Shown: positions 1 to 64,000 of the stretch, piece by piece | Layout of the letters: each line of letters starts with the position of its first letter | How positions within the stretch are numbered: the stretch's first letter is position 1 | Assembly: GCA_973895155.1 (NCBI GenBank) | Contig: OZ316891.1 | Span: forward strand, 20,348,169-20,412,168 | Reading direction: 5' to 3' | Length of the DNA stretch: 64,000 nucleotides | DNA from: Marsupella aquatica | Lineage: Eukaryota; Plantae; Marchantiophyta | Made by a program: the position numbers and the translations under genes | Notes under the pieces: model-generated | What the model was told of the DNA's origin: nothing | Database searches by the model: none | The model's input: only the letters and a program-made list of their open reading frames with translations

Positions 1-1963
1 GGAAGGGTACCAACCATCTTCGAAACTCGGAAGATTCATTTAGATATGTTAAATATCATCTGATCTTAGGAGAATTTTTGTAGAACCCCATTTTATCGGG
101 GCACCTACATTAGTTTCTCCCCGGGAGACTCTCATGAGCTTGACTTCGCCAACGAAGATATTAGAGTTTTCCTTACAGTGATCAATCCTGGGTGACTCAA
201 CCATTATTTTCAATCCAATTCAAGGTGACTTACCATTAGAACCCAGCTTCAATATAGGCTCAAACTGCAAGAAGGAATTCAGGGCACTTACCATTAACCC
301 GCTTCAATACAGGTTCAACCGCAAGAAGGTCTCCTGGAGGTGCTTCACTCTAAGTCACCAAGAGTTTCAACCACGACAACTTACACGAGGTGCTTCACCC
401 TAAGTCACCAAGAGTTCCAACCAAAGACAACTTCCCGATCGAGAGAGCTTCCTGATCGAGAGAGCTGCTAGAGAGCCTTTGTTAACTGATCCTAAGTCTC
501 GTGACTTAGCTGGGTGAGGGGTGATTTGATCGAGAGAGCTTCCAGAGCCTTTGTTAACTGATCCTAAGTTTCGTGAGTTAGCTGTGTGAGCGGTAATTTT
601 ACGGTGAATCAATTTTTGGGCCGTCACCTATCTTTCCATCCAGTTCATTTGCGCATTCCTCTAATAGTATTGTCCAAATCATCGTAAATCCTAACAGAAG
701 TATCGTTAATAGCCACACTGGTCAGTCCAATTCGAATCGACCTTCTTCCCTGTGACAGTAGTGTGGACTGTCAGCGTTGGATCGGAATCTGAACCAGATC
801 ATTACAATTATCAAGTTCATTGATTGAAACCAACTCTACTGTAGTGCTGCAGCAGCAGTTGTAAGATTTGTGAAGAAGCAGAGAACTTCCTGTCCTCCGA
901 ACAGAGCGAACTCTCCCCGTTTGGAGGTACAGTCGCGGAATCAGATTTGTGAGGAGCGGAGAAATCACTCTCTTCCAAAGACACAGAAGTCTTCCTGTTT
1001 TAAGGTCCAGTCGCAGCGGAGAAAATCGTGAACAACTCACCGACCTAAACCCTACACATAGTCCCCAGTGCGGACATTAACAAATCAGACTTCAGTTCAG
1101 TCAGCATCAAAGGTCAAGGTCTCCCTTCAATCCACGTCGGAGCGCATGCAATCCACGCTCGTAACGAGCGACAAGATCTAATTTTCGTGGACGATGGAGA
1201 AGCGGAGACCTGTCGTCCGAATAGATTGACAACAGAATCCTTCAAGCTAGCAAGACGGTCCCCAGTGCGACTAATTCAATTCTAGAAAGTACAGTTCTTA
1301 GAGTTGAGAAATTTTCACAATCGTACTGCAAAAGAAAGAAAAGAAAAGAAAGAAGAGCATCCTTCAAGCAAGACTGCTCTTCAAGCAACACAGACATGGT
1401 ACACAGTAGAGATCCTTACGGCACTGTCAACGACTTCGTGTCCATCATGAGAGGTCAACAGCGTCTTCCCTTCCATGTCCAACAGGTCCAACACAGTACG
1501 AAACGAAGTAAGCAACGAAATGAAGAACTGACCCACGAAGGCACGAAGAGAAAATGATTCAAGCGAGAATCACGGGCTGCTTCGCACGATCCTTCGCAGT
1601 TCTTGCCCTCTTCAACACCCCCCTCTCCCCACAACTCTCCCTACTGCATGCTCTCGAGAAGACGGATCTGGCGTGCACTTAACCAGGTCTGGATTCACTG
1701 ATAAGTGCACTTGATTTAGATTCCTTTGTTAGATTTAGAGCCCCTCCCCTCAGTTAGTGAGTAGTCACACCCTCATACTTTTACTTTGTATCCCTGCCCT
1801 GATTTTGAGCCCACCCTCAGTAAGTGCATTCTATACTCTACAAAGAGTGGGCATGCATTTATCCGTAAATGCAATCCCATGATTTTGTGCATCTACCGTC
1901 TACAAAGAATGGGCATGCATTTCTCCGTAAATGCAATTTCATGCTTTTATGCATTTACGGACA
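1..1963. mobile_element. Probable non-coding remnant of an LTR retrotransposon (LTR/UTR-like), truncated by the window edge
   Basis: No credible ORF. Contains several internal tandem duplications (about 229-328, 337-433, 456-585) and the motif GTCCCCAGTGCG twice (1061, 1258). Ends in ...TTTACGGACA (TG start on the minus strand) with a terminal inverted repeat. The class assignment is inference. Confidence 0.35.
337..433. repeat. Tandem duplication of a 50-bp unit
   Basis: GAGGTGCTTCAC(T/C)CTAAGTCACCAAGAGTT... starts at 337 and again at 387. Confidence 0.8.
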
Positions 1964-2059
1964 AGAGCATAGAGACACTCATTGAGGTTAAACACTTTTA
2001 AATTTATCCTTTAGCGCAAAATGAATTTAGCCCTATGTGTGCTTAGAAAAAATCTAGTG

Positions 2060-2490
2060 TACAAATAAAAACAAAAACAGGATGACATGCACTAATTGAG
2101 GGTAAGCGCTTATGGAGTGTGTGCTTAGAGAGTGTGCGCTAGAGAGAGCGGACTGCAGTTGGGCTTCACAACACCAAAGTCTTACAAAGCAACGAAATCA
2201 AAGAGACTTCATGTATCACATAATAAAAATAAAAACAGGATAACCTGGACCAATATGAGGGTAAGTGCTTATGGAGTGTACCCTTAGAGAGAGCGCAGTT
2301 GTTGGGCTTAGCAATGCCAACGTCTTACAAAGCAATGAAACAAAGCTACCTTATGTATCACAAAAAAAAAAACACGACAACTTGCACTAATCGAGGGTAA
2401 GCGTTTCTGGAGTGTGCACTTAGAGAGAGCGGACTACAGTTGGGCTTGGCAACGCCGATGTCTTACAAAGCAACGAAACACAGCGTATCA
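2060..2490. repeat. Degenerate tandem repeat, 3 copies of about 150 bp
   Basis: GAGGGTAAG.GC/TT..TGGAGTGT...CTTAGAGAG...GTTGGGCTT...GTCTTACAAAGCAA.GAAA recurs near 2098, 2257 and 2393. Confidence 0.8.
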
Positions 2491-3920
2491 CAGTCATAGA
2501 GAGAAACACTACTCTAGATTCTGAAAAATGGTATCCTACTGGTGATAATAGGCACGTGCGTAATTGTCTCCAGGGGAACTAGTCTGTGATGCGCAAAATG
2601 TCAGCGTTTGTCAGTCTGCCTCTGATGGGGACGCCTGTTATTCTTGTCCGGTTCTTCTAAATGAAGTGTTCCATTTCTGACATCCCTGGGGATACCGTAC
2701 TACCGTACTACCAGTACGACATTACGCCATGGTACTTTCGGGCCGTACTTTTCATTCTCCGCCCGTGTTCTGCGGAGGGCTGCCACGTGGATCTCCGAGT
2801 TTCGCGGGCTCGCCGTCGCGCAGGCACATGAATGTTGTTTCCCTTTGGGAGATAACAGTGAGCTAACTCCCCTAGGGTATAATAACGCTGCGAGGTGAGT
2901 TAGCGCGCCCCGATGCCCACCTTTCGCTCGTGGTACCTTTTTTTCTTCTTTTCTTTTTGGGCTTGGAATGGGAGTTATTTGTTTGATGGACCCCAACCAC
3001 ACTTTTCTCCGCAGCGTACCCACAATTTAATCTTTATCAAGGTTTATTAATGATCGGGATCAACTCAAGGGTCCCATCTACTAGCACTTTTCATTTTGGG
3101 GGGTCCATTTTTGGGGTCCAGTTTGGGGGGACAGGATAATTTCTTTGGGACCTTTTGGGACGTTTTGCCCAACTTTTTGCTTGTGGAATTTATGATTCAT
3201 TCTTCTATTTTCTTGGCCTTAGAATAGAGAATAAATTCTTCCATCTTGGACAGGAGAACATTTTTTTGGTTTTTTTGTGTGTTTTTATGGCCTGCTTTAC
3301 ATAAGGGCAGTCGTCCATGTAGACAACCCTTTCTTTGGTGGCCATCAGTTCTCCCAAACCATCCCTGTGAGGGATGCACAACAGCAATTGATGTTGTTGC
3401 TGAATGACACTGGACCCTTGCTGTGGTCAATCTTTTATACATTCACAGGTTGGAATCTCAGGAGCCAAAAAGTTTTTGGCCTTTGCTCTTGGACATCCAC
3501 TTCATCTGCCGTCATGCCTGCCTCAGAAGGTGGTTCATGCTTGAAATTCTCAGTCTATAATGTGATGTCAGGATTTAAGTGTAGGGCTGCAAATAAGGGG
3601 TGTTTTTTTTAATCTTCCTAGGGTTCTTATTCACGACTACATTTTAGTTTCAATATAGTGCATTCAATTCTTTAGCATATTTGATGGAATTTCTACCAAT
3701 TCTAGTGAATGAGAGAAAGAATTCATACTTAGGGCTGTGGACTTCTCCTGCTTTAAGTACTGCTAAAACCTTTATTTGCTAATAATATGGTGTTTATTGT
3801 CATTACCTAAGGCAAGGGATTATGTTTGTACCTTATTTGCAATTTTCGACTGATTTGAGTGTCATTCAAGAAAGTGAAAATCTGTACTTTATGGGCACTA
3901 TTTTTGAATACCTGTGCACT

Positions 3921-4190
3921 TGTACTTTTATTTGGCATGTGTTGTACTTTTTTCACTTCATCCTATTAAATACTATATAACAATCATTTACACATCATTG
4001 CAAAACAAGAAATGAAACATGTGTTAGGATGAACATGTTATACTTTTTCTGGTCATTATATAACATGTACTTTTATTTGGCATGTGTTATATTTTTTACA
4101 CTCAATCCTGTCAAATATTATGGAAGAGTCATTTACACATCACTACAAGACAAAAAATGAAGCATGTTCCATAATGAACATGCTATAATC
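3921..4190. repeat. AT-rich direct duplication, about 145 bp
   Basis: TGTACTTTTATTTGGCATGTGTT...TCATTTACACATCA...AATGAA.CATGT at about 3921 and about 4066. Confidence 0.7.
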
Positions 4191-7100
4191 TAAATCTGTA
4201 ACTTTTCTGAATTGTTTAATAGCCCATTTACTACAAGCAGGTGGGAGAAAACTCCAATAGAGTAACAGAACTACCTTTTCAAACCAAGATGACGCCACTG
4301 GCCTGAAAGGGAGAAATTTGAGAAAAACAATTCATCTGAAGTGGTGGATTTCTTGCCTCTGCCCAGCCTCTGCCCAGCCAGACAATTCCTCAGGAGGAGC
4401 ATGATTGAACACTATCATCTTGCTTTCCTTCCAAGACACCCTTATAGTCCAATGAAATGCATTGGCAATAGCACCTTGGAATTCCTATGCAAATATTGAT
4501 TTGGGATTGGAGAGACAAGGCAGTGCTTTTTGTGTGATTTGATAGGTGATTTTCTCTTGGATATCTTGGATCTGTGGCAAGCAAAATCAAATTTGAAATA
4601 AAATGCTGCTCAAAAATATTTGAAAGTTTTAGCCGACATGCAGATGAAGAGGGATAGAAGCGGGGCTCTTTCATTCTCTTGGACCACAGATCAGCCAATA
4701 TCACTACTTTTCAATCTTAATAGATAGGGGTCCACGAACTAATTTGCTTCACAACACTTCCAATGGTGAATAGAGTGTATGATTTTAAGCCTCTGTTTGA
4801 CTGATTTGTGTGAGAGTACAAGTGAACTATTCCACTCATCATCCTCAAATGATACAGAATTAGATAAAACTTTCAAGGAGATGAGGCAGGCACACTAATT
4901 TGGGGATAAAGGGGAGTGATATAACTTTATGACAAGCTCTCACACATGCATGATTATAGGTGCACTAGCCCAATGCCTGCGAGTTGCAAAGTAATGTCCA
5001 TAGTAAGTGATGCTGTCTGAGAAGTATTGTTGAACATAGTGAGGGTGGCCAGGAGAGAGATATGCTTAGTAGACCCCCTTCTGGAAAAATTTTGCTTAAT
5101 CAACCCCCTCCATATTTTCCCCCAATCTGGACCGTTGATGGACCTTTCAATCTCAGATCTGGACCGTTGATAGATCTCAGGGGGTCGATCAAGTAGCAAG
5201 TTTTATTTTGGGGGTCGATCAAGCAAATACCTCGTGGCCAGGATGTCAAACACTGTTGGGAGTCAGGGAGTAAGCCTGGCTACTGCATCAAGGTGTTATT
5301 CCTTAGTCTCAGAATTTTCTTCCGTTTATAACACATTTCTCATTGTTCATTGTAACACAATTAAAAGATACCAAATTCAAGAAGAGAACCAAAATTACTG
5401 GCACACTGTCTTTTATGAAACATTTGTTCTCGCAAACCCTGAAAAAGATTCTGCTGCTCTTGACAATTATTTACAACTAGAAATAGCCAAAGACCAACAG
5501 TTCCTTAGAAAATTTGTTACAAAATTACGTTTGCTATATGATTGGACTAGTTTGAAGGTGGGTCTGGTACAACGGCTTCTGAGCATCGGGCTCAAAGTGC
5601 AAGCAAGAGAGTTAAAGTTGAGAGCTGGGATGTTTTAAGTGCAGCAGTTGGGTGGCAAGTAGGCATGCCAGCCAAGTCAATGGTTGGTGAGGGCAACAAC
5701 TTACTATCCAGATGAGGCATGTGCTGAGTGTAGTTGGGAATGAGAGTCGTCGTGGAGGGAGACTGGATAAGGCACTGTTCAGGAGATAGCCGACAAGGGG
5801 AGACCACAAAATAACAAGTTAGTGATCACCTAAGCCAGGGGGAGATGAGGACTTGGGAGTCAACTACAAAAGCACGTTGGATCCATGTATAAGGTACTCA
5901 TTTCCATATAGTCTGAACTAAAGTTTAATAAAGGGTTTACAGAATAGATGTAAAGAATGTTTTTATTCCATGTATTATATAGTATAAAATATGCCATTTA
6001 ACATTCATGACACAAATATTTGTCTAGTATCCTGTTTTATTAAAAAATGGTGTTTTATTTAGACCAAGATGGCATGTGGTAGAAAGAGACACTAAATTAA
6101 TCCCCCACATCACATGAGAGGGGCAGGAAATGATCAGTTAGGCGCCGGGAAAGGAGAAGTGAAGTGGGCCAAGAAGGCTTGGTCAGCCAAGCTTTCACCA
6201 TATTGATAATTATTTTCACTGCATTCAGATTAAAAACCATGCTCATTTTGAGAGGTCAACACAGTTTTAAGTTAGAATGCTCTTTTATTCTTCTTGCCAA
6301 AAACCCAATGGTGCAAGCCATGGAGACGGCAAGGAACATCCACCATAATCATCCAGGCAGCTCAAGCATACATTCCTCGTCTCCCATGACTGCAAAGCAA
6401 ACAAAGACTCAACTACAAACCAAAACAATGGAACCAAAACGTGCCTAAACATGACATGCAACACACCAAGATTGTGCAGCGAGTCAATGGGCTGAACAAA
6501 GTAGTTTTGTTTGTACTTACATAACTGAAAATAAATCAATCTGCAATTACCTTTGTCCCGGGTCATATTTTGGGTCAAATCCGCATACATCCAAAACTTT
6601 GGAACTTGGATAGGCTACCAAAATGAGCTTCCTATGAAAGCTTACAAAATTTATATTAATGTCATCCTAGTTAGAATGTGAGCTTAAAAATATCCCATGT
6701 GAGTTTAAAAATATTATCTCCCTAATAAAGAAAAGAAAATTTACACAGAAAGGGCCAAACAAAGTACAATGGGGAGCAAGAAAAACAAGTCCATAGTGGA
6801 CAAACACAAAAGAAGCAAGTGCAACCCTGATGAAAAAAAGGGGGTAAAGACGGCATCCAAGCTTGTAACTTGGAATTCCGAAATGCTCCCGTGATTAAAA
6901 GTGCCATGTGTGAGAATCCAGTCTCTTTGTATTTGAGTTTGTTATTTTCTTAATAGTATCTGCAAATGTAGTGACTGCTTTAATGCAATTAAACAAAAAG
7001 TAAAAAAAACATTCTACCTGTAAACGCTTAACTACGCATGTCTGGTGATTCTTTCTTGACAACAAGTGGCATGAGATGACAAGCAACACTAAAGATTTGC

Positions 7101-10100
7101 ATGAAACCTTTTTGGCATCCATAAACATGTTTTTCATGACAAGCACCAACACGTATGAAAGTCATGAGATTACAGGAATTTTCTTTTGTGGACCTGACAA
7201 GGACAAGTACTAGTGCGTGTATCTGAAGGAAAGCACAAAGTGGGGCTCTCTTTGCTACGAAAACAAATCTATTTCTTCCTCAAGAATCCCTTATATTTTC
7301 GCCTCAAAGCAACCCCCTCCTGTTCTTGAGGAACAACATTATTGTATTAGTTTTATAGTGGTCTATTAACGAGAATTCGTTTATGCTCCGTTTCTTTCCT
7401 CGGAAATTTTGTGACGTGTCTTGGGCGGGGTTTTCCTTCATTTAGAATAAAAATTGGCGGCTGCTTTTCTCTTCTATTGATACAGCTAAGAAATAAATCA
7501 TCTGTTGTTCACAGGAAGATGAGATATCCTTTTAATTATGTCGGTCCCACCGAGCTCATGGAAGACCCAATCATAGGATACCGATGGTAACGGTCAGGTC
7601 CCAATGATTCCAGCCCCTGATCAGGTGCTGATAAGAGTGGCATCCAAAAATTATTTTTTCTTTCAATTAATATCCCCAGAAAATATTTGTCTTGCTTTTG
7701 CTTTTCAATCTTTAAAATGATATACACTGGGCAGTCAGTGTGTACATGATTTTTTTTCATACTCTTAAAATTTGCATCAAGGATTTGAAGCACTAAGTCT
7801 ATATAACACTGTCACGGAACACAAAGCAACATCAGGGGAGACATGATTCCAATGGCAAGGAACAATTAAAAGGGCAAAACCAAAGGAAAAACCCAGTAAC
7901 ACAAAAGAACTCCAAAGCCCTACTGAGCAACAAACTTTCAAAGTAGACCCCACATGAAGGTCAAGAAGAGAAATTTGACTAGACGTCATAAAATCACTCT
8001 AATATGTCTCTTCTAGTGAGGTCCATATTTTTAATAATATTTCTGCTAACAGGGATAACACTACTATATACACTTGTGTAGGCGACCGTCTCAGCAACAA
8101 CAACTCAAGAACAAACAGAAACCCATAGCATAAGACCTCACTGAACCACAGGGCAAACACCCGGGGCACATGGTCGCCCGGTGGAAGGGCCACCCGGAGT
8201 TTTCCCCACGCGCAGGCTTTTGGAAGCCGCCAAAACAACCAATGGCAGTAACGTTAAACCCTTAAACCCTGGAGCGTGTGTTGGGCCGTGGTGCCAAACA
8301 CGGTCGGGACTGGGTTGATGATGGAGCTCCACAGTTTACTACGTAATCCCCGTCACTCCGCGGTTGAGCTCCGACTCTCCGAGCCTTACTATGTAATCCC
8401 CATCATTACAGAGCCTGCCATCATTACAGAGGTGCCAATTCTGAATTAAATTATCTCTCTATGTTGCACATTAAACGACAACATTGTTCATTTGTTCTGC
8501 CTTTTTGGCGCTTTTTCACTCCGAAAGGCCTCACGATGATACGTGTCGCTCTACAGTGCGCCGCGCCGCCATGCCGCACCAGAGTTTCACCTGACAATGT
8601 TCGCTTTTTTCTCATGGGTCCTCATTATTATTATTGTTATTATTGTCTTTATTGTCCATTATTATGTCCGAGTGAAACTCTACGTCTCTACGAAACTGAA
8701 GGCCTCACGTACCGTCTAGAATCTAGAAGTTTGAGAAAGTGCCAGGATGGTCCCTAGAAATATCGTTCACTTAAATTTTTCTTTGGAATGTCATTTTTGG
8801 AATGTCATTTATGACATTCATACAGTACGTTGTTCGAATCACAAAAATATCCTTTTGTTCGAATCACAAAAATATGTCTATCTCCACTTTTGGGTGGATA
8901 TTGGTGTAAAAATTTCCAATCACAAAAACATGTTTGATCTTCACTTTTGTGTATTGGTGTAAAACTTTTCGGCCCACAACATATTTTGGACCCACGACTT
9001 TAACCTTGTGGGCTCAGCTTGACTACTTTTATGCCCTAAATCTGCTCCTGTAAAATAAGGATACATTTTTGGTATTTATTTTAATAATAAATAATAAATT
9101 TCCAATCCTGGCAGCATTTGGCGGGCACTGGATATGAAGAATTATTAATGATTTCCAAGGATCCTCCTATGTTATTGACGGCTTGGATAAATTTCCAAGT
9201 CATTCTAATAACTGTTCTACAAGAGACTAGGAATAACACTCCAATGCCAAGGAATTGGTCAGGTGTTGCTAGCCTCCTAATTGCAACTGCAACTTCGCTC
9301 TCCACACTGAGCTTTCACTTAGGCAACCAGCAGAATTTCAGAGGAATATTGGTCACCATATCGTCATGCACCACTGCACAAATTGCATAAACAGAAGTCA
9401 GGCCACCTCTGAAGAAATCCTTGAATCTCTTTAGGATACTCAGATGGTACCCAATCAATGGGCAAATAGAACCATTGGACTTTTCTAGATTTGATACACC
9501 AAGTAGCTCCTGAGTATCTGCAAATACTATCAAGTTTGTTTCCGTTGCTCTTCACTATGAGGTCTCCTTTCTCTTGATTGTGAATTGAAAAGTCATGGAA
9601 GCACATTGAAACTGCATTTTCACATGATTGGAAGATTTGGAGCTTCCTGTTCATCATCATTGGACAGAATCAAGAAGGACTAATATCCATGGTGTACAAG
9701 AATCAACAGTGCAAAGACTGAATCCAATTGCTCAGGATCCATTCTCCTTATAGAAAGCCAATCTGCCATCCACCACAAAGCAAAACTCAGAACCAAACTC
9801 CAACAATATCTATTGAGAGAGAGTTGCGAATTTAATTTTGATTAGAGTCTTTAAGAGAGTCAAGAGTGTTGCTGAGGGTTCACTCAAGACTGTTCCTGCA
9901 GAATTTTGAACATTATTCATTTAGACATTTTGCAGAGTTTGTCATTTATCAGACATTTGTTTAGATGATTGTTTTGTAGAGTTCCTATCCTAATTCACAA
10001 CTTCTTCAATGAGAATATGTTTTTCATTATTTATATGAAGAAATATTTTTAAGTTAATGCTAGTAAGGACAATAGAATTGGAGATCAAGAATCTAATAGA

Positions 10101-13100
10101 CCAAACATTGTTTAACATCCAAATGGTGAATATTTATACACGGTGGGTGATAGTTGCATAATACTCCAAAGTATCCATTATACTCCACATTAAAAACTTG
10201 CACCAGATACTTTTAGACTTCAAAAGCCTTTAAGCAAATATTTCAATAACAATGACATGGTAATGGAAACTTCATTCAAAGATCATTTTGGGATCCAATT
10301 TGATTTTAATAAGGAGATTATTAAAAATGTCATATGGGATTCCAAAATTATTAGGAAATCTGAACCAAAGACAATAACTGAGCGCAGAGCAGACTGGATA
10401 CGATTTTACAAACACCATGCGGGTTTGGCGGGCCCTTAAATTGCCCCAATGTTCTGTTGCGGTGACAATAACTTTCATGCATTGTATAACTTTGGATGTC
10501 ACTTAAGACTAAGCTTCATGATAGTAATTTTACCTCACCTAATGTATTGAATGATTACAATGATGTCTATGCGCCCATCTATGCTTCATAGTAACATTGA
10601 ATAGACCGATTCAAGTTTGACCTCGTGCCATTTGACAATGCCAATCCTATCGATTTGCTAGAAATCCTAATCTTTGATTGATAAAGCTCTTAGTAAAATG
10701 TGAAGACTTTTCTTGAATGATTGAATTAATAGAGAGTAATAGGTGAGGTAGGCAAGGAGGCCTCGTTTGTGTGCATTGTCTTGGTTTTAGATGTTTTAGG
10801 CTTGTTGCCTTTTAGCATATTTTAGCCAAATGTTGGGCTTTTTGTATTTTCCTTGGCCTGGCCTAAGATTTATGTACGGCAGGAATTTTCAATGGATACC
10901 CCTATGTGTTGAGAAAATAGAGACATGAAGATTGTTCATTGTATGAGTTACAAATCAACTGAATAGTCAACCAGTGAGGGCATCTCATCAACCTCACGCA
11001 AAGTATAATTTACTAGAGGAATCGATCCAACCCACTCATTGTTATGTAATTGTGTATCTCTAATATGAATCTATTCAAGCAAATCCAAGACACTTCAAAG
11101 TGTTGACAAGTTCTTGGTCAAACATGCAAATTTTTGGACATATGTTATATTTTGCTAGCATGAGTTATACATGCACACTGCATAATTACGTATAAACTTG
11201 ATCCAAACATTAGATTAATCACCTGAGTGGGGCCTGTGCTGGTTGAAGTCAAGTGGCCAAGGTGACTCTATCCGAGTATCTCCAAGGCAGGATAGGTTAA
11301 ACAACTAAGATGGGTTTATCTAGTAGGACAAAACAAAAGAATGTCCCCAAGTTTTGTGAATAAATGACAAGAGACACAGTTTCCACATTGAGGACTTTGG
11401 ACTCTCATCAGATGATGAATCCCTCTGATTTTGTTGAATTAGTCGGAAAAAATTACACAAGGTCAACCCCTTTGGGGGGTGATCAACTACAAAACCATGA
11501 AAATCACGTGCGATCCAAAATAAATATATTCATAATATGTTTAGCCAAATTTTTCCAAAGTTTAAGAAATAACATATAGTGCATTCAAACACAAAAATAA
11601 CGGATATTTCTTGTTGGATAATTTTATAAAATATGATGATCACTTAAAAAAACAAGGGTATGTTAATCAAGCTAGGATAGCCTGCCCTATCCTAAAAAGT
11701 AGACTATGTTAACCCTATGAGGCTCAATTTAAACCCCTTAACCAAAACCTATAGCCAATCAAAGTTTTAGGTAACATATTTCAATAAATTAAAATTTGCT
11801 CTACTCCTATTAAGATAGATATTTTTTGAAAATAAAATCTCTCATAGATTATATGTGATTAAATTCTCAAAAGCTAAAATGTCCACATCTTCTTTTCAAA
11901 TATAATGTTTGATTTAGATAAAGTGTTTCCTTACAACAAATAGACACACTTTGGGGTGACTCCCAGGCTATATATTATTAGTGACCCCCTATTCGTCAAA
12001 CGCTTAGTCCATCCGGGGGGTCCCCTTTTTCTCTCTGCACACTAAGTAAGAAACGCTAGGACTACTTCTACTACTAGTGTTCATTTCTTACTTTTAGTTA
12101 CTCTTTCTTGGTGTTTAGAGGTTCACTTTTTGCTCACTTCTTTCACGTTTGCTTTTGTCTACTTGGACCCTCTTTTGTTTGTTCTTTTGTACTCTCTTTG
12201 GTCCCTTTTCTGTAAAATGTGTGTATATATTTCTACTACTAGTCTAAAACCTTGATCCCTTCCTGGACTTTTGGCTGAGTTGGCCCTCTCATTTGCGCTA
12301 GTGTGTCTCCTTTGTTTCTTGGTGGACTTCTTCCTGTTGCCTTTCACTGTGTCACCTTTTTTTTTGCCCTTGCTCCCTTGACTTGCTGGGTTGCTTTTGG
12401 TCCTTGGCCCGGTTTTTGGGTCTGGCCATTTTACTCCATGGGGTTTATTTTCTCTCAAGTAAAGTGCTCCTTTCACGAAGAAGACAAAAACCCCAAATCC
12501 CAAATCACTAACCCGTCTCCGTAACCGGGGTCTGTTTGGTCCCACGGGGGGGTGGGAGGTGGGGGGCGGTCGACTTGTTCCGACGGGAGAAGCGACGCCA
12601 GTCCCCCGCGAGACTGGTTGCGACGGGAAAAGAGAAAGAAGAGAAGAGAAGAGAAGAAGACGGGAGCGACGGGAGCGACGGGAGGCGCGAGGGAAGGGGT
12701 CGCAGAAGCTACGCGTCAGCGAGAAGGAGAGGGCCGGGGACCAGAGTCAGGGGACGGGGACGGGGAGCGAAGGAACGAGCGAAAGGGGCAGGCGTGTGAC
12801 GAGAGGAACGAAACACAGGTTTCGCTGTACGCGTCGAAAGAGAGAACATGAGGTTAGTTAGTAGAGAGTTCGAAACGCACATGGCGAAATTGAACAAAGC
12901 GGAGTTCGCTTCATCTCCGCGTCTTGGGCTGCTGCACAAAAGCGAGGTCGCGGCCATGACAACATTCACTCGACCGATCCAAGAGAAATCCGATCTCCAT
13001 GATTTGACATTCTCACTGCCTATCCCTCCCCATCGCTCTGTGAGTCCGAGGAAGAAGGAAGAAGAACTGTTCGGAGAACAAAAGCTTTCTCCATCTGCCT

Positions 13101-13996
13101 TGGCGCGAAGAAGAAGAAGAAGAAGATCAAGGAGAGATCTCTTGGGTTCTTCCTTCGCCTCTATCTTTGGCGAGTGTTGGCCCAGCCGCACTCACTGTAG
13201 AAGATCCGTCGCGAGATTTGCACCTTTCTGTGCTGACTTTGGATTCCCTTTTCTAACGTCGACAAGAGCACAGCCGACGAAAGACTCTTTTTCTCTCTCT
13301 CTCTCTCGCTCTCTCTTTCTCTCTTGGAGCCAGGTTGATTCCTTGGATGATCGATCAGTCTGCGCTGACTAGATTTGAACAAAGTTTGAAAATTCGGGTC
13401 GATTTTTGAAGATTCTTCCGAATTCCAGTCAGTAAGTGCGACTCGAGTGTGAGAAGCTTGCGCACTGTGCTGCGCTCTCCTGGATTCCCTCCATCTCTTG
13501 GAGGAAATTGAACAAGTCCTGTCTGCGAATTTGCGGAGTTCAGACGAGCTTCAGTTTGCAAACTTTTGGAGATAAGATTGTGTTGAAGATCGGAGAACCA
13601 ATTCTGTCGTAGATTCCAATCCCGACAAGCAGTAAGTCGCTCGATAACTCGGAAGCAAGCCGTTTAATCGTAGGAAGAACTCAGTTAGTCGCGAGAGATC
13701 AGTGCCTCGTGATTTCAAAATCTTCCCGGTGCTCATAAATTCAGCTGTGAATGAAAGCCAGGCAGGCGGCGTCCGTGGACGTCCGTCGTTGGTACCTCCC
13801 ACTCGCACGGGCACCATCGAAGGCTCGACTCAAAGATAGCAGCAGGAGGCCGTGAACAGACTGATATACATTGCAGCGGATTTTAATTTTCAAGTGAATT
13901 GGTCTCGTCCACGATTCATTGTTCGCACGCCACGCAGCTACCCGAAGCTCGGTGAAGCAGTTCAAAGATCTGGATAAGAGTCGGACATCATCTTCT

Positions 13997-16900
13997 ATGG
14001 CTGTGGAGCACAACATGGCCGAATTGAACACGACATGGTGGGACTTGTTGCGGAAGATTGTATGCACCCTTGACTGGTCTTACGCTGCGCTGTGGACACT
14101 GACTGCTGATGGCAGGTTCGTTCGTTCGTTCGTTACTTTTGTACTCATTTTTTTTCTTTTTTCGAGTACCGACGGTCTAAACAACGAATCAATGTGAATG
14201 TATCATCAGCCGGTTCATCGTTGATTCCACTGTGGTTAATTTGATTCGAAGGCCTGAAGGACTCAACTTGGATGACTTCGTTCCATGACGTTAGACTTGA
14301 CTTTAGTCCATAGTCATTGCTGAAGTCAAATTCATCGACACAAGCATTTCTCTCAAATCTCACTTTGTCAATCGTGGGTCGCGTCGGCTGCAGGAACTTG
14401 ATTTGGAAGCAAGGGTACTTTCACATGCGGAGCAACGACGATGCCAATGCTGTGCTCTTCCACTCCTTATACAGCTCTTGCACCTTCACTCCAGGAGTCG
14501 GGTATAGATCATCGCGCATCATCAATTCGTCCTTGCTTTGTAATTAATTCTGTGTTGAGATTTCGCGAAGTGAGATTCGAACGTTTTAATTGGGAAGTTA
14601 ATTTTATTCTAAAATTATTTGACCGGACTGTGAAATGACAGATTCGCAGGTCATGCTCTTGCGCATATGACCAACAGCATCCTTTGGTTGAGCGGAGATA
14701 ACCTGGATAGCTTGGAGCGCCCAGTGGAGAATCAGACCCGCTTTTTGAAGGCAGCTGGCATTCAGACCATAGTATGCCTTCCTCTCGGCCTTCCATCGAG
14801 CTCATATGTGCTGGAGTTAGGCACTGTCAGCAGGGTATATTTCTAAGAAATCCTTTCCCAAATTGAACTTCAATTCTGTTGAACTGATTTTCTCAGAGGT
14901 CAAAGATCCATTCGAAGGTGGAGATTACGATTCCGTAAATGACATTTCAAAAACTGAAAATAGCTGTCTGGTCCGCAAAAGTATTTGACTTGGGCACCTC
15001 GAGCCTGGGTCTTGAAATTCAGTATGCCGAGAATTTATCGAGTTGTCTAGTGCTTCTGACTATGATTTATCATGCTCTTTTCGAGTCTTGTCGTCGGAAT
15101 TGTAGCTAATTAATTTGTCGGCGTGAATGCGCAGGTGCGGGAGAGTGAGGACTTGGCACACGAAATCAAAAGGCACCTGCTCCACCTCCTGGCTGATGGA
15201 TTACCACATCTAATCCACGAAAATACGGCGACTGGTATCCCGCAACCAGACGCTCATCAGTCAGCATCAGACCTGTTTCGCCGACAAATGCGAGAGTCAT
15301 ATGATAATCCTCATCCTCTATCATCTGTTGCTATGGCCGACGAAATTCCATTGGAATCGGCGAGAAAGTACACCACAAACTTCTCTCCCTCGAGCTTTGA
15401 AGGAGGTGTACATCCCAAAGCGCAGCAGCGGCAGATGGGACCGAACATTTTTTCAGAATTGTTGCAGTCCGTAGAGCACGAGGACATTTTTGCCAGACAG
15501 GTAGCTCAAGGTAGATTAACCGCGGTACCACTGCAGCTTTCGGTGGAGATTCCTGAATTGCCTCGATCAGCAGAGCCAAGTCCCGGGGACAGATTAACAT
15601 CATCGTGGGCCACGGAGTCCTCAATGTCACAGATGGAAATGAACGCATTCCAGAGCTGGACATCAATGGCTGAAGCCACCTCAACCCTCGACATCGCATT
15701 CCGCGGTTTACCTGGAAGCTCTTCAGCTACATCCTCACGTCTAGCGGAAGAGATTATGGCCCCGAGTGATGACATCGGGCAACTACTTCCTTTCTCTAGC
15801 ACGCTAGAGCAACTTATGGCTGCCGCATCCGCTGATCAGCAGCAGCAACAGGGTTTCCTAGGTGCAGTAGCTGGAGCATCTCTAAGAGGATCTTCTTCTA
15901 TGAGCTCGATGAGCCTCAGGTCCCAGAACTTGGAAGAGACCGAAATTTCCTCGGCAATTCTCGAGAGCTACGCCGACTGTCATATTTCGGAAATGGATAA
16001 TATTCCCCGTAGTGAAGGTGGTGGTGGTACCGGTGGCGGTAGCAGCAGCACTACAATGCCTGGAGAATCCGAGAGCAATTGGAGAGGTGGAGGTCTGCGG
16101 GGCTCCGGTCCCTCATCGAAAGAAACTTCCCCTGACAGCAATGTTCCTTATTCCCGACAAAGCTTTGGCATCCACGCAAGGATCTCGTCCACCAGTTCTC
16201 AAAAAGAACAGCAGCAGCCTGTCGTCGACTTACTGCAACATGGCGGGGGCACACCTGGAGGCCATCCCCAGCCACTGAGAACTATGCGATTGGAGAGGCA
16301 GCATTCAAGCCTTCCGGAGCAGAATCCACAGGAGGACCTGAAGCCAGGGCCGTCGACGGGTGCTGATGCAACTCCCAGACTGGTGCAATTCGGGAATGTC
16401 CTGCAGTTGGGCAACGCTGCGGGTCAGGTAGCAGAACCTCTTCCGCAGGAGCATGACGAGGCTGCAGTGTCACATATGCTTGCGGAGCGAAGACGAAGAA
16501 ACAAGCAGAACGAAAACTTTAGTCAGCTGAAATTCCTCATTCCAAGTGCAGGCAAGGTATAGAACAGCTCTGAATTCTTAATTTCATTCCCTCCTATCGT
16601 TATCCCCCGTTTGGTTGCTTGTTCAACATGAATCGAGAAGCTGAAGAGTAACATTTATTCAATCCTGGTTGCGTCCGATTCCTCAGCGCAAGACTCAAAG
16701 TCTTCTCTCGGCTAAGAAATTGTTCTTGTTTAGTTTGATTCTGCGATTGGAAATGGAATACCGTCAATTTTGAAACCGGAATTTTTTGTCAATGTCGACG
16801 GATAACTCCGTAGTGGTTGCCTCCAAAAAGTGAAGTTCTCAAAGAAAGGTCAATAGAGCTTTCTGAAACTATAGAGGTTCAAAAGTAGACTCTGTCATGG

Positions 16901-18028
16901 TGAACTTGAGATATATGTTTCCTCCAGGAAAACTGTTCCATACAATTACAAGAAGATTTTTTTATTTTATAGCCTGATTAGGAGAAAGTAATAACAAAGA
17001 ACCAGAATTTAGTCTTAACAATGATTGACGATGCTCATTCATCGACAATTAGACTTTTGTAGTCCTTCTACCAATATGATGATAATTGAACTAAGATATT
17101 TACGAGCAGCCTCTTACAGCTGAATCTAGATCCCACCTAGAGTCTAGAGTCCAAGACAAGCACTAGTTGGCTGTAGAGATCGGAGCATGGCTACAAACTA
17201 ACCTTCTCGTGGTCGTACATGCAGATGGACAAGGCTTCGCTTCTGGCAGCCACCATAACTTACATCCACGAATTGAAGATGCGGGTGAAGGATCTGGAAC
17301 AGAGTAATCACAGCTTGAAGAACCAGCTATTAGGTGCAGAACACGATCAATCATCCACTGTCGATCCTCGTATGAGCACCAAGGCGAAGGGTAGCCCAAG
17401 TAGACTTCGCGTTCGAACTCCCAACTCACTTTCTCCAACAGAGGAGGACAAGATTCAGGTTTCGCCCGACGGAGATGGCAATCTTACGATCGAAATAAGG
17501 AGCCCCTGTACCCCGCCGGACACTGCCATGCATATCTTTGCATGTCTTAAAGAGATGCAATTGAACGTTATTAATTTCAATGTGGCTGTAAATGACAGCC
17601 GGATCCATGCCAGCATAATAGTCAAGGTAAGCTCCAGGTCTTTTGACAAGCTTCACTCCGTCGTCCACATTTTTACGTTATGAATTTGCTACTTATTCTG
17701 TACATGAATTACAGAAACTCAATTTGCTATTCCAAATGCACCAACTCCAAATGATTTGAATGGATTGGAGCTCAATGGGATTGTTTGCTCAGCTCATGTT
17801 AGGGACATTGACATTCATGGGTCTCGTTAATACAAATCTGGGCATACATATTTCCAATGTATATCATCATGTTGAATTACGAACATCGCGTGTTCCAGGT
17901 ATAGTGAATGAAATCTAACACATTCCTCCTACAATGTGCAGGTTAAACGGAAAAACGCAGCTGGTCAATCAGCGGTCTGTGCTGAAGTGGAGCAGGCGCT
18001 TGCAGCATGCCTAAACAATTTAGGCTAA
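13997..18028 (+). CDS. bHLH transcription factor A, subgroup III-like: bHLH-MYC_N + bHLH + C-terminal ACT-like domain; 6 exons
   Basis: Exons 13997-14115, 14394-14501, 14642-14834, 15135-16556, 17225-17626, 17942-18028, all GT-AG and phase-consistent. MYC_N motifs: LDWSYAALW, LIWKQGYF, FTPGVGFAG, AAGIQTIVCLP...VLELGT. bHLH: HMLAERRRRNKQNENFSQLKFLIPSAGK/MDKASLLAATITYIHELKMRV. ACT-like: IEIRSPCTPPDTAMHIFACLKEMQLNVINFNV. An alternative in-frame ATG lies at 14015. Confidence 0.9.
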
Positions 18029-21000
18029 CCTCTGGCTGCTTGGCGGACTGTCATTGATGAACAGCCTTTAGAGATCGTTCTGATACGATCCTCCTTCTGA
18101 GTCAGTCATCATGCTGTACAGATCCAACGACAGATTTTTGACGAGCTTCAATTCATTCGTCCACTGTAGCAAGCCAGGAATGTAAAGTGTAGAACCTTGT
18201 AATTCATCGACAGACAAATCTGTTGTAAGATATCTAGCAAGGATCTGTGTGGGGTAACGGGATGGGCCCTGTCTTGTCTTGAAACCTCACACCAGAGTAC
18301 AATGTGTAGTTTTAGAAAGAAGTTCACCATTAACTAGATGATGCAGCAGATATTTAGATTAGATACAGAGAGACACAGATAGGATCCACACGCCATGAGG
18401 CCCACATGACGTGACTTGAGCCTCGGAGATTTTTGCCGAATTTTCCGAGAGGCGCCAACACATTCATTGATAGAAACATTCATTGCTCTCAGCTGATCAG
18501 ATCCCAGTCTTCTTAGCCAATATCGTTGACTGATCAAGCTTTGAAAGAGCCCATATTCCCTAAGCCTGCCAAAGTAGTCAGGCCCATTCGACCTATTCAG
18601 CAAATTTCAATCAATTCATTCCTCATTGTAACACATCTTTCCGTTTGATGTTCTTAATACTATTTTAAATTTGGCACGACATTTCGCAGACTTTCAGATG
18701 TCGAATCTCGTTCTGGGATTCTCGTCCTCCATTTGAAAGACAATCCATAGAGAATGGACAGTCGAGTACCATGGTCCTGGAAACTAATGATAGAAGTTAC
18801 GAGTTCAAGGGGATGACCAGACTGTATGAATGTTGCAAATTGTTTTTTGGAGTCATTTCTCCACCGATATTATTCACTTTCAAACTACGATGATTCTGTA
18901 GCTGTCGACACATAGGATGTATGGTTTTAACAGGAGAATGTATGGCAAGTAACCTCTGCATTGTGCTCATGTTGTATTGCTCAAGTTAGATCAAGGAGAT
19001 ATAACTTGCGATTGTGTAAAGAGGTTAAAAAACGGTTTTTGACATACCAACGTACCAACGCACAGTTGCTTTGCATATGTATCACTCTTCAAAAAGAAGA
19101 AAAACTACAAAGACTCAGGAGTGGAAGTTGAAGCCAGGTTGGACCAAGCCAATGAACCATTCAACCCCCACATACTGTGACCCTTTACACCTTCACCCAA
19201 TAACAATCTTCTCAATTCCAAGCACGATTCATGAGCGAAATTTGACCTTCAATATCTCCCTTGATATAGAAAGTAATCAGCTCATTACAAACAGCTTGGA
19301 AAGATTTTCCATATGAACCTAACATCTTCCAATTTCATTGAGAATTGAGGGACCTACTAATTTCCAAAAGTGACTACCTAGTTTTCTTGTATTCTTGTAG
19401 TGTATCAAGTATATAAGTAGTAAAGAGAGTTTTGCTGGGGTCCAGCCAAGTTGCAAAACAGTATCTAAGTCCAGGCAAACGTGGATAAGGTTCATCAGGG
19501 CTTCAATTTCCTGCGAAGTGAGTAGACAAAATGTGAGACCTTTGTCGTTTCTGGTCGCGTCCAGGATTCCATCTGACGGGACCTGAATGAGCCTCTTTTA
19601 CGCACGTTTTAGGTGTCGTTTCTGCCCATATTCCCGCGTGCCCAATTTACAAGCTCCTCTCTTTTCACACGTGCTCAATTAGGTGGCCCTCGCTGACCCG
19701 AACCCAGAATCTACGCTCTTAATAATGCAGCGTCTCATTTCCTTCAGGTGTCGCGTAATAGTGTAGTTACTCCTTACTTGAGGCGAATAAGTCAGAAACA
19801 CACGTTGTGGTCAGCGTATTTTATTTTTTAATATTTTTTTAATTTTTAGCCTGTGTGACGAATGTCAGCTACTCTAAAAGAAGAGATGCTAGAAATATTA
19901 CTTTGTCAAATTTTCATGGATTAATACTGACCCTCAGATATCCTTAGATTGACAGATCCAGTGAATTCTGACAATTGGGGTCTATGATTAGGTGAAAAAG
20001 TGGCAAATAACGTTAAAAAAAATCTCAACTAAGGTTAGCCAATAGTGGCAAACACTTTAAGGAGAAATGAAATTTGGCAAAAATTTGCACCTAAAAAACA
20101 AGCTGGTTGTGGGCGTTGACTTGAATTGGATATCCTTAGTGAAGTCAAAATTGCCTACAAGGGAATAAAATCTGCTCTCTTAAATGCCAATTCTATAAGT
20201 GAAAAACCTGGCAAACTGCAAGGTGTTCTGTTATTCCCTTGCTTCTTGCAGAGAGTTTGCAGTTTTTGCACCTTTTGTAAGTGCAAAGAAGCTTCAAACT
20301 TCAAACATTTTCCCTAAATGGAAACTCCATATATACAAACTCTTGATAAGTGTTTACACTTATCAAAAGCACACGATCCATCAAATAGGATTTACTGATA
20401 AGTGTATGCCCTTCTAGCAAAGTTAAAAATTGCACTTGTAGAGTAGTACATCCAATTGAAGGCAGGAGATGTATAATTTGGATCGCAAGTCACCAGGCTG
20501 CTCACTCAGGAGAGTGCATTCTTATTGATAAATGCAGAATTTTGCAGCTTTGCACTTATCACATACTGTACACTAGATGCTTCTTCCTGGGAGTGTGCAC
20601 TAGATGCTTCTTCTTGGGAGTGTGCAGTGAGAGAGAGTTGACTGTGTAGTTAAATACTAACCATTCGAAGGGTTCCTGGGAGTCAGGGTGCAGTGCGAGG
20701 GAGTTGACTGAACAGTTAAATACTAACCATTCAAAGTGAGGAAAACTTATAATTAAATGTTTACCTTTCAAGAGGAAATTAAAAAAACACGTATGTTGCG
20801 AACGGGAAAACTGCAAACATTTCGGGACAGGAAAGAGCCAAAAGAACACACGTTCTGCTGTCAGATGGGATGTACAGTATTAATTAGGTTTGCACAAAAA
20901 ACAATTAATTAAAACACTTTTGGAGCCCAGTGCACTAAAGTGACTCTCCAAAAATGGTGGACCAGAAAACTATGGGGGCTGGTCCGGACAATTGGGTGGG

Positions 21001-22557
21001 GAGTAAAATTAAATTTCAGACACACAGGAGCCTGGAATTTTTAATGAGTGAAAAATGCCCAGGAAATCATTTTTTGTTTGAGATATACCATGAACAGCAG
21101 GCGTTAGGTACATACTGGAAAAAGTAAACTCAGCAAACTGGTTGCCTGGAAACTTGAAATGGCCACCTGCAAAAGTATGCAAGCAAATTAAAATATTTAT
21201 TTGTAATCAAAGATGACAAACCTATAAGATGAGGGTCTCTTCTGTTTTCTTGGGTTTTCCTTTGTTATTTTCCCTTTATTGGGTCTATTGCCTTAGGTGT
21301 TCTGTGTCTCCATTATTTGGGTGCCTTTTGTTGTTTTGGCAGTGTTATATAACACACTAATATCAGCATCAGGAAATTTCTTCTTTGTTGGCAGTAAAAC
21401 AGTGTAAGGTAGAATGGCTAGAAATTGAATGTGTTGTGTTATCAGTATGGTAGTAAGATAATGAATTGGAAAAAAAATTAAATTTTAAAATAATAATAAT
21501 GAATTGGATTCGTTCTGCTAAATGCATATAACAAAGCTACAGCAAGCTGTGTGTTGTGTCAAGTGGCATGTGCCCACATTGTGTAAAGTGGCATGTGCCC
21601 ATATTGTGTAAAGGGATTGTCCATACCACAAATAAATCCAATTGTTTTTCTTTATATAATTCAGTCCAACCCAATTGGGTTTTGCCTACTGGGGACATTA
21701 ATTACCCAGTCTGACAATGTTCTATATATAATTGCTTCATTGTGTATATCTTTAGGGGCCAACTGAAAAGTAGCCCAAAAGTAGCCCCAGCCGTGATGGG
21801 GTAATTTACTAAACAGCAAGTTTCAACTGCAGTAGATTGGAATCTTGAAACCCAATAAGGAGTCAACTATTGTATAATCTCTCTCTTATCGACCCACTAA
21901 AAAAAACCCTTCCTGAAATAAAGAGAGTCGTCTACTGTAGTGAGTGGGTTGGACCCTCCCTCTTGAGATTGTCTTAAACCACAATTGCACTTCAAAAGCT
22001 ATGGGTTACCAGTAGTTACCATTAAAAGTAATTTTTTTTTGAAATTGTGGAATAAACTGGCATGCTAGAGGAGAAAAGTGATTGAAATGTGGGAAAAGGG
22101 GGAGATCTTGGACACTTCCCCTTATATAAGGAAAATTGTGTTTGGTCAACACCCAATTATAGTAAAAACCCAGTTGGGTGGAAATGCTCGAATAAGAGCA
22201 TCTCATAGTTGCTCTACTGTAACACTCTCTTGACCAAATCCATTAAAGTTGAATAAAAAGGCAATGACTCTATTCCACTTCTAGCACATTGACTGAGCAT
22301 AGGATTCATTCTGGGCGCTCCAAGGTCTAATTATTAGTATCCAACGGTGCTTATGTCAGGAGGTACTGAAAAAACCCAATAACCATTGGCTTGCTTCTTG
22401 ACATATCTCCTTGCTATGTACAGTACACTAAAACAAGATAACTCTGTATGCTATATTTATACAGACTAAAAAAAGGCATCTCTTAATGCTATATTGAATG
22501 TATAAAGTAAGTAAACAGCTTACACCGTGGAAGATGCTCTAACCCTAGACCAGACCA

Positions 22558-22765
22558 CCATTATCCTCCAGTTAATTGACTTTGAGAAAAAGAGCAATAT
22601 TCTAGAAAGCCATTATCCTATAATTTAATTGGCTTTGAGAAAATAGAGCAATATTCTAGAAAGCCATTATCCTATAATTTAATTGGCTTTGAGAAAATAG
22701 AGCAATATTCTAGAAAGCCATTATCCTATAGTTTAACTGGCTTTGAGAAAATAGCAATATTCTAG
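22558..22765. repeat. Minisatellite, about 4 copies of a 54-bp unit
   Basis: CCATTATCCTATAATTTAATTGGCTTTGAGAAAATAGAGCAATATTCTAGAAAG at about 22558, 22610, 22664 and 22718. Confidence 0.9.
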
Positions 22766-23203
22766 TAACAGCATCAGTGTTTCTTCGGGAGAGAACAGCA
22801 TCAGAGAAACAGACGAACTGGTCCACTGTTTTCTCGCCATGGACTCGAAGACTCGCTCTTGACTACAGGAGGAGAAATCCTGCAGTACGCGGATAAAGAG
22901 TTGAGATGAGAATTGAGAAGCAGCAGTGCTGAATGCTGATGATCCTCTGCGACACACGAAAAGAATGGATATGGCGTGCGGAAATTCCAGACCGTGTGCT
23001 GGCTGACGGCCCATGAAGAGGACTGACATTCTTTACAGACCTCTCCAGTCTCCGAAGTCTGCGCTGATGCAGGAATCTCACTAGTCACATTTGTCGCTAC
23101 GTAAGTTTCAGGGTGATCTGTAGAGTACTAGAGTGAGTTGAGAACAGTAGGAACGAGGCCTATTCATCAGCCGCGGCATTGTTTAATCGCTGGAAAGCTT
23201 CAA

Positions 23204-23209
23204 CACGTG
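23204..23209. promoter_or_regulatory. G-box (CACGTG) about 490 bp upstream of the bHLH-B start codon
   Basis: Exact CACGTG, with a CACGTT variant near 23293. Function is unproven. Confidence 0.3.
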
Positions 23210-23693
23210 CTGTTCCGGCTCAGGAGAACCAAAGATCTGCAGAACGTGTGTTTTTCCGCTTTCGTTTTCTATTGGAGAAAAACAAAACGACACACGTTGA
23301 GCAGTTCTTTTGACGACGATGAGTGGAGCTCTGAATGTCGCTGGAACTTTTCGGGACAATTCGGGAGGCCCACCACTGCAACACGCACGCGGACCTCCCC
23401 GAAGAGCTACAAGTATCCGTCCTCGGCTTTGATCCAGGCAAAGTTTCTCTCTTCTCGCCTCCAGAACCCATCTTGATGTCGCCCTGTTTCTCTCTGTGTG
23501 TGTCTCTTGACTGTTGTCTCTCTCACTCTGTTCCGCAAAATTGGAAACCAAACTCGAATCGAGGACATTTGGCTGGGACTTGAGCTTGAACGCCTTTGAC
23601 GGTTTTGAGGACAGGGAAAACATTCAGCTGCTGCTCAGGGTTTCTGTTGATTTAAGGAGAGCAAGCACCGGGTCATTATTCGTCATCATCATC

Positions 23694-25913
23694 ATGAACA
23701 CTCAGAGGATGCACTTGAGGGAGCTCGTGCGAGCATTGGGATGGTCCTATGGGACGCTTTGGTCGATGCCCAACTTCACCACGTGAGTGCCTCGCAATCT
23801 CAACGCACTCTCTCTCTGTCTTGTATGTTCTCGCGCACGATCGCTCTTGATGAGGTGTCGTGAATTGTTCGTCGCCTCTTGTAGATTTAAGGGTTGAAAG
23901 CGATTCGAGGTGAAGATGTCCTAGGATTGCCTTAGCTAGCTGCAAAGCTTCCTCACTGCGACTGCGCTTCCAATTTTGCAAAACTCCCAACAAAGAAATT
24001 AGAAGCTGAAATGAAAAAACATGGATTAAAACGACGGAAAGACTGAAAGTCGACCACCAACTGTCCTTTACATTGCATCGTGGCATTTAGTAAGGTAGAA
24101 TCATCCCAGAGGCATAATTGCATTGTGAATACCATCACCATAAGCTCTCCCTCTTCCGCTCAAAATTCGTCAAATGTTGCATCCATTTGCGAAATTGCGA
24201 GTTGCTTTCCGAACGAAGTTTTATCCTCATAACGTGCTCTGATCCACCTCCCGAATTGATTGTGAGTGACTCTCGTAAGGATTGCAGAATTATTCGAGAT
24301 GAGGGCCTCGGTTGACTGATGATAAATTGGTTGTGTTCTTTTTGTGACAAACAGCGAGCTTATCTTTGCCGATGGGTCTTTCGAGGCGAACCCTTTAAAG
24401 AGATACGAGTCGGAGTACTTTGAAGTGGAAAAACTGTTCACTTCCTCGTACATGTCATGCGCTTTCCCTCTGGGCTCTGGATATATTGGGAAAGTCTTGA
24501 AGGAAGGACAGGCACTCTGGCTAAATGAGACTGGCGTCCTCATGGACCACAGCAACACTTCCAGCCAGGCACACTTCTTCAAGGTGGCAGGCATTCAGAC
24601 GATGCTGTGCATTCCCTGGTTAAACTCCGTGATTGAGTTGGGATCGTCGAGCTTGCTGCCAGAGAATCCAAACCTACTTAGTCAGATCCAATCGTTTCTC
24701 TCACACATGGCAACGTCGACCTCGAAGCAACAAAAGACGAATGCGTATTTTCCAATTGAAAGCTCGTTCGTCTCTCAGGATCTCTCTGACGGGTCCGACG
24801 ATGCCAGCTTCAATGGGGGGCTCAATCGTGACCAGCAGGTGGAGTCTGGCTCGTCACTAGCAGAGATTTCTGGATCCACCCAACATCGTACAGCCACAGC
24901 AGAGCATCATTACAGTGACGGAGAAGTGGTGGCGGGGTCTGGTGATGAGAGCGACTGGAGACTAGAATTCACATCCAACGAATTGCTGCATCCGAAGAGC
25001 TTGGCATCTTCACAATCTCCTTCAAGCACTTTTCGGAGGCAGAGATTTCAGGAAGTAAACGAAGAAGAAGTCGAAGGAGTGGATTTTGATTCATCGTTTC
25101 TGACGTGCCCTCGTCAACAAATGCCACTGCTCAGTCAGCTCGACTACAGCCACAGTATGTCAACATCACTTTCATCGTCCAGAGGTGATGAGGCCAACAA
25201 TCTTGTTAGTGCATCGAATGGGAACTCGGAACAGCAATCGGACTATAATCAGGATACCCCACAAAATCGGAATTGTGATGCTTCGAGGACATTGACAACA
25301 GGATCTGGGTTTACGCCATGGAACGCCACAGATAGGAACACTTCTATGAGCGGAGTCCAGAGGAGTGGCAGCCATTCCAACCAGGTGATGTTGCGGCGAT
25401 GCATTAAAATGGCCGAAAACATTCCGCAGATGAACGCCTCGAGAGAAAGACATGGAGAGCAAACAGATATTGCTGCCGTCAGACATTATGTCGCTTCAGC
25501 TGCGGACGAGGTCCTGTCAGGCCACGATGAAGCCTCGAAAGCCCACATGCTGGCAGAGAGGAGGAGGAGACAGAAGCAAAAGGAGAACTTCTCTGCGTTG
25601 CGAGCTTTGATTCCATTTGTGACTAAGGTGAGAATTCCGGAGCAACATCCGCTTCAGTTTTTAGTCCTTTGAATCTTGAAAATTCCAAATTATCCTGCGA
25701 AGGTTTCAACTATTCATTGAATTGTCAACTGATATTTTCAGGATTTTCACTGTGCAGCTGGACAGAGCATCAATTCTGGGTGATGCCATAAGCTACGTGA
25801 AGCAACTTACAGCGCGAGTGGAAGAGCTGGAATTTCTGAATCGTGAGCTCGAGGCTCAACTCCCTGGGCTTCAACGCAAACGCAGCCGATCATCAACGAT
25901 CACGCCATCGTAG
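23694..25913 (+). CDS. bHLH transcription factor B, subgroup IIIf-like (TT8/GL3/R-related): bHLH-MYC_N + bHLH, no ACT-like tail; 3 exons
   Basis: Exons 23694-23782, 24355-25627, 25758-25913. MYC_N motifs: LVRALGWSYGTLW, LIFADGSF, FPLGSGYIGKV, AGIQTMLCIPWLNSVIELGS. IIIf-like motifs: SGFTPW and QVMLRRCI. bHLH: HMLAERRRRQKQKENFSALRALIPFVTK/LDRASILGDAISYVKQLTARVEELE. Confidence 0.9.
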
Positions 25914-26509
25914 ATATTTGACCGTACAACCTGCATGATATCCACATCCAACTGCTATAAGAACCCATTCGAAATGCCAAATTCTGCGCAGAACTTCTGG
26001 ACATTGCAGGGCAGATCGATAGCCTTAGTACGTATTCTTTTACTATGGTTGGCTTCACATTAAATCGAAGCCATACAACTTTAGTTTGCAAGACTCTCGT
26101 CAGCCCAGCCTGTAAAATAGTCATTTTGGGCACCATTTTACCATAGAACGTCCTCTACGCCCACTACTCGACGAGAGCATTTGGGCCCTTCGCTTCAAAG
26201 GAATTGAGATCAATGGAAAATCTCGTTAGGAGCACTATAGCCTTCGAAGGTGGGCTTTGTACAGAGTGTACAGTCAGCTGTTTTACTATGATTTCCATTC
26301 AATACAAAATTCAACGCCAATCATCTGTGAGCAAAACAATGATTAGACCATTCTGTAAAAGTGCTGTCAATGTTTGACATTTCGTAGGAGACACAATCGT
26401 ATCCAGCATTTACAAGGTGCCGCCGTCGTATTCCAGATGCAACTGTTTCCTTTGTAAGGAAATAGTACGTAAATTCGACTTGACCCATCAATGTGCCTAC
26501 TTTCGTTGG

Positions 26510-27350
26510 GGTGCTTTCAACTCGAGTAGTTTCTTAACGCAAAATCCCAACCCATGGTACAATTTCGGTTAAAGAACGTCCAGAGTAGACTTTTGGAAGA
26601 GTTCAATTTGAAACATGGAGAATGTGTAAACAGTGTCTTCTCCTGGATTCGAGGGTATTTTCCGTACAGAACCTCCAGACTTTTGGAAGAGTTCAATTTG
26701 AAACATGGATAATGTGTAAACAGTGTCTTCTCCTGGATTCGAGGGTATTTCCCGTACAAAACCTCCAGTAAATTTTTTGATGCAAAACCCCAACGCATTG
26801 AACAATTTAGGATAAAAAATGGCCCCCGGTGCATACTTTTATAAGGATTCAATTTGAAATATGGATACTGTGTGAGCACTTGTCCGGAATTCGGGAGGAT
26901 TTACTGTACAGAACGTCGAGTAATTTCTTGATGCAAAATCCCGACCCACTGTACAATTTAGGATAAAAAATGGTCCAGAGTTCAGACCTTTGGAAAGGTT
27001 CCCTTTGAAACATGGATAATGTGTAAGAACGAGCCTGAACAACAGAGATGATAACAAAATCAGCAGCATGCATGACATCCTTCTCAGTTCACATACACTT
27101 GGTGGGGCCCTAGACCCATCTTGCTCAGTTCGCATACATTTGGTCCCGGCCGGTCTAGAGGCTTCATTCTAGAAGCCTAGACCCCACCTCTTGCTTGGGG
27201 TCGGGCTTTATAAGTAAGCTGTCTTGTTCTGAATACGGGAGGGTTTACTGTACAGAACCCCAAGTAATTCTAGATGCAAAAACCTTACAATTTTGTACAA
27301 GAAACGGTCTACATAGGAAACGTTTGAAAGGGTGAAATTTGAAACATGAT
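26510..27350. repeat. Degenerate satellite-like array between the convergent bHLH-B and SHMT 3' ends
   Basis: TTCAATTTGAAACATGGA.AATGTGTAA...TTCG.G.G.ATTT.C.GTACAGAAC recurs. Near-exact 90-bp tandem pair at about 26588-26768. Interrupted by unrelated sequence at about 27030-27215. Confidence 0.8.
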
Positions 27351-27608
27351 CGTTTATGAAAGTTATTGTGCTGAATTCCGGACTCACACATGTAATGGTT
27401 CGAAAACTAGCCAAAAACTAAAATCAGGATCAGATATTTCCCGATGCACTTAGATGAGCTGCCTTGATTTGGGCCACTTTTCCACTCTCGTATGGGAGAG
27501 GCAGAAATTTCCTGATGCGCTTACATGCACCTAATGAGCCTCCTCTACGACTCCACAATTCCTCCCTCCTCAAATCCGGAACCCATAATACTGAGCATAC
27601 TTATGATA

Positions 27609-30600
27609 TCATTGGTGCAACACGTTTGTACCGACACCGGGAATGGGAAACTGAGTGGCAAACCTTTCGACCCTTCTTCTCAGATCCGTTAGCTCTTTCT
27701 TTACTTCACTTTCATCCGACTTCACATACTCCACATAATCCTTGACCTTCGTGCCTGTACATAAGCCCTTAGCTTTAATTCCAATTTGGACTGCTTCGTG
27801 AATGAAGTCTGCCACCTGAATGAAATCGTTTTGCTTGAAGCCACGGGTTGTGAGAGCCGGAGAGCCGATACGCACACCACCTGGTGTCATAGCACTCTTG
27901 TCTCCTGTAGTGAAAACCACAGGCTAAATTTCAAGGACAGTGGGAGAAATAACGGACTACAATCGAGTATGCAGCAAGCGGGACGCCGCAAACAAACTAC
28001 TTCTGGCAAAAACTCCCAAATCAAGGCCTAGCTATAAAAGAAAAAACAAACCTGGCACAGAATTCTTGTTGAGAGTAATCGAGGCCAGATCTAACACTGT
28101 CTCAGCCCTTGAGCCATCAATACCCTGACAACATCAGAAGGAAGAACATAAGATTCCGAATCCAGACCTCGCCAATCCTAATCTCACCTAATAGCGTCCA
28201 GCAACAAAGCAATGTCTCGCGTTTCAGCTCACAAGTGTAAATCTGGACATCAGAAATATTGACAGAACTTTTGAAGCTTTCACTCATGATACTCTTTCAA
28301 AAGTTGAGATGTTACACCAGAGGTCTTAAGTCAACAAGCACAAGATGGTTGTCGGTTCCACCCGAGACCAGTGTATAGCCTAAATCTGTTAGCCTCCCAG
28401 CAAGTGCTTGGCAATTTGCTATGACCTGCTCGACAATTGAAGGAAATACACTGTAAGTTCCGACAGTCAAGAGCAAAATAAAGAGCATGCATTAAAACAG
28501 CAATAATTCCTCTCTAGCTTGCTGAAAAGATTCACTCGAGGCGCAAGTTGGTAAAACCCTTGCAAACGATCGGCTGTGAGATGTTTGCGATGGCTGACCT
28601 GTTGTTGGTAGGTTTTGAATTCTTTTGAGACTGCCTGCTTTAGACACACCGCTAGACCTCCAATTGTATGATTATGAGGACCCCCCTGAACAGAAAAACA
28701 ACTCATCCAGGTTAATATCAGGAAGAGTAGCAGATATGAACTTGAGAGCTCGAGTCAGAATGTACGCTGTATAGATACCAGATAATAACAACATTGGGCA
28801 ACTTGAATATCTTTTTATATTCCTTATGTTTCGGAAATCTGTACATTTTCAAACACCCTGGTAAAATGAAAGTACCTGTAAGCCAGGAAAAACAGCGTTG
28901 TTGATGGCTGTTTCGAGGTCCACTCCCAAAACTGGACCCTTTTTGAAAAATATCATCCCTCCACGTGGACCCCTCAAAGACTGGCAAATAAATGTACACA
29001 GAAGTAGGTAAGCAAAAGCAGGACTGTCCTTCCAGATCAACAAGTGAGATGCTAAGCCATTGCTGCATTACTTAACCCCTAACCCTGTTCTCTGAGAAAG
29101 TCGTCATGACAACCACGAAATGAAGGTCTAGGAAGATATATACCTTATGAGTTGTTGTCGTGACAATATCAACATACGTGAAAGGATTTCCTACAACTCC
29201 TGCGGCCACAAGCCCGCTAATGTGTGCCATGTCCATCATCAAGCAAGCGCCAACCTTATCTGCAATCTACAATCCAATTCCCCACGTTCGAATGACACAA
29301 GTTTCCACATGTTAAAAGACGCATGGTACAATAGAATTACTCTTACTGCTCTTCCAAGAGTAGCCTCGGCATCTGCGCCTTACTAACAAACCAGAAAGTA
29401 GAAAAGAAAAGAAAAACATCTCTAGAGAGTGTTCCTTCAACAACGTCAATTTCTTACAATTGGAACATCGATACTACCTGTCGCATGCGAGGGTAGTCAA
29501 AATCGCGAGGGTATGCACTTGCACCGGCAATTATTAACTTGGGGCGAAACAATGTGGCCGTTTCCTCCAGTTTGTTGTAGTCAACGAGACCTGTAGCAAC
29601 GGCAGTCTAGTCTTAAATTGGCGGAACTTCCTGTCAATCCGAGCCCTGCAATTCCTTGACGTTCTACAGTATGCGCTGACAAATCCTGCCCCAGGGTAGT
29701 AAATCGAAACCAACCTGTTGTCTCGTTCAGGCGATAAGGCATCGACTCGAAGTACACAGAGGTAGCGGATACACGCCTCTTAGGAGTCATGAATCCATGA
29801 GATAGATGCCCACCATGTGGCAGATCCAGACCCTACAACATTCAGCCCACAAATCACCAAATTCGTAAAAGCTAGCCATCCAAGTTGTACCGGCAAAGTC
29901 CATGCAAAACTTCCAACCATCAAGTTGTACCGGCATAGTCCATGCAAAACTTTCAACCATCTGGCAACTGGAAATTCATATAACTGTGGGAATGTGTGCA
30001 GACAGAAAAACTCGTGGCCCTTACGCCGTAGGCGAGACACAGGCCCCGTTTATATGTTGCTAATTGTTTCGGGTACAGTAAAAGATTCACTGAAAGCCTA
30101 TAATTGAAGGACAAGGTCAACTGACTGAATTTCTTTAAAGAGGATCCTGGCAAAATTAGCAAGATACACCGAGTGAATGAGGTCAGGCACGGGTGAGAGT
30201 ACTCGCGCAATGGACTCACCATAATTCGATCATGTGGTTGGAGAATAGCAGTATACACAGCAAAGTTCGCAGGGGAACCAGACAGGGGCTGGACATTCAC
30301 GCCCCACTCTGCGGGGTCAACATGGAATGCTGCCAATGCTCTGGATTGACATAATCTCTCACTCTGATCGATGAACTCGTTACCTCCATAGTACCTGGAA
30401 AACAAGTTCTAGCAAGTCAAATTTATGGGACTGAAGATTCTAACACCCAATACAATTTCGAGGTGACAAAATCTCAGTCAAGCGACTCCCTCACCTCTTA
30501 CCAGGGAGACCCTCAGAATACTTATTAGTAAGGCAAGATCCCACAGCTTCCATCACTGCGCGAGACGTGAAATTCTCAGAAGCAATCAGCTCCAGACCGC

Positions 30601-31144
30601 GAAACTGGCGACGCTTTTCACATTCGATGATGGCATGTATTTCTGGATCGAGCTCCTCCAAAGGGACATCGGCAAAGTGCAGGGATGCCGGCGAGCCCAC
30701 GAGCGCCGATGCTGGCAAGCCGAAGAGCGCAGACCGTAAAATTAGCCAACCGTAATGTCTGGACGAATCTGAACACGAGCTAAAACTCTATCATAGAGCA
30801 TGTTTGTCTACCTTCAGTTTGAGTAACCAAATTAACCTATTTTGCAGCCAGAACTTCTATGCATCTCGATTTGAAACTAAAACCGCGAGATTAAATTCTA
30901 CTTGAATCCTTCAAAACATCAAGACAGTTTCGGTTCAGCTAATGAGGGCGGCAGATAGAGGAACGACCACCGGAAACCCACCTGAAATGGGAGAAACGGA
31001 GGAACGGCACCGCACAGTCCTCGAATCTCTCAAAGAGCAACTGCTATGGCCTCCGACCGAGATCCAAACCTGCGTTGCAGCCGTCTGCCGCGCAGCAACG
31101 GATCCGAGAGCAGCACCGACGATCGTAGCTGAAACCGCGGCCAT
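27609..31144 (-). CDS. SHMT: Serine hydroxymethyltransferase, plastid-type (SHM3-like); 11 exons
   Basis: Exons (5'->3'): 31144-30982, 30711-30495, 30394-30220, 29832-29715, 29590-29478, 29266-29144, 28980-28876, 28685-28599, 28425-28318, 28124-28052, 27904-27609. Motifs: [53 protein letters not shown] (PLP lysine), GGPHNH, GGTDNH. The N-terminus is Ala/Ser/Arg-rich and transit-peptide-like, and the C-terminus has ATQFPIPG. Confidence 0.95.
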
Positions 31145-31170
31145 CTCCACGAACAACAAGCTCCAAGGAA

Positions 31171-31450
31171 ATGACAACAGAGTCGTAAACCCTTCCTTGC
31201 TCTGCTCTACTTGCCGAATTCAAAGCCTCGACTCTCGGCTCTCGCAACTTAGTGTACGCTAAAACCCACAACGATAACAGAGTCGCAACCCCTGCTCTGC
31301 TCTGCTCTGCTCTGCTCAAAGCTCGTCTTGGGCCGAATGCAAAGCTTCGTCGCTCAGCTGATTCTCTTGCTACCACTAGCGGAGTGCACGATGATAACAG
31401 AGTCGCAATTCCTGCCTTCTTGGCCGAATGCAAGGCCTCGTCGCTCGTCT
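31171..31450. repeat. Three diverged copies of an approximately 100-120-bp unit in the SHMT 5' UTR/proximal promoter, including a (CTGCT)n tract
   Basis: GA(C/T)AACAGAGTCG.AA...GCCGAAT.CAA.GC.TCG at about 31173, 31273 and 31393. Confidence 0.75.
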
Positions 31451-33413
31451 GATTCTCGTGTTCCGACCGGACTCTAAGCTAAACCCCACTACAGTTGTAG
31501 ACCTTCACCATTATTCTGTGTTCATCATCGACATTCGCGATCACGAGGTGCTGTCGGCAGAGCAATTGCAGTAGTGGAAGAAATTTTAGAGGGGTTTAGG
31601 GTTTATAGGGCTCTCTTTTCCGAAGGATATGATTACTTAACTTTTACTTTCTGTAGCCAACAGAATCGTCGACTGCATTACGTCGTTGCTCTACTGCAGT
31701 CCATCGGTCCTCAACAGAAATTGTCACTTTACGTGGTAGCTCTCCCAAAGTCTCTCCTGCCGTAACAGAATTATCGCTTTACGTGGTAGGTCCCCGAAAG
31801 TATCTCAAGCCTCACCAAAATACATATAACTGGCTTGATTGCCCTTTTCCTCTCCCATTATTGGATTGCTTTGCCCTTGGTCCTTGTCTCCTGGTTTGGC
31901 ATTTTTTCTTTTGCGTCAGAGTGCCGCAAAAGAAAAAAAGGTCCAACCGGGAGACAAGGTCCCAAATATATATGACAGTGCCACAAATGAAAAATGCCAA
32001 CCTGGGAGACAAGGTCCCAAAGGTATATAATACCCCTTATTTTGAACATAAATAGAAATGAGTACTCAAAAACCCTTGCAAGAAAAGGATTCTTTATAAG
32101 TTAAGTGACGCAACACAGTTCCAATCTAGAGGCTTCACTCTAGACCTTGCCATAAAAGTAGGTTTTTACTGCACAGCATTAATAAGATAGGTTGCCAGAA
32201 AAATAAAAGTTGCCCAACTGGGAGACCAGATCCCAATATATATGATAGTTTGCCAAAAAAGAAAAGGTGGCCAATCGGGAGTCACTATCCCACAGGCGAG
32301 AGACCCAATTAAAAGGGAAGTAACAAAAAGAACCAAAAAAGTGTGAGAAAGCCCAGCCCAACAGAATTATTACCTTACAGTAGTGCCATCCTGACTGGAT
32401 TGGGACGAAACATAAAGAGCCAAAAAGCCGTAAGGAAAGCCCAGTCCAACAGAATTATTACCTTTAAGTAGTGTCATCCTGGCTGGTGCAAAACAATTAA
32501 TACTATGATTTGGGGCACTAATAGACCTGTGGTGAGGGTTTGGTACTTTTTTATGAAAAAAGTTCTAAAACTTTATAGTATTTATTCAGTTGGAGAACGA
32601 GTGCTGTGTTGTTTCCTTTGGTGCAACTTTCATACGAAGAGAAGCACTACTAATTTTATACCCCAAGTTGTGGTTTAAGATAGTTTATGAATTGTTTCCT
32701 TTTGTGCAACTTTAATAAGAAAAAAGGCACCACTTATGCCTTGTTAAAACAATTTTTGTATAGTTTTTTATTTGAATATTTTGCTATAGTTGCATGAAAC
32801 ACTTAATGACCTTTACGGATAGGTCTTCATGAAAAATTGTCATGATTCTTAGAAGATTCCAAGCAATGAACACCGACTTTCAAAGACCATGATCACCGGA
32901 TTTACTGTAGCCAATGGAATCTGTCAACTGCAGTCCACCGCTGCTCCATTGTAGTCCATCCATCCTGAACAGCTTACGTGGTAGGTCCTAGAAGCTATCT
33001 CAAGCCTCAATAGAACCATTAATTTGTGGTGTGTCATCCTGGTTCGTGCAAAAATATTATAGTTATTTACAATGTTGGGCCTCATTGACAAAAACCATTG
33101 TGGTTCCTTGTGAAACCTAGAAAGAGTTTATCATAATGCTAAGAACATTCCAAGCATCTTGATGTAAACACTGACTTTTCAAATTTTTATATATTATGTT
33201 TTAAATGAAAAACTGAAGATGGGAGAATGGTATTTGGCCTTCTATAATTCTTAAAAATACCAATGATTAATATTTCATGTAAGTCCTATGTGAACCCAGA
33301 TGCCACTACAATTGCACTTTGATACCTAAGTTTCTTGCTCACCCTGAGTTGTAAATTGCAGCCCCTTGAATTTCTCTACATTATCATATATGTTGAGTCA
33401 CATAGCACAACCT

Positions 33414-33816
33414 TGTTGAGCATAGACGACGATCGCAACGGCAAGCCCATGAACCATCCAACGCACAATAGTCGACACAAGAGATACGTGGTTCACCTCC
33501 TTGAGGCTACGTCCACGGGAACACACAAGAGAGCTTTACTGAACTCTAAGCCCGTCGGCTATACCGAGTCTCCACAGTGTAAGCTCTCCCTATCTCTCAA
33601 GTGGCTCCATAACAATGAGCCTTGGTTCTACCTCTCCAAGCACACATGCCTCTTATGATATAGTGTGCAACTTAGTTGTACCTAACCACATAGTTGTACC
33701 TAACCACATAGTTGTACCTAATCACGTAGTTGTACCTAACCACATAGTTGTACCAACCCACATTGTTGTACCAACCACGTCATACCTAACCTAGACGTAA
33801 GAGTAAATACCCAACA
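33414..33816 (-). repeat. 3' LTR of the copia element
   Basis: Identical to 39470-39872 except C at 33516 versus T at 39572. Adjacent PPT GAGTCAAGGGGAAGAT (33832-33817, minus strand). Confidence 0.97.
33673..33779. repeat. Six tandem 18-bp units in LTR U3 (also 39729-39835) containing MYB AC-type elements
   Basis: Consensus TAGTTGTACCTAACCACA. Units contain ACCTAAC, ACCTAAT or ACCAACC, plus GTAC. Confidence 0.85.
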
Positions 33817-34007
33817 ATCTTCCCCTTGACTCTGGTCTAGGGGAGAGTAATACTGCCAATGTATATGATCCCTCAGCGGGAAGTTCTGGACAGAAACCAA
33901 ACCGGTTTCCCTCTCTAACTAGAGCAAACCAGAACTAAGCCGTAGCCTAATACATAGGAATGAGGAAGAGCATATATCAGTAATTACAATGAATGTTTAA
34001 GAAAACT

Positions 34008-37000
34008 CTACTTGTGATGCAATTGCAAAACCTGCAATACGTCACGGTGTCTAGAGAAACTCTCCAAAGGAATCACTTTGGTAAATGCGTCAGCCGGGTT
34101 GAGTTTACCATCAATCTTGACTAGCTCAAACAATTTATCAGACACAGCCTGCCTGATAAAATGGTACCTGACGTCAATGTGCTTCACTCTGCTGTCCATC
34201 ACCTGGTTCACAGCAAGGTGGAGCGCACTTTGACTATCACAATGGAGCTTCACATTCCCCTGTGGCAATCTCATTTCAGTGATAAGTCTATCCAACCAAA
34301 TCGCTTCCTTTGCTGCTTCCGCAGCTGCAACATACTCCGCTTCTGTAGTAGACTGAGCAATACACTTCTGCAAAGTAGACCTCCAACTTATGCATCCACC
34401 GCCAAGTGTGAACACGTATCCTGTTGTTGATCTCCTTCGGTCCAAATCTTGTCCATAGTCAGAATCTACATAGCCAATCAATGATCTAGCATTCTTTGCA
34501 TTCGCATCAAATAAAAGACCATGATCCACGGTACCCTTCAAGTACCTGATAATCCACTTCACTGCTTCCCAGTGTACCTTCCCTGGATTCGACATGTACC
34601 TGCTCACCTTGCCCATAGCCATGGCAAGATCAGGTCTAGTGCAAGTCATCAAATACATGAGACTCCCCACTGCCTTGTCATATGGAACCTTTGACATCAA
34701 CCCCTTCTCTGTGTCATCCGTAGGACAGAACGCTGATGATAACTTGAAGTGTGGAGCCAACGGGGTACTTACTGGCTTGCTATTCTCCATGTTGAACCTT
34801 GCAATTACCTTCCTCGCATAACTGCTCTGCGTCAACCATAGCTTGCCAGCCTCCAAGTCCCTAGTGATCTCCATACCCAAAATCCTCTTAGCTGGCCCTA
34901 AGTCCTTCATCTTAAACTCTGCACTAAGCAGTGCCTTGAGCTTAACAATCTCAGACCTATCCTTGGCTGCAATTAGCATGTCATCCACATAAAGTACTAA
35001 AACAATGAACCCAAAGACAACATTCTTCACCGGTTTCAAATACACACAAGGGTCAAATACACTTCTGTGAAAACCTTGTGACCGAATCCAATCGTCAAAC
35101 CGCTTGTTCCACTGTCTTGGTGACTGCTTCAACCCATACAAGGATTTCAGCAATCTGCAAACCAATTCCTCCTGTCCTCTCTTCACAAAACCTAGCGGTT
35201 GTCTCATGAAGATCACCTCTTCCAATGTGCCATAGAGGAAAGCTGTGACAACATCCATCTGATCTAGGAGCAGACCAAACATTACAACAAGTACACACAA
35301 TAGTCGTATTGTAGAGTACTTAGCAACTGGTGAGAAGACCTCATTGTAATCCACACCTTTCTCTTGTGTGAATCCCTTTGCTACCAATCTAGCCTTGTAG
35401 ACCTTCGATCCACCTCCTATGGAATTATCCTTCAGCTTGTAAATCCACTTGCTGTCCACCACTTGCTGACCCTTAGGCAGCTTAACAAGCTCCCAAGTTT
35501 TGTTGTCCTTTAGTGACTGCATCTCCGTTTGCATTGCTGCAGTCCACTTCTGCTTCTCCTTTGAAGCACTTGCCTCATGAAATGAAGAAGGTTCTCCTTC
35601 TTCCAAAATTAACGCATCACCCTCATCATCAGCTGTAAAATCATCCTCTTGCAGTTGAGATGAATCAACCCACTGTCCATACCTTGATGGAGCGCGTACA
35701 GTGCGACCAGATGTTCTTCTAGCCGATGACTCCGGTTGATCTGCGTGTGCTGGTACAATTTGAAGCTCAACAGCATCCACTTGCTGCTCACCAGCATCAA
35801 CAAACTCCTCTGGTTCCTCTGGCACAGGAACCAGCTCCATAATTGGAGCAACTCCTTCTCTCCGGTCATGCACCTCATAACCAATCTCCCCCTCAACGAG
35901 ATCCGGGATATGAGATTTTCCTTTGTCAGTACGGGAGACCTGAGTATTCTCCCCCTCCTTCAATAATCTGGATTCATTGAAGGAAACATCCCTACTGACA
36001 ACGAGCTTACAGGCAATAGGATCCCATAGCCTATAGGCTTTCACACCACTCTGGTACCCAAGAAAAATACATTTTCTGGAGGTAGGATCCAACTTGGTCC
36101 TATTCTGCTTTGGTGTGAGAGCATATGCATCACTTCCAAAAATTACCAAGCCATGATAGTCTGCTTGCCGCTTATAGCGCATCTCAAACGGCGTTTTGAA
36201 ATTGATAGCACTAGAAGGAGAAAGATTTACCAAATAAGCTGCGGTATTGACAGCTTCTGCCCAAAATTCTTGTGGTAAACCTGATTGGCTCAACATACTC
36301 CGTGACCGCTCCAACAGTGTCCGATTGAGCCTCTCAGCGACACCATTCTGCTGCGGAGTATAAACTGTGGTGAGATGGCGAGTTATCCCCTGTTCTGAAC
36401 AGTACTCTTCAAATTCCATTGAAGTGTACTCCCCGCCGTTGTCTGACCTCAGACTCTTCACCCTTGTATCCAAACACTTGATCGTGTTTCCAGTCTGATT
36501 CTCCACCTGGGCCTTCCACTTCTTAAAAATGGACAAGACATCAGACTTATGCGTCATGAAATAAATCCACACAAATCTTGAGTAATCATCAATAAATGAT
36601 ACATAGTACAACTTTCCAGAGTGTGAGGGAGTCGGGGATGGACCCCACACGTCACTATGTATGTACTCAAGAACCGCTTTGGAACGATGAGTTCCAACAC
36701 CAAAAGCACGACGATGCTGCTTTCCAAGAATGCAATGCTCACAAAACTCTAATTTACAAGATTGCAAATCAGAAATGAGTCCATTCTTCCGTAAGATAGC
36801 CAAACCCTTCTCACTCATGTGGCCTAGCCGTGAATGCCACAGTTGAGTCATCTCCTCGTGAGACTTGGTTACATTGGCCTCTCCACATACAGTATTGCCC
36901 TGTAACACATACAAATTCTTTTGTCTACTCCCCTTCAAAATCACTGTCTCTCCCGACCTGACTTGAAGTTCACCATCAATAACGCTCCATTGATGACCAT

Positions 37001-37280
37001 TTGAATCCAACACACCGAGTGAAATCAGATTCATACGCATGCCAGGTACATACCTGACTCCGGACACTGTGCGCACAGCGCCATCAAACATTTGAATCTT
37101 CACAGACCCAATTCCCTCAATTTGACAGGAGTGATCATTTCCCATCAAAACTGAACCGTTTGAAACAGAGTAAGAACTGAAAAACTCACGAATGTAACAA
37201 ATATGAAAAGAGCAAGCACAATCAAGAATCCACACATCATCTGCTCTCCTAGATGACGTGCACAGGGCATACCCCCGGCT
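34008..37280 (-). CDS. pol: Copia pol region (protease, integrase, reverse transcriptase, RNase H), uninterrupted
   Basis: PR: WILDCACSFHIC. IN: WHSRLGH...CEHC, HSDVWGP, SDNGGEY, PQQNGVAER. RT: YKARLVAKGF, QMDVVTAFL, SLYGLKQ, LYVDDML. RNase H: GYVDSDY, AEYVAA, HCDSQSA, KHIDVRYHF. Confidence 0.95.
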   Translation of the reverse strand, partial: SRGYALCTSSRRADDVWILDCACSFHICYIREFFSSYSVSNGSVLMGNDHSCQIEGIGSVKIQMFDGAVRTVSGVRYVPGMRMNLISLGVLDSNGHQWSVIDGELQVRSGETVILKGSRQKNLYVLQGNTVCGEANVTKSHEEMTQLWHSRLGHMSEKGLAILRKNGLISDLQSCKLEFCEHCILGKQHRRAFGVGTHRSKAVLEYIHSDVWGPSPTPSHSGKLYYVSFIDDYSRFVWIYFMTHKSDVLSIFKKWKAQVENQTGNTIKCLDTRVKSLRSDNGGEYTSMEFEEYCSEQGITRHLTTVYTPQQNGVAERLNRTLLERSRSMLSQSGLPQEFWAEAVNTAAYLVNLSPSSAINFKTPFEMRYKRQADYHGLVIFGSDAYALTPKQNRTKLDPTSRKCIFLGYQSGVKAYRLWDPIACKLVVSRDVSFNESRLLKEGENTQVSRTDKGKSHIPDLVEGEIGYEVHDRREGVAPIMELVPVPEEPEEFVDAGEQQVDAVELQIVPAHADQPESSARRTSGRTVRAPSRYGQWVDSSQLQEDDFTADDEGDALILEEGEPSSFHEASASKEKQKWTAAMQTEMQSLKDNKTWELVKLPKGQQVVDSKWIYKLKDNSIGGGSKVYKARLVAKGFTQEKGVDYNEVFSPVAKYSTIRLLCVLVVMFGLLLDQMDVVTAFLYGTLEEVIFMRQPLGFVKRGQEELVCRLLKSLYGLKQSPRQWNKRFDDWIRSQGFHRSVFDPCVYLKPVKNVVFGFIVLVLYVDDMLIAAKDRSEIVKLKALLSAEFKMKDLGPAKRILGMEITRDLEAGKLWLTQSSYARKVIARFNMENSKPVSTPLAPHFKLSSAFCPTDDTEKGLMSKVPYDKAVGSLMYLMTCTRPDLAMAMGKVSRYMSNPGKVHWEAVKWIIRYLKGTVDHGLLFDANAKNARSLIGYVDSDYGQDLDRRRSTTGYVFTLGGGCISWRSTLQKCIAQSTTEAEYVAAAEAAKEAIWLDRLITEMRLPQGNVKLHCDSQSALHLAVNQVMDSRVKHIDVRYHFIRQAVSDKLFELVKIDGKLNPADAFTKVIPLESFSRHRDVLQVLQLHHK

Positions 37281-38315
37281 TCATAAAACATACTCATCAT
37301 TGAGTAAATCAGCTTCTCCATCAGCCCTAGCCACATTTGTCGATGAAGTTTCCGTTGCCTTTCCCTTACAGTCTCGCTTGAAGTGTCCAACTTGGTTGCA
37401 CTTCCAACATGTCACCTGCCTCCTCTGAGGGGATTTACCCTTGGACTTAGATATGGATTTAGATCTAAACTGGGTTCTATGGTCCCCAGTTGGTCGCTGC
37501 ATACTCCTCCCACGGTTAACATTGAGGGCAGCACCAGATGATGAAGGCTGTGACGTGATGTGCATCTTCTGCTAAAGATCATCACTAAGCAGAGAACTTA
37601 CCACGTCATTGTATGAAATGGTATCCCTATCACGATGCAACAACACTCGTGATAGGGACTGGTAAGATGGAGGCAATGAACTAAGAAGCTGCAGAGCCTT
37701 CGTCTCATCATTCAAAGTCTCCCCAAGGTTTTCCAAGTCAACGACCATGTCGTTGAAAGCATCCACATGGTCTTGCAACTTCGTACCAGATTCCTTCATC
37801 CTGAAACTCATCAGTTTGTAGGAAGTGTAGAGCCGGTTCGACAACTCCTTGCGGTGATACTTGCTCTGCAATTCCGCAAATAAGGACATGCAATCCTTAT
37901 GTGCACCCAACTGCTTGATGATGGGAGGCATGAGATAGAGTGTAACACACCACACTCCCTGCTCCTGCATGCGGTCCCATTGTTTCTCATCAACATCGTC
38001 TTCACGAGGGCTCAGCAGTTGGCCCATCCCTGACGCATAAAGCACTCCCTTCACCTGCTTCTCCCATAGCAAGTAGTCAGAGCGCCCATCATACTTTGTC
38101 ACTTCATACTTGGGTCCCCCAAGCTTGAAAGTCCCCATCTTCTTCTTTACCGTGAGCTCCGGTAGTAGTACTGCTTCCTCCACCACACGCCGCACCGGTG
38201 ATGGTATCGGTGTCACGTGCTCTTCCTCCTGCTCCTCTCTCTGCCCCTGAAACCTCCGCGGTGACCCTCGTGCTTCAAGTTCCACGTCTTCGAAAAACTC
38301 CTCCGAATCACTCAT
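37281..38315 (-). pseudogene. gag: Copia gag region, same frame as pol but with in-frame TAG (37574-37572) and TGA (37283-37281)
   Basis: KYEVTKYDGRSDYLLW, a UBN2-type core (HVDAFNDMVVDLENLG, LLSSLPPSYQSL) and the zinc knuckle CWKCNQVGHFKRDC. The three ORFs 37572-38315, 37281-37565 and 34008-37235 share one frame. Confidence 0.85.
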
Positions 38316-39455
38316 ATGAGAAAGTCACAAAAAATGTTGTTTTTCACAACTTCTCAAAAAACTCGAAACTCAACACCGCCGCGTAGCCCACAAAGCTAGG
38401 AGTCCAATACTGAAAACCGAAATCAAAATCGAAATTTGACGGAAAAGTTATTCAAATTTCGGTCGAGGTGGGTAAAACCTTGGGAAACTCCCCCGTTTTG
38501 ACCACCTCAGGGAATAACCGAAATACCAAGTACAACCCGTTGTCGGAATTGCGATGTGATTGGTGCGCTGCATTGCCAACTTCAATGGCTACGACCTCGC
38601 CGAAAAATAACCAAAAAAGTTACCGTTCGGCGGATGAAATCTTTGTCGGACGGTCAAAAAATAGCTCTCTGGTTTTTTGGAATATTCTATGACCCTTGTA
38701 CAGGCCCTGTGGGAATTTTGGAAGAACAATCGAGGGGCTGACATGTGTCCTCGAACCCCCAAAACCCCCTACCACCCTTCGTCGTCGAAATCTGGTCGCG
38801 CGCGCAGAAAATACACACGGCAGAATGTACCCCTCGACACCAAACGCAAGATATCTCACTCGGGTTTTGACTAAATCAAGATCCGATTTCAGATTTGGAA
38901 ACTAGACTCCGAGGCGATGAAGATCGATATAAGAAGCACCCAAAACGAGGAAAGAACGAGGGAGAAAAAAATTGGTAAAGATGACAGATTTCTCTCAATT
39001 GCCATAGCCAATTTCGAATCAGTTTTTCAAAGAGAAAAAAATGGTACCTTGTCAACAACGAATGTTGATCAATTGCACTTGGTGTCGTCACCAAGTCCAA
39101 CAAGGTAATTGATTTTGCTTAGCCTTCCTCTTTGCATCAAAGAGCCAATCTCGGACTCAAAAACAATCGTCTTGCCTCAATCTCTCCGTTGAGTCAAAAC
39201 ACTTGACGCTTCTCCCTCCGAGTCGATTGCCAACTTTCTTCACAAAATCCAGAACGACGAAAACTTAGATCTCTCTGCACCACGAGCTCCGTTCAACGAT
39301 TTCTTCACACCGTTAGAAAGCTCTTGCCCTGATCTATCCGTTGAGCCCATAAACTCCAAGTTCCATGCGATGGAACTCTGGAAAATCCACCAACACTCAA
39401 CGCTGGAAAAACCGTCATGAAATCCCGTCACGAACACACGTCACCTCCCAAGCAT

Positions 39456-39467
39456 GCTCTGATACCA
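39456..39467 (-). other. Primer binding site complementary to the tRNA-iMet 3' end
   Basis: Plus strand GCTCTGATACCA, 2 nt inside the 5' LTR. Confidence 0.9.
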
Positions 39468-39469
39468 AT

Positions 39470-39872
39470 TGTTGAGCATAGACGACGATCGCAACGGCAA
39501 GCCCATGAACCATCCAACGCACAATAGTCGACACAAGAGATACGTGGTTCACCTCCTTGAGGCTACGTCCATGGGAACACACAAGAGAGCTTTACTGAAC
39601 TCTAAGCCCGTCGGCTATACCGAGTCTCCACAGTGTAAGCTCTCCCTATCTCTCAAGTGGCTCCATAACAATGAGCCTTGGTTCTACCTCTCCAAGCACA
39701 CATGCCTCTTATGATATAGTGTGCAACTTAGTTGTACCTAACCACATAGTTGTACCTAACCACATAGTTGTACCTAATCACGTAGTTGTACCTAACCACA
39801 TAGTTGTACCAACCCACATTGTTGTACCAACCACGTCATACCTAACCTAGACGTAAGAGTAAATACCCAACA
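39470..39872 (-). repeat. 5' LTR of the copia element
   Basis: 403-bp direct repeat of 33414-33816, followed by the PBS. Confidence 0.97.
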
Positions 39873-42821
39873 AACCTAACTTGGAACTAGTTTACAGCAT
39901 ACAACTGACACTAACATGGAGATAATTATGTGATTGACACAAAGATATGTAGTTCGCCCTAGGGTACATCCACAGTCTTGAGAACAAATTCGCTTTGCAC
40001 CATAGCCTATCAGGCCACAACCCGCTCTATGACTGGATCATCTTATCTCCCTGAGTCACTCTCCCCTAAACTGATCTCTAAGTGTGATGACAACGAAGTG
40101 CTCCTCCAAGGTAGATTGTCTCTCGAGTAGTCTACTCCCACCAACCTTCACTGTGGTTAACCTTACCACACATTAGAGTTCAGACGATGGATAAAGTGCC
40201 TCGTGGCGGGCCTCATGGTAGGGCTTTACATAAGATTCAGCAATGCCATGAAATTGGGAGTGCTTCAATCGATAGGTGTCAAAGCTTTCATCTTTACGTG
40301 TGATGGGGGACTGCTTCTTTCAATGGGCATCTCAAAGCTTCATCTTTATGGGTGATGGCTTTTGGCCATAAAGAAATGACTGTAAGTTTTTTCATAGGGT
40401 TATGTAAAAGTTTTATTAAGTTTTTTGGTTAACCTGTACAATAACTTACAATTATTGTTTGTAGCAAAAACAAAAGGTTATGGATGATGGATTTGGTAGT
40501 CCATAAGTTATTCTGTAATCTTAACCTAGCTTTTTTCATTCATAATCCGTAACCTTAATGTAGTAGTCAGGATACATTAAGTTTTGAGGTTTGACACCCC
40601 TGGCCTATTAATATATAGATTGTCCACCATCTCATCATGTAATTAATTTCAGAAAGCTCTATGCCAAGATGGACTTTGCTACTGGGATGGATGGCATATA
40701 AATGTTGAGATTGCTCAATAGCATTCCACAAAAGAATAAAATGTAACTGCCAAACCAAAATCTATTTGGTGAGATCATCTTTCAAGCTGGTTTCTTGGTG
40801 GGTTTCTATGCAATCACTCAACCTCTCAAACCCACTTAAGCTTGTTCGATGGGTCCTCACTTATTTTCTTCCTACCCATCCCGTGCAAATAAGTATACAT
40901 AGGGTTTTACATTTGGTACCACAAGAATAATAGGGTTTTAAACCTACTTTTGCAAATCATAAGAACAGATAGGGTTCTAAAAACCATAATTGAGAATATT
41001 TTTAGGATATATACCCCAAAAGATAGGGGTGGAAATTTAGCATAGAAGTAAATCTTATTTTTGAGGGTGTTTATTGACTAAAGACAATATATGAAACCAC
41101 CCTTAGAGTGGTCGAGGCCCTCAATAGCTTATTAAAAAGGGCTTCAAGTGAGCTTTCTATTGAACCAATTTTCCTGCCAATTTTCACTCAATTTTGATCA
41201 AATTTGGAAATTTTGTGAAATCCAACGGCAAGATAGATTTCAAGATGTATGTGACTAGATTAGGTAGTATGACACTTTTTACCTGCATGTCAAATGTCTA
41301 CTCCCACTTTCAATAGACTCTTTGAGTGATATTCCAATTTGTATTGCGGTGCATCAGAACCTATGGGCTAGTTATTAGTTACTGCAGAAGCTAGGGGCTA
41401 GGTCACTTTTCAATAGGTATTATATTCAATTTTGGTCAATTGAAGTCTTTACATTTGGCACAGAGAGGCAACTAGAATGCTGTTGGAGCATCTCCAACCC
41501 TTGCTGTGACTGGGTGTTGACCGAATACAGTAACTAAAATGCAAAAGTAATGCCCAACCCATTCTGAATATAGCGCTGTCCGGATGTCATGCACTGGTCT
41601 ATTTGTTTCAATCTGAACAATTATGTATTTGGAAGACAAAACAAAGTTTGGACTTTCTAATGTGTTCAATGGTGGGTTTTCAAGATTGTATCATATGGTG
41701 GCTCGTAAGATGCTGATTCCAGTCGAGAAAAACTGGAATAAGGGTTGGGATAAAGTTTGATAAAAACCTAAAAAAACCTTATTCAGTAAGGATTGGAATT
41801 GACACATTAAACTAACTAGCGAATGTGTGTTGTTAGACTGAGTGGGTATTTATTTCTTACATCAACTCAACCCAGTAGTCTTTGAAGATGGTCTTACCTA
41901 CCACTCCAAAATGCACTAAGGGCACCTTAATGCATGTCATGATTTTTTCATTTGTAGTTTTGGGTCTTTATAAAAAAGATTTCACAGTCCAGATTATTCT
42001 TACTCAAAATACTGCTAGAATAATAAAAATGAAAATTCTCTTAGGCCTTTAGGTGTGTTAATGCCCTCCCATTATGGACTATAATAGCCCCTCAAAACTC
42101 AAATACATGTTTATTGGGGCATTATGGCTCATAATGCCTTATTAACAGGGTGTTACTTTATAAGTACTTTCAAGAGTGATGGCTTTGTATTTTGAGGGCC
42201 TTTATATGATACATATACACCTTGCTTTCGGAGGAGTACATTGAAAACTTTGGCTAATGAGGTAGTATATCACACAATGCCCTCAAATAGGACATTTTTA
42301 CCCTATCCATAATGACAACTAGCAGAAGTGTTGTCAAACATAAGTGAGATATCCAAGTAGTCAGATGCTATGGCCAGTGAGTGAGTCTGGCAACTGGAGT
42401 ATGCGAGCTGGGAAGATAGTGACGGGTTGGTTGTGGAAAGTGCACACCGGCACCTATATGTCATGTTATGGTTAATCGAACACTAGGGAGGCTTCCCACC
42501 AGATTGACTTTATATGAACAAAGCATGAGAAAAAGAAGAAGGAAATTGCATATTATTTTCCCGATTATATTATAGTGTTTAGATAGTGGGACTTACTATA
42601 CTACCACTTTTTTTGGCACATACATTTCTACTGAATATTATTCCATTTATCACAATGCTACTGATTTTATTTATGGGCTAAAAATTAAGCTGAGTTGGCT
42701 CTTTCACATCCAGTGGCTCTCACCCAATTTTGCAATTGGATGGCCAAGTCAGTTGACCAAGGGGTGGGCCATGTTAGGGTTTTGGGTCAACTTATTTACT
42801 TAGGCTAAACAACCATTAGAT

Positions 42822-43100
42822 TGTTAATGTGGATTAGCTATGACTCTAGTATCTAGCATGTAGAGGGCTACAGAGAAATAATTTTGGAGACTCATGCTCA
42901 TTGTTGAGGGAGCAAACTAGATGTTAGGAGAAGAGCTTGTGCTATGTATGTTTGGTGTGACGGGTCTAGAGTATAGTGAAGCTCTTGTGTGTTCATGTGG
43001 ATGTAGTCTAAGTGGAGATGAATCACAAATCTCTTGGTGTCGGTGTGCATGCTTGCTGGTTGTTCATTTCTTGTGAGTGTCACTGGTCGTTCTCCCAACC
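42822..43100 (+). mobile_element. Degenerate solo LTR related to the copia LTR, in opposite orientation
   Basis: GCTCATTGTT...GGAGC..., GACGGGTCTAGAGTATAGTGAAGCTCTTGTGTGTTCATGTGGATGTAG...GAATCACAAATCTCTTG aligns by eye with the reverse complement of the young LTR (GACGGGCTTAGAGTTCAGTAAAGCTCTCTTGTGTGTTCCCGTGGACGTAG...GAACCACGTATCTCTTG). Boundaries are approximate. Confidence 0.7.
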
Positions 43101-43244
43101 TGTCGGGTGATCTTGTCCTCCAATACGCTTAGTCTCTATACAGGATCAACCTGTCCAACCTCTTCCTCCATCCGACGTCTGGTTGAGGGTGGTCAAAGTA
43201 CTTTGAGGGAGCTATCCAATTGCAATACTTGGTGCAATGACAGC

Positions 43245-43368
43245 CATTGGATGTGAAAGAGCTAGTCAGGGATAATATTATTCACTCTCAAACAAAAATA
43301 GTGGCATTGGATGTGAAAGAGCTAGTCAGGGATAATATTATTCTCTCTCAAACAAAATAGTGGCATTG
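43245..43368. repeat. Near-perfect 60-bp tandem duplication upstream of the transporter gene
   Basis: CATTGGATGTGAAAGAGCTAGTCAGGGATAATATTATTC.CTCTCAAACAAAA(A)TAGTGG occurs twice. Confidence 0.9.
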
Positions 43369-43997
43369 TGACTAATTATTATGTAAATTATTATGTGGCA
43401 AGGTATGTGTTGTGCCAAAAACGAGAGGTAACTTAGTCAGAGGGAACTTGGAAATGGCAAGTTCATGTCCTGTGAATCTCAATTTCTGCGGGCAGTATTG
43501 ACGCTCTCTGTACGCCAATCCCCGAGCGAGAATTCGGTTCTCAGTCTCCTCTCTGGCGATGGATGGCCTCATTATTAGGATCTTGTCATGATTCCCTCTC
43601 CACTCCTTGCTTTTGAATCATCCATTCATTCACTTGTAGCAAAAAGAATCATGCATCAGTCTCTCGGATGCGTTCAGTTTGCTCAACAGAGCAGAAGTTG
43701 AGCAGAAAGACCCACAAGAGAGGAAAACTCGTTCTGAAATCGAAGTGCAGCACGGTGATGTGATTGATGTGCGTGTGAACGATGACGGGAATGTTCAACT
43801 TGGGAGCTTCCCGCACAATCAGAGCCCTCCCCTCATCTTCCATCTGTATCCCTCTCCGACCCAATTCTGTTCTAATTGACCCACGAGCGAGATTTTCTAT
43901 TCCAGAACTCAGTAGGACGATTTCGATTTCATCTCGCTGCTGCAGCAAATGTGATTGCTGTCCATTGCGCGGCGGCCATGAACTCCTCGACAACTAC

Positions 43998-46900
43998 ATG
44001 GCCAGCTCGGTCCTAGGCTGTTTATATGCAGCAGCAAGGCCAGCATCCAAAGTCCGCCAAGCTTCTCCTGAATTTCGCAATTCCGGTGGCCTGATTCGGC
44101 TGGCTGTCAGAAAATCGTCTGAGTCGTCGTCAAAAGCAGAGGAATCTGTATCTCTTCCCACTAGTGAAGGCGAATCCGTCGTGCAGACTTCAGATGAGCT
44201 AGAGCGACGCCGCGTAGAAAGGCTGTTCTCCAATTTGAATGAAGCCACTCTGAAACACGAGCCCGGTACTTCCCCTCATTGTTCTCTGTTAGTTGAAATT
44301 ATGTAAGTTGAAGTGCTTAATTATGCAGCAGTGATTTCAGCTTCTGTGGTGGTGGGAGATTCCTTTTCTTTGGTAGGATTTGAAATTCTGACTGGGGCTC
44401 ACTGGACATGGCGGTACACTTGGATGCATCGAGTGCTAGTATCTGGGGATTTACCATATGGAGAGAAAACAGAGTGCAGCAGTGATTTCAACTAGTGGTT
44501 GGAGATTTTATTTCATTACTAGGATTTTAGGGGCTCACTAGTCGTGGCCGTTTATTTGGATGCACCGGGTGCTAACATCTGGGGATTTACCTATATGGAG
44601 AGAAAACACAGAGTACGGTCGTCCATTACAGACTATTTTCCCCCCTTCGGTGTTCTATCAGTCAAATAAATCAGTCATGTAATGTGGACGAGTTTTTGTT
44701 CTCAATTCTTGGCTCTATATGGGCACGCGTTTTTTTTTGCTACCACATTAAATTCACCCATTTTCTCATGTAGGTAGATGATGTAGATTTGCTGTACGGG
44801 GAGTTTTCTACTTGTCTAGAAGTGGTCAATGTGATCAGAGAGGTGTAAATTAGAGGCCAGTGATAGTAAACGCTAACACGTTTTCCGTAATTGTGTTGAG
44901 AAGGTAGTCTCAGCGGCTCCATCCTACTCGTTGCAGGCACGACGGTACTTAACTTGCCCTGACATGGATTGCGATTTCCTCTGAGTTTGGTTTCTAAGAC
45001 AACGCACGGAAAGACCACCTGATAGTACCCGTTTCAAAATGCATAGTAGCCTAACTATGGAAAGTTACCGAAAAGTTGACAACTGGTATTCAAATGCGAT
45101 GGCAATGTCGAAAACCCTACAGTTAAGCCTGTTTAAACCTTGATAGTCTGTTAAGCCAATTGAGCTTGATAGAGCTAGTTTTTTTGAGCGAACCTCCTCT
45201 TCATAACCTTGGTTCTAATCCCGAATTTCTGGTCTCCTGTTACGTCTGCAAGGTTGGAGCAGGAATTTTGGCCATACCTGCCGCAACCCAAGATGCTGGT
45301 TTCGTGGCTTCGGCAGTTACTTGTGTAGCTTGCTGGTCCTACATGGTAAGATCAGTTCCCCATGCATGGTTCCAGACACTTCGTCTTTTTGAAAATCAGG
45401 TTTCAACCTATTGTCGAAGACAATCTGCTGAGATCTGTGATGCAGGTCGTAACAGGACTGCTCGTGGCCGAAGTCAACATAAACACTATGTGTGAGCTTG
45501 GCTCGGGAGGGGTTTCACTGGTAGGAAGTCTCAACTTCCCCCGTTTTACTGTTCACGGTGGATGTTTTCCTTTCTTTGATGATATGGTGAAAGTGTAGGT
45601 ACGAGGTTGTTGCCTCTTATATGTTTTACAAAGCGCTCTAGAAACTCCATTAATATTGGCCAACGAGTTGAGGTGAGTTCATTGCACTGATTGAATTTGG
45701 GAAGAATAATGGTTGCATCATTATATTGTGGACAGGTGTCAATGGCTTCCCGGACCGTGGGAAAAGCTGGAGTTGGAGTAGCCTGGTAATGCCTGCCACA
45801 CACACTTGTTTTTTACTGATTACTTTGAGCCATAACGTGAACTTGGGAGAGGCTAAGAAGCTCCAAAGGATTTTATTGTCGTACTAGTGCTCAACTCCCA
45901 TGCAAATATGTTTTCAATTGACTTTACCAAGTCTCACAGTTCATAATTGATCGTGTTGATACCATTTTCTATTGGGCAGTGGCTTATATCTTCTCTATAA
46001 TTACACTCTGGCGGTGGCTTATGTGGCCCGCTGCTCCAGTCTTATCTCCGATGCAATTGCTTCTCCTTTGTGGGTTTGCTTCTGAACATTTTTGTTTATG
46101 CGCACAAGACGATCGCCCTAAACCTTACCACATCAGTGTAGGACACAATGTTTGGAAATTAACTTTATTGGCTGGTGTGTATTGTGCTTGATGACGGGGC
46201 AGTGTGACCTATCTTTGTATTCATTATGCACTGCTCGTAGCATATGTGGCCCGCTCCTCCGAACTTGTTTCTACTGCAGTCGGATCACCTTTGTGGGTTT
46301 CCTCTACATGCGAAGGACTGTTCATGGAGATTGTTGTTGTTGATAATCAAGTTACTACCTTATAAAAAGTGGGCTTACTTTTAACGACTGTAGTTGAATT
46401 CCAATCTTCTTATTATGGCAGTGAAATCTAAATAGAGAGCCTTTGAATATGTTTTGCAGATGGCTGAGTGGATGCCTATTCACGGGAACACTTGGAGGCC
46501 TATGCTACTTTGGCAGGTAAAACCATCATAAGTGATGCATAACTGACTAGTGACAGGATCTGTGCTCGATGAGTTTCAGAGAGCGCCAAGATGGTTATCC
46601 CTTATCTATATTTTACTAAAAGACTTGTTTCCTGGTGCAGTCAGCAGACAATTGACATCGTCAATGGCGCTTTGGTGGGTGGCATTATTGTCACTTTCAC
46701 GGGACTGGTGGTAAGTTGCAACATGTTTGTCTATTGCTATCGCTGACTTTTGTGAGGGTTACGCTAGCGCTATCGCATCCAGATAAGCGAGGATGAGCCC
46801 TCAAATACGTATGGTTACAGGCATGGATACGATTCAAAAGAATAGGACTGGGTTTTGACGATCCCCAATTGGATCTTTGTTGCTTACTTGACTAACTTGA

Positions 46901-48964
46901 CTGAAGCTTTCGGTGCTGATGCACTTCTTTGAAATTAGATTAATGCACTGATTCCTTGCTGTATGGGGAATTCCACATTAGGCTATGTTAAAATAGACTT
47001 AACCGATGTATCCGCTAGACCTATAGATGAAGTATATTTTCTACTTTGATTTCAGCTTTGACGCACATCGATGCTCCTGCCCAACTTTATTCTGGTGCTT
47101 GTTGGCCTCTGACCAGGGAGTAGCGGCAGGTGGACTGGAGCTGGATTCCTTACTGCGGATAAATTTTGCAGCAGCCCCTCAAAGTATACCTATCATAGCA
47201 TTATCTTTTGTCTACCAGGTGAGATTCTAAGTTTGCTTTGAGCAGAATTGGCAAAGTTTCTTATCTCTTGAACTGCGGTTGTGCTCGCAGATTCAGATGT
47301 TCCATTCTAAATCTTTTGAAGTTTCATCTTGGCTTATTCATTTGTTTACTTCATGTTTGATCTTTACCTCGTAGTGTAGTTACTTTCGCTCTGAGGGGTG
47401 TATTCAAAAACTTACAGTGCTTTGTGTAATTGTCCAACTTGTATCAGAATGTTGTGCCGGTTGTCTGCACCAGCTTGGAAGGAGATCTTCCAAAGATAAG
47501 GTTCGTTCAAGAGATTCTAAATATCTGAATACGAGGTGATGGGTCTTGGATGGCTTACGGGCATCGGGATTTGCTCAATAACCATTTCGTCCTGTGACTT
47601 GTGACCAGGACTTCAATAGTGCTTGGGACAGCCATACCTTTGCTCATGTTCTTAGCATGGGATGCAGTAATTCTTGGAAGTGTAACTTTCGACCCAAATG
47701 AAGTAACTCAAAGAGTAGTGGATCCGCTGTCCGCATTGCAATCATCCAATGGCATCGTCGCAGTGAGTATCTATTTGCGTTGAGGCGTATTGCCGTGCAG
47801 CTGTTTAATTTGGGGAATGGGTTTTACCTGTGTGGTGTTGTTGAATTCATTGTGAGATAATCACGTCAATGTGTGCATTAAAAATCTTTTGTTTATCAAT
47901 TTTCAATGGTTTCTGTCGGTGTTTTAATGCTGTGAAATTGGAAATCCTGGAGTCCGTCACACTTCTTGTTTATGGGCAAGTCAACTTGTTTTTCTTTGAA
48001 TAGTATCTGCAAGGTTATATGATCCTTGGCAGAAATAACAACAAGAAAGTATTTGCTAATAATTGTGCTTGTTTGTTCAATGCAGCCACTAGTGAGAGTG
48101 TTTTCTCTGCTTGCCGTGGCAACCTCGTACATAGGATTTGTTCTGGGCCTCTCTGATTTTCTTTCTGATTGTAAGCATCAAGAAAGCCCATCCACTAATA
48201 TTTTTACTTGACGCAAAGCATGGCCCATTTGCTACGCATTTTAACCAGCAGAGAAAAGGTAAAGGTGAGACTCTTCTACCTGATGTCAGATCTTTTAGCA
48301 GGCAGAAGTCAATTTTTGATGACTAAGGAGAGACTCATTGATCTGGTGTTCGTGTAACAGTGCTGAAGATGCCAGTTGGGGGAAGTAGAATGTCCTTGCC
48401 CTACCTACTGACATTACTTCCCCCCCTTGCATTAGCATTGACTTATCCAGGCATCTTTTTTAATGCTCTCGACTTTGCAGGCACCTATGGAGGTAAATTT
48501 TCTCTTCCATATAGTTGCTCCACCCGTTACTTTAGTGTGTTTCAAGATCTGCTCGTGAAAGGCTTTGATCTAACCACAATGTCCAGATGTATCGATCTAT
48601 TGTCTTCCATGGTCAAATCAAAACGAATATGGGCGTCAAGTGCGACGCTTCACAAGAGGGCAAAGTTGGATGTTCATTTCCTTCTCTTCAAATTGCCCGA
48701 GTTTCATAGGCTAGGCTGTTAAAGATGGTTTTCTTTAAAACGTCTTGAAGACTGATTTGCTTATCTATTGTTGTCGGGATTGCAGTGCTGGTTCTCTTTG
48801 GTATTCTTCCCGCAGCAATGGCATGGTCAGAACGATACTCAGACAGATGTCTAACCCCTTCGACCCCTGCCCTTGTCCCTGGCGGCCGACTGACACTGGT
48901 TGCTGTCATTGGGTTGGCCGTTGTGATAATAAGCTCGGAGCTCTTGGGGACTCTTTTACCCTAA
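43998..48964 (+). CDS. Tryptophan/tyrosine permease family (HAAAP, TyrP/Mtr-like) aromatic amino acid transporter, probably plastid-targeted
   Basis: Exons: 43998-44265, 44904-44944, 45253-45345, 45446-45520, 45736-45785, [6a 45980-46069 and/or 6b 46203-46292], 46460-46516, 46641-46710, 47117-47218, 47448-47500, 47609-47762, 48086-48170, 48361-48492, 48786-48964. Motifs: LVAGTTVGAGILAIP, GLLVAEVN, HYALLVAYVARS, SFVYQNVVP, IVLGTAIPL, AVATSYIGFVLGL, FFNALDFAGTYG, VPGG. Ser/Ala/Arg-rich transit-like N-terminus. Confidence 0.92.
44324..44614. repeat. Diverged tandem duplication (about 150 bp) in transporter intron 1
   Basis: TGCAGCAGTGATTTCA...GGGGCTCACT...TGGATGCA...ATCTGGGGATTTACC.ATATGGAGAGAAAACA occurs twice. 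Confidence 0.8.
45980..46069 (+). CDS. Transporter exon 6a, the diverged duplicate of exon 6b
   Basis: GGGCAG acceptor, 90 nt, phase 2-2. Encodes (C)GLYLLYNYTLAVAYVARCSSLISDAIASP(L). Donor TT|GTGGGT. Confidence 0.7.
46203..46292 (+). CDS. Transporter exon 6b, the family-consensus-like copy
   Basis: GGGCAG acceptor, 90 nt, phase 2-2. Encodes (C)VTYLCIHYALLVAYVARSSELVSTAVGSP(L). Donor TT|GTGGGT. Confidence 0.85.
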
Positions 48965-50506
48965 TTTCTCTTCACGCGCTCTAGGGGTGCAACTATTCCC
49001 GATTGATGTCCAAATCCACAGAGGGATTATAATTGAGTTTGAAAGTCAGGCCACTACAAAAAGGAAAGAGGCAGCAGGTACAAAGCAGCAGAGCCATCAA
49101 AGGGGAAAAATGATATAACAAAGAAACGTAAGAGGACTGGAGTATTTAAATTGCATTACTTTTCGCTGTCGCTTGAAGGAATTTATTGACGTGGGCTTGA
49201 TCCCCCAAACGAAATCGATTTTGCACCACTTTTCGATGAGGTGATCGATCTTGCTCAAGATACCACGTTCGCACCATTTCTAACTTGAAATCTTCGCGAT
49301 TCAGTTAACACGAAGGGCTCATGACATGCAAGATGGCTCTACACGAGAAACTCAAGTCGCCGATTTCGTATTCGTATTCGTATTCTACGTTTGAGAACCT
49401 GATTGAGCTCATATTCATCAAAATCCTATCTGCAGTCTCATTGTGTACGCCGACTTCTTTCTATATGCAAACATCATGTTTGGTGGCGGTGAATTGCCCG
49501 CCCATCCGTGAGGATCTAGTTGGTCGGCGGACTACGTAGCAATTCTACTGTTTCTCTTACTTATCAGATCTTTCTGTAGTCGGTATTGTACTTCTAGCTG
49601 TCCCGATACTTATTGCTGTAGAATCTATCATGCGTGGATCCTTATTGGTGTAGAATCTATCAAGTGATGGGAATGACTCGTATGAAGAGTGTGTGAGAAT
49701 TGTAAGAGGGGATGGGCGATTCACCTTAATTTCTTACAGCTAAATCACAATGTACAATAGTTAGGCGCGTGCGCGAATATTTGGATCTTCTGTACTATGT
49801 CGTTTCGTCTAATTACGTGCAAAATAATGTACAAATCTGAGATGTCTGGTCTCAGATACTTGGCAAAGAATCCATTTTTTCGTAACTTAAAGCCTCTATC
49901 GCTCGAGGGCATTTGATATGCAAGGTAACGGATTGTCGTTTGGGCCACATCAATTACAATGCTCGTGCCCTACTAGTCCATCGTGGCAATGTAATTCTGT
50001 GGAATGACCAAGAAATTGAAGAACTGATATGCCCCATCGATACTGCATTCTTCGCCGGTCGAATTCTGAAGTTGTGACTCACTAGTCTTTAACTACATAT
50101 ATTACATACGCCCCCTAGCTATTTGATCTAAATTACAGGAGGCTGCGTTCTCTCTTGGGTTCATCCTTGCGGTGATCAGAGAGACCCGTCAGAGAAACAC
50201 CAGATTACAGGACGCAGCCTTAACCTGTGTGTGGTGTGTTGTGGGTGTGGGCTACCTACCTAGTTGCTAGGATTAGTTGATGACCAATTCTTTGCTAATT
50301 ATCCTCTTGAGCTCCGTGTGATGTACATCAGACGATTTGTCGAATACTCCAGAGTTCATGCCAACACCAATGAATGCTACAATTGGGGAGCTAATCTACC
50401 TAGGACATAGATAGAGACCAACTGACGTGTGAGCTCTAAAACAACACAGCGAGCACAATTTGCCGCTAGATCGGAGGGAGGGGGAATGACTGGCCTTACT
50501 TTAAGG

Positions 50507-53500
50507 CTAGCAGTTCACGCCGCAACTTTCCAACTTGGGCCCAACTGTTTGTTTTAAAAAAGGATCTATACGCACCCACAGGAGGGAAAAAATGGATGCA
50601 AGAAGAACTGACCAAACCACGACAATGGTAGGAGTCCTATTTTGACGTCCCATCAGACCTTTCAGGAATGGGTACAAGTGCACGATGACCCAGAAAGCAA
50701 AGAAAAGTTTGCCGAAAAGAGGACCCCACGATTGGTAACCGTTGTTGATGGCATCCGAAATCCCTGCGACAACGCCGACCAGATTGACCACGAGCAACGT
50801 GGTGGGTGGGATTAACAACGCCGTCCACTTGATGGCATACAATTCTCCGAAGTTCTCATCCTCGCCAGCTTTGGTAGTCACAGTGAAGTTTGTTTCCACT
50901 CCTGCCAGCACCTTGAGTATCCCTTGGAAAAGAGCGAACAGATGGGATGAAACACCTCCAATCACCCAAAATTGCTCATTCCGCCACCACTCGTCCATTC
51001 CTACGTGACTCCATCGCATCTCCAGTATGCCAGTCGCAAAAATTGAAAGAAACAACGATATAAACCAAAAACTTTCGAAGTTGCTTATCTGCAATGCATG
51101 CCAGAATCACAACCATGAATTAGAAATATTACATGTCATTACCAGGCTACAGTTACACTACGGGGCCTCAACATGATCAGTCTAGCCTGTAACTAGGTCT
51201 GAGTTCAGCATAAGTTTTGGAGAGACGAGAACGTTAAGAGGCTCAAGAGCAAAGGTGTCCATAAAAAATATACTCGTCATTGTGTGATATGACTGCATGG
51301 ATAGAAACAATCCAGTAATTACAACTCAAAAATCTGACAACTGTTTATATCTCTGGTACTGCGTACGAAATCGCCAAGTTTCAATCGCTTCAGGTTACAG
51401 AAATTACCGAAATACTCGACTGGAACCAGAACTAAACACTGGATGTTTCTCATGCTCGTATCACATTCTGAAGCAGTTCAAATCATGTTTTACCTCAGAG
51501 AGACGAGTACTGGCTATCACTTTCATGAAGGTTACGTGACGACGCTTTTACGCGGGAGACTCTAATGTGAAGTTCTTACCTTGTTTATCGGTTTTTGTAT
51601 GCATTTCCATTATTCACATCAAGCTTTCTAGAGGTCCCGGAGAGAGGAGAGGGCACTAGAGGGGTCTGAGAAGCATACCGTCGGAATGATGAATTTCCCC
51701 GTGAGTAGACAGACTGCTGGAAGGCTACAATACGCCACAAGGGGTAACGATGTCAAAGGATATACAGTTGTGTTTATGTAGGCCAGTCTTTCCAAGCATT
51801 TGAGCCGTCCTCCCCCATATCCATACCAAAGTGGACAATGTCGGCTCAGTAAAATCTCTACCGATCCCAGAGCCCAGCGCAAGACTTGATGCAGACGATC
51901 TGTCAAATTGATGGGCGCAGAGCCCTTGAATGCCGCCCGTGGGGGCATGCAGTAGATAGAACGCCAGCCTCGACAGTGCATCTTGAAGCCAGTGAGAATA
52001 TCCTCTGTTACCGAACCGTATATCCATCCAATCTGGGACAACGCATGCGCACAAGGTGTCAGTCCCTGTTACTCATAGCCATGACAAGAGAAGGTCAGTC
52101 AAGCTGGGTTTCTTCGGAGAATGATCTTGAACTCACCTCCTTTCCCCAATCTGTCTTGTCTTCGTAACCACAGCTGATTACATGGATGGCTTCCTTGAGC
52201 ATTGAACTTGGGTTGGCAGCCATCGCCACACCTCCTTTCTCCTGCTGCGAGGACTGAATGAAAACTGGAGACTGTCCAAATCTCTTCTCCATAGATTTCA
52301 TAGACCTCGAGATCAGATTCAATTCTTCACCTGCGAGAAGCCCAAAAACACTTTTGTAAGACCACAACTCAAGTAGCAATCGTCAGCGGGAAATAACATG
52401 CAGGCAGATTCTGTCTCTTAGAGGACGCAAGCGGGCAGGGTAGCTTGGCTACAGCAATCAACGTACTCTCTACGCCTTCCTCGATGTCTTCCAAGGTGAA
52501 CGCTGAGGCAGCTGTTTCACTCCGTATCTTGCTATTGTTCCTGAAGTTGACAGTCTTCTTCGCTGAGCGTTTCGGTGTTGCTATGTCCCTGCCTGGCTTG
52601 CGAGGACCACAACACCATTCCACACACGCGGAATTTTTGCCTTCCTTGGGGGATTTAGGAGGTGGATAATAACCATACACAGCCTGCCTTCTAAAAACAC
52701 ACCCTGTGCCGACGTACACAGGACCCTGAACTCCATCAAGACCTTTCATGTTGATCTGCGAAAAGGATAGGCAACAATTTAAAAAGGATTTCTCTAGAGA
52801 ATTTGAGATGATTCCTTAGCAGGGAGACCGACGAAAAGCAAGCAAGTCACCAACGGTAAGGGCCTCCAAGGTGAGCAATCTAGTTGTTGGGCATCTGCGA
52901 AACTTACATCAAAGAAGACCGTATTGTGATTGGCATATCGATCATTTCGATCAATACCATCAAATCTCTGTGGAAACTGGACGTAGCAGATTCCTTTCCC
53001 AGCAGCCGGATCCATCAGGAAGCACATTGCTTCTCTGAGCGCTTTACTGTTGTTGACGTAATGATCACAGTCAAGATTAAGAATGTAGGGGGCATTCGTG
53101 AGGACTGCAGATACACGCACCTGTGCGTGGTAATTCAAGTTTACAAGTTAGTAGAAACACACTGAACCGCAGAAGGGAGAAATCAGAACAAATACAACAT
53201 TGCAGCGGCAGAAGGGGCAGTTCTCACTCACCAAAGCGTTCATTGCCCCAGCCTTCTTATGATGATTGAATCCGAGCCGCTTTTCTCGAGATACATAGAC
53301 AAGACGTGGGAGCTCATTACCCTCTACATCGCGGCTACCGCTGTGGCCCAAAAATACCTGCGGGAAGCAACATGCGTCAGCTTGCTCCCTAACAATAGTG
53401 ATCGCCCGGATCATGTCGCGGAAAATTAGTTCCACGTCCTCACCTGAATCATTGCTGGGTGATCACGGGGATTACATGCAGGCCAAGGCGTTCCGTCTAA

Positions 53501-56287
53501 CATTGACCATCCTTCGTCCGGCATCTTGAGAGATCTAGCTACAGCCGCATTGACACGAACCTTAAACTCCTCGTACTCCCGCTGCAAAACAGTTGGGCTT
53601 AGCACCATAAGAACGTTTCACAGTAGAAATACCCAGAAAAGAAGGAAAAGCAACAGGCTCCACTGTTGTTTCTCGTTCCCGGCCAACCGTCCTACACTAA
53701 CATATAATTGCAAAGAGCCATAACTCTTTTAAGTAAGGGTGATGCACTGGTCTCGAATACAAATGGTTTGTACAGTACCTTCATGGCCCTCCTTTCTTTG
53801 ACAAAAGTTGGTTGAATCTTGTCTTTCAAGTAGTCCAATTTTTGAGCGAAGTACACTTCAGGTGCGCGAGGTTCAATGTTGAATTTTTTGCAGAATGGTA
53901 CCCACTTCCGAGCGAATTCGGAGGTGTCTGCAAGAACCTCGAAAGTGAGCATGGCCGCGCCGTCATCAGATAGGTAGCAAGAAACCTTCGCCACAGGGTA
54001 GTCCACAGCGAGGATTGATAGAACAGTGTTGACCGTCACTAGAGGAGGTTCTTTTGTTGGGTCTACCGTGCTGACATACACGTCGACGGGAGTGAGCAGA
54101 GATGGTTGACCTGCCGGCTCAAATCTGCAACACAGCAATGCTGTATATCAATTAACGCGTTGAAATTGCTTCCTTCTACCTCTTTGGAGATCTAGTAAGC
54201 TTCCGCTGTTGTTGCTGCTTGTATAATGGACCTCATACAAGTATGGAGAAGTCCAATTACCTCGTTGTCAGTCTGTCAAGGTAAGTCTCACGGTTGACAG
54301 GAAGCCACTTAGGAAATTGATCCAGGATCCAGGAAATTGCAAACCATATCTCGCACACGACGGAAGTGAGCCATAAGCCATAGGCATCACGAACAGGATT
54401 CATAATGCGGTATCTGAAGAAAAAGCCTATGATGAGGAGTCGTAAGATAATTAAAATCCTATAAGGATTGATCAAGCTGGAAGCAATCGGATTTTTGCGT
54501 GACAGTGGCTGCTTGCCCTGATCCTTCCTGTCATTCACAAGCGGACCGTAGTAAGTCAAAACACTGGTCGCAATAGATTCCTGTGAGAAAATCCCCTCAC
54601 CACTTTTCTTACTCTAAACAGCAACATCAGGAAGAAAAACAAGAGCAAAGCAACAATTTGCTGTTGACATAACATAGGCAAGGAGTTTTTACAAGGGTAT
54701 TTCAGGCCCGCCGTCCTCATCAAAGCGTGGCAAAAAGAATTGGCCTCTATCTGACGTTTGCATCTGCATCTTTCCTTGCCTCTCTCTCCAACTTTCCACC
54801 CGATCCTTCCATGCTATGGAACGATGATTCACTTCATCTGCAGCGTCCATATTTATGGCGAATACTGCGAACAGAGAGCTGCTAATCAGAAGCTAAAGCT
54901 TGAACAGTAAATCGAAGCACAAACACCAACGGACATAGGAAACAGCAGCAGCGTAAGCTTCAGTTCTTCGCAGTTGAATTAACCACGGCCTTCATATGGC
55001 AAAAGGATACTTGTTTGGACATCCAACATCCTTGCTATGTATACCTGGAAGCGATCCTGCACTGTCGATACTGTCTGCACTGTAGGATGGATGGGCCCGC
55101 TTCCCTCCACCATTGTGTGCGGGTGGAACCATTAGAGCCCGCCGGTCTGGAGAGGGTCCGGGAGTGCCCAAAGCCTACAAAGCAAGGGTCCGAGTGAACA
55201 CAAAAATACGTGATTAGATACAGCTCGATTTTATTTGTCAGTGTACAAAACGACTCCAGTCTCTAACACAAGTTTTAGTTCTCGTATTTTGCGTCGTGAA
55301 GGATAAACCTTGTCAGAAAAACCCTGAAAGTTTTATTAACTACTTCCACCGCAAAATGCTTTACAGAAACACTCACCCCAGGGCCATTAGTCAGCAGGGG
55401 AACCTGCGGGGAGAACGGAATATTGTTACGGTCACACGGCGGATCTTCGTCGTTTGGGCGAGCGGACTGCATTTTTGCATGATGACTAGACTCAATGTAG
55501 TTTTGCCTTTCGTGGTCCACATAGTCAAACTCGTTCTCCAAGTCATCAATACCATCCTCCTCTTCGTCACCTTCGACTCGAGAGCACCCTGGGCAAGTAA
55601 GAAGAGTCAGCATTGTTCTACGACGATGAGAAAACGAAAATAAAAGCTCGATGTAGAGAAGAAATGAATCAGCCGACTTTTGTCCCCACCATATACATTC
55701 TGACGTCAGAGTGGAGACTTTGGGGGAGACATCACCAACTCTGGCACTGAAGTGCGAGAACACCATGTACCTCGGAGACGACGGTATCGAGTTTTGCAAT
55801 GTGGGCACGACTGAGTCCCTTCCTTCCGTTCGTAATTATAACACGGCCGGCACACTGGAAATGCGCATTCGTCACAGGCCACAAAAAATTCGTCGTCTGA
55901 GGCACTTTCAATATCATCACCACAGATAGCACATTCGCCGGCGTAGAGCTTAGTTGAGGGCCTAGGCTGCAACCGAATCAATCGCAACGGAACTGAGTGT
56001 CATCATTGAGAGAAAATCCTACAAGTCTACACCATTAAAACTCTACATACACACTGACACTAGATTGCGAGAGAGACATCTTAGCTTCCCACTAGGGTGG
56101 CACGGTGTCGGAAATATTAGTGGCACGGTGTTTGCGTGACCTGGAGTCATGAAGTAATTGGGTAAGAGGCAACAGCTGCGAAATGTGCATAGAGCAACAG
56201 GAAGACTCGAACCTCACTCTCCGCTCGAATTACGACTAATTCATCCTTGCGGTGCGAACCAGCGACGAGCCCTCCGTTGGCCTCCAT
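50507..56287 (-). CDS. CESA: Cellulose synthase catalytic subunit; 14 exons
   Basis: Exons (5'->3'): 56287-56213, 55966-55771, 55588-55377, 55174-55045, 54864-54693, 54527-54261, 54124-53779, 53581-53444, 53357-53232, 53120-52908, 52755-52467, 52330-52137, 52032-51679, 51088-50507. Start [16 protein letters not shown] zinc finger CAIC...CDEC...CRPC...CPHC, SDDG, DCD, TED, QVLRW, FTVTTK, and C-terminus CGVNC. Confidence 0.97.
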
Positions 56288-56290
56288 TCC

Positions 56291-56648
56291 CTGCATACAG
56301 TAGAGATTCCACGTGAATTACAAAATAAAAAGCTCGAGCAGAGGGAACTCTACCAACTAAGTTCCTCATTTTGTACACCCATTTTTGTCAGCTGGTTAGA
56401 CTGTTACGAGACAAGAGATGTAAATGCTAGGCAAGTGTCATTGCAGATCATTACGAGCTCCTCCCGCCCAACAGAGCACGAACAGTGCCACATACTACCG
56501 GCAGGAATGAACTATAACGTCATCCACGGACATCTAATGAGGCCATGAGACCATTGTCCTGTTACTTCCTAAAGTCCATAATAATCACACTCACTCAGGA
56601 TTCAACAGAGTGAAGAATACAAATAGTTACGCTTTTCTTCGATTCTAC
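56291..56648 (-). other. Probable 5'-UTR intron of CESA
   Basis: Donor CAAG|GTAGAA at 56648 and acceptor TATGCAG| three nt before the ATG. Confidence 0.5.
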
Positions 56649-57470
56649 CTTGCTACAGCTTAGTCTCGCAGCATTCGAAGCTCCTCTTCAATTCCCGTGC
56701 TGCATCACGCCAAGGCCGAAACGGCCCCCCTCTCGGACATGAACACACGGCAATGCGCTACTTGCACGACACCGCAAACGACCAGTCTGCCTGCCTTGCC
56801 TGCCTGCTCACTCACTCACTCACTCACTGCATTTCATATCCTCATAAATTCAGTGCAACTCCAACATCAGAAGCCACGAAACGCCGAGGGATCAGCTGGG
56901 CAACAGGACCCAAACACGGCAAGCTTGTGCTTCAATCTCCCCTGCGCAGCAACTCCTGACTGCAACTCCAGCTGCGCCAATCTCATTCACGACTACGAGG
57001 TGCCCCGCACATTACGTGAGATTGAGATACACAGACATCCGGTGGCCTCAAGGTGCAACGCCGCAAGCCAGGAACACATCTGAGCGAGGCACCCAAAGAG
57101 CGTGCAATCCTCCCAAACAAGGAATCGACTCGAGCAGTGTGTCGGGTGGGAGGTCTACTTCCTCATCGCGAGCTATTATTAATCGACAATCAATCAATAA
57201 TCGATCAATCAGCTCGCTCTTCCTCTCCTCCCCTCCTCTCTCCTGTCCTCCTCGTCTCGTGGCGTCGATGAATTTCGACACACGAAGAATGCAGAGCAGA
57301 GCAGAGCAGAGCAGAGCCGAGAGAGAGGTGCGACGACGAGAAGAAGTCGAGCTTTCAAGTGAACTGAAGAGTGAGAACCGAAGATTGCAACAGAGAAAAG
57401 CAAACCGAAGCTTCGCTCATTTTGTTATACTTTTCTTCCTATTGTTGTCGTTGTCTCGTGAAGTTCGCTT

Positions 57471-57510
57471 CGGATTCCGGTTCGGATTCGGGCTCGGATT
57501 CCGGTTCGGT
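57471..57510. repeat. Hexamer microsatellite (TTCGGA/TTCCGG-like); a (CTACT)n tract also lies at about 57823-57850
   Basis: Directly visible simple repeats upstream of CESA. Confidence 0.7.
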
Positions 57511-60500
57511 GCAGGCGCGGAGCAGACCAACGACTTGGCGCCATTCGCAATCGCCTTCCATCGCGATTTGTTCCTCCCTTTCGTCCCGCCGTCGATTACT
57601 TTCGCCATCCACGCCGTCGGATTGTCTCCTCCTACAGTGTAACTGACTCTATCGGGTGGGACGGTGCGGTCTGGAGGAACGGCGGGCGTTTCCAGTTAGC
57701 GAGAAGATCGCGACGGTCGGCATTTGGGCGAAAGACGTTGAGGGAGCGCTCGTCGGGCGGTGGGCCCAACCACTACCCCCCATTCCCGTTTCACAGTCCC
57801 GTTCCGTTACCAGTTACCACGAACTACTCTACTCTACTCTACTCTACTCTTCCCTACTACTACTGTAGTCCTGACGCCGTGGCCGGCCTTGCGTCTGAGG
57901 TTCCTGACTTCTGACTTCTGACTGCCTGCATGCATTCCCGCGTCCAAGGTTATTTAGCGACGAGAGTCAATAATCTCGTGGCTAATCAATGCTACTTAGC
58001 ATTGATCGACTCAGCACGAGACATATACGGTGTATGTCATCATTCTATATTATGATAAATTTAATTATTTTGTTTCAATTAATAAAAATATATATTGTCA
58101 CATTTTGATGTGTAATTAGAGGTAAGGATGCTATTGGTGAGACCTCTTTGATTTCTTTAAATCAATGAGCGTGCGCACATTATATTGTCACATTTTGATG
58201 TGTGATTACAGGCATGGATGTGATTAGCGGGGTTGCTGCCAACCAGACTAGCATTGATTATTGTGTGCGATTGGAGATCTGATTATATAGGTTGTACTAT
58301 TTCACTCCTTAATATGACAAACCCAAATGTTTTGTTTGAATAGGTGAGTAATAGGTATTTGGTTGAGCAATAACTTGGATGCATTGCCCTATCCAAATAA
58401 TAGATTTAATATTAGGCTTGAGGTAGTCTAGCCGTGCTGTTAGGGAGGTAGATAATTAGTCCACGCTATAAGGGAAATTGTTGCCTGCCAATTGCCTGAC
58501 CCAAGTATCAGATTAAATATTGGGCATGAGATAGTTTGGTGTCAACTACCCCCAAAACTTAGTGGTAGAGCTGGTGAGTGGGGCAGATGCAGTCACTCCT
58601 TTAACACACATCCCATGCAAAAGTGGGGTTTAGACAAACCTCTATTTATTGTCACTACAAAAAACAAATTAATTGGGTACTCACTATTTATTATCACTTC
58701 CGAATTAACTTTGGCCAGTCTCTATGAGACTATATCTCTTTATCTATCCATCTAAACATTTTAATATGTAATCTATCTTTTTTGCTCTCATGATCTAATT
58801 ACAGAAGTGTCATTCTGGTGAGACAAAATGTCATTATGGTGACATTCTATCTGACTATGAGATGGACCTAAAAGTGTCATTATGTTCCTTTTCCATGTTC
58901 AACCGGAAATACATCATAATTATGAGTTTCATAGATAAACTAGTTTTTTAATAATAATTTATAATCTCAAGTCCATTTGGACGGATTTTTTATGCTAGAC
59001 CTACTTACTTTAAAAATTTGAAAAACTTCAAGATTCCCCACAACGTTGGATGAGTTTCGGGAGTGACAACTCCAGGTCACCCTGAGTACTTGTATTGCAA
59101 CTTGTGGTTTAAACTAATCAGATGAAAGAGAAGGGAAAATAAAAATGAAAAAGTGAATAAAGAGTGTTAGACGAATACACGAAGGGAGGGCACATTCCAG
59201 ACACGACAAATGGCAGGGAACCTACAGCTCCTCCGAAAAGGATAGGGCAGAGTATCGTTCTCGGCCTTTTTGCATTAATTAGAAAAAAACATCTGGTAAG
59301 AAAACGGCAACAAACACTGTGACTGTCGGAAACGAACAGGTATTACTATTTGAACCAGTGTGCATCAGAGCGGCAGCTTTTTCTGCGAGGCTAGAAATAA
59401 CAGTTTGGCACGTTGACCCCTCAGGCTGACACAAGAATGTCTATCAGATTCGAAATCTTGTAGAGAATAAACAAAGTTACCAGTGGATAACCAGTTCTAT
59501 TCTATACACAAATGGGGCATTTAACTTTACTTACAGTGTGCATGTTTTACAATTTTTTTCCAAAGGTGACATTAAACATGCATTTGACCAGTATTACTGT
59601 ATTAGGGAGTTTTTTTTGTTTTTTATCATTTTTATTTTTATGGAGAAATCTGTGAAACCCACTAAAAGTGAATTTTGAGTGGATTCGTCCACTTCTGTCC
59701 ATGCACTGGCCTCAGTCAATTAAAGGAGTTTGGGTTACCATGATATAGTGTATATAACCTCTTACACTTCCATATGATCTTCCATATGATGATGTTGTCA
59801 AGTTCTGAGAGTATTGTGACACTGTAAAATTCTTGTGTCTATCCGAGTGGAAGTGTCATCCGTTTGTATTCATCCAAGCTTCCACTTCAAATTACAGCTA
59901 GGCTCTAACCCCCACACAGATCTCAGTTTTTGTGTTACAGTTCTTTCCAGAAAAAGCTTATGAAACACAACAATATCAAATCTCCCTCAGTTTTTGTGCT
60001 AAAGTCCTTTCCAGAAAAAGCGTATCAAACACAACAATATAAAATCCCCCCAATTCTGAACGATTGCCTGTCAAATCCCCCCAATTCTGAACCATGGCCA
60101 TTTGCTGAAATATTATTTTTTCAACACTGTTTGATTGGCCAAAAATATCTCCCCCACCAGTCAGCCCCCATGTCATCCATGCCTCCCCCTCCATGTCCCT
60201 CGATCCCTCACTACATGCAACCACACAGGCATTGGGTTCATCTTTGGGGGATACATTTCTGGACAAGTCCTTAATCTATCTTTGTGGTCCATCCAGTGAT
60301 AAAATACTGGAAGGGCGTGATTAGGTCCTTTCCTGCAAGATTATGAACAGCATCATCCATCCAGCTTTTGCGTGTCCATCAATCCGAGCTTCCATTTCCA
60401 ATTCCATATCTTCTAGTTGAGATGGCACGATAGTTATGCACCTGTGTACCTAATGATCTGATCATTGATACAAATCCTGAAATAGTTGCATGTAGATTAG

Positions 60501-63500
60501 AGGGCTTTGGGGAATTTTAAATTGGCTTGACAAACGAAACACACACACCCATTCATTTGCCCCCCCTTCTGGAAATAACCATGAAGTCAATTCACGTAAT
60601 AAGTACACTAGTTAACGAATCTGTTGGGGCAGAAATTGAGAATGCTTGTGAATCTCTCTGGCCTGCCATCTCCTCTGAGTGCCATCTGCCAGAAATTGAG
60701 AATGAATTGAGAATGCAAGTGACAGGATGTAAATCTGTCTGTCCTGCCATCTCCTCTGTGTGATATATAATTCAGCACGGCCCCTCTTAAGACGGTTTCT
60801 GTATTGTTCTCTTCGTCAGTCGGGCGAAGGTGGTGGCAAGCTAGCAGCCTGTCAAGCATTTGGAGTCCAGTACATAATGGATGCAAGTTACTCAATGGGA
60901 ACGAAGCAGCAGCATCGTGTTTGAGTTTGGAAAGTTGCGAGCGAGCACCTCGATCCATTTCTTTGCAGATCTCACTTCTCGGTGCAGATCCATGAACGAA
61001 GAAGACTAGAGGAGGCAGACGAGGAAGGGCAGGGGCCTGCCTTGCAGCAGCGAAGACAGTCAGCTGACCTCCAGTCGCAGCAGCAGCAAAGGTTCTTCGA
61101 CAATTCGCACCGGATGACAATTCGAACTGGAAATGGCTCGGGAAACTGTTGAACCAATGACCATTTTTTGTGTGGCACTTTTGGATTCGGTCTTGTTCCG
61201 TCCTTGTTGTGGATTGCTTTGAGGATGCAGAGGATCCTTTTAATGGACTGGGTTACTATAGTAGCGTCCAAATTGGCAGCACGAGAACGTACAGTGGTCA
61301 TTGTAGACGTCTACCTGAGATTAGGCACACGTGCAATTGCTTTTTAGTCACGGAGCAAGTTCCCAAGGAACTGGTCTGTATGAAATTGTAACCTCACTTA
61401 ATTAAAAAGTACCGCATTTTCACGCATTCGGTTCCTCAATTATCTGAGATGGTATCAGATTACACAGAGATGGCTACAGTAGCTCCGAAGGTTGCCAAGC
61501 AAAACGCATACAATCATTATCCACGGTCTACGGTGAGTGAGGACTCTTCTTAGTACAGGCAGTACATCTCTCATTCCATTTCTAGTGTTACTCATTCGTG
61601 TTACAACAACCTTTCCCTACAGTCCACTTTTTGGAAATCACGTACAATCATTAACCACGATCTAAACTAGGGCAGCATTGATACAAGAACATGAAAATTG
61701 ATGAGTCCCGGACATTCATTACATTCTCACTTTTAAAGCTACGCCATACAAGGGATTTGACCATGACCTCAGGCTCCTAGTCTCATCATGTGCTAAACAT
61801 TTTTCCTTCTGATGGGCGACGGATAAATTCATAACTGATAAATTTACGGTGAGCCAATCATCCCATTGCAAAATCTAGTTGATTTTACTTCAAATTCATT
61901 GTACAGCAGGAAACATAATGAAATCAGTCATTGTAGCACAAACAGGTATGCTTCGGACAAACAAGTATGCTTCGGAAGGAAACTTGTTCCAGAATTTTTG
62001 AGACTTCAAAAGCGATAAGAGAATGGATTGATTGGTGTCCAGATCAAGGCTGACTACATGTAGTCTGTGCGCCAAAATCAAGGACTTCTAGATCGCATTT
62101 GCAATGCCATCATTTGTGTGCCTCCTGGGGAAACTCTACTGCGGAGATCAACAAGTCCGTCACCCTCGATTATAGTGTGATGGGCCAACAGATCTATCAT
62201 CGTCCCATATTGTGCCTAGTGCTCTTGAGGCCAGATCGCCAAGCCAAGCAAATTGGATGCCTGGCCTCGTCGGACAGCAAATCTTGATCTTGCAGTGTGT
62301 CCATTTCCAGTAGCGCTTCGTGGAATCTGCTTGTGAAATTATATATGTGAATCCTTCAAAGACAAGAAGCCTCTGGACATGGAAATTAAGCGAATTCCTA
62401 GAGAAACTTGGCTTCTTTGGTCCTAGAGAATGCTGGTCTTTTCCAGCGCCTTAAACTATGTGCTCGGAGGATTCAGTCTCGAGCTAAGTAAGGTATTGGG
62501 GTTTTAGGATTGAAGCAATCTTGCTAGTCATGCCAACTGTTCCACACTTTCACTTGTTCTGGCGAAAGGATGAACGGAGAGTAAAAGTACAGACTGTACT
62601 GGAGATTATGTCACAGAAACACGGCACGTACACGCAGAGAAGGTTCACAATGTGCTTTAAGACAACGAAATATATGCAACCTTATAATGTAGCGGCCTCG
62701 GACTACCAGTAGTGCATATCCACGGGTGTCTGAGGGCCCCTGGGCTGCCATGATACTTCCCTGAACCTTCCTCTGGTTATAGTCTCCACTATAAGAAGTT
62801 CCCCATGTTACCGAAGGAGGATGAAAATTCACAAGGTTTACTAGTGCTCTGCTTACTTCTGTAGATTGACCAGACCTTTGGTTGGCGAGAACCCCCTGCG
62901 ACGTAAGTCTGCAGCCCTTCGAGCAACAAGATGCTGGTCATAACATTGAAAGCGAGTGCACCTGGCGTTGAATCTTTTCATTCATAGAGCAACTAGTCGA
63001 CATACTCCCAGCCCGCTTCCATTGTAGGTGAATTTGCTAACTTATGTTGGAAAGCCCATCACAACGAAGGTTACTGTCCCCTGTCGAATGGATGTCCCTG
63101 ATTTCCTTCTAGGGGAAATGGAGATTTCTCAGCTCCTGGAATCTGATTAAAGCAGAAGAATTGCTGTGCATTTTAGTGGAACTCCATGAGTCTCTTTATC
63201 GGCAATGACCTCCAGGGTCGAAGGAATGAGACGACCTACGAAGGAGATTTCTGGTAATTCCATGAAGGAGCGTTAGTCAAAAGTCCTTTATGTTCTTCGT
63301 TTTTTATGCCACTCAGCACACCACATTCCTGGATCCTACGTATCACATCCAATTGCTTCTCCTGTTCTGCACATTATTGGCATACAACATCGTCCATCCA
63401 CCAAAATGAGAATCTGAACCAAATCAATGACATCCAAAAGCCTTGGACAGACCGGGAAACACCCATCCACGTCAAGTTCGGCCATACTGGTACGCACAAG

Positions 63501-63734
63501 TGAAGGAGACTGGGATCTGGGTCCCTTGCCCACGGAAGGCAGGACACCAGAGCTGTGTCGGCCACAGCGCAGCGAAAAGTCAACCACGCTATGCAAACGA
63601 AGCGAACTTTCTAGCCCTTCATTTCAGTACCAAATTAGACCTTTATCATTCCCGTAGCTCTTCCCGGCTACACGCCACCTGATTTTGAGATTACCTATTG
63701 GTCAATTGTCTTCAGACCCGGCACTCACCTCTCT

Positions 63735-64000
63735 TTAGGCGACAACGGTCACACAGCAGAGAGGTTCAAGGTCCTGCGCGTCAGTCCTAGCCGGGAATGA
63801 GTCGATGAACGATCGAACCCGTGCCTTCAACAGCGTTGGGTTGGTCTCGATCATCCATGTCCTTAACCCCCTTCCCACCAACACAAGCTTGCTTCCTACA
63901 GCACTCACTTTGGGATTATTTCTCAAGATGGTCACCCAGTCCAACTCTGCTAGCCCAGGCACAGTTTCCCAAGTAACATGCCTGGAAGGATGGAGGGTGT
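63735..64000 (-). CDS. C-terminal coding part of an F-box/kelch-repeat-like protein (5' part outside the window)
   Basis: Open frame to the window edge: WETVPGLAEL...PKVSAVGSKLVLVGRGLRTWMIE...LCCVTVVA*. This resembles the last kelch blades and closing C-terminal strand of plant F-box/kelch proteins. Confidence 0.6.
   Translation of the reverse strand, partial: TLHPSRHVTWETVPGLAELDWVTILRNNPKVSAVGSKLVLVGRGLRTWMIETNPTLLKARVRSFIDSFPARTDAQDLEPLCCVTVVA

What the first reader, a model, noticed from the sequence alone, without database searches (positions are those of the whole stretch)
45980..46292. Intact tandem-duplicated 90-nt exons in the aromatic amino acid transporter: candidate mutually exclusive splicing that swaps a transmembrane helix
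Seen in sequence: two homologous exons of exactly 90 nt, both phase 2-2. Each has a GGGCAG acceptor and a CCTTT|GTGGGTTT donor, with no stops or indels. They share AYVAR and SPL but differ strongly elsewhere (GLYLLYNYTLAVAYVARCSS vs VTYLCIHYALLVAYVARSSE), and the flanking intron sequence has diverged. That pattern suggests selection on both copies. Established: HAAAP/TyrP-type permeases are APC-superfamily (LeuT-fold) carriers, where TM3 lines the substrate site, and mutually exclusive exons are considered rare in plants. Inference: this exon encodes the TM3-equivalent helix, so exon choice (IHYALL vs YNYTLA) could switch substrate specificity or affinity (Phe/Tyr/Trp) of a plastid-envelope transporter. 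Including both exons keeps the frame but would add one helix and invert downstream topology, which argues for exclusivity.
Basis: partly seen in the sequence, partly recalled or inferred. Interest (0 to 1): 0.85.

Follow-up and report, generated by a model that had tools for sequence, protein, structure and literature searches.

The report
Swappable pore-helix exon in liverwort transporter
A plant amino-acid transporter gene, likely from a leafy liverwort, carries two tandem copies of the exon for a core membrane helix; one copy is the standard version and the other is a changed copy that appears kept by selection, so the gene likely makes two alternative transporters, but no RNA was available to show this.

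Summary
A 14-exon TyrP/Mtr-family (PF03222) gene, 80% identical to a Calypogeia fissa protein, has two 90-nt phase 2-2 copies of exon 6 (57/90 nt, 16/29 aa identical). Either copy alone gives 554 aa; skipping both creates a stop; both together stay in frame. The copies are not equals: 6b is the ancestral form (HYALL core in nearly all of 120 plant-type and all 80 cyanobacterial homologues); 6a reads NYTLA, seen in none. Neutral decay of 6a fits poorly: differences cluster by codon (p about 0.004), length and splice sites are intact, and a second organism's DNA shows no change in 6a while flanking introns vary (p 0.03-0.09). In a model of the relative, the exon encodes the second half of TM3 of a LeuT fold. 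Not shown: any splicing (no RNA run), any device enforcing exclusivity, any 6a-like copy elsewhere, the substrate, or plastid location. Best reading: either-or splicing with 6a a minor, functionally altered isoform (0.5); a relic or a dampening exon remain open. The scan noted similar transporter exon pairs on other DNA (animals, a protist). Known kind of event; rare in plants.

The parts
43782..44265 (+). Exon 1 from the ATG; encodes an N-terminal extension of about 130 residues (Ser/Arg-rich, candidate plastid transit peptide)
   Evidence: Open frame and alignment to Calypogeia P0001; residues 1-121 of the relative have pLDDT under 50; cyanobacterial matches start at residue 133-157 in most rows
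44904..45785 (+). Exons 2-5 (44904-44944, 45253-45345, 45446-45520, 45736-45785): TM1, TM2 and the first part of TM3
   Evidence: GT-AG boundaries and phases; PF03222 on exon 3
45980..46069 (+). Exon 6a: derived 90-nt copy, core reads NYTLA; no charged residue or proline in its first 16 codons
46070..46202 (+). 133-nt intron between the copies: U2-type, weakest donor class in the gene (4 of 9 consensus), most pyrimidine-poor acceptor (7 of 17), branch-point-like TTAAC 41 nt before its end; read-through from 6a meets a stop at 46083-46085
46203..46292 (+). Exon 6b: ancestral-type 90-nt copy, core reads HYALL; 26 of 29 residues identical to Calypogeia fissa
   Evidence: weak PF03222 match, E 0.037
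46269..46398 (+). Candidate 14-bp stem between 6b (46269-46282) and the next intron (46385-46398) that would enclose the 6b donor; post hoc, not above chance after allowing for the number of windows
   Evidence: mean pairing probability 0.65 in a local fold
46460..48964 (+). Exons 7-14 (46460-46516, 46641-46710, 47117-47218, 47448-47500, 47609-47762, 48086-48170, 48361-48492, 48786-48964 with the stop)
   Evidence: PF03222 on exons 11, 13, 14

Best explanation
The gene carries two tandem copies of exon 6 that are likely spliced one at a time, so it would make two 554-residue transporters that differ in 13 residues of the predicted TM3 helix and its loop. Shown: the duplicate, its intact borders, the frame outcomes, and that 6b is the ancestral form. 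Inferred from statistics: 6a has been under protein-level selection while evolving several times faster than 6b. Inferred, untested: 6b is the main isoform; 6a is a minor or conditional one. Its His-to-Asn, Leu-to-Ala and Ser-to-Cys changes fall on one helix face with an invariant Tyr that 6a keeps, so the pocket or the inner gate would change; altered coupling or affinity is at least as likely as a swap among aromatic substrates. Exclusivity would be soft: the short intron between the copies joins the weakest donor to the most pyrimidine-poor acceptor and would splice poorly; transcripts that skip both copies or keep that intron meet a stop; double inclusion would add a helix and misfold.
For: Equal length, phase and splice words. 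Both borders are ancestral: 6 of 6 intron-bearing plant loci show the same 90-nt exon in one copy. Differences cluster in codons: permutation p 0.004 in frame, 0.47 and 0.22 out of frame; still p 0.02-0.03 without codons 1-7 or without the identical run. Under 'neutral 6a, constrained 6b', conditioned on no stop and 31-35 differences, such clustering occurs in 0.1-1.2% and the family score in about 2% of runs. Fifteen other two-copy duplicates in the window show 22 indels per 150 substitutions, so no indel at 20-33 substitutions has probability 0.05-0.008. Organism B contigs: 0 changes in 6a and 6b against 20 in 494 nt of flanking intron (p 0.033). Skipping both gives a stop at codon 248. Animal APC transporters use homologous alternative exons (SLC7A2, SLC12A1; PMC8373072 passages) and TM3 holds a coupling residue in GkApcT (PMC5803215 passages).
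Against: No splice junction was seen: the four runs laid are intron-containing contigs with no joints. No 6a-type sequence was found anywhere: 0 of 146 protein segments, none (weak searches with short queries). 6a breaks residues that never vary (His 120/120 and 80/80; Leu 120/120 and 80/80), as decay would. Pairwise dN/dS of 0.45 is also what neutral decay of one copy gives. The polymorphism test drops to p 0.094 with all nearby intron sequence (25 in 919 nt). No hard exclusion device: branch point about 92 nt from the 6a donor, U2-type sites, length divisible by three, fold z-score +1.6. Short tandem duplicates are common in this genome, so the duplication needs no special cause.
Confidence: 0.5

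Rival explanations
1. 6a is a silent or nearly silent relic: a duplicate that was once used, or never was, and is now skipped, with 6b constitutive.
For: All 146 homologous segments and the Calypogeia model use the 6b type; 6a changes invariant residues and sits on a long branch (0.55 against 0.1-0.2); many neutral two-copy duplicates nearby; dN/dS 0.45 fits.
Against: Codon-wise clustering, family score, no net indel, intact splice words; no change in organism B; 6a has the better pyrimidine tract of the two (11 of 17 against 7 of 17). A recently silenced exon would pass all but the last two.
Confidence: 0.27
2. 6a is spliced but works as a brake: it gives an inactive carrier, or is included together with 6b, or leads to the retained-intron stop, and so turns transporter output down.
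For: Double inclusion is in frame (584 aa) and adds a hydrophobic segment; no device forbids it; loss of the invariant His could kill transport; read-through stops five codons after 6a.
Against: A brake needs splice sites, not a conserved peptide; yet the 6a peptide keeps helix character and family-typical residues more than neutral runs do.
Confidence: 0.15
3. One reading: strict mutual exclusion that switches specificity among Phe, Tyr and Trp in a plastid-envelope carrier (a subset of the best explanation).
For: TM3 lines the site in APC carriers (PMC5803215 passages); fold match to aromatic-acid carriers such as LAT1 with Trp; N-terminal extension.
Against: Substrate and location are unknown for plant TyrP (PMC4916741 passages, 2016); no residue-level mapping could be made (one search gave no sequence match).
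Confidence: 0.12
4. Assembly artefact or two haplotypes joined in tandem.
For: None found.
Against: The copies differ at 33 of 90 nt; one contig spans the whole stretch (X1, likely the source) and contigs of a second study cover both copies and the intron between them in overlapping pieces.
Confidence: 0.01

Closest known systems
Tandem-duplicated alternative exons of animal APC transporters: SLC7A2 (CAT-2A/2B) and SLC12A1 (NKCC2 exon 4a/b/c)
   Same: Homologous alternative exons in a LeuT-fold carrier (listed in PMC8373072, passages); CAT-2A and 2B differ about ten-fold in affinity (PMC5803215, passages).
   Different: There the isoforms are proven by RNA and assay. In CAT-2 the difference lies in the TM8-9 loop; here it lies in TM3 and removes invariant core residues. 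PMC8373072 says the SLC12A1 exons cannot be joined without a frameshift; here double inclusion is in frame.
Predicted mutually exclusive exons of Arabidopsis (Kassiopeia, PMC3923563 section 17)
   Same: Same criteria: equal length, frame, homology, splice sites; 99 internal candidates were predicted, none annotated as such.
   Different: Other genes; no evidence of selection was given in the section read. In the liverwort Riccia fluitans 169 of 19,045 events were called MXE by rMATS (PMC13642808, abstract and passages), without a test of homology in what I read.
Plant TyrP/Mtr-like permeases (PF03222; Calypogeia CAM6098858.1, Marchantia, Physcomitrium, seed plants)
   Same: 80% identity to Calypogeia, about 60% to Marchantia, Riccia and mosses; same exon-6 borders.
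   Different: All protein records examined hold one 6b-type segment; no second copy in 6 of 6 genomic plant loci (none known to be a liverwort).

Membership tests
TyrP/Mtr permease family (PF03222) | Profile match | tested here: met
   5 of 8 single exons match PF03222, two above the curated cut-off; relatives carry PF03222
APC superfamily / LeuT fold | Fold | tested here: met
   Model of the 80%-identical relative: Z 36.1, rmsd 3.1, 376 aligned to SLC7A10; TM-scores 0.5-0.55
TyrP/Mtr permease family (PF03222) | Aromatic amino acid transport | not testable with these tools
   Name rests on homology; needs an assay
Homologous mutually exclusive exons | Adjacent homologous exons of like length, same frame and phases, valid splice sites | tested here: met
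Homologous mutually exclusive exons | Each copy alone gives a full-length protein | tested here: met
   554 aa with either copy
Homologous mutually exclusive exons | Junction reads from each exon that bridge the other | not testable with these tools
   No RNA run was available; runs laid are DNA-like contigs
Homologous mutually exclusive exons | No exon-joining reads | not testable with these tools
   As above
Homologous mutually exclusive exons | A device that enforces exclusion (donor to branch point under 50 nt, U2/U12 clash, frameshift, competing RNA stems); not required, most human clusters lack the first three (PMC5740500 passages) | tested here: inconclusive
   First three absent; RNA stems not above chance
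Homologous mutually exclusive exons | Both copies conserved across species | tested here: inconclusive
   Unchanged in a close second organism; no deeper relative's DNA could be read; tree leans to a duplication older than the Calypogeia split, not significant
Plastid-envelope transporter | Transit peptide and location | tested here: inconclusive
   Disordered Ser/Arg-rich extension absent from cyanobacterial homologues; no targeting predictor run

The most novel reading that the evidence does not exclude
An old liverwort splice switch, predating the split from Calypogeia, rewrites the invariant HYALL core of TM3 so that one plastid gene makes both a proton-coupled aromatic amino acid carrier (His) and an uncoupled or re-specified one (Asn): a proven homologous either-or exon pair in a plant transporter, and a natural mutant that points at the coupling residue of the unstudied plant TyrP family.
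Probability: 0.13. Interest if true: 0.8.

Novelty: new member of a known kind. Interest (0 to 1): 0.47.

Why it matters
Homologous either-or exons that retune a transporter are well known in animals but mostly only predicted in plants. A validated case in a liverwort would show that plants use the same route and would give a compact system (two 90-nt exons, a 133-nt intron) for asking how exclusion works without steric, frame or U12 devices. Because 6a changes residues that do not vary in any plant or cyanobacterial homologue examined, comparing the isoforms would also test which TM3 residues set coupling and specificity in a family with no solved structure. If 6a is silent, this is an ordinary ageing duplicate.

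Tried and rejected
RNA evidence: no RNA holder listed; four runs laid, no joints. No whole genome is held, so paralogues and genome-wide splice-site models could not be checked. 6a-like proteins: none among 15 candidates, none at E 0.001 among cluster representatives (the same search did not return 6b-type relatives either, so it had little power); the metagenome scan gave 15 loci, 14 of 6b type and one chance match, L013, with no other likeness to the family. The protein atlas did not answer. Steric exclusion, U12 clash and frameshift: rejected. Competing RNA stems: none of 10 region pairs beat shuffles clearly (best 3 of 20 shuffles as good); three short stems picked from 14 inverted repeats look good one by one (p 0.002-0.008) but are post hoc, and two have pairing probability near 0. 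Pairwise dN/dS as proof of selection: rejected as uninformative. Residue-level mapping on solved structures: no sequence match; fold tools give ranges only. One search aligned overlapping stretches and was useless. The 6a isoform itself was not folded, so its effect on the pocket stays open. Literature searches listed no paper on this exon pair or on an assayed plant TyrP; supplements were not read, and the Riccia splicing tables (PMC13642808) or the Kassiopeia lists could bear on whether the orthologue is already flagged.

Full report
Gene and observation. Reading 42,000-50,500 and fitting GT-AG borders gives a plus-strand gene from an ATG at 43782 to a stop at 48964 with 14 exon positions, of which the sixth is present twice: 6a (45980-46069) and 6b (46203-46292). 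With either copy the frame is open for 554 residues; with both, 584; with neither, the junction forms TGA at codon 248. Outside the splice words the flanks do not align better than shuffles. Five of eight single exons scanned match PF03222. The nearest protein is from the leafy liverwort Calypogeia fissa: 443 of 551 aligned residues identical, against about 60% for Marchantia, Riccia and mosses. The source is therefore likely a leafy liverwort.

Which copy is ancestral. Of 122 proteins examined (one search listed the best 120 of 711), 120 gave an exon-6 segment and all are of the 6b type: His 120, Tyr 120, Ala 119, Leu 119, Leu 120 at the HYALL positions. Of 37 further cluster members, 26 cover the segment, all 6b type and single. 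In the best 80 of 339 bacterial loci, all labelled cyanobacterial and found with patterns from other parts of the protein, HYALL is complete in all (which also counted three metagenome loci). 6a has Asn, Thr and Ala at three of these places, plus Tyr for Ile and Ala for Gly; Asn, Ala and Tyr occur in none of the homologues, Thr in one. A metagenome scan gave 15 loci. Six are intron-bearing plant DNA (about three lineages) with the same 90-nt exon, same borders and one copy; two of them end within 450 nt after the exon. So the borders are old and the duplication is lineage-specific.

Is 6a under selection? Pairwise dS 0.94, dN 0.42 does not decide, because neutral decay of one copy beside a constrained one also gives about 0.5. 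Short two-copy duplicates are common here, which raises the prior for a neutral copy. Four tests speak against simple decay. (i) The 33 differences cluster by codon: 11 codons have none, 11 have two or three; permutation p 0.004 in frame, 0.47 and 0.22 in the other two offsets, 0.021 and 0.025 after leaving out codons 1-7 or 14-19. (ii) Simulations of a neutral 6a and constrained 6b, kept only if stop-free with 31-35 differences, reach this clustering in 0.1-1.2%, the family score in 1.7-2.3%, and lack a charged residue or proline in codons 1-16 in 11-13% of runs; amino-acid identity (8-9%) and hydropathy (32-40%) are not unusual. (iii) No net indel: 15 other duplicates in the window give 0.147 indels per substitution, so P(0) is 0.05-0.008; no stop, no indel and intact AG/GT together came out at 0-20% depending on assumed age and indel rate. 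(iv) In contigs of organism B, 6a and 6b show no change, while the three flanking introns show 20 events in 494 nt (p 0.033) and all intron sequence of the stretch 25 in 919 nt (p 0.094); exons 5 and 8 carry one change each. The haplotypes were pooled and are not independent. The models ignore multi-nucleotide mutation and gene conversion, and tests i-iii cannot exclude recent silencing. A tree of the 29 residues puts 6a on a branch of 0.55 against 0.1-0.2 for 6b and favours a duplication before the Calypogeia split by about 4 log units, but a later one is not rejected (AU p 0.14); one residue (Leu 21) is shared by 6a and 6b alone.

Where the exon sits in the protein. An AlphaFold2 model of the Calypogeia protein (105 sequences, pLDDT 76.5) matches APC carriers (best Z 36.1, rmsd 3.1, 376 residues). 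Counting membrane helices from 165-188, the third is 232-275; exon 6 covers 250-278, that is the second half of TM3 and the loop to TM4. By helical spacing His 7, Leu 11, Tyr 14 and Ser 18 of the exon share a face; 6a changes three and keeps the invariant Tyr (inference from periodicity, not from coordinates). In GkApcT a TM3 residue, Glu115, forms part of the inner gate and couples protons, and its Gln mutant shows counterflow only (PMC5803215, passages). Whether the His is its equivalent was not tested: no solved structure matches by sequence.

Exclusivity. No RNA could be examined. Known devices (PMC5740500, passages) were checked: the only fitting branch point lies 41 nt before the 6b acceptor, about 92 nt from the 6a donor, beyond the 50-nt limit; the sites are U2 type; 90 is divisible by three; the region folds no better than shuffles. 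What remains is soft: both donors are the weakest in the gene (4 of 9 against 5-7) and the 6b acceptor is the most pyrimidine-poor (7 of 17 against 8-13), so the middle intron is the least favoured one; skipping both or retaining it meets a stop. A stem that would enclose the 6b donor is a post hoc lead.

Comparison. It would work like SLC7A2 and SLC12A1 (PMC8373072, passages; PMC5803215); that the NKCC2 variants differ in ion affinity is recalled, not read here. In plants such exons are mostly predictions (PMC3923563, passages and section 17) and the rarest class in Riccia (PMC13642808, abstract and passages). As of 2016 no plant TyrP had been studied or found in plastid proteomes, though candidate transit peptides were noted (PMC4916741, passages). 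Other papers were seen as search listings only. The scan has no look-alike of this DNA but holds several notes on duplicated transporter exons in animals and a protist, which I did not test.

Verdict. A real duplicate that is probably under selection; either-or splicing likely but unproven (0.5); the substrate-switch claim is speculative. New member of a known kind, rare for plants; interest 0.47.

Noticed in passing
window 33300-39900: Copia-type LTR retrotransposon: gag (37572-38324, minus) and pol (34008-37280, minus) in separate open frames, flanked by near-identical long repeats near 33400-33950 and 39450-39900; looks recent.
   Followed up: partly
window 14600-17700 and 24300-25900: Two related bHLH genes in tandem; the second has a bHLH-MYC N-terminal domain.
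   Followed up: no
window 50500-54150, minus strand: Cellulose synthase gene (PF03552 on four exons) converging on the transporter gene.
   Followed up: no
window 29953-30408, minus strand: Serine hydroxymethyltransferase fragment (profile positions 55-122), beside a 40-nt tandem duplicate; gene or remnant not determined.
   Followed up: no
whole window; e.g. 44340-44615 in intron 1, 43245-43368 upstream: Many two-copy tandem duplicates of 40-150 nt, suggesting a high rate of short local duplication in this genome.
   Followed up: partly
window 46050-46412, run X4: Organism B run X4 holds two haplotypes, one identical to the window and one with substitutions and indels in both introns around 6b; mixed sample, hybrid or polyploid.
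   Followed up: no
window 44898-44903: The exon 2 acceptor has two AGs three bases apart, which could allow a one-codon alternative.
   Followed up: no
window 45757: The window encodes Val where organism B has a G-to-C change giving Leu, the residue seen in Calypogeia.
   Followed up: no
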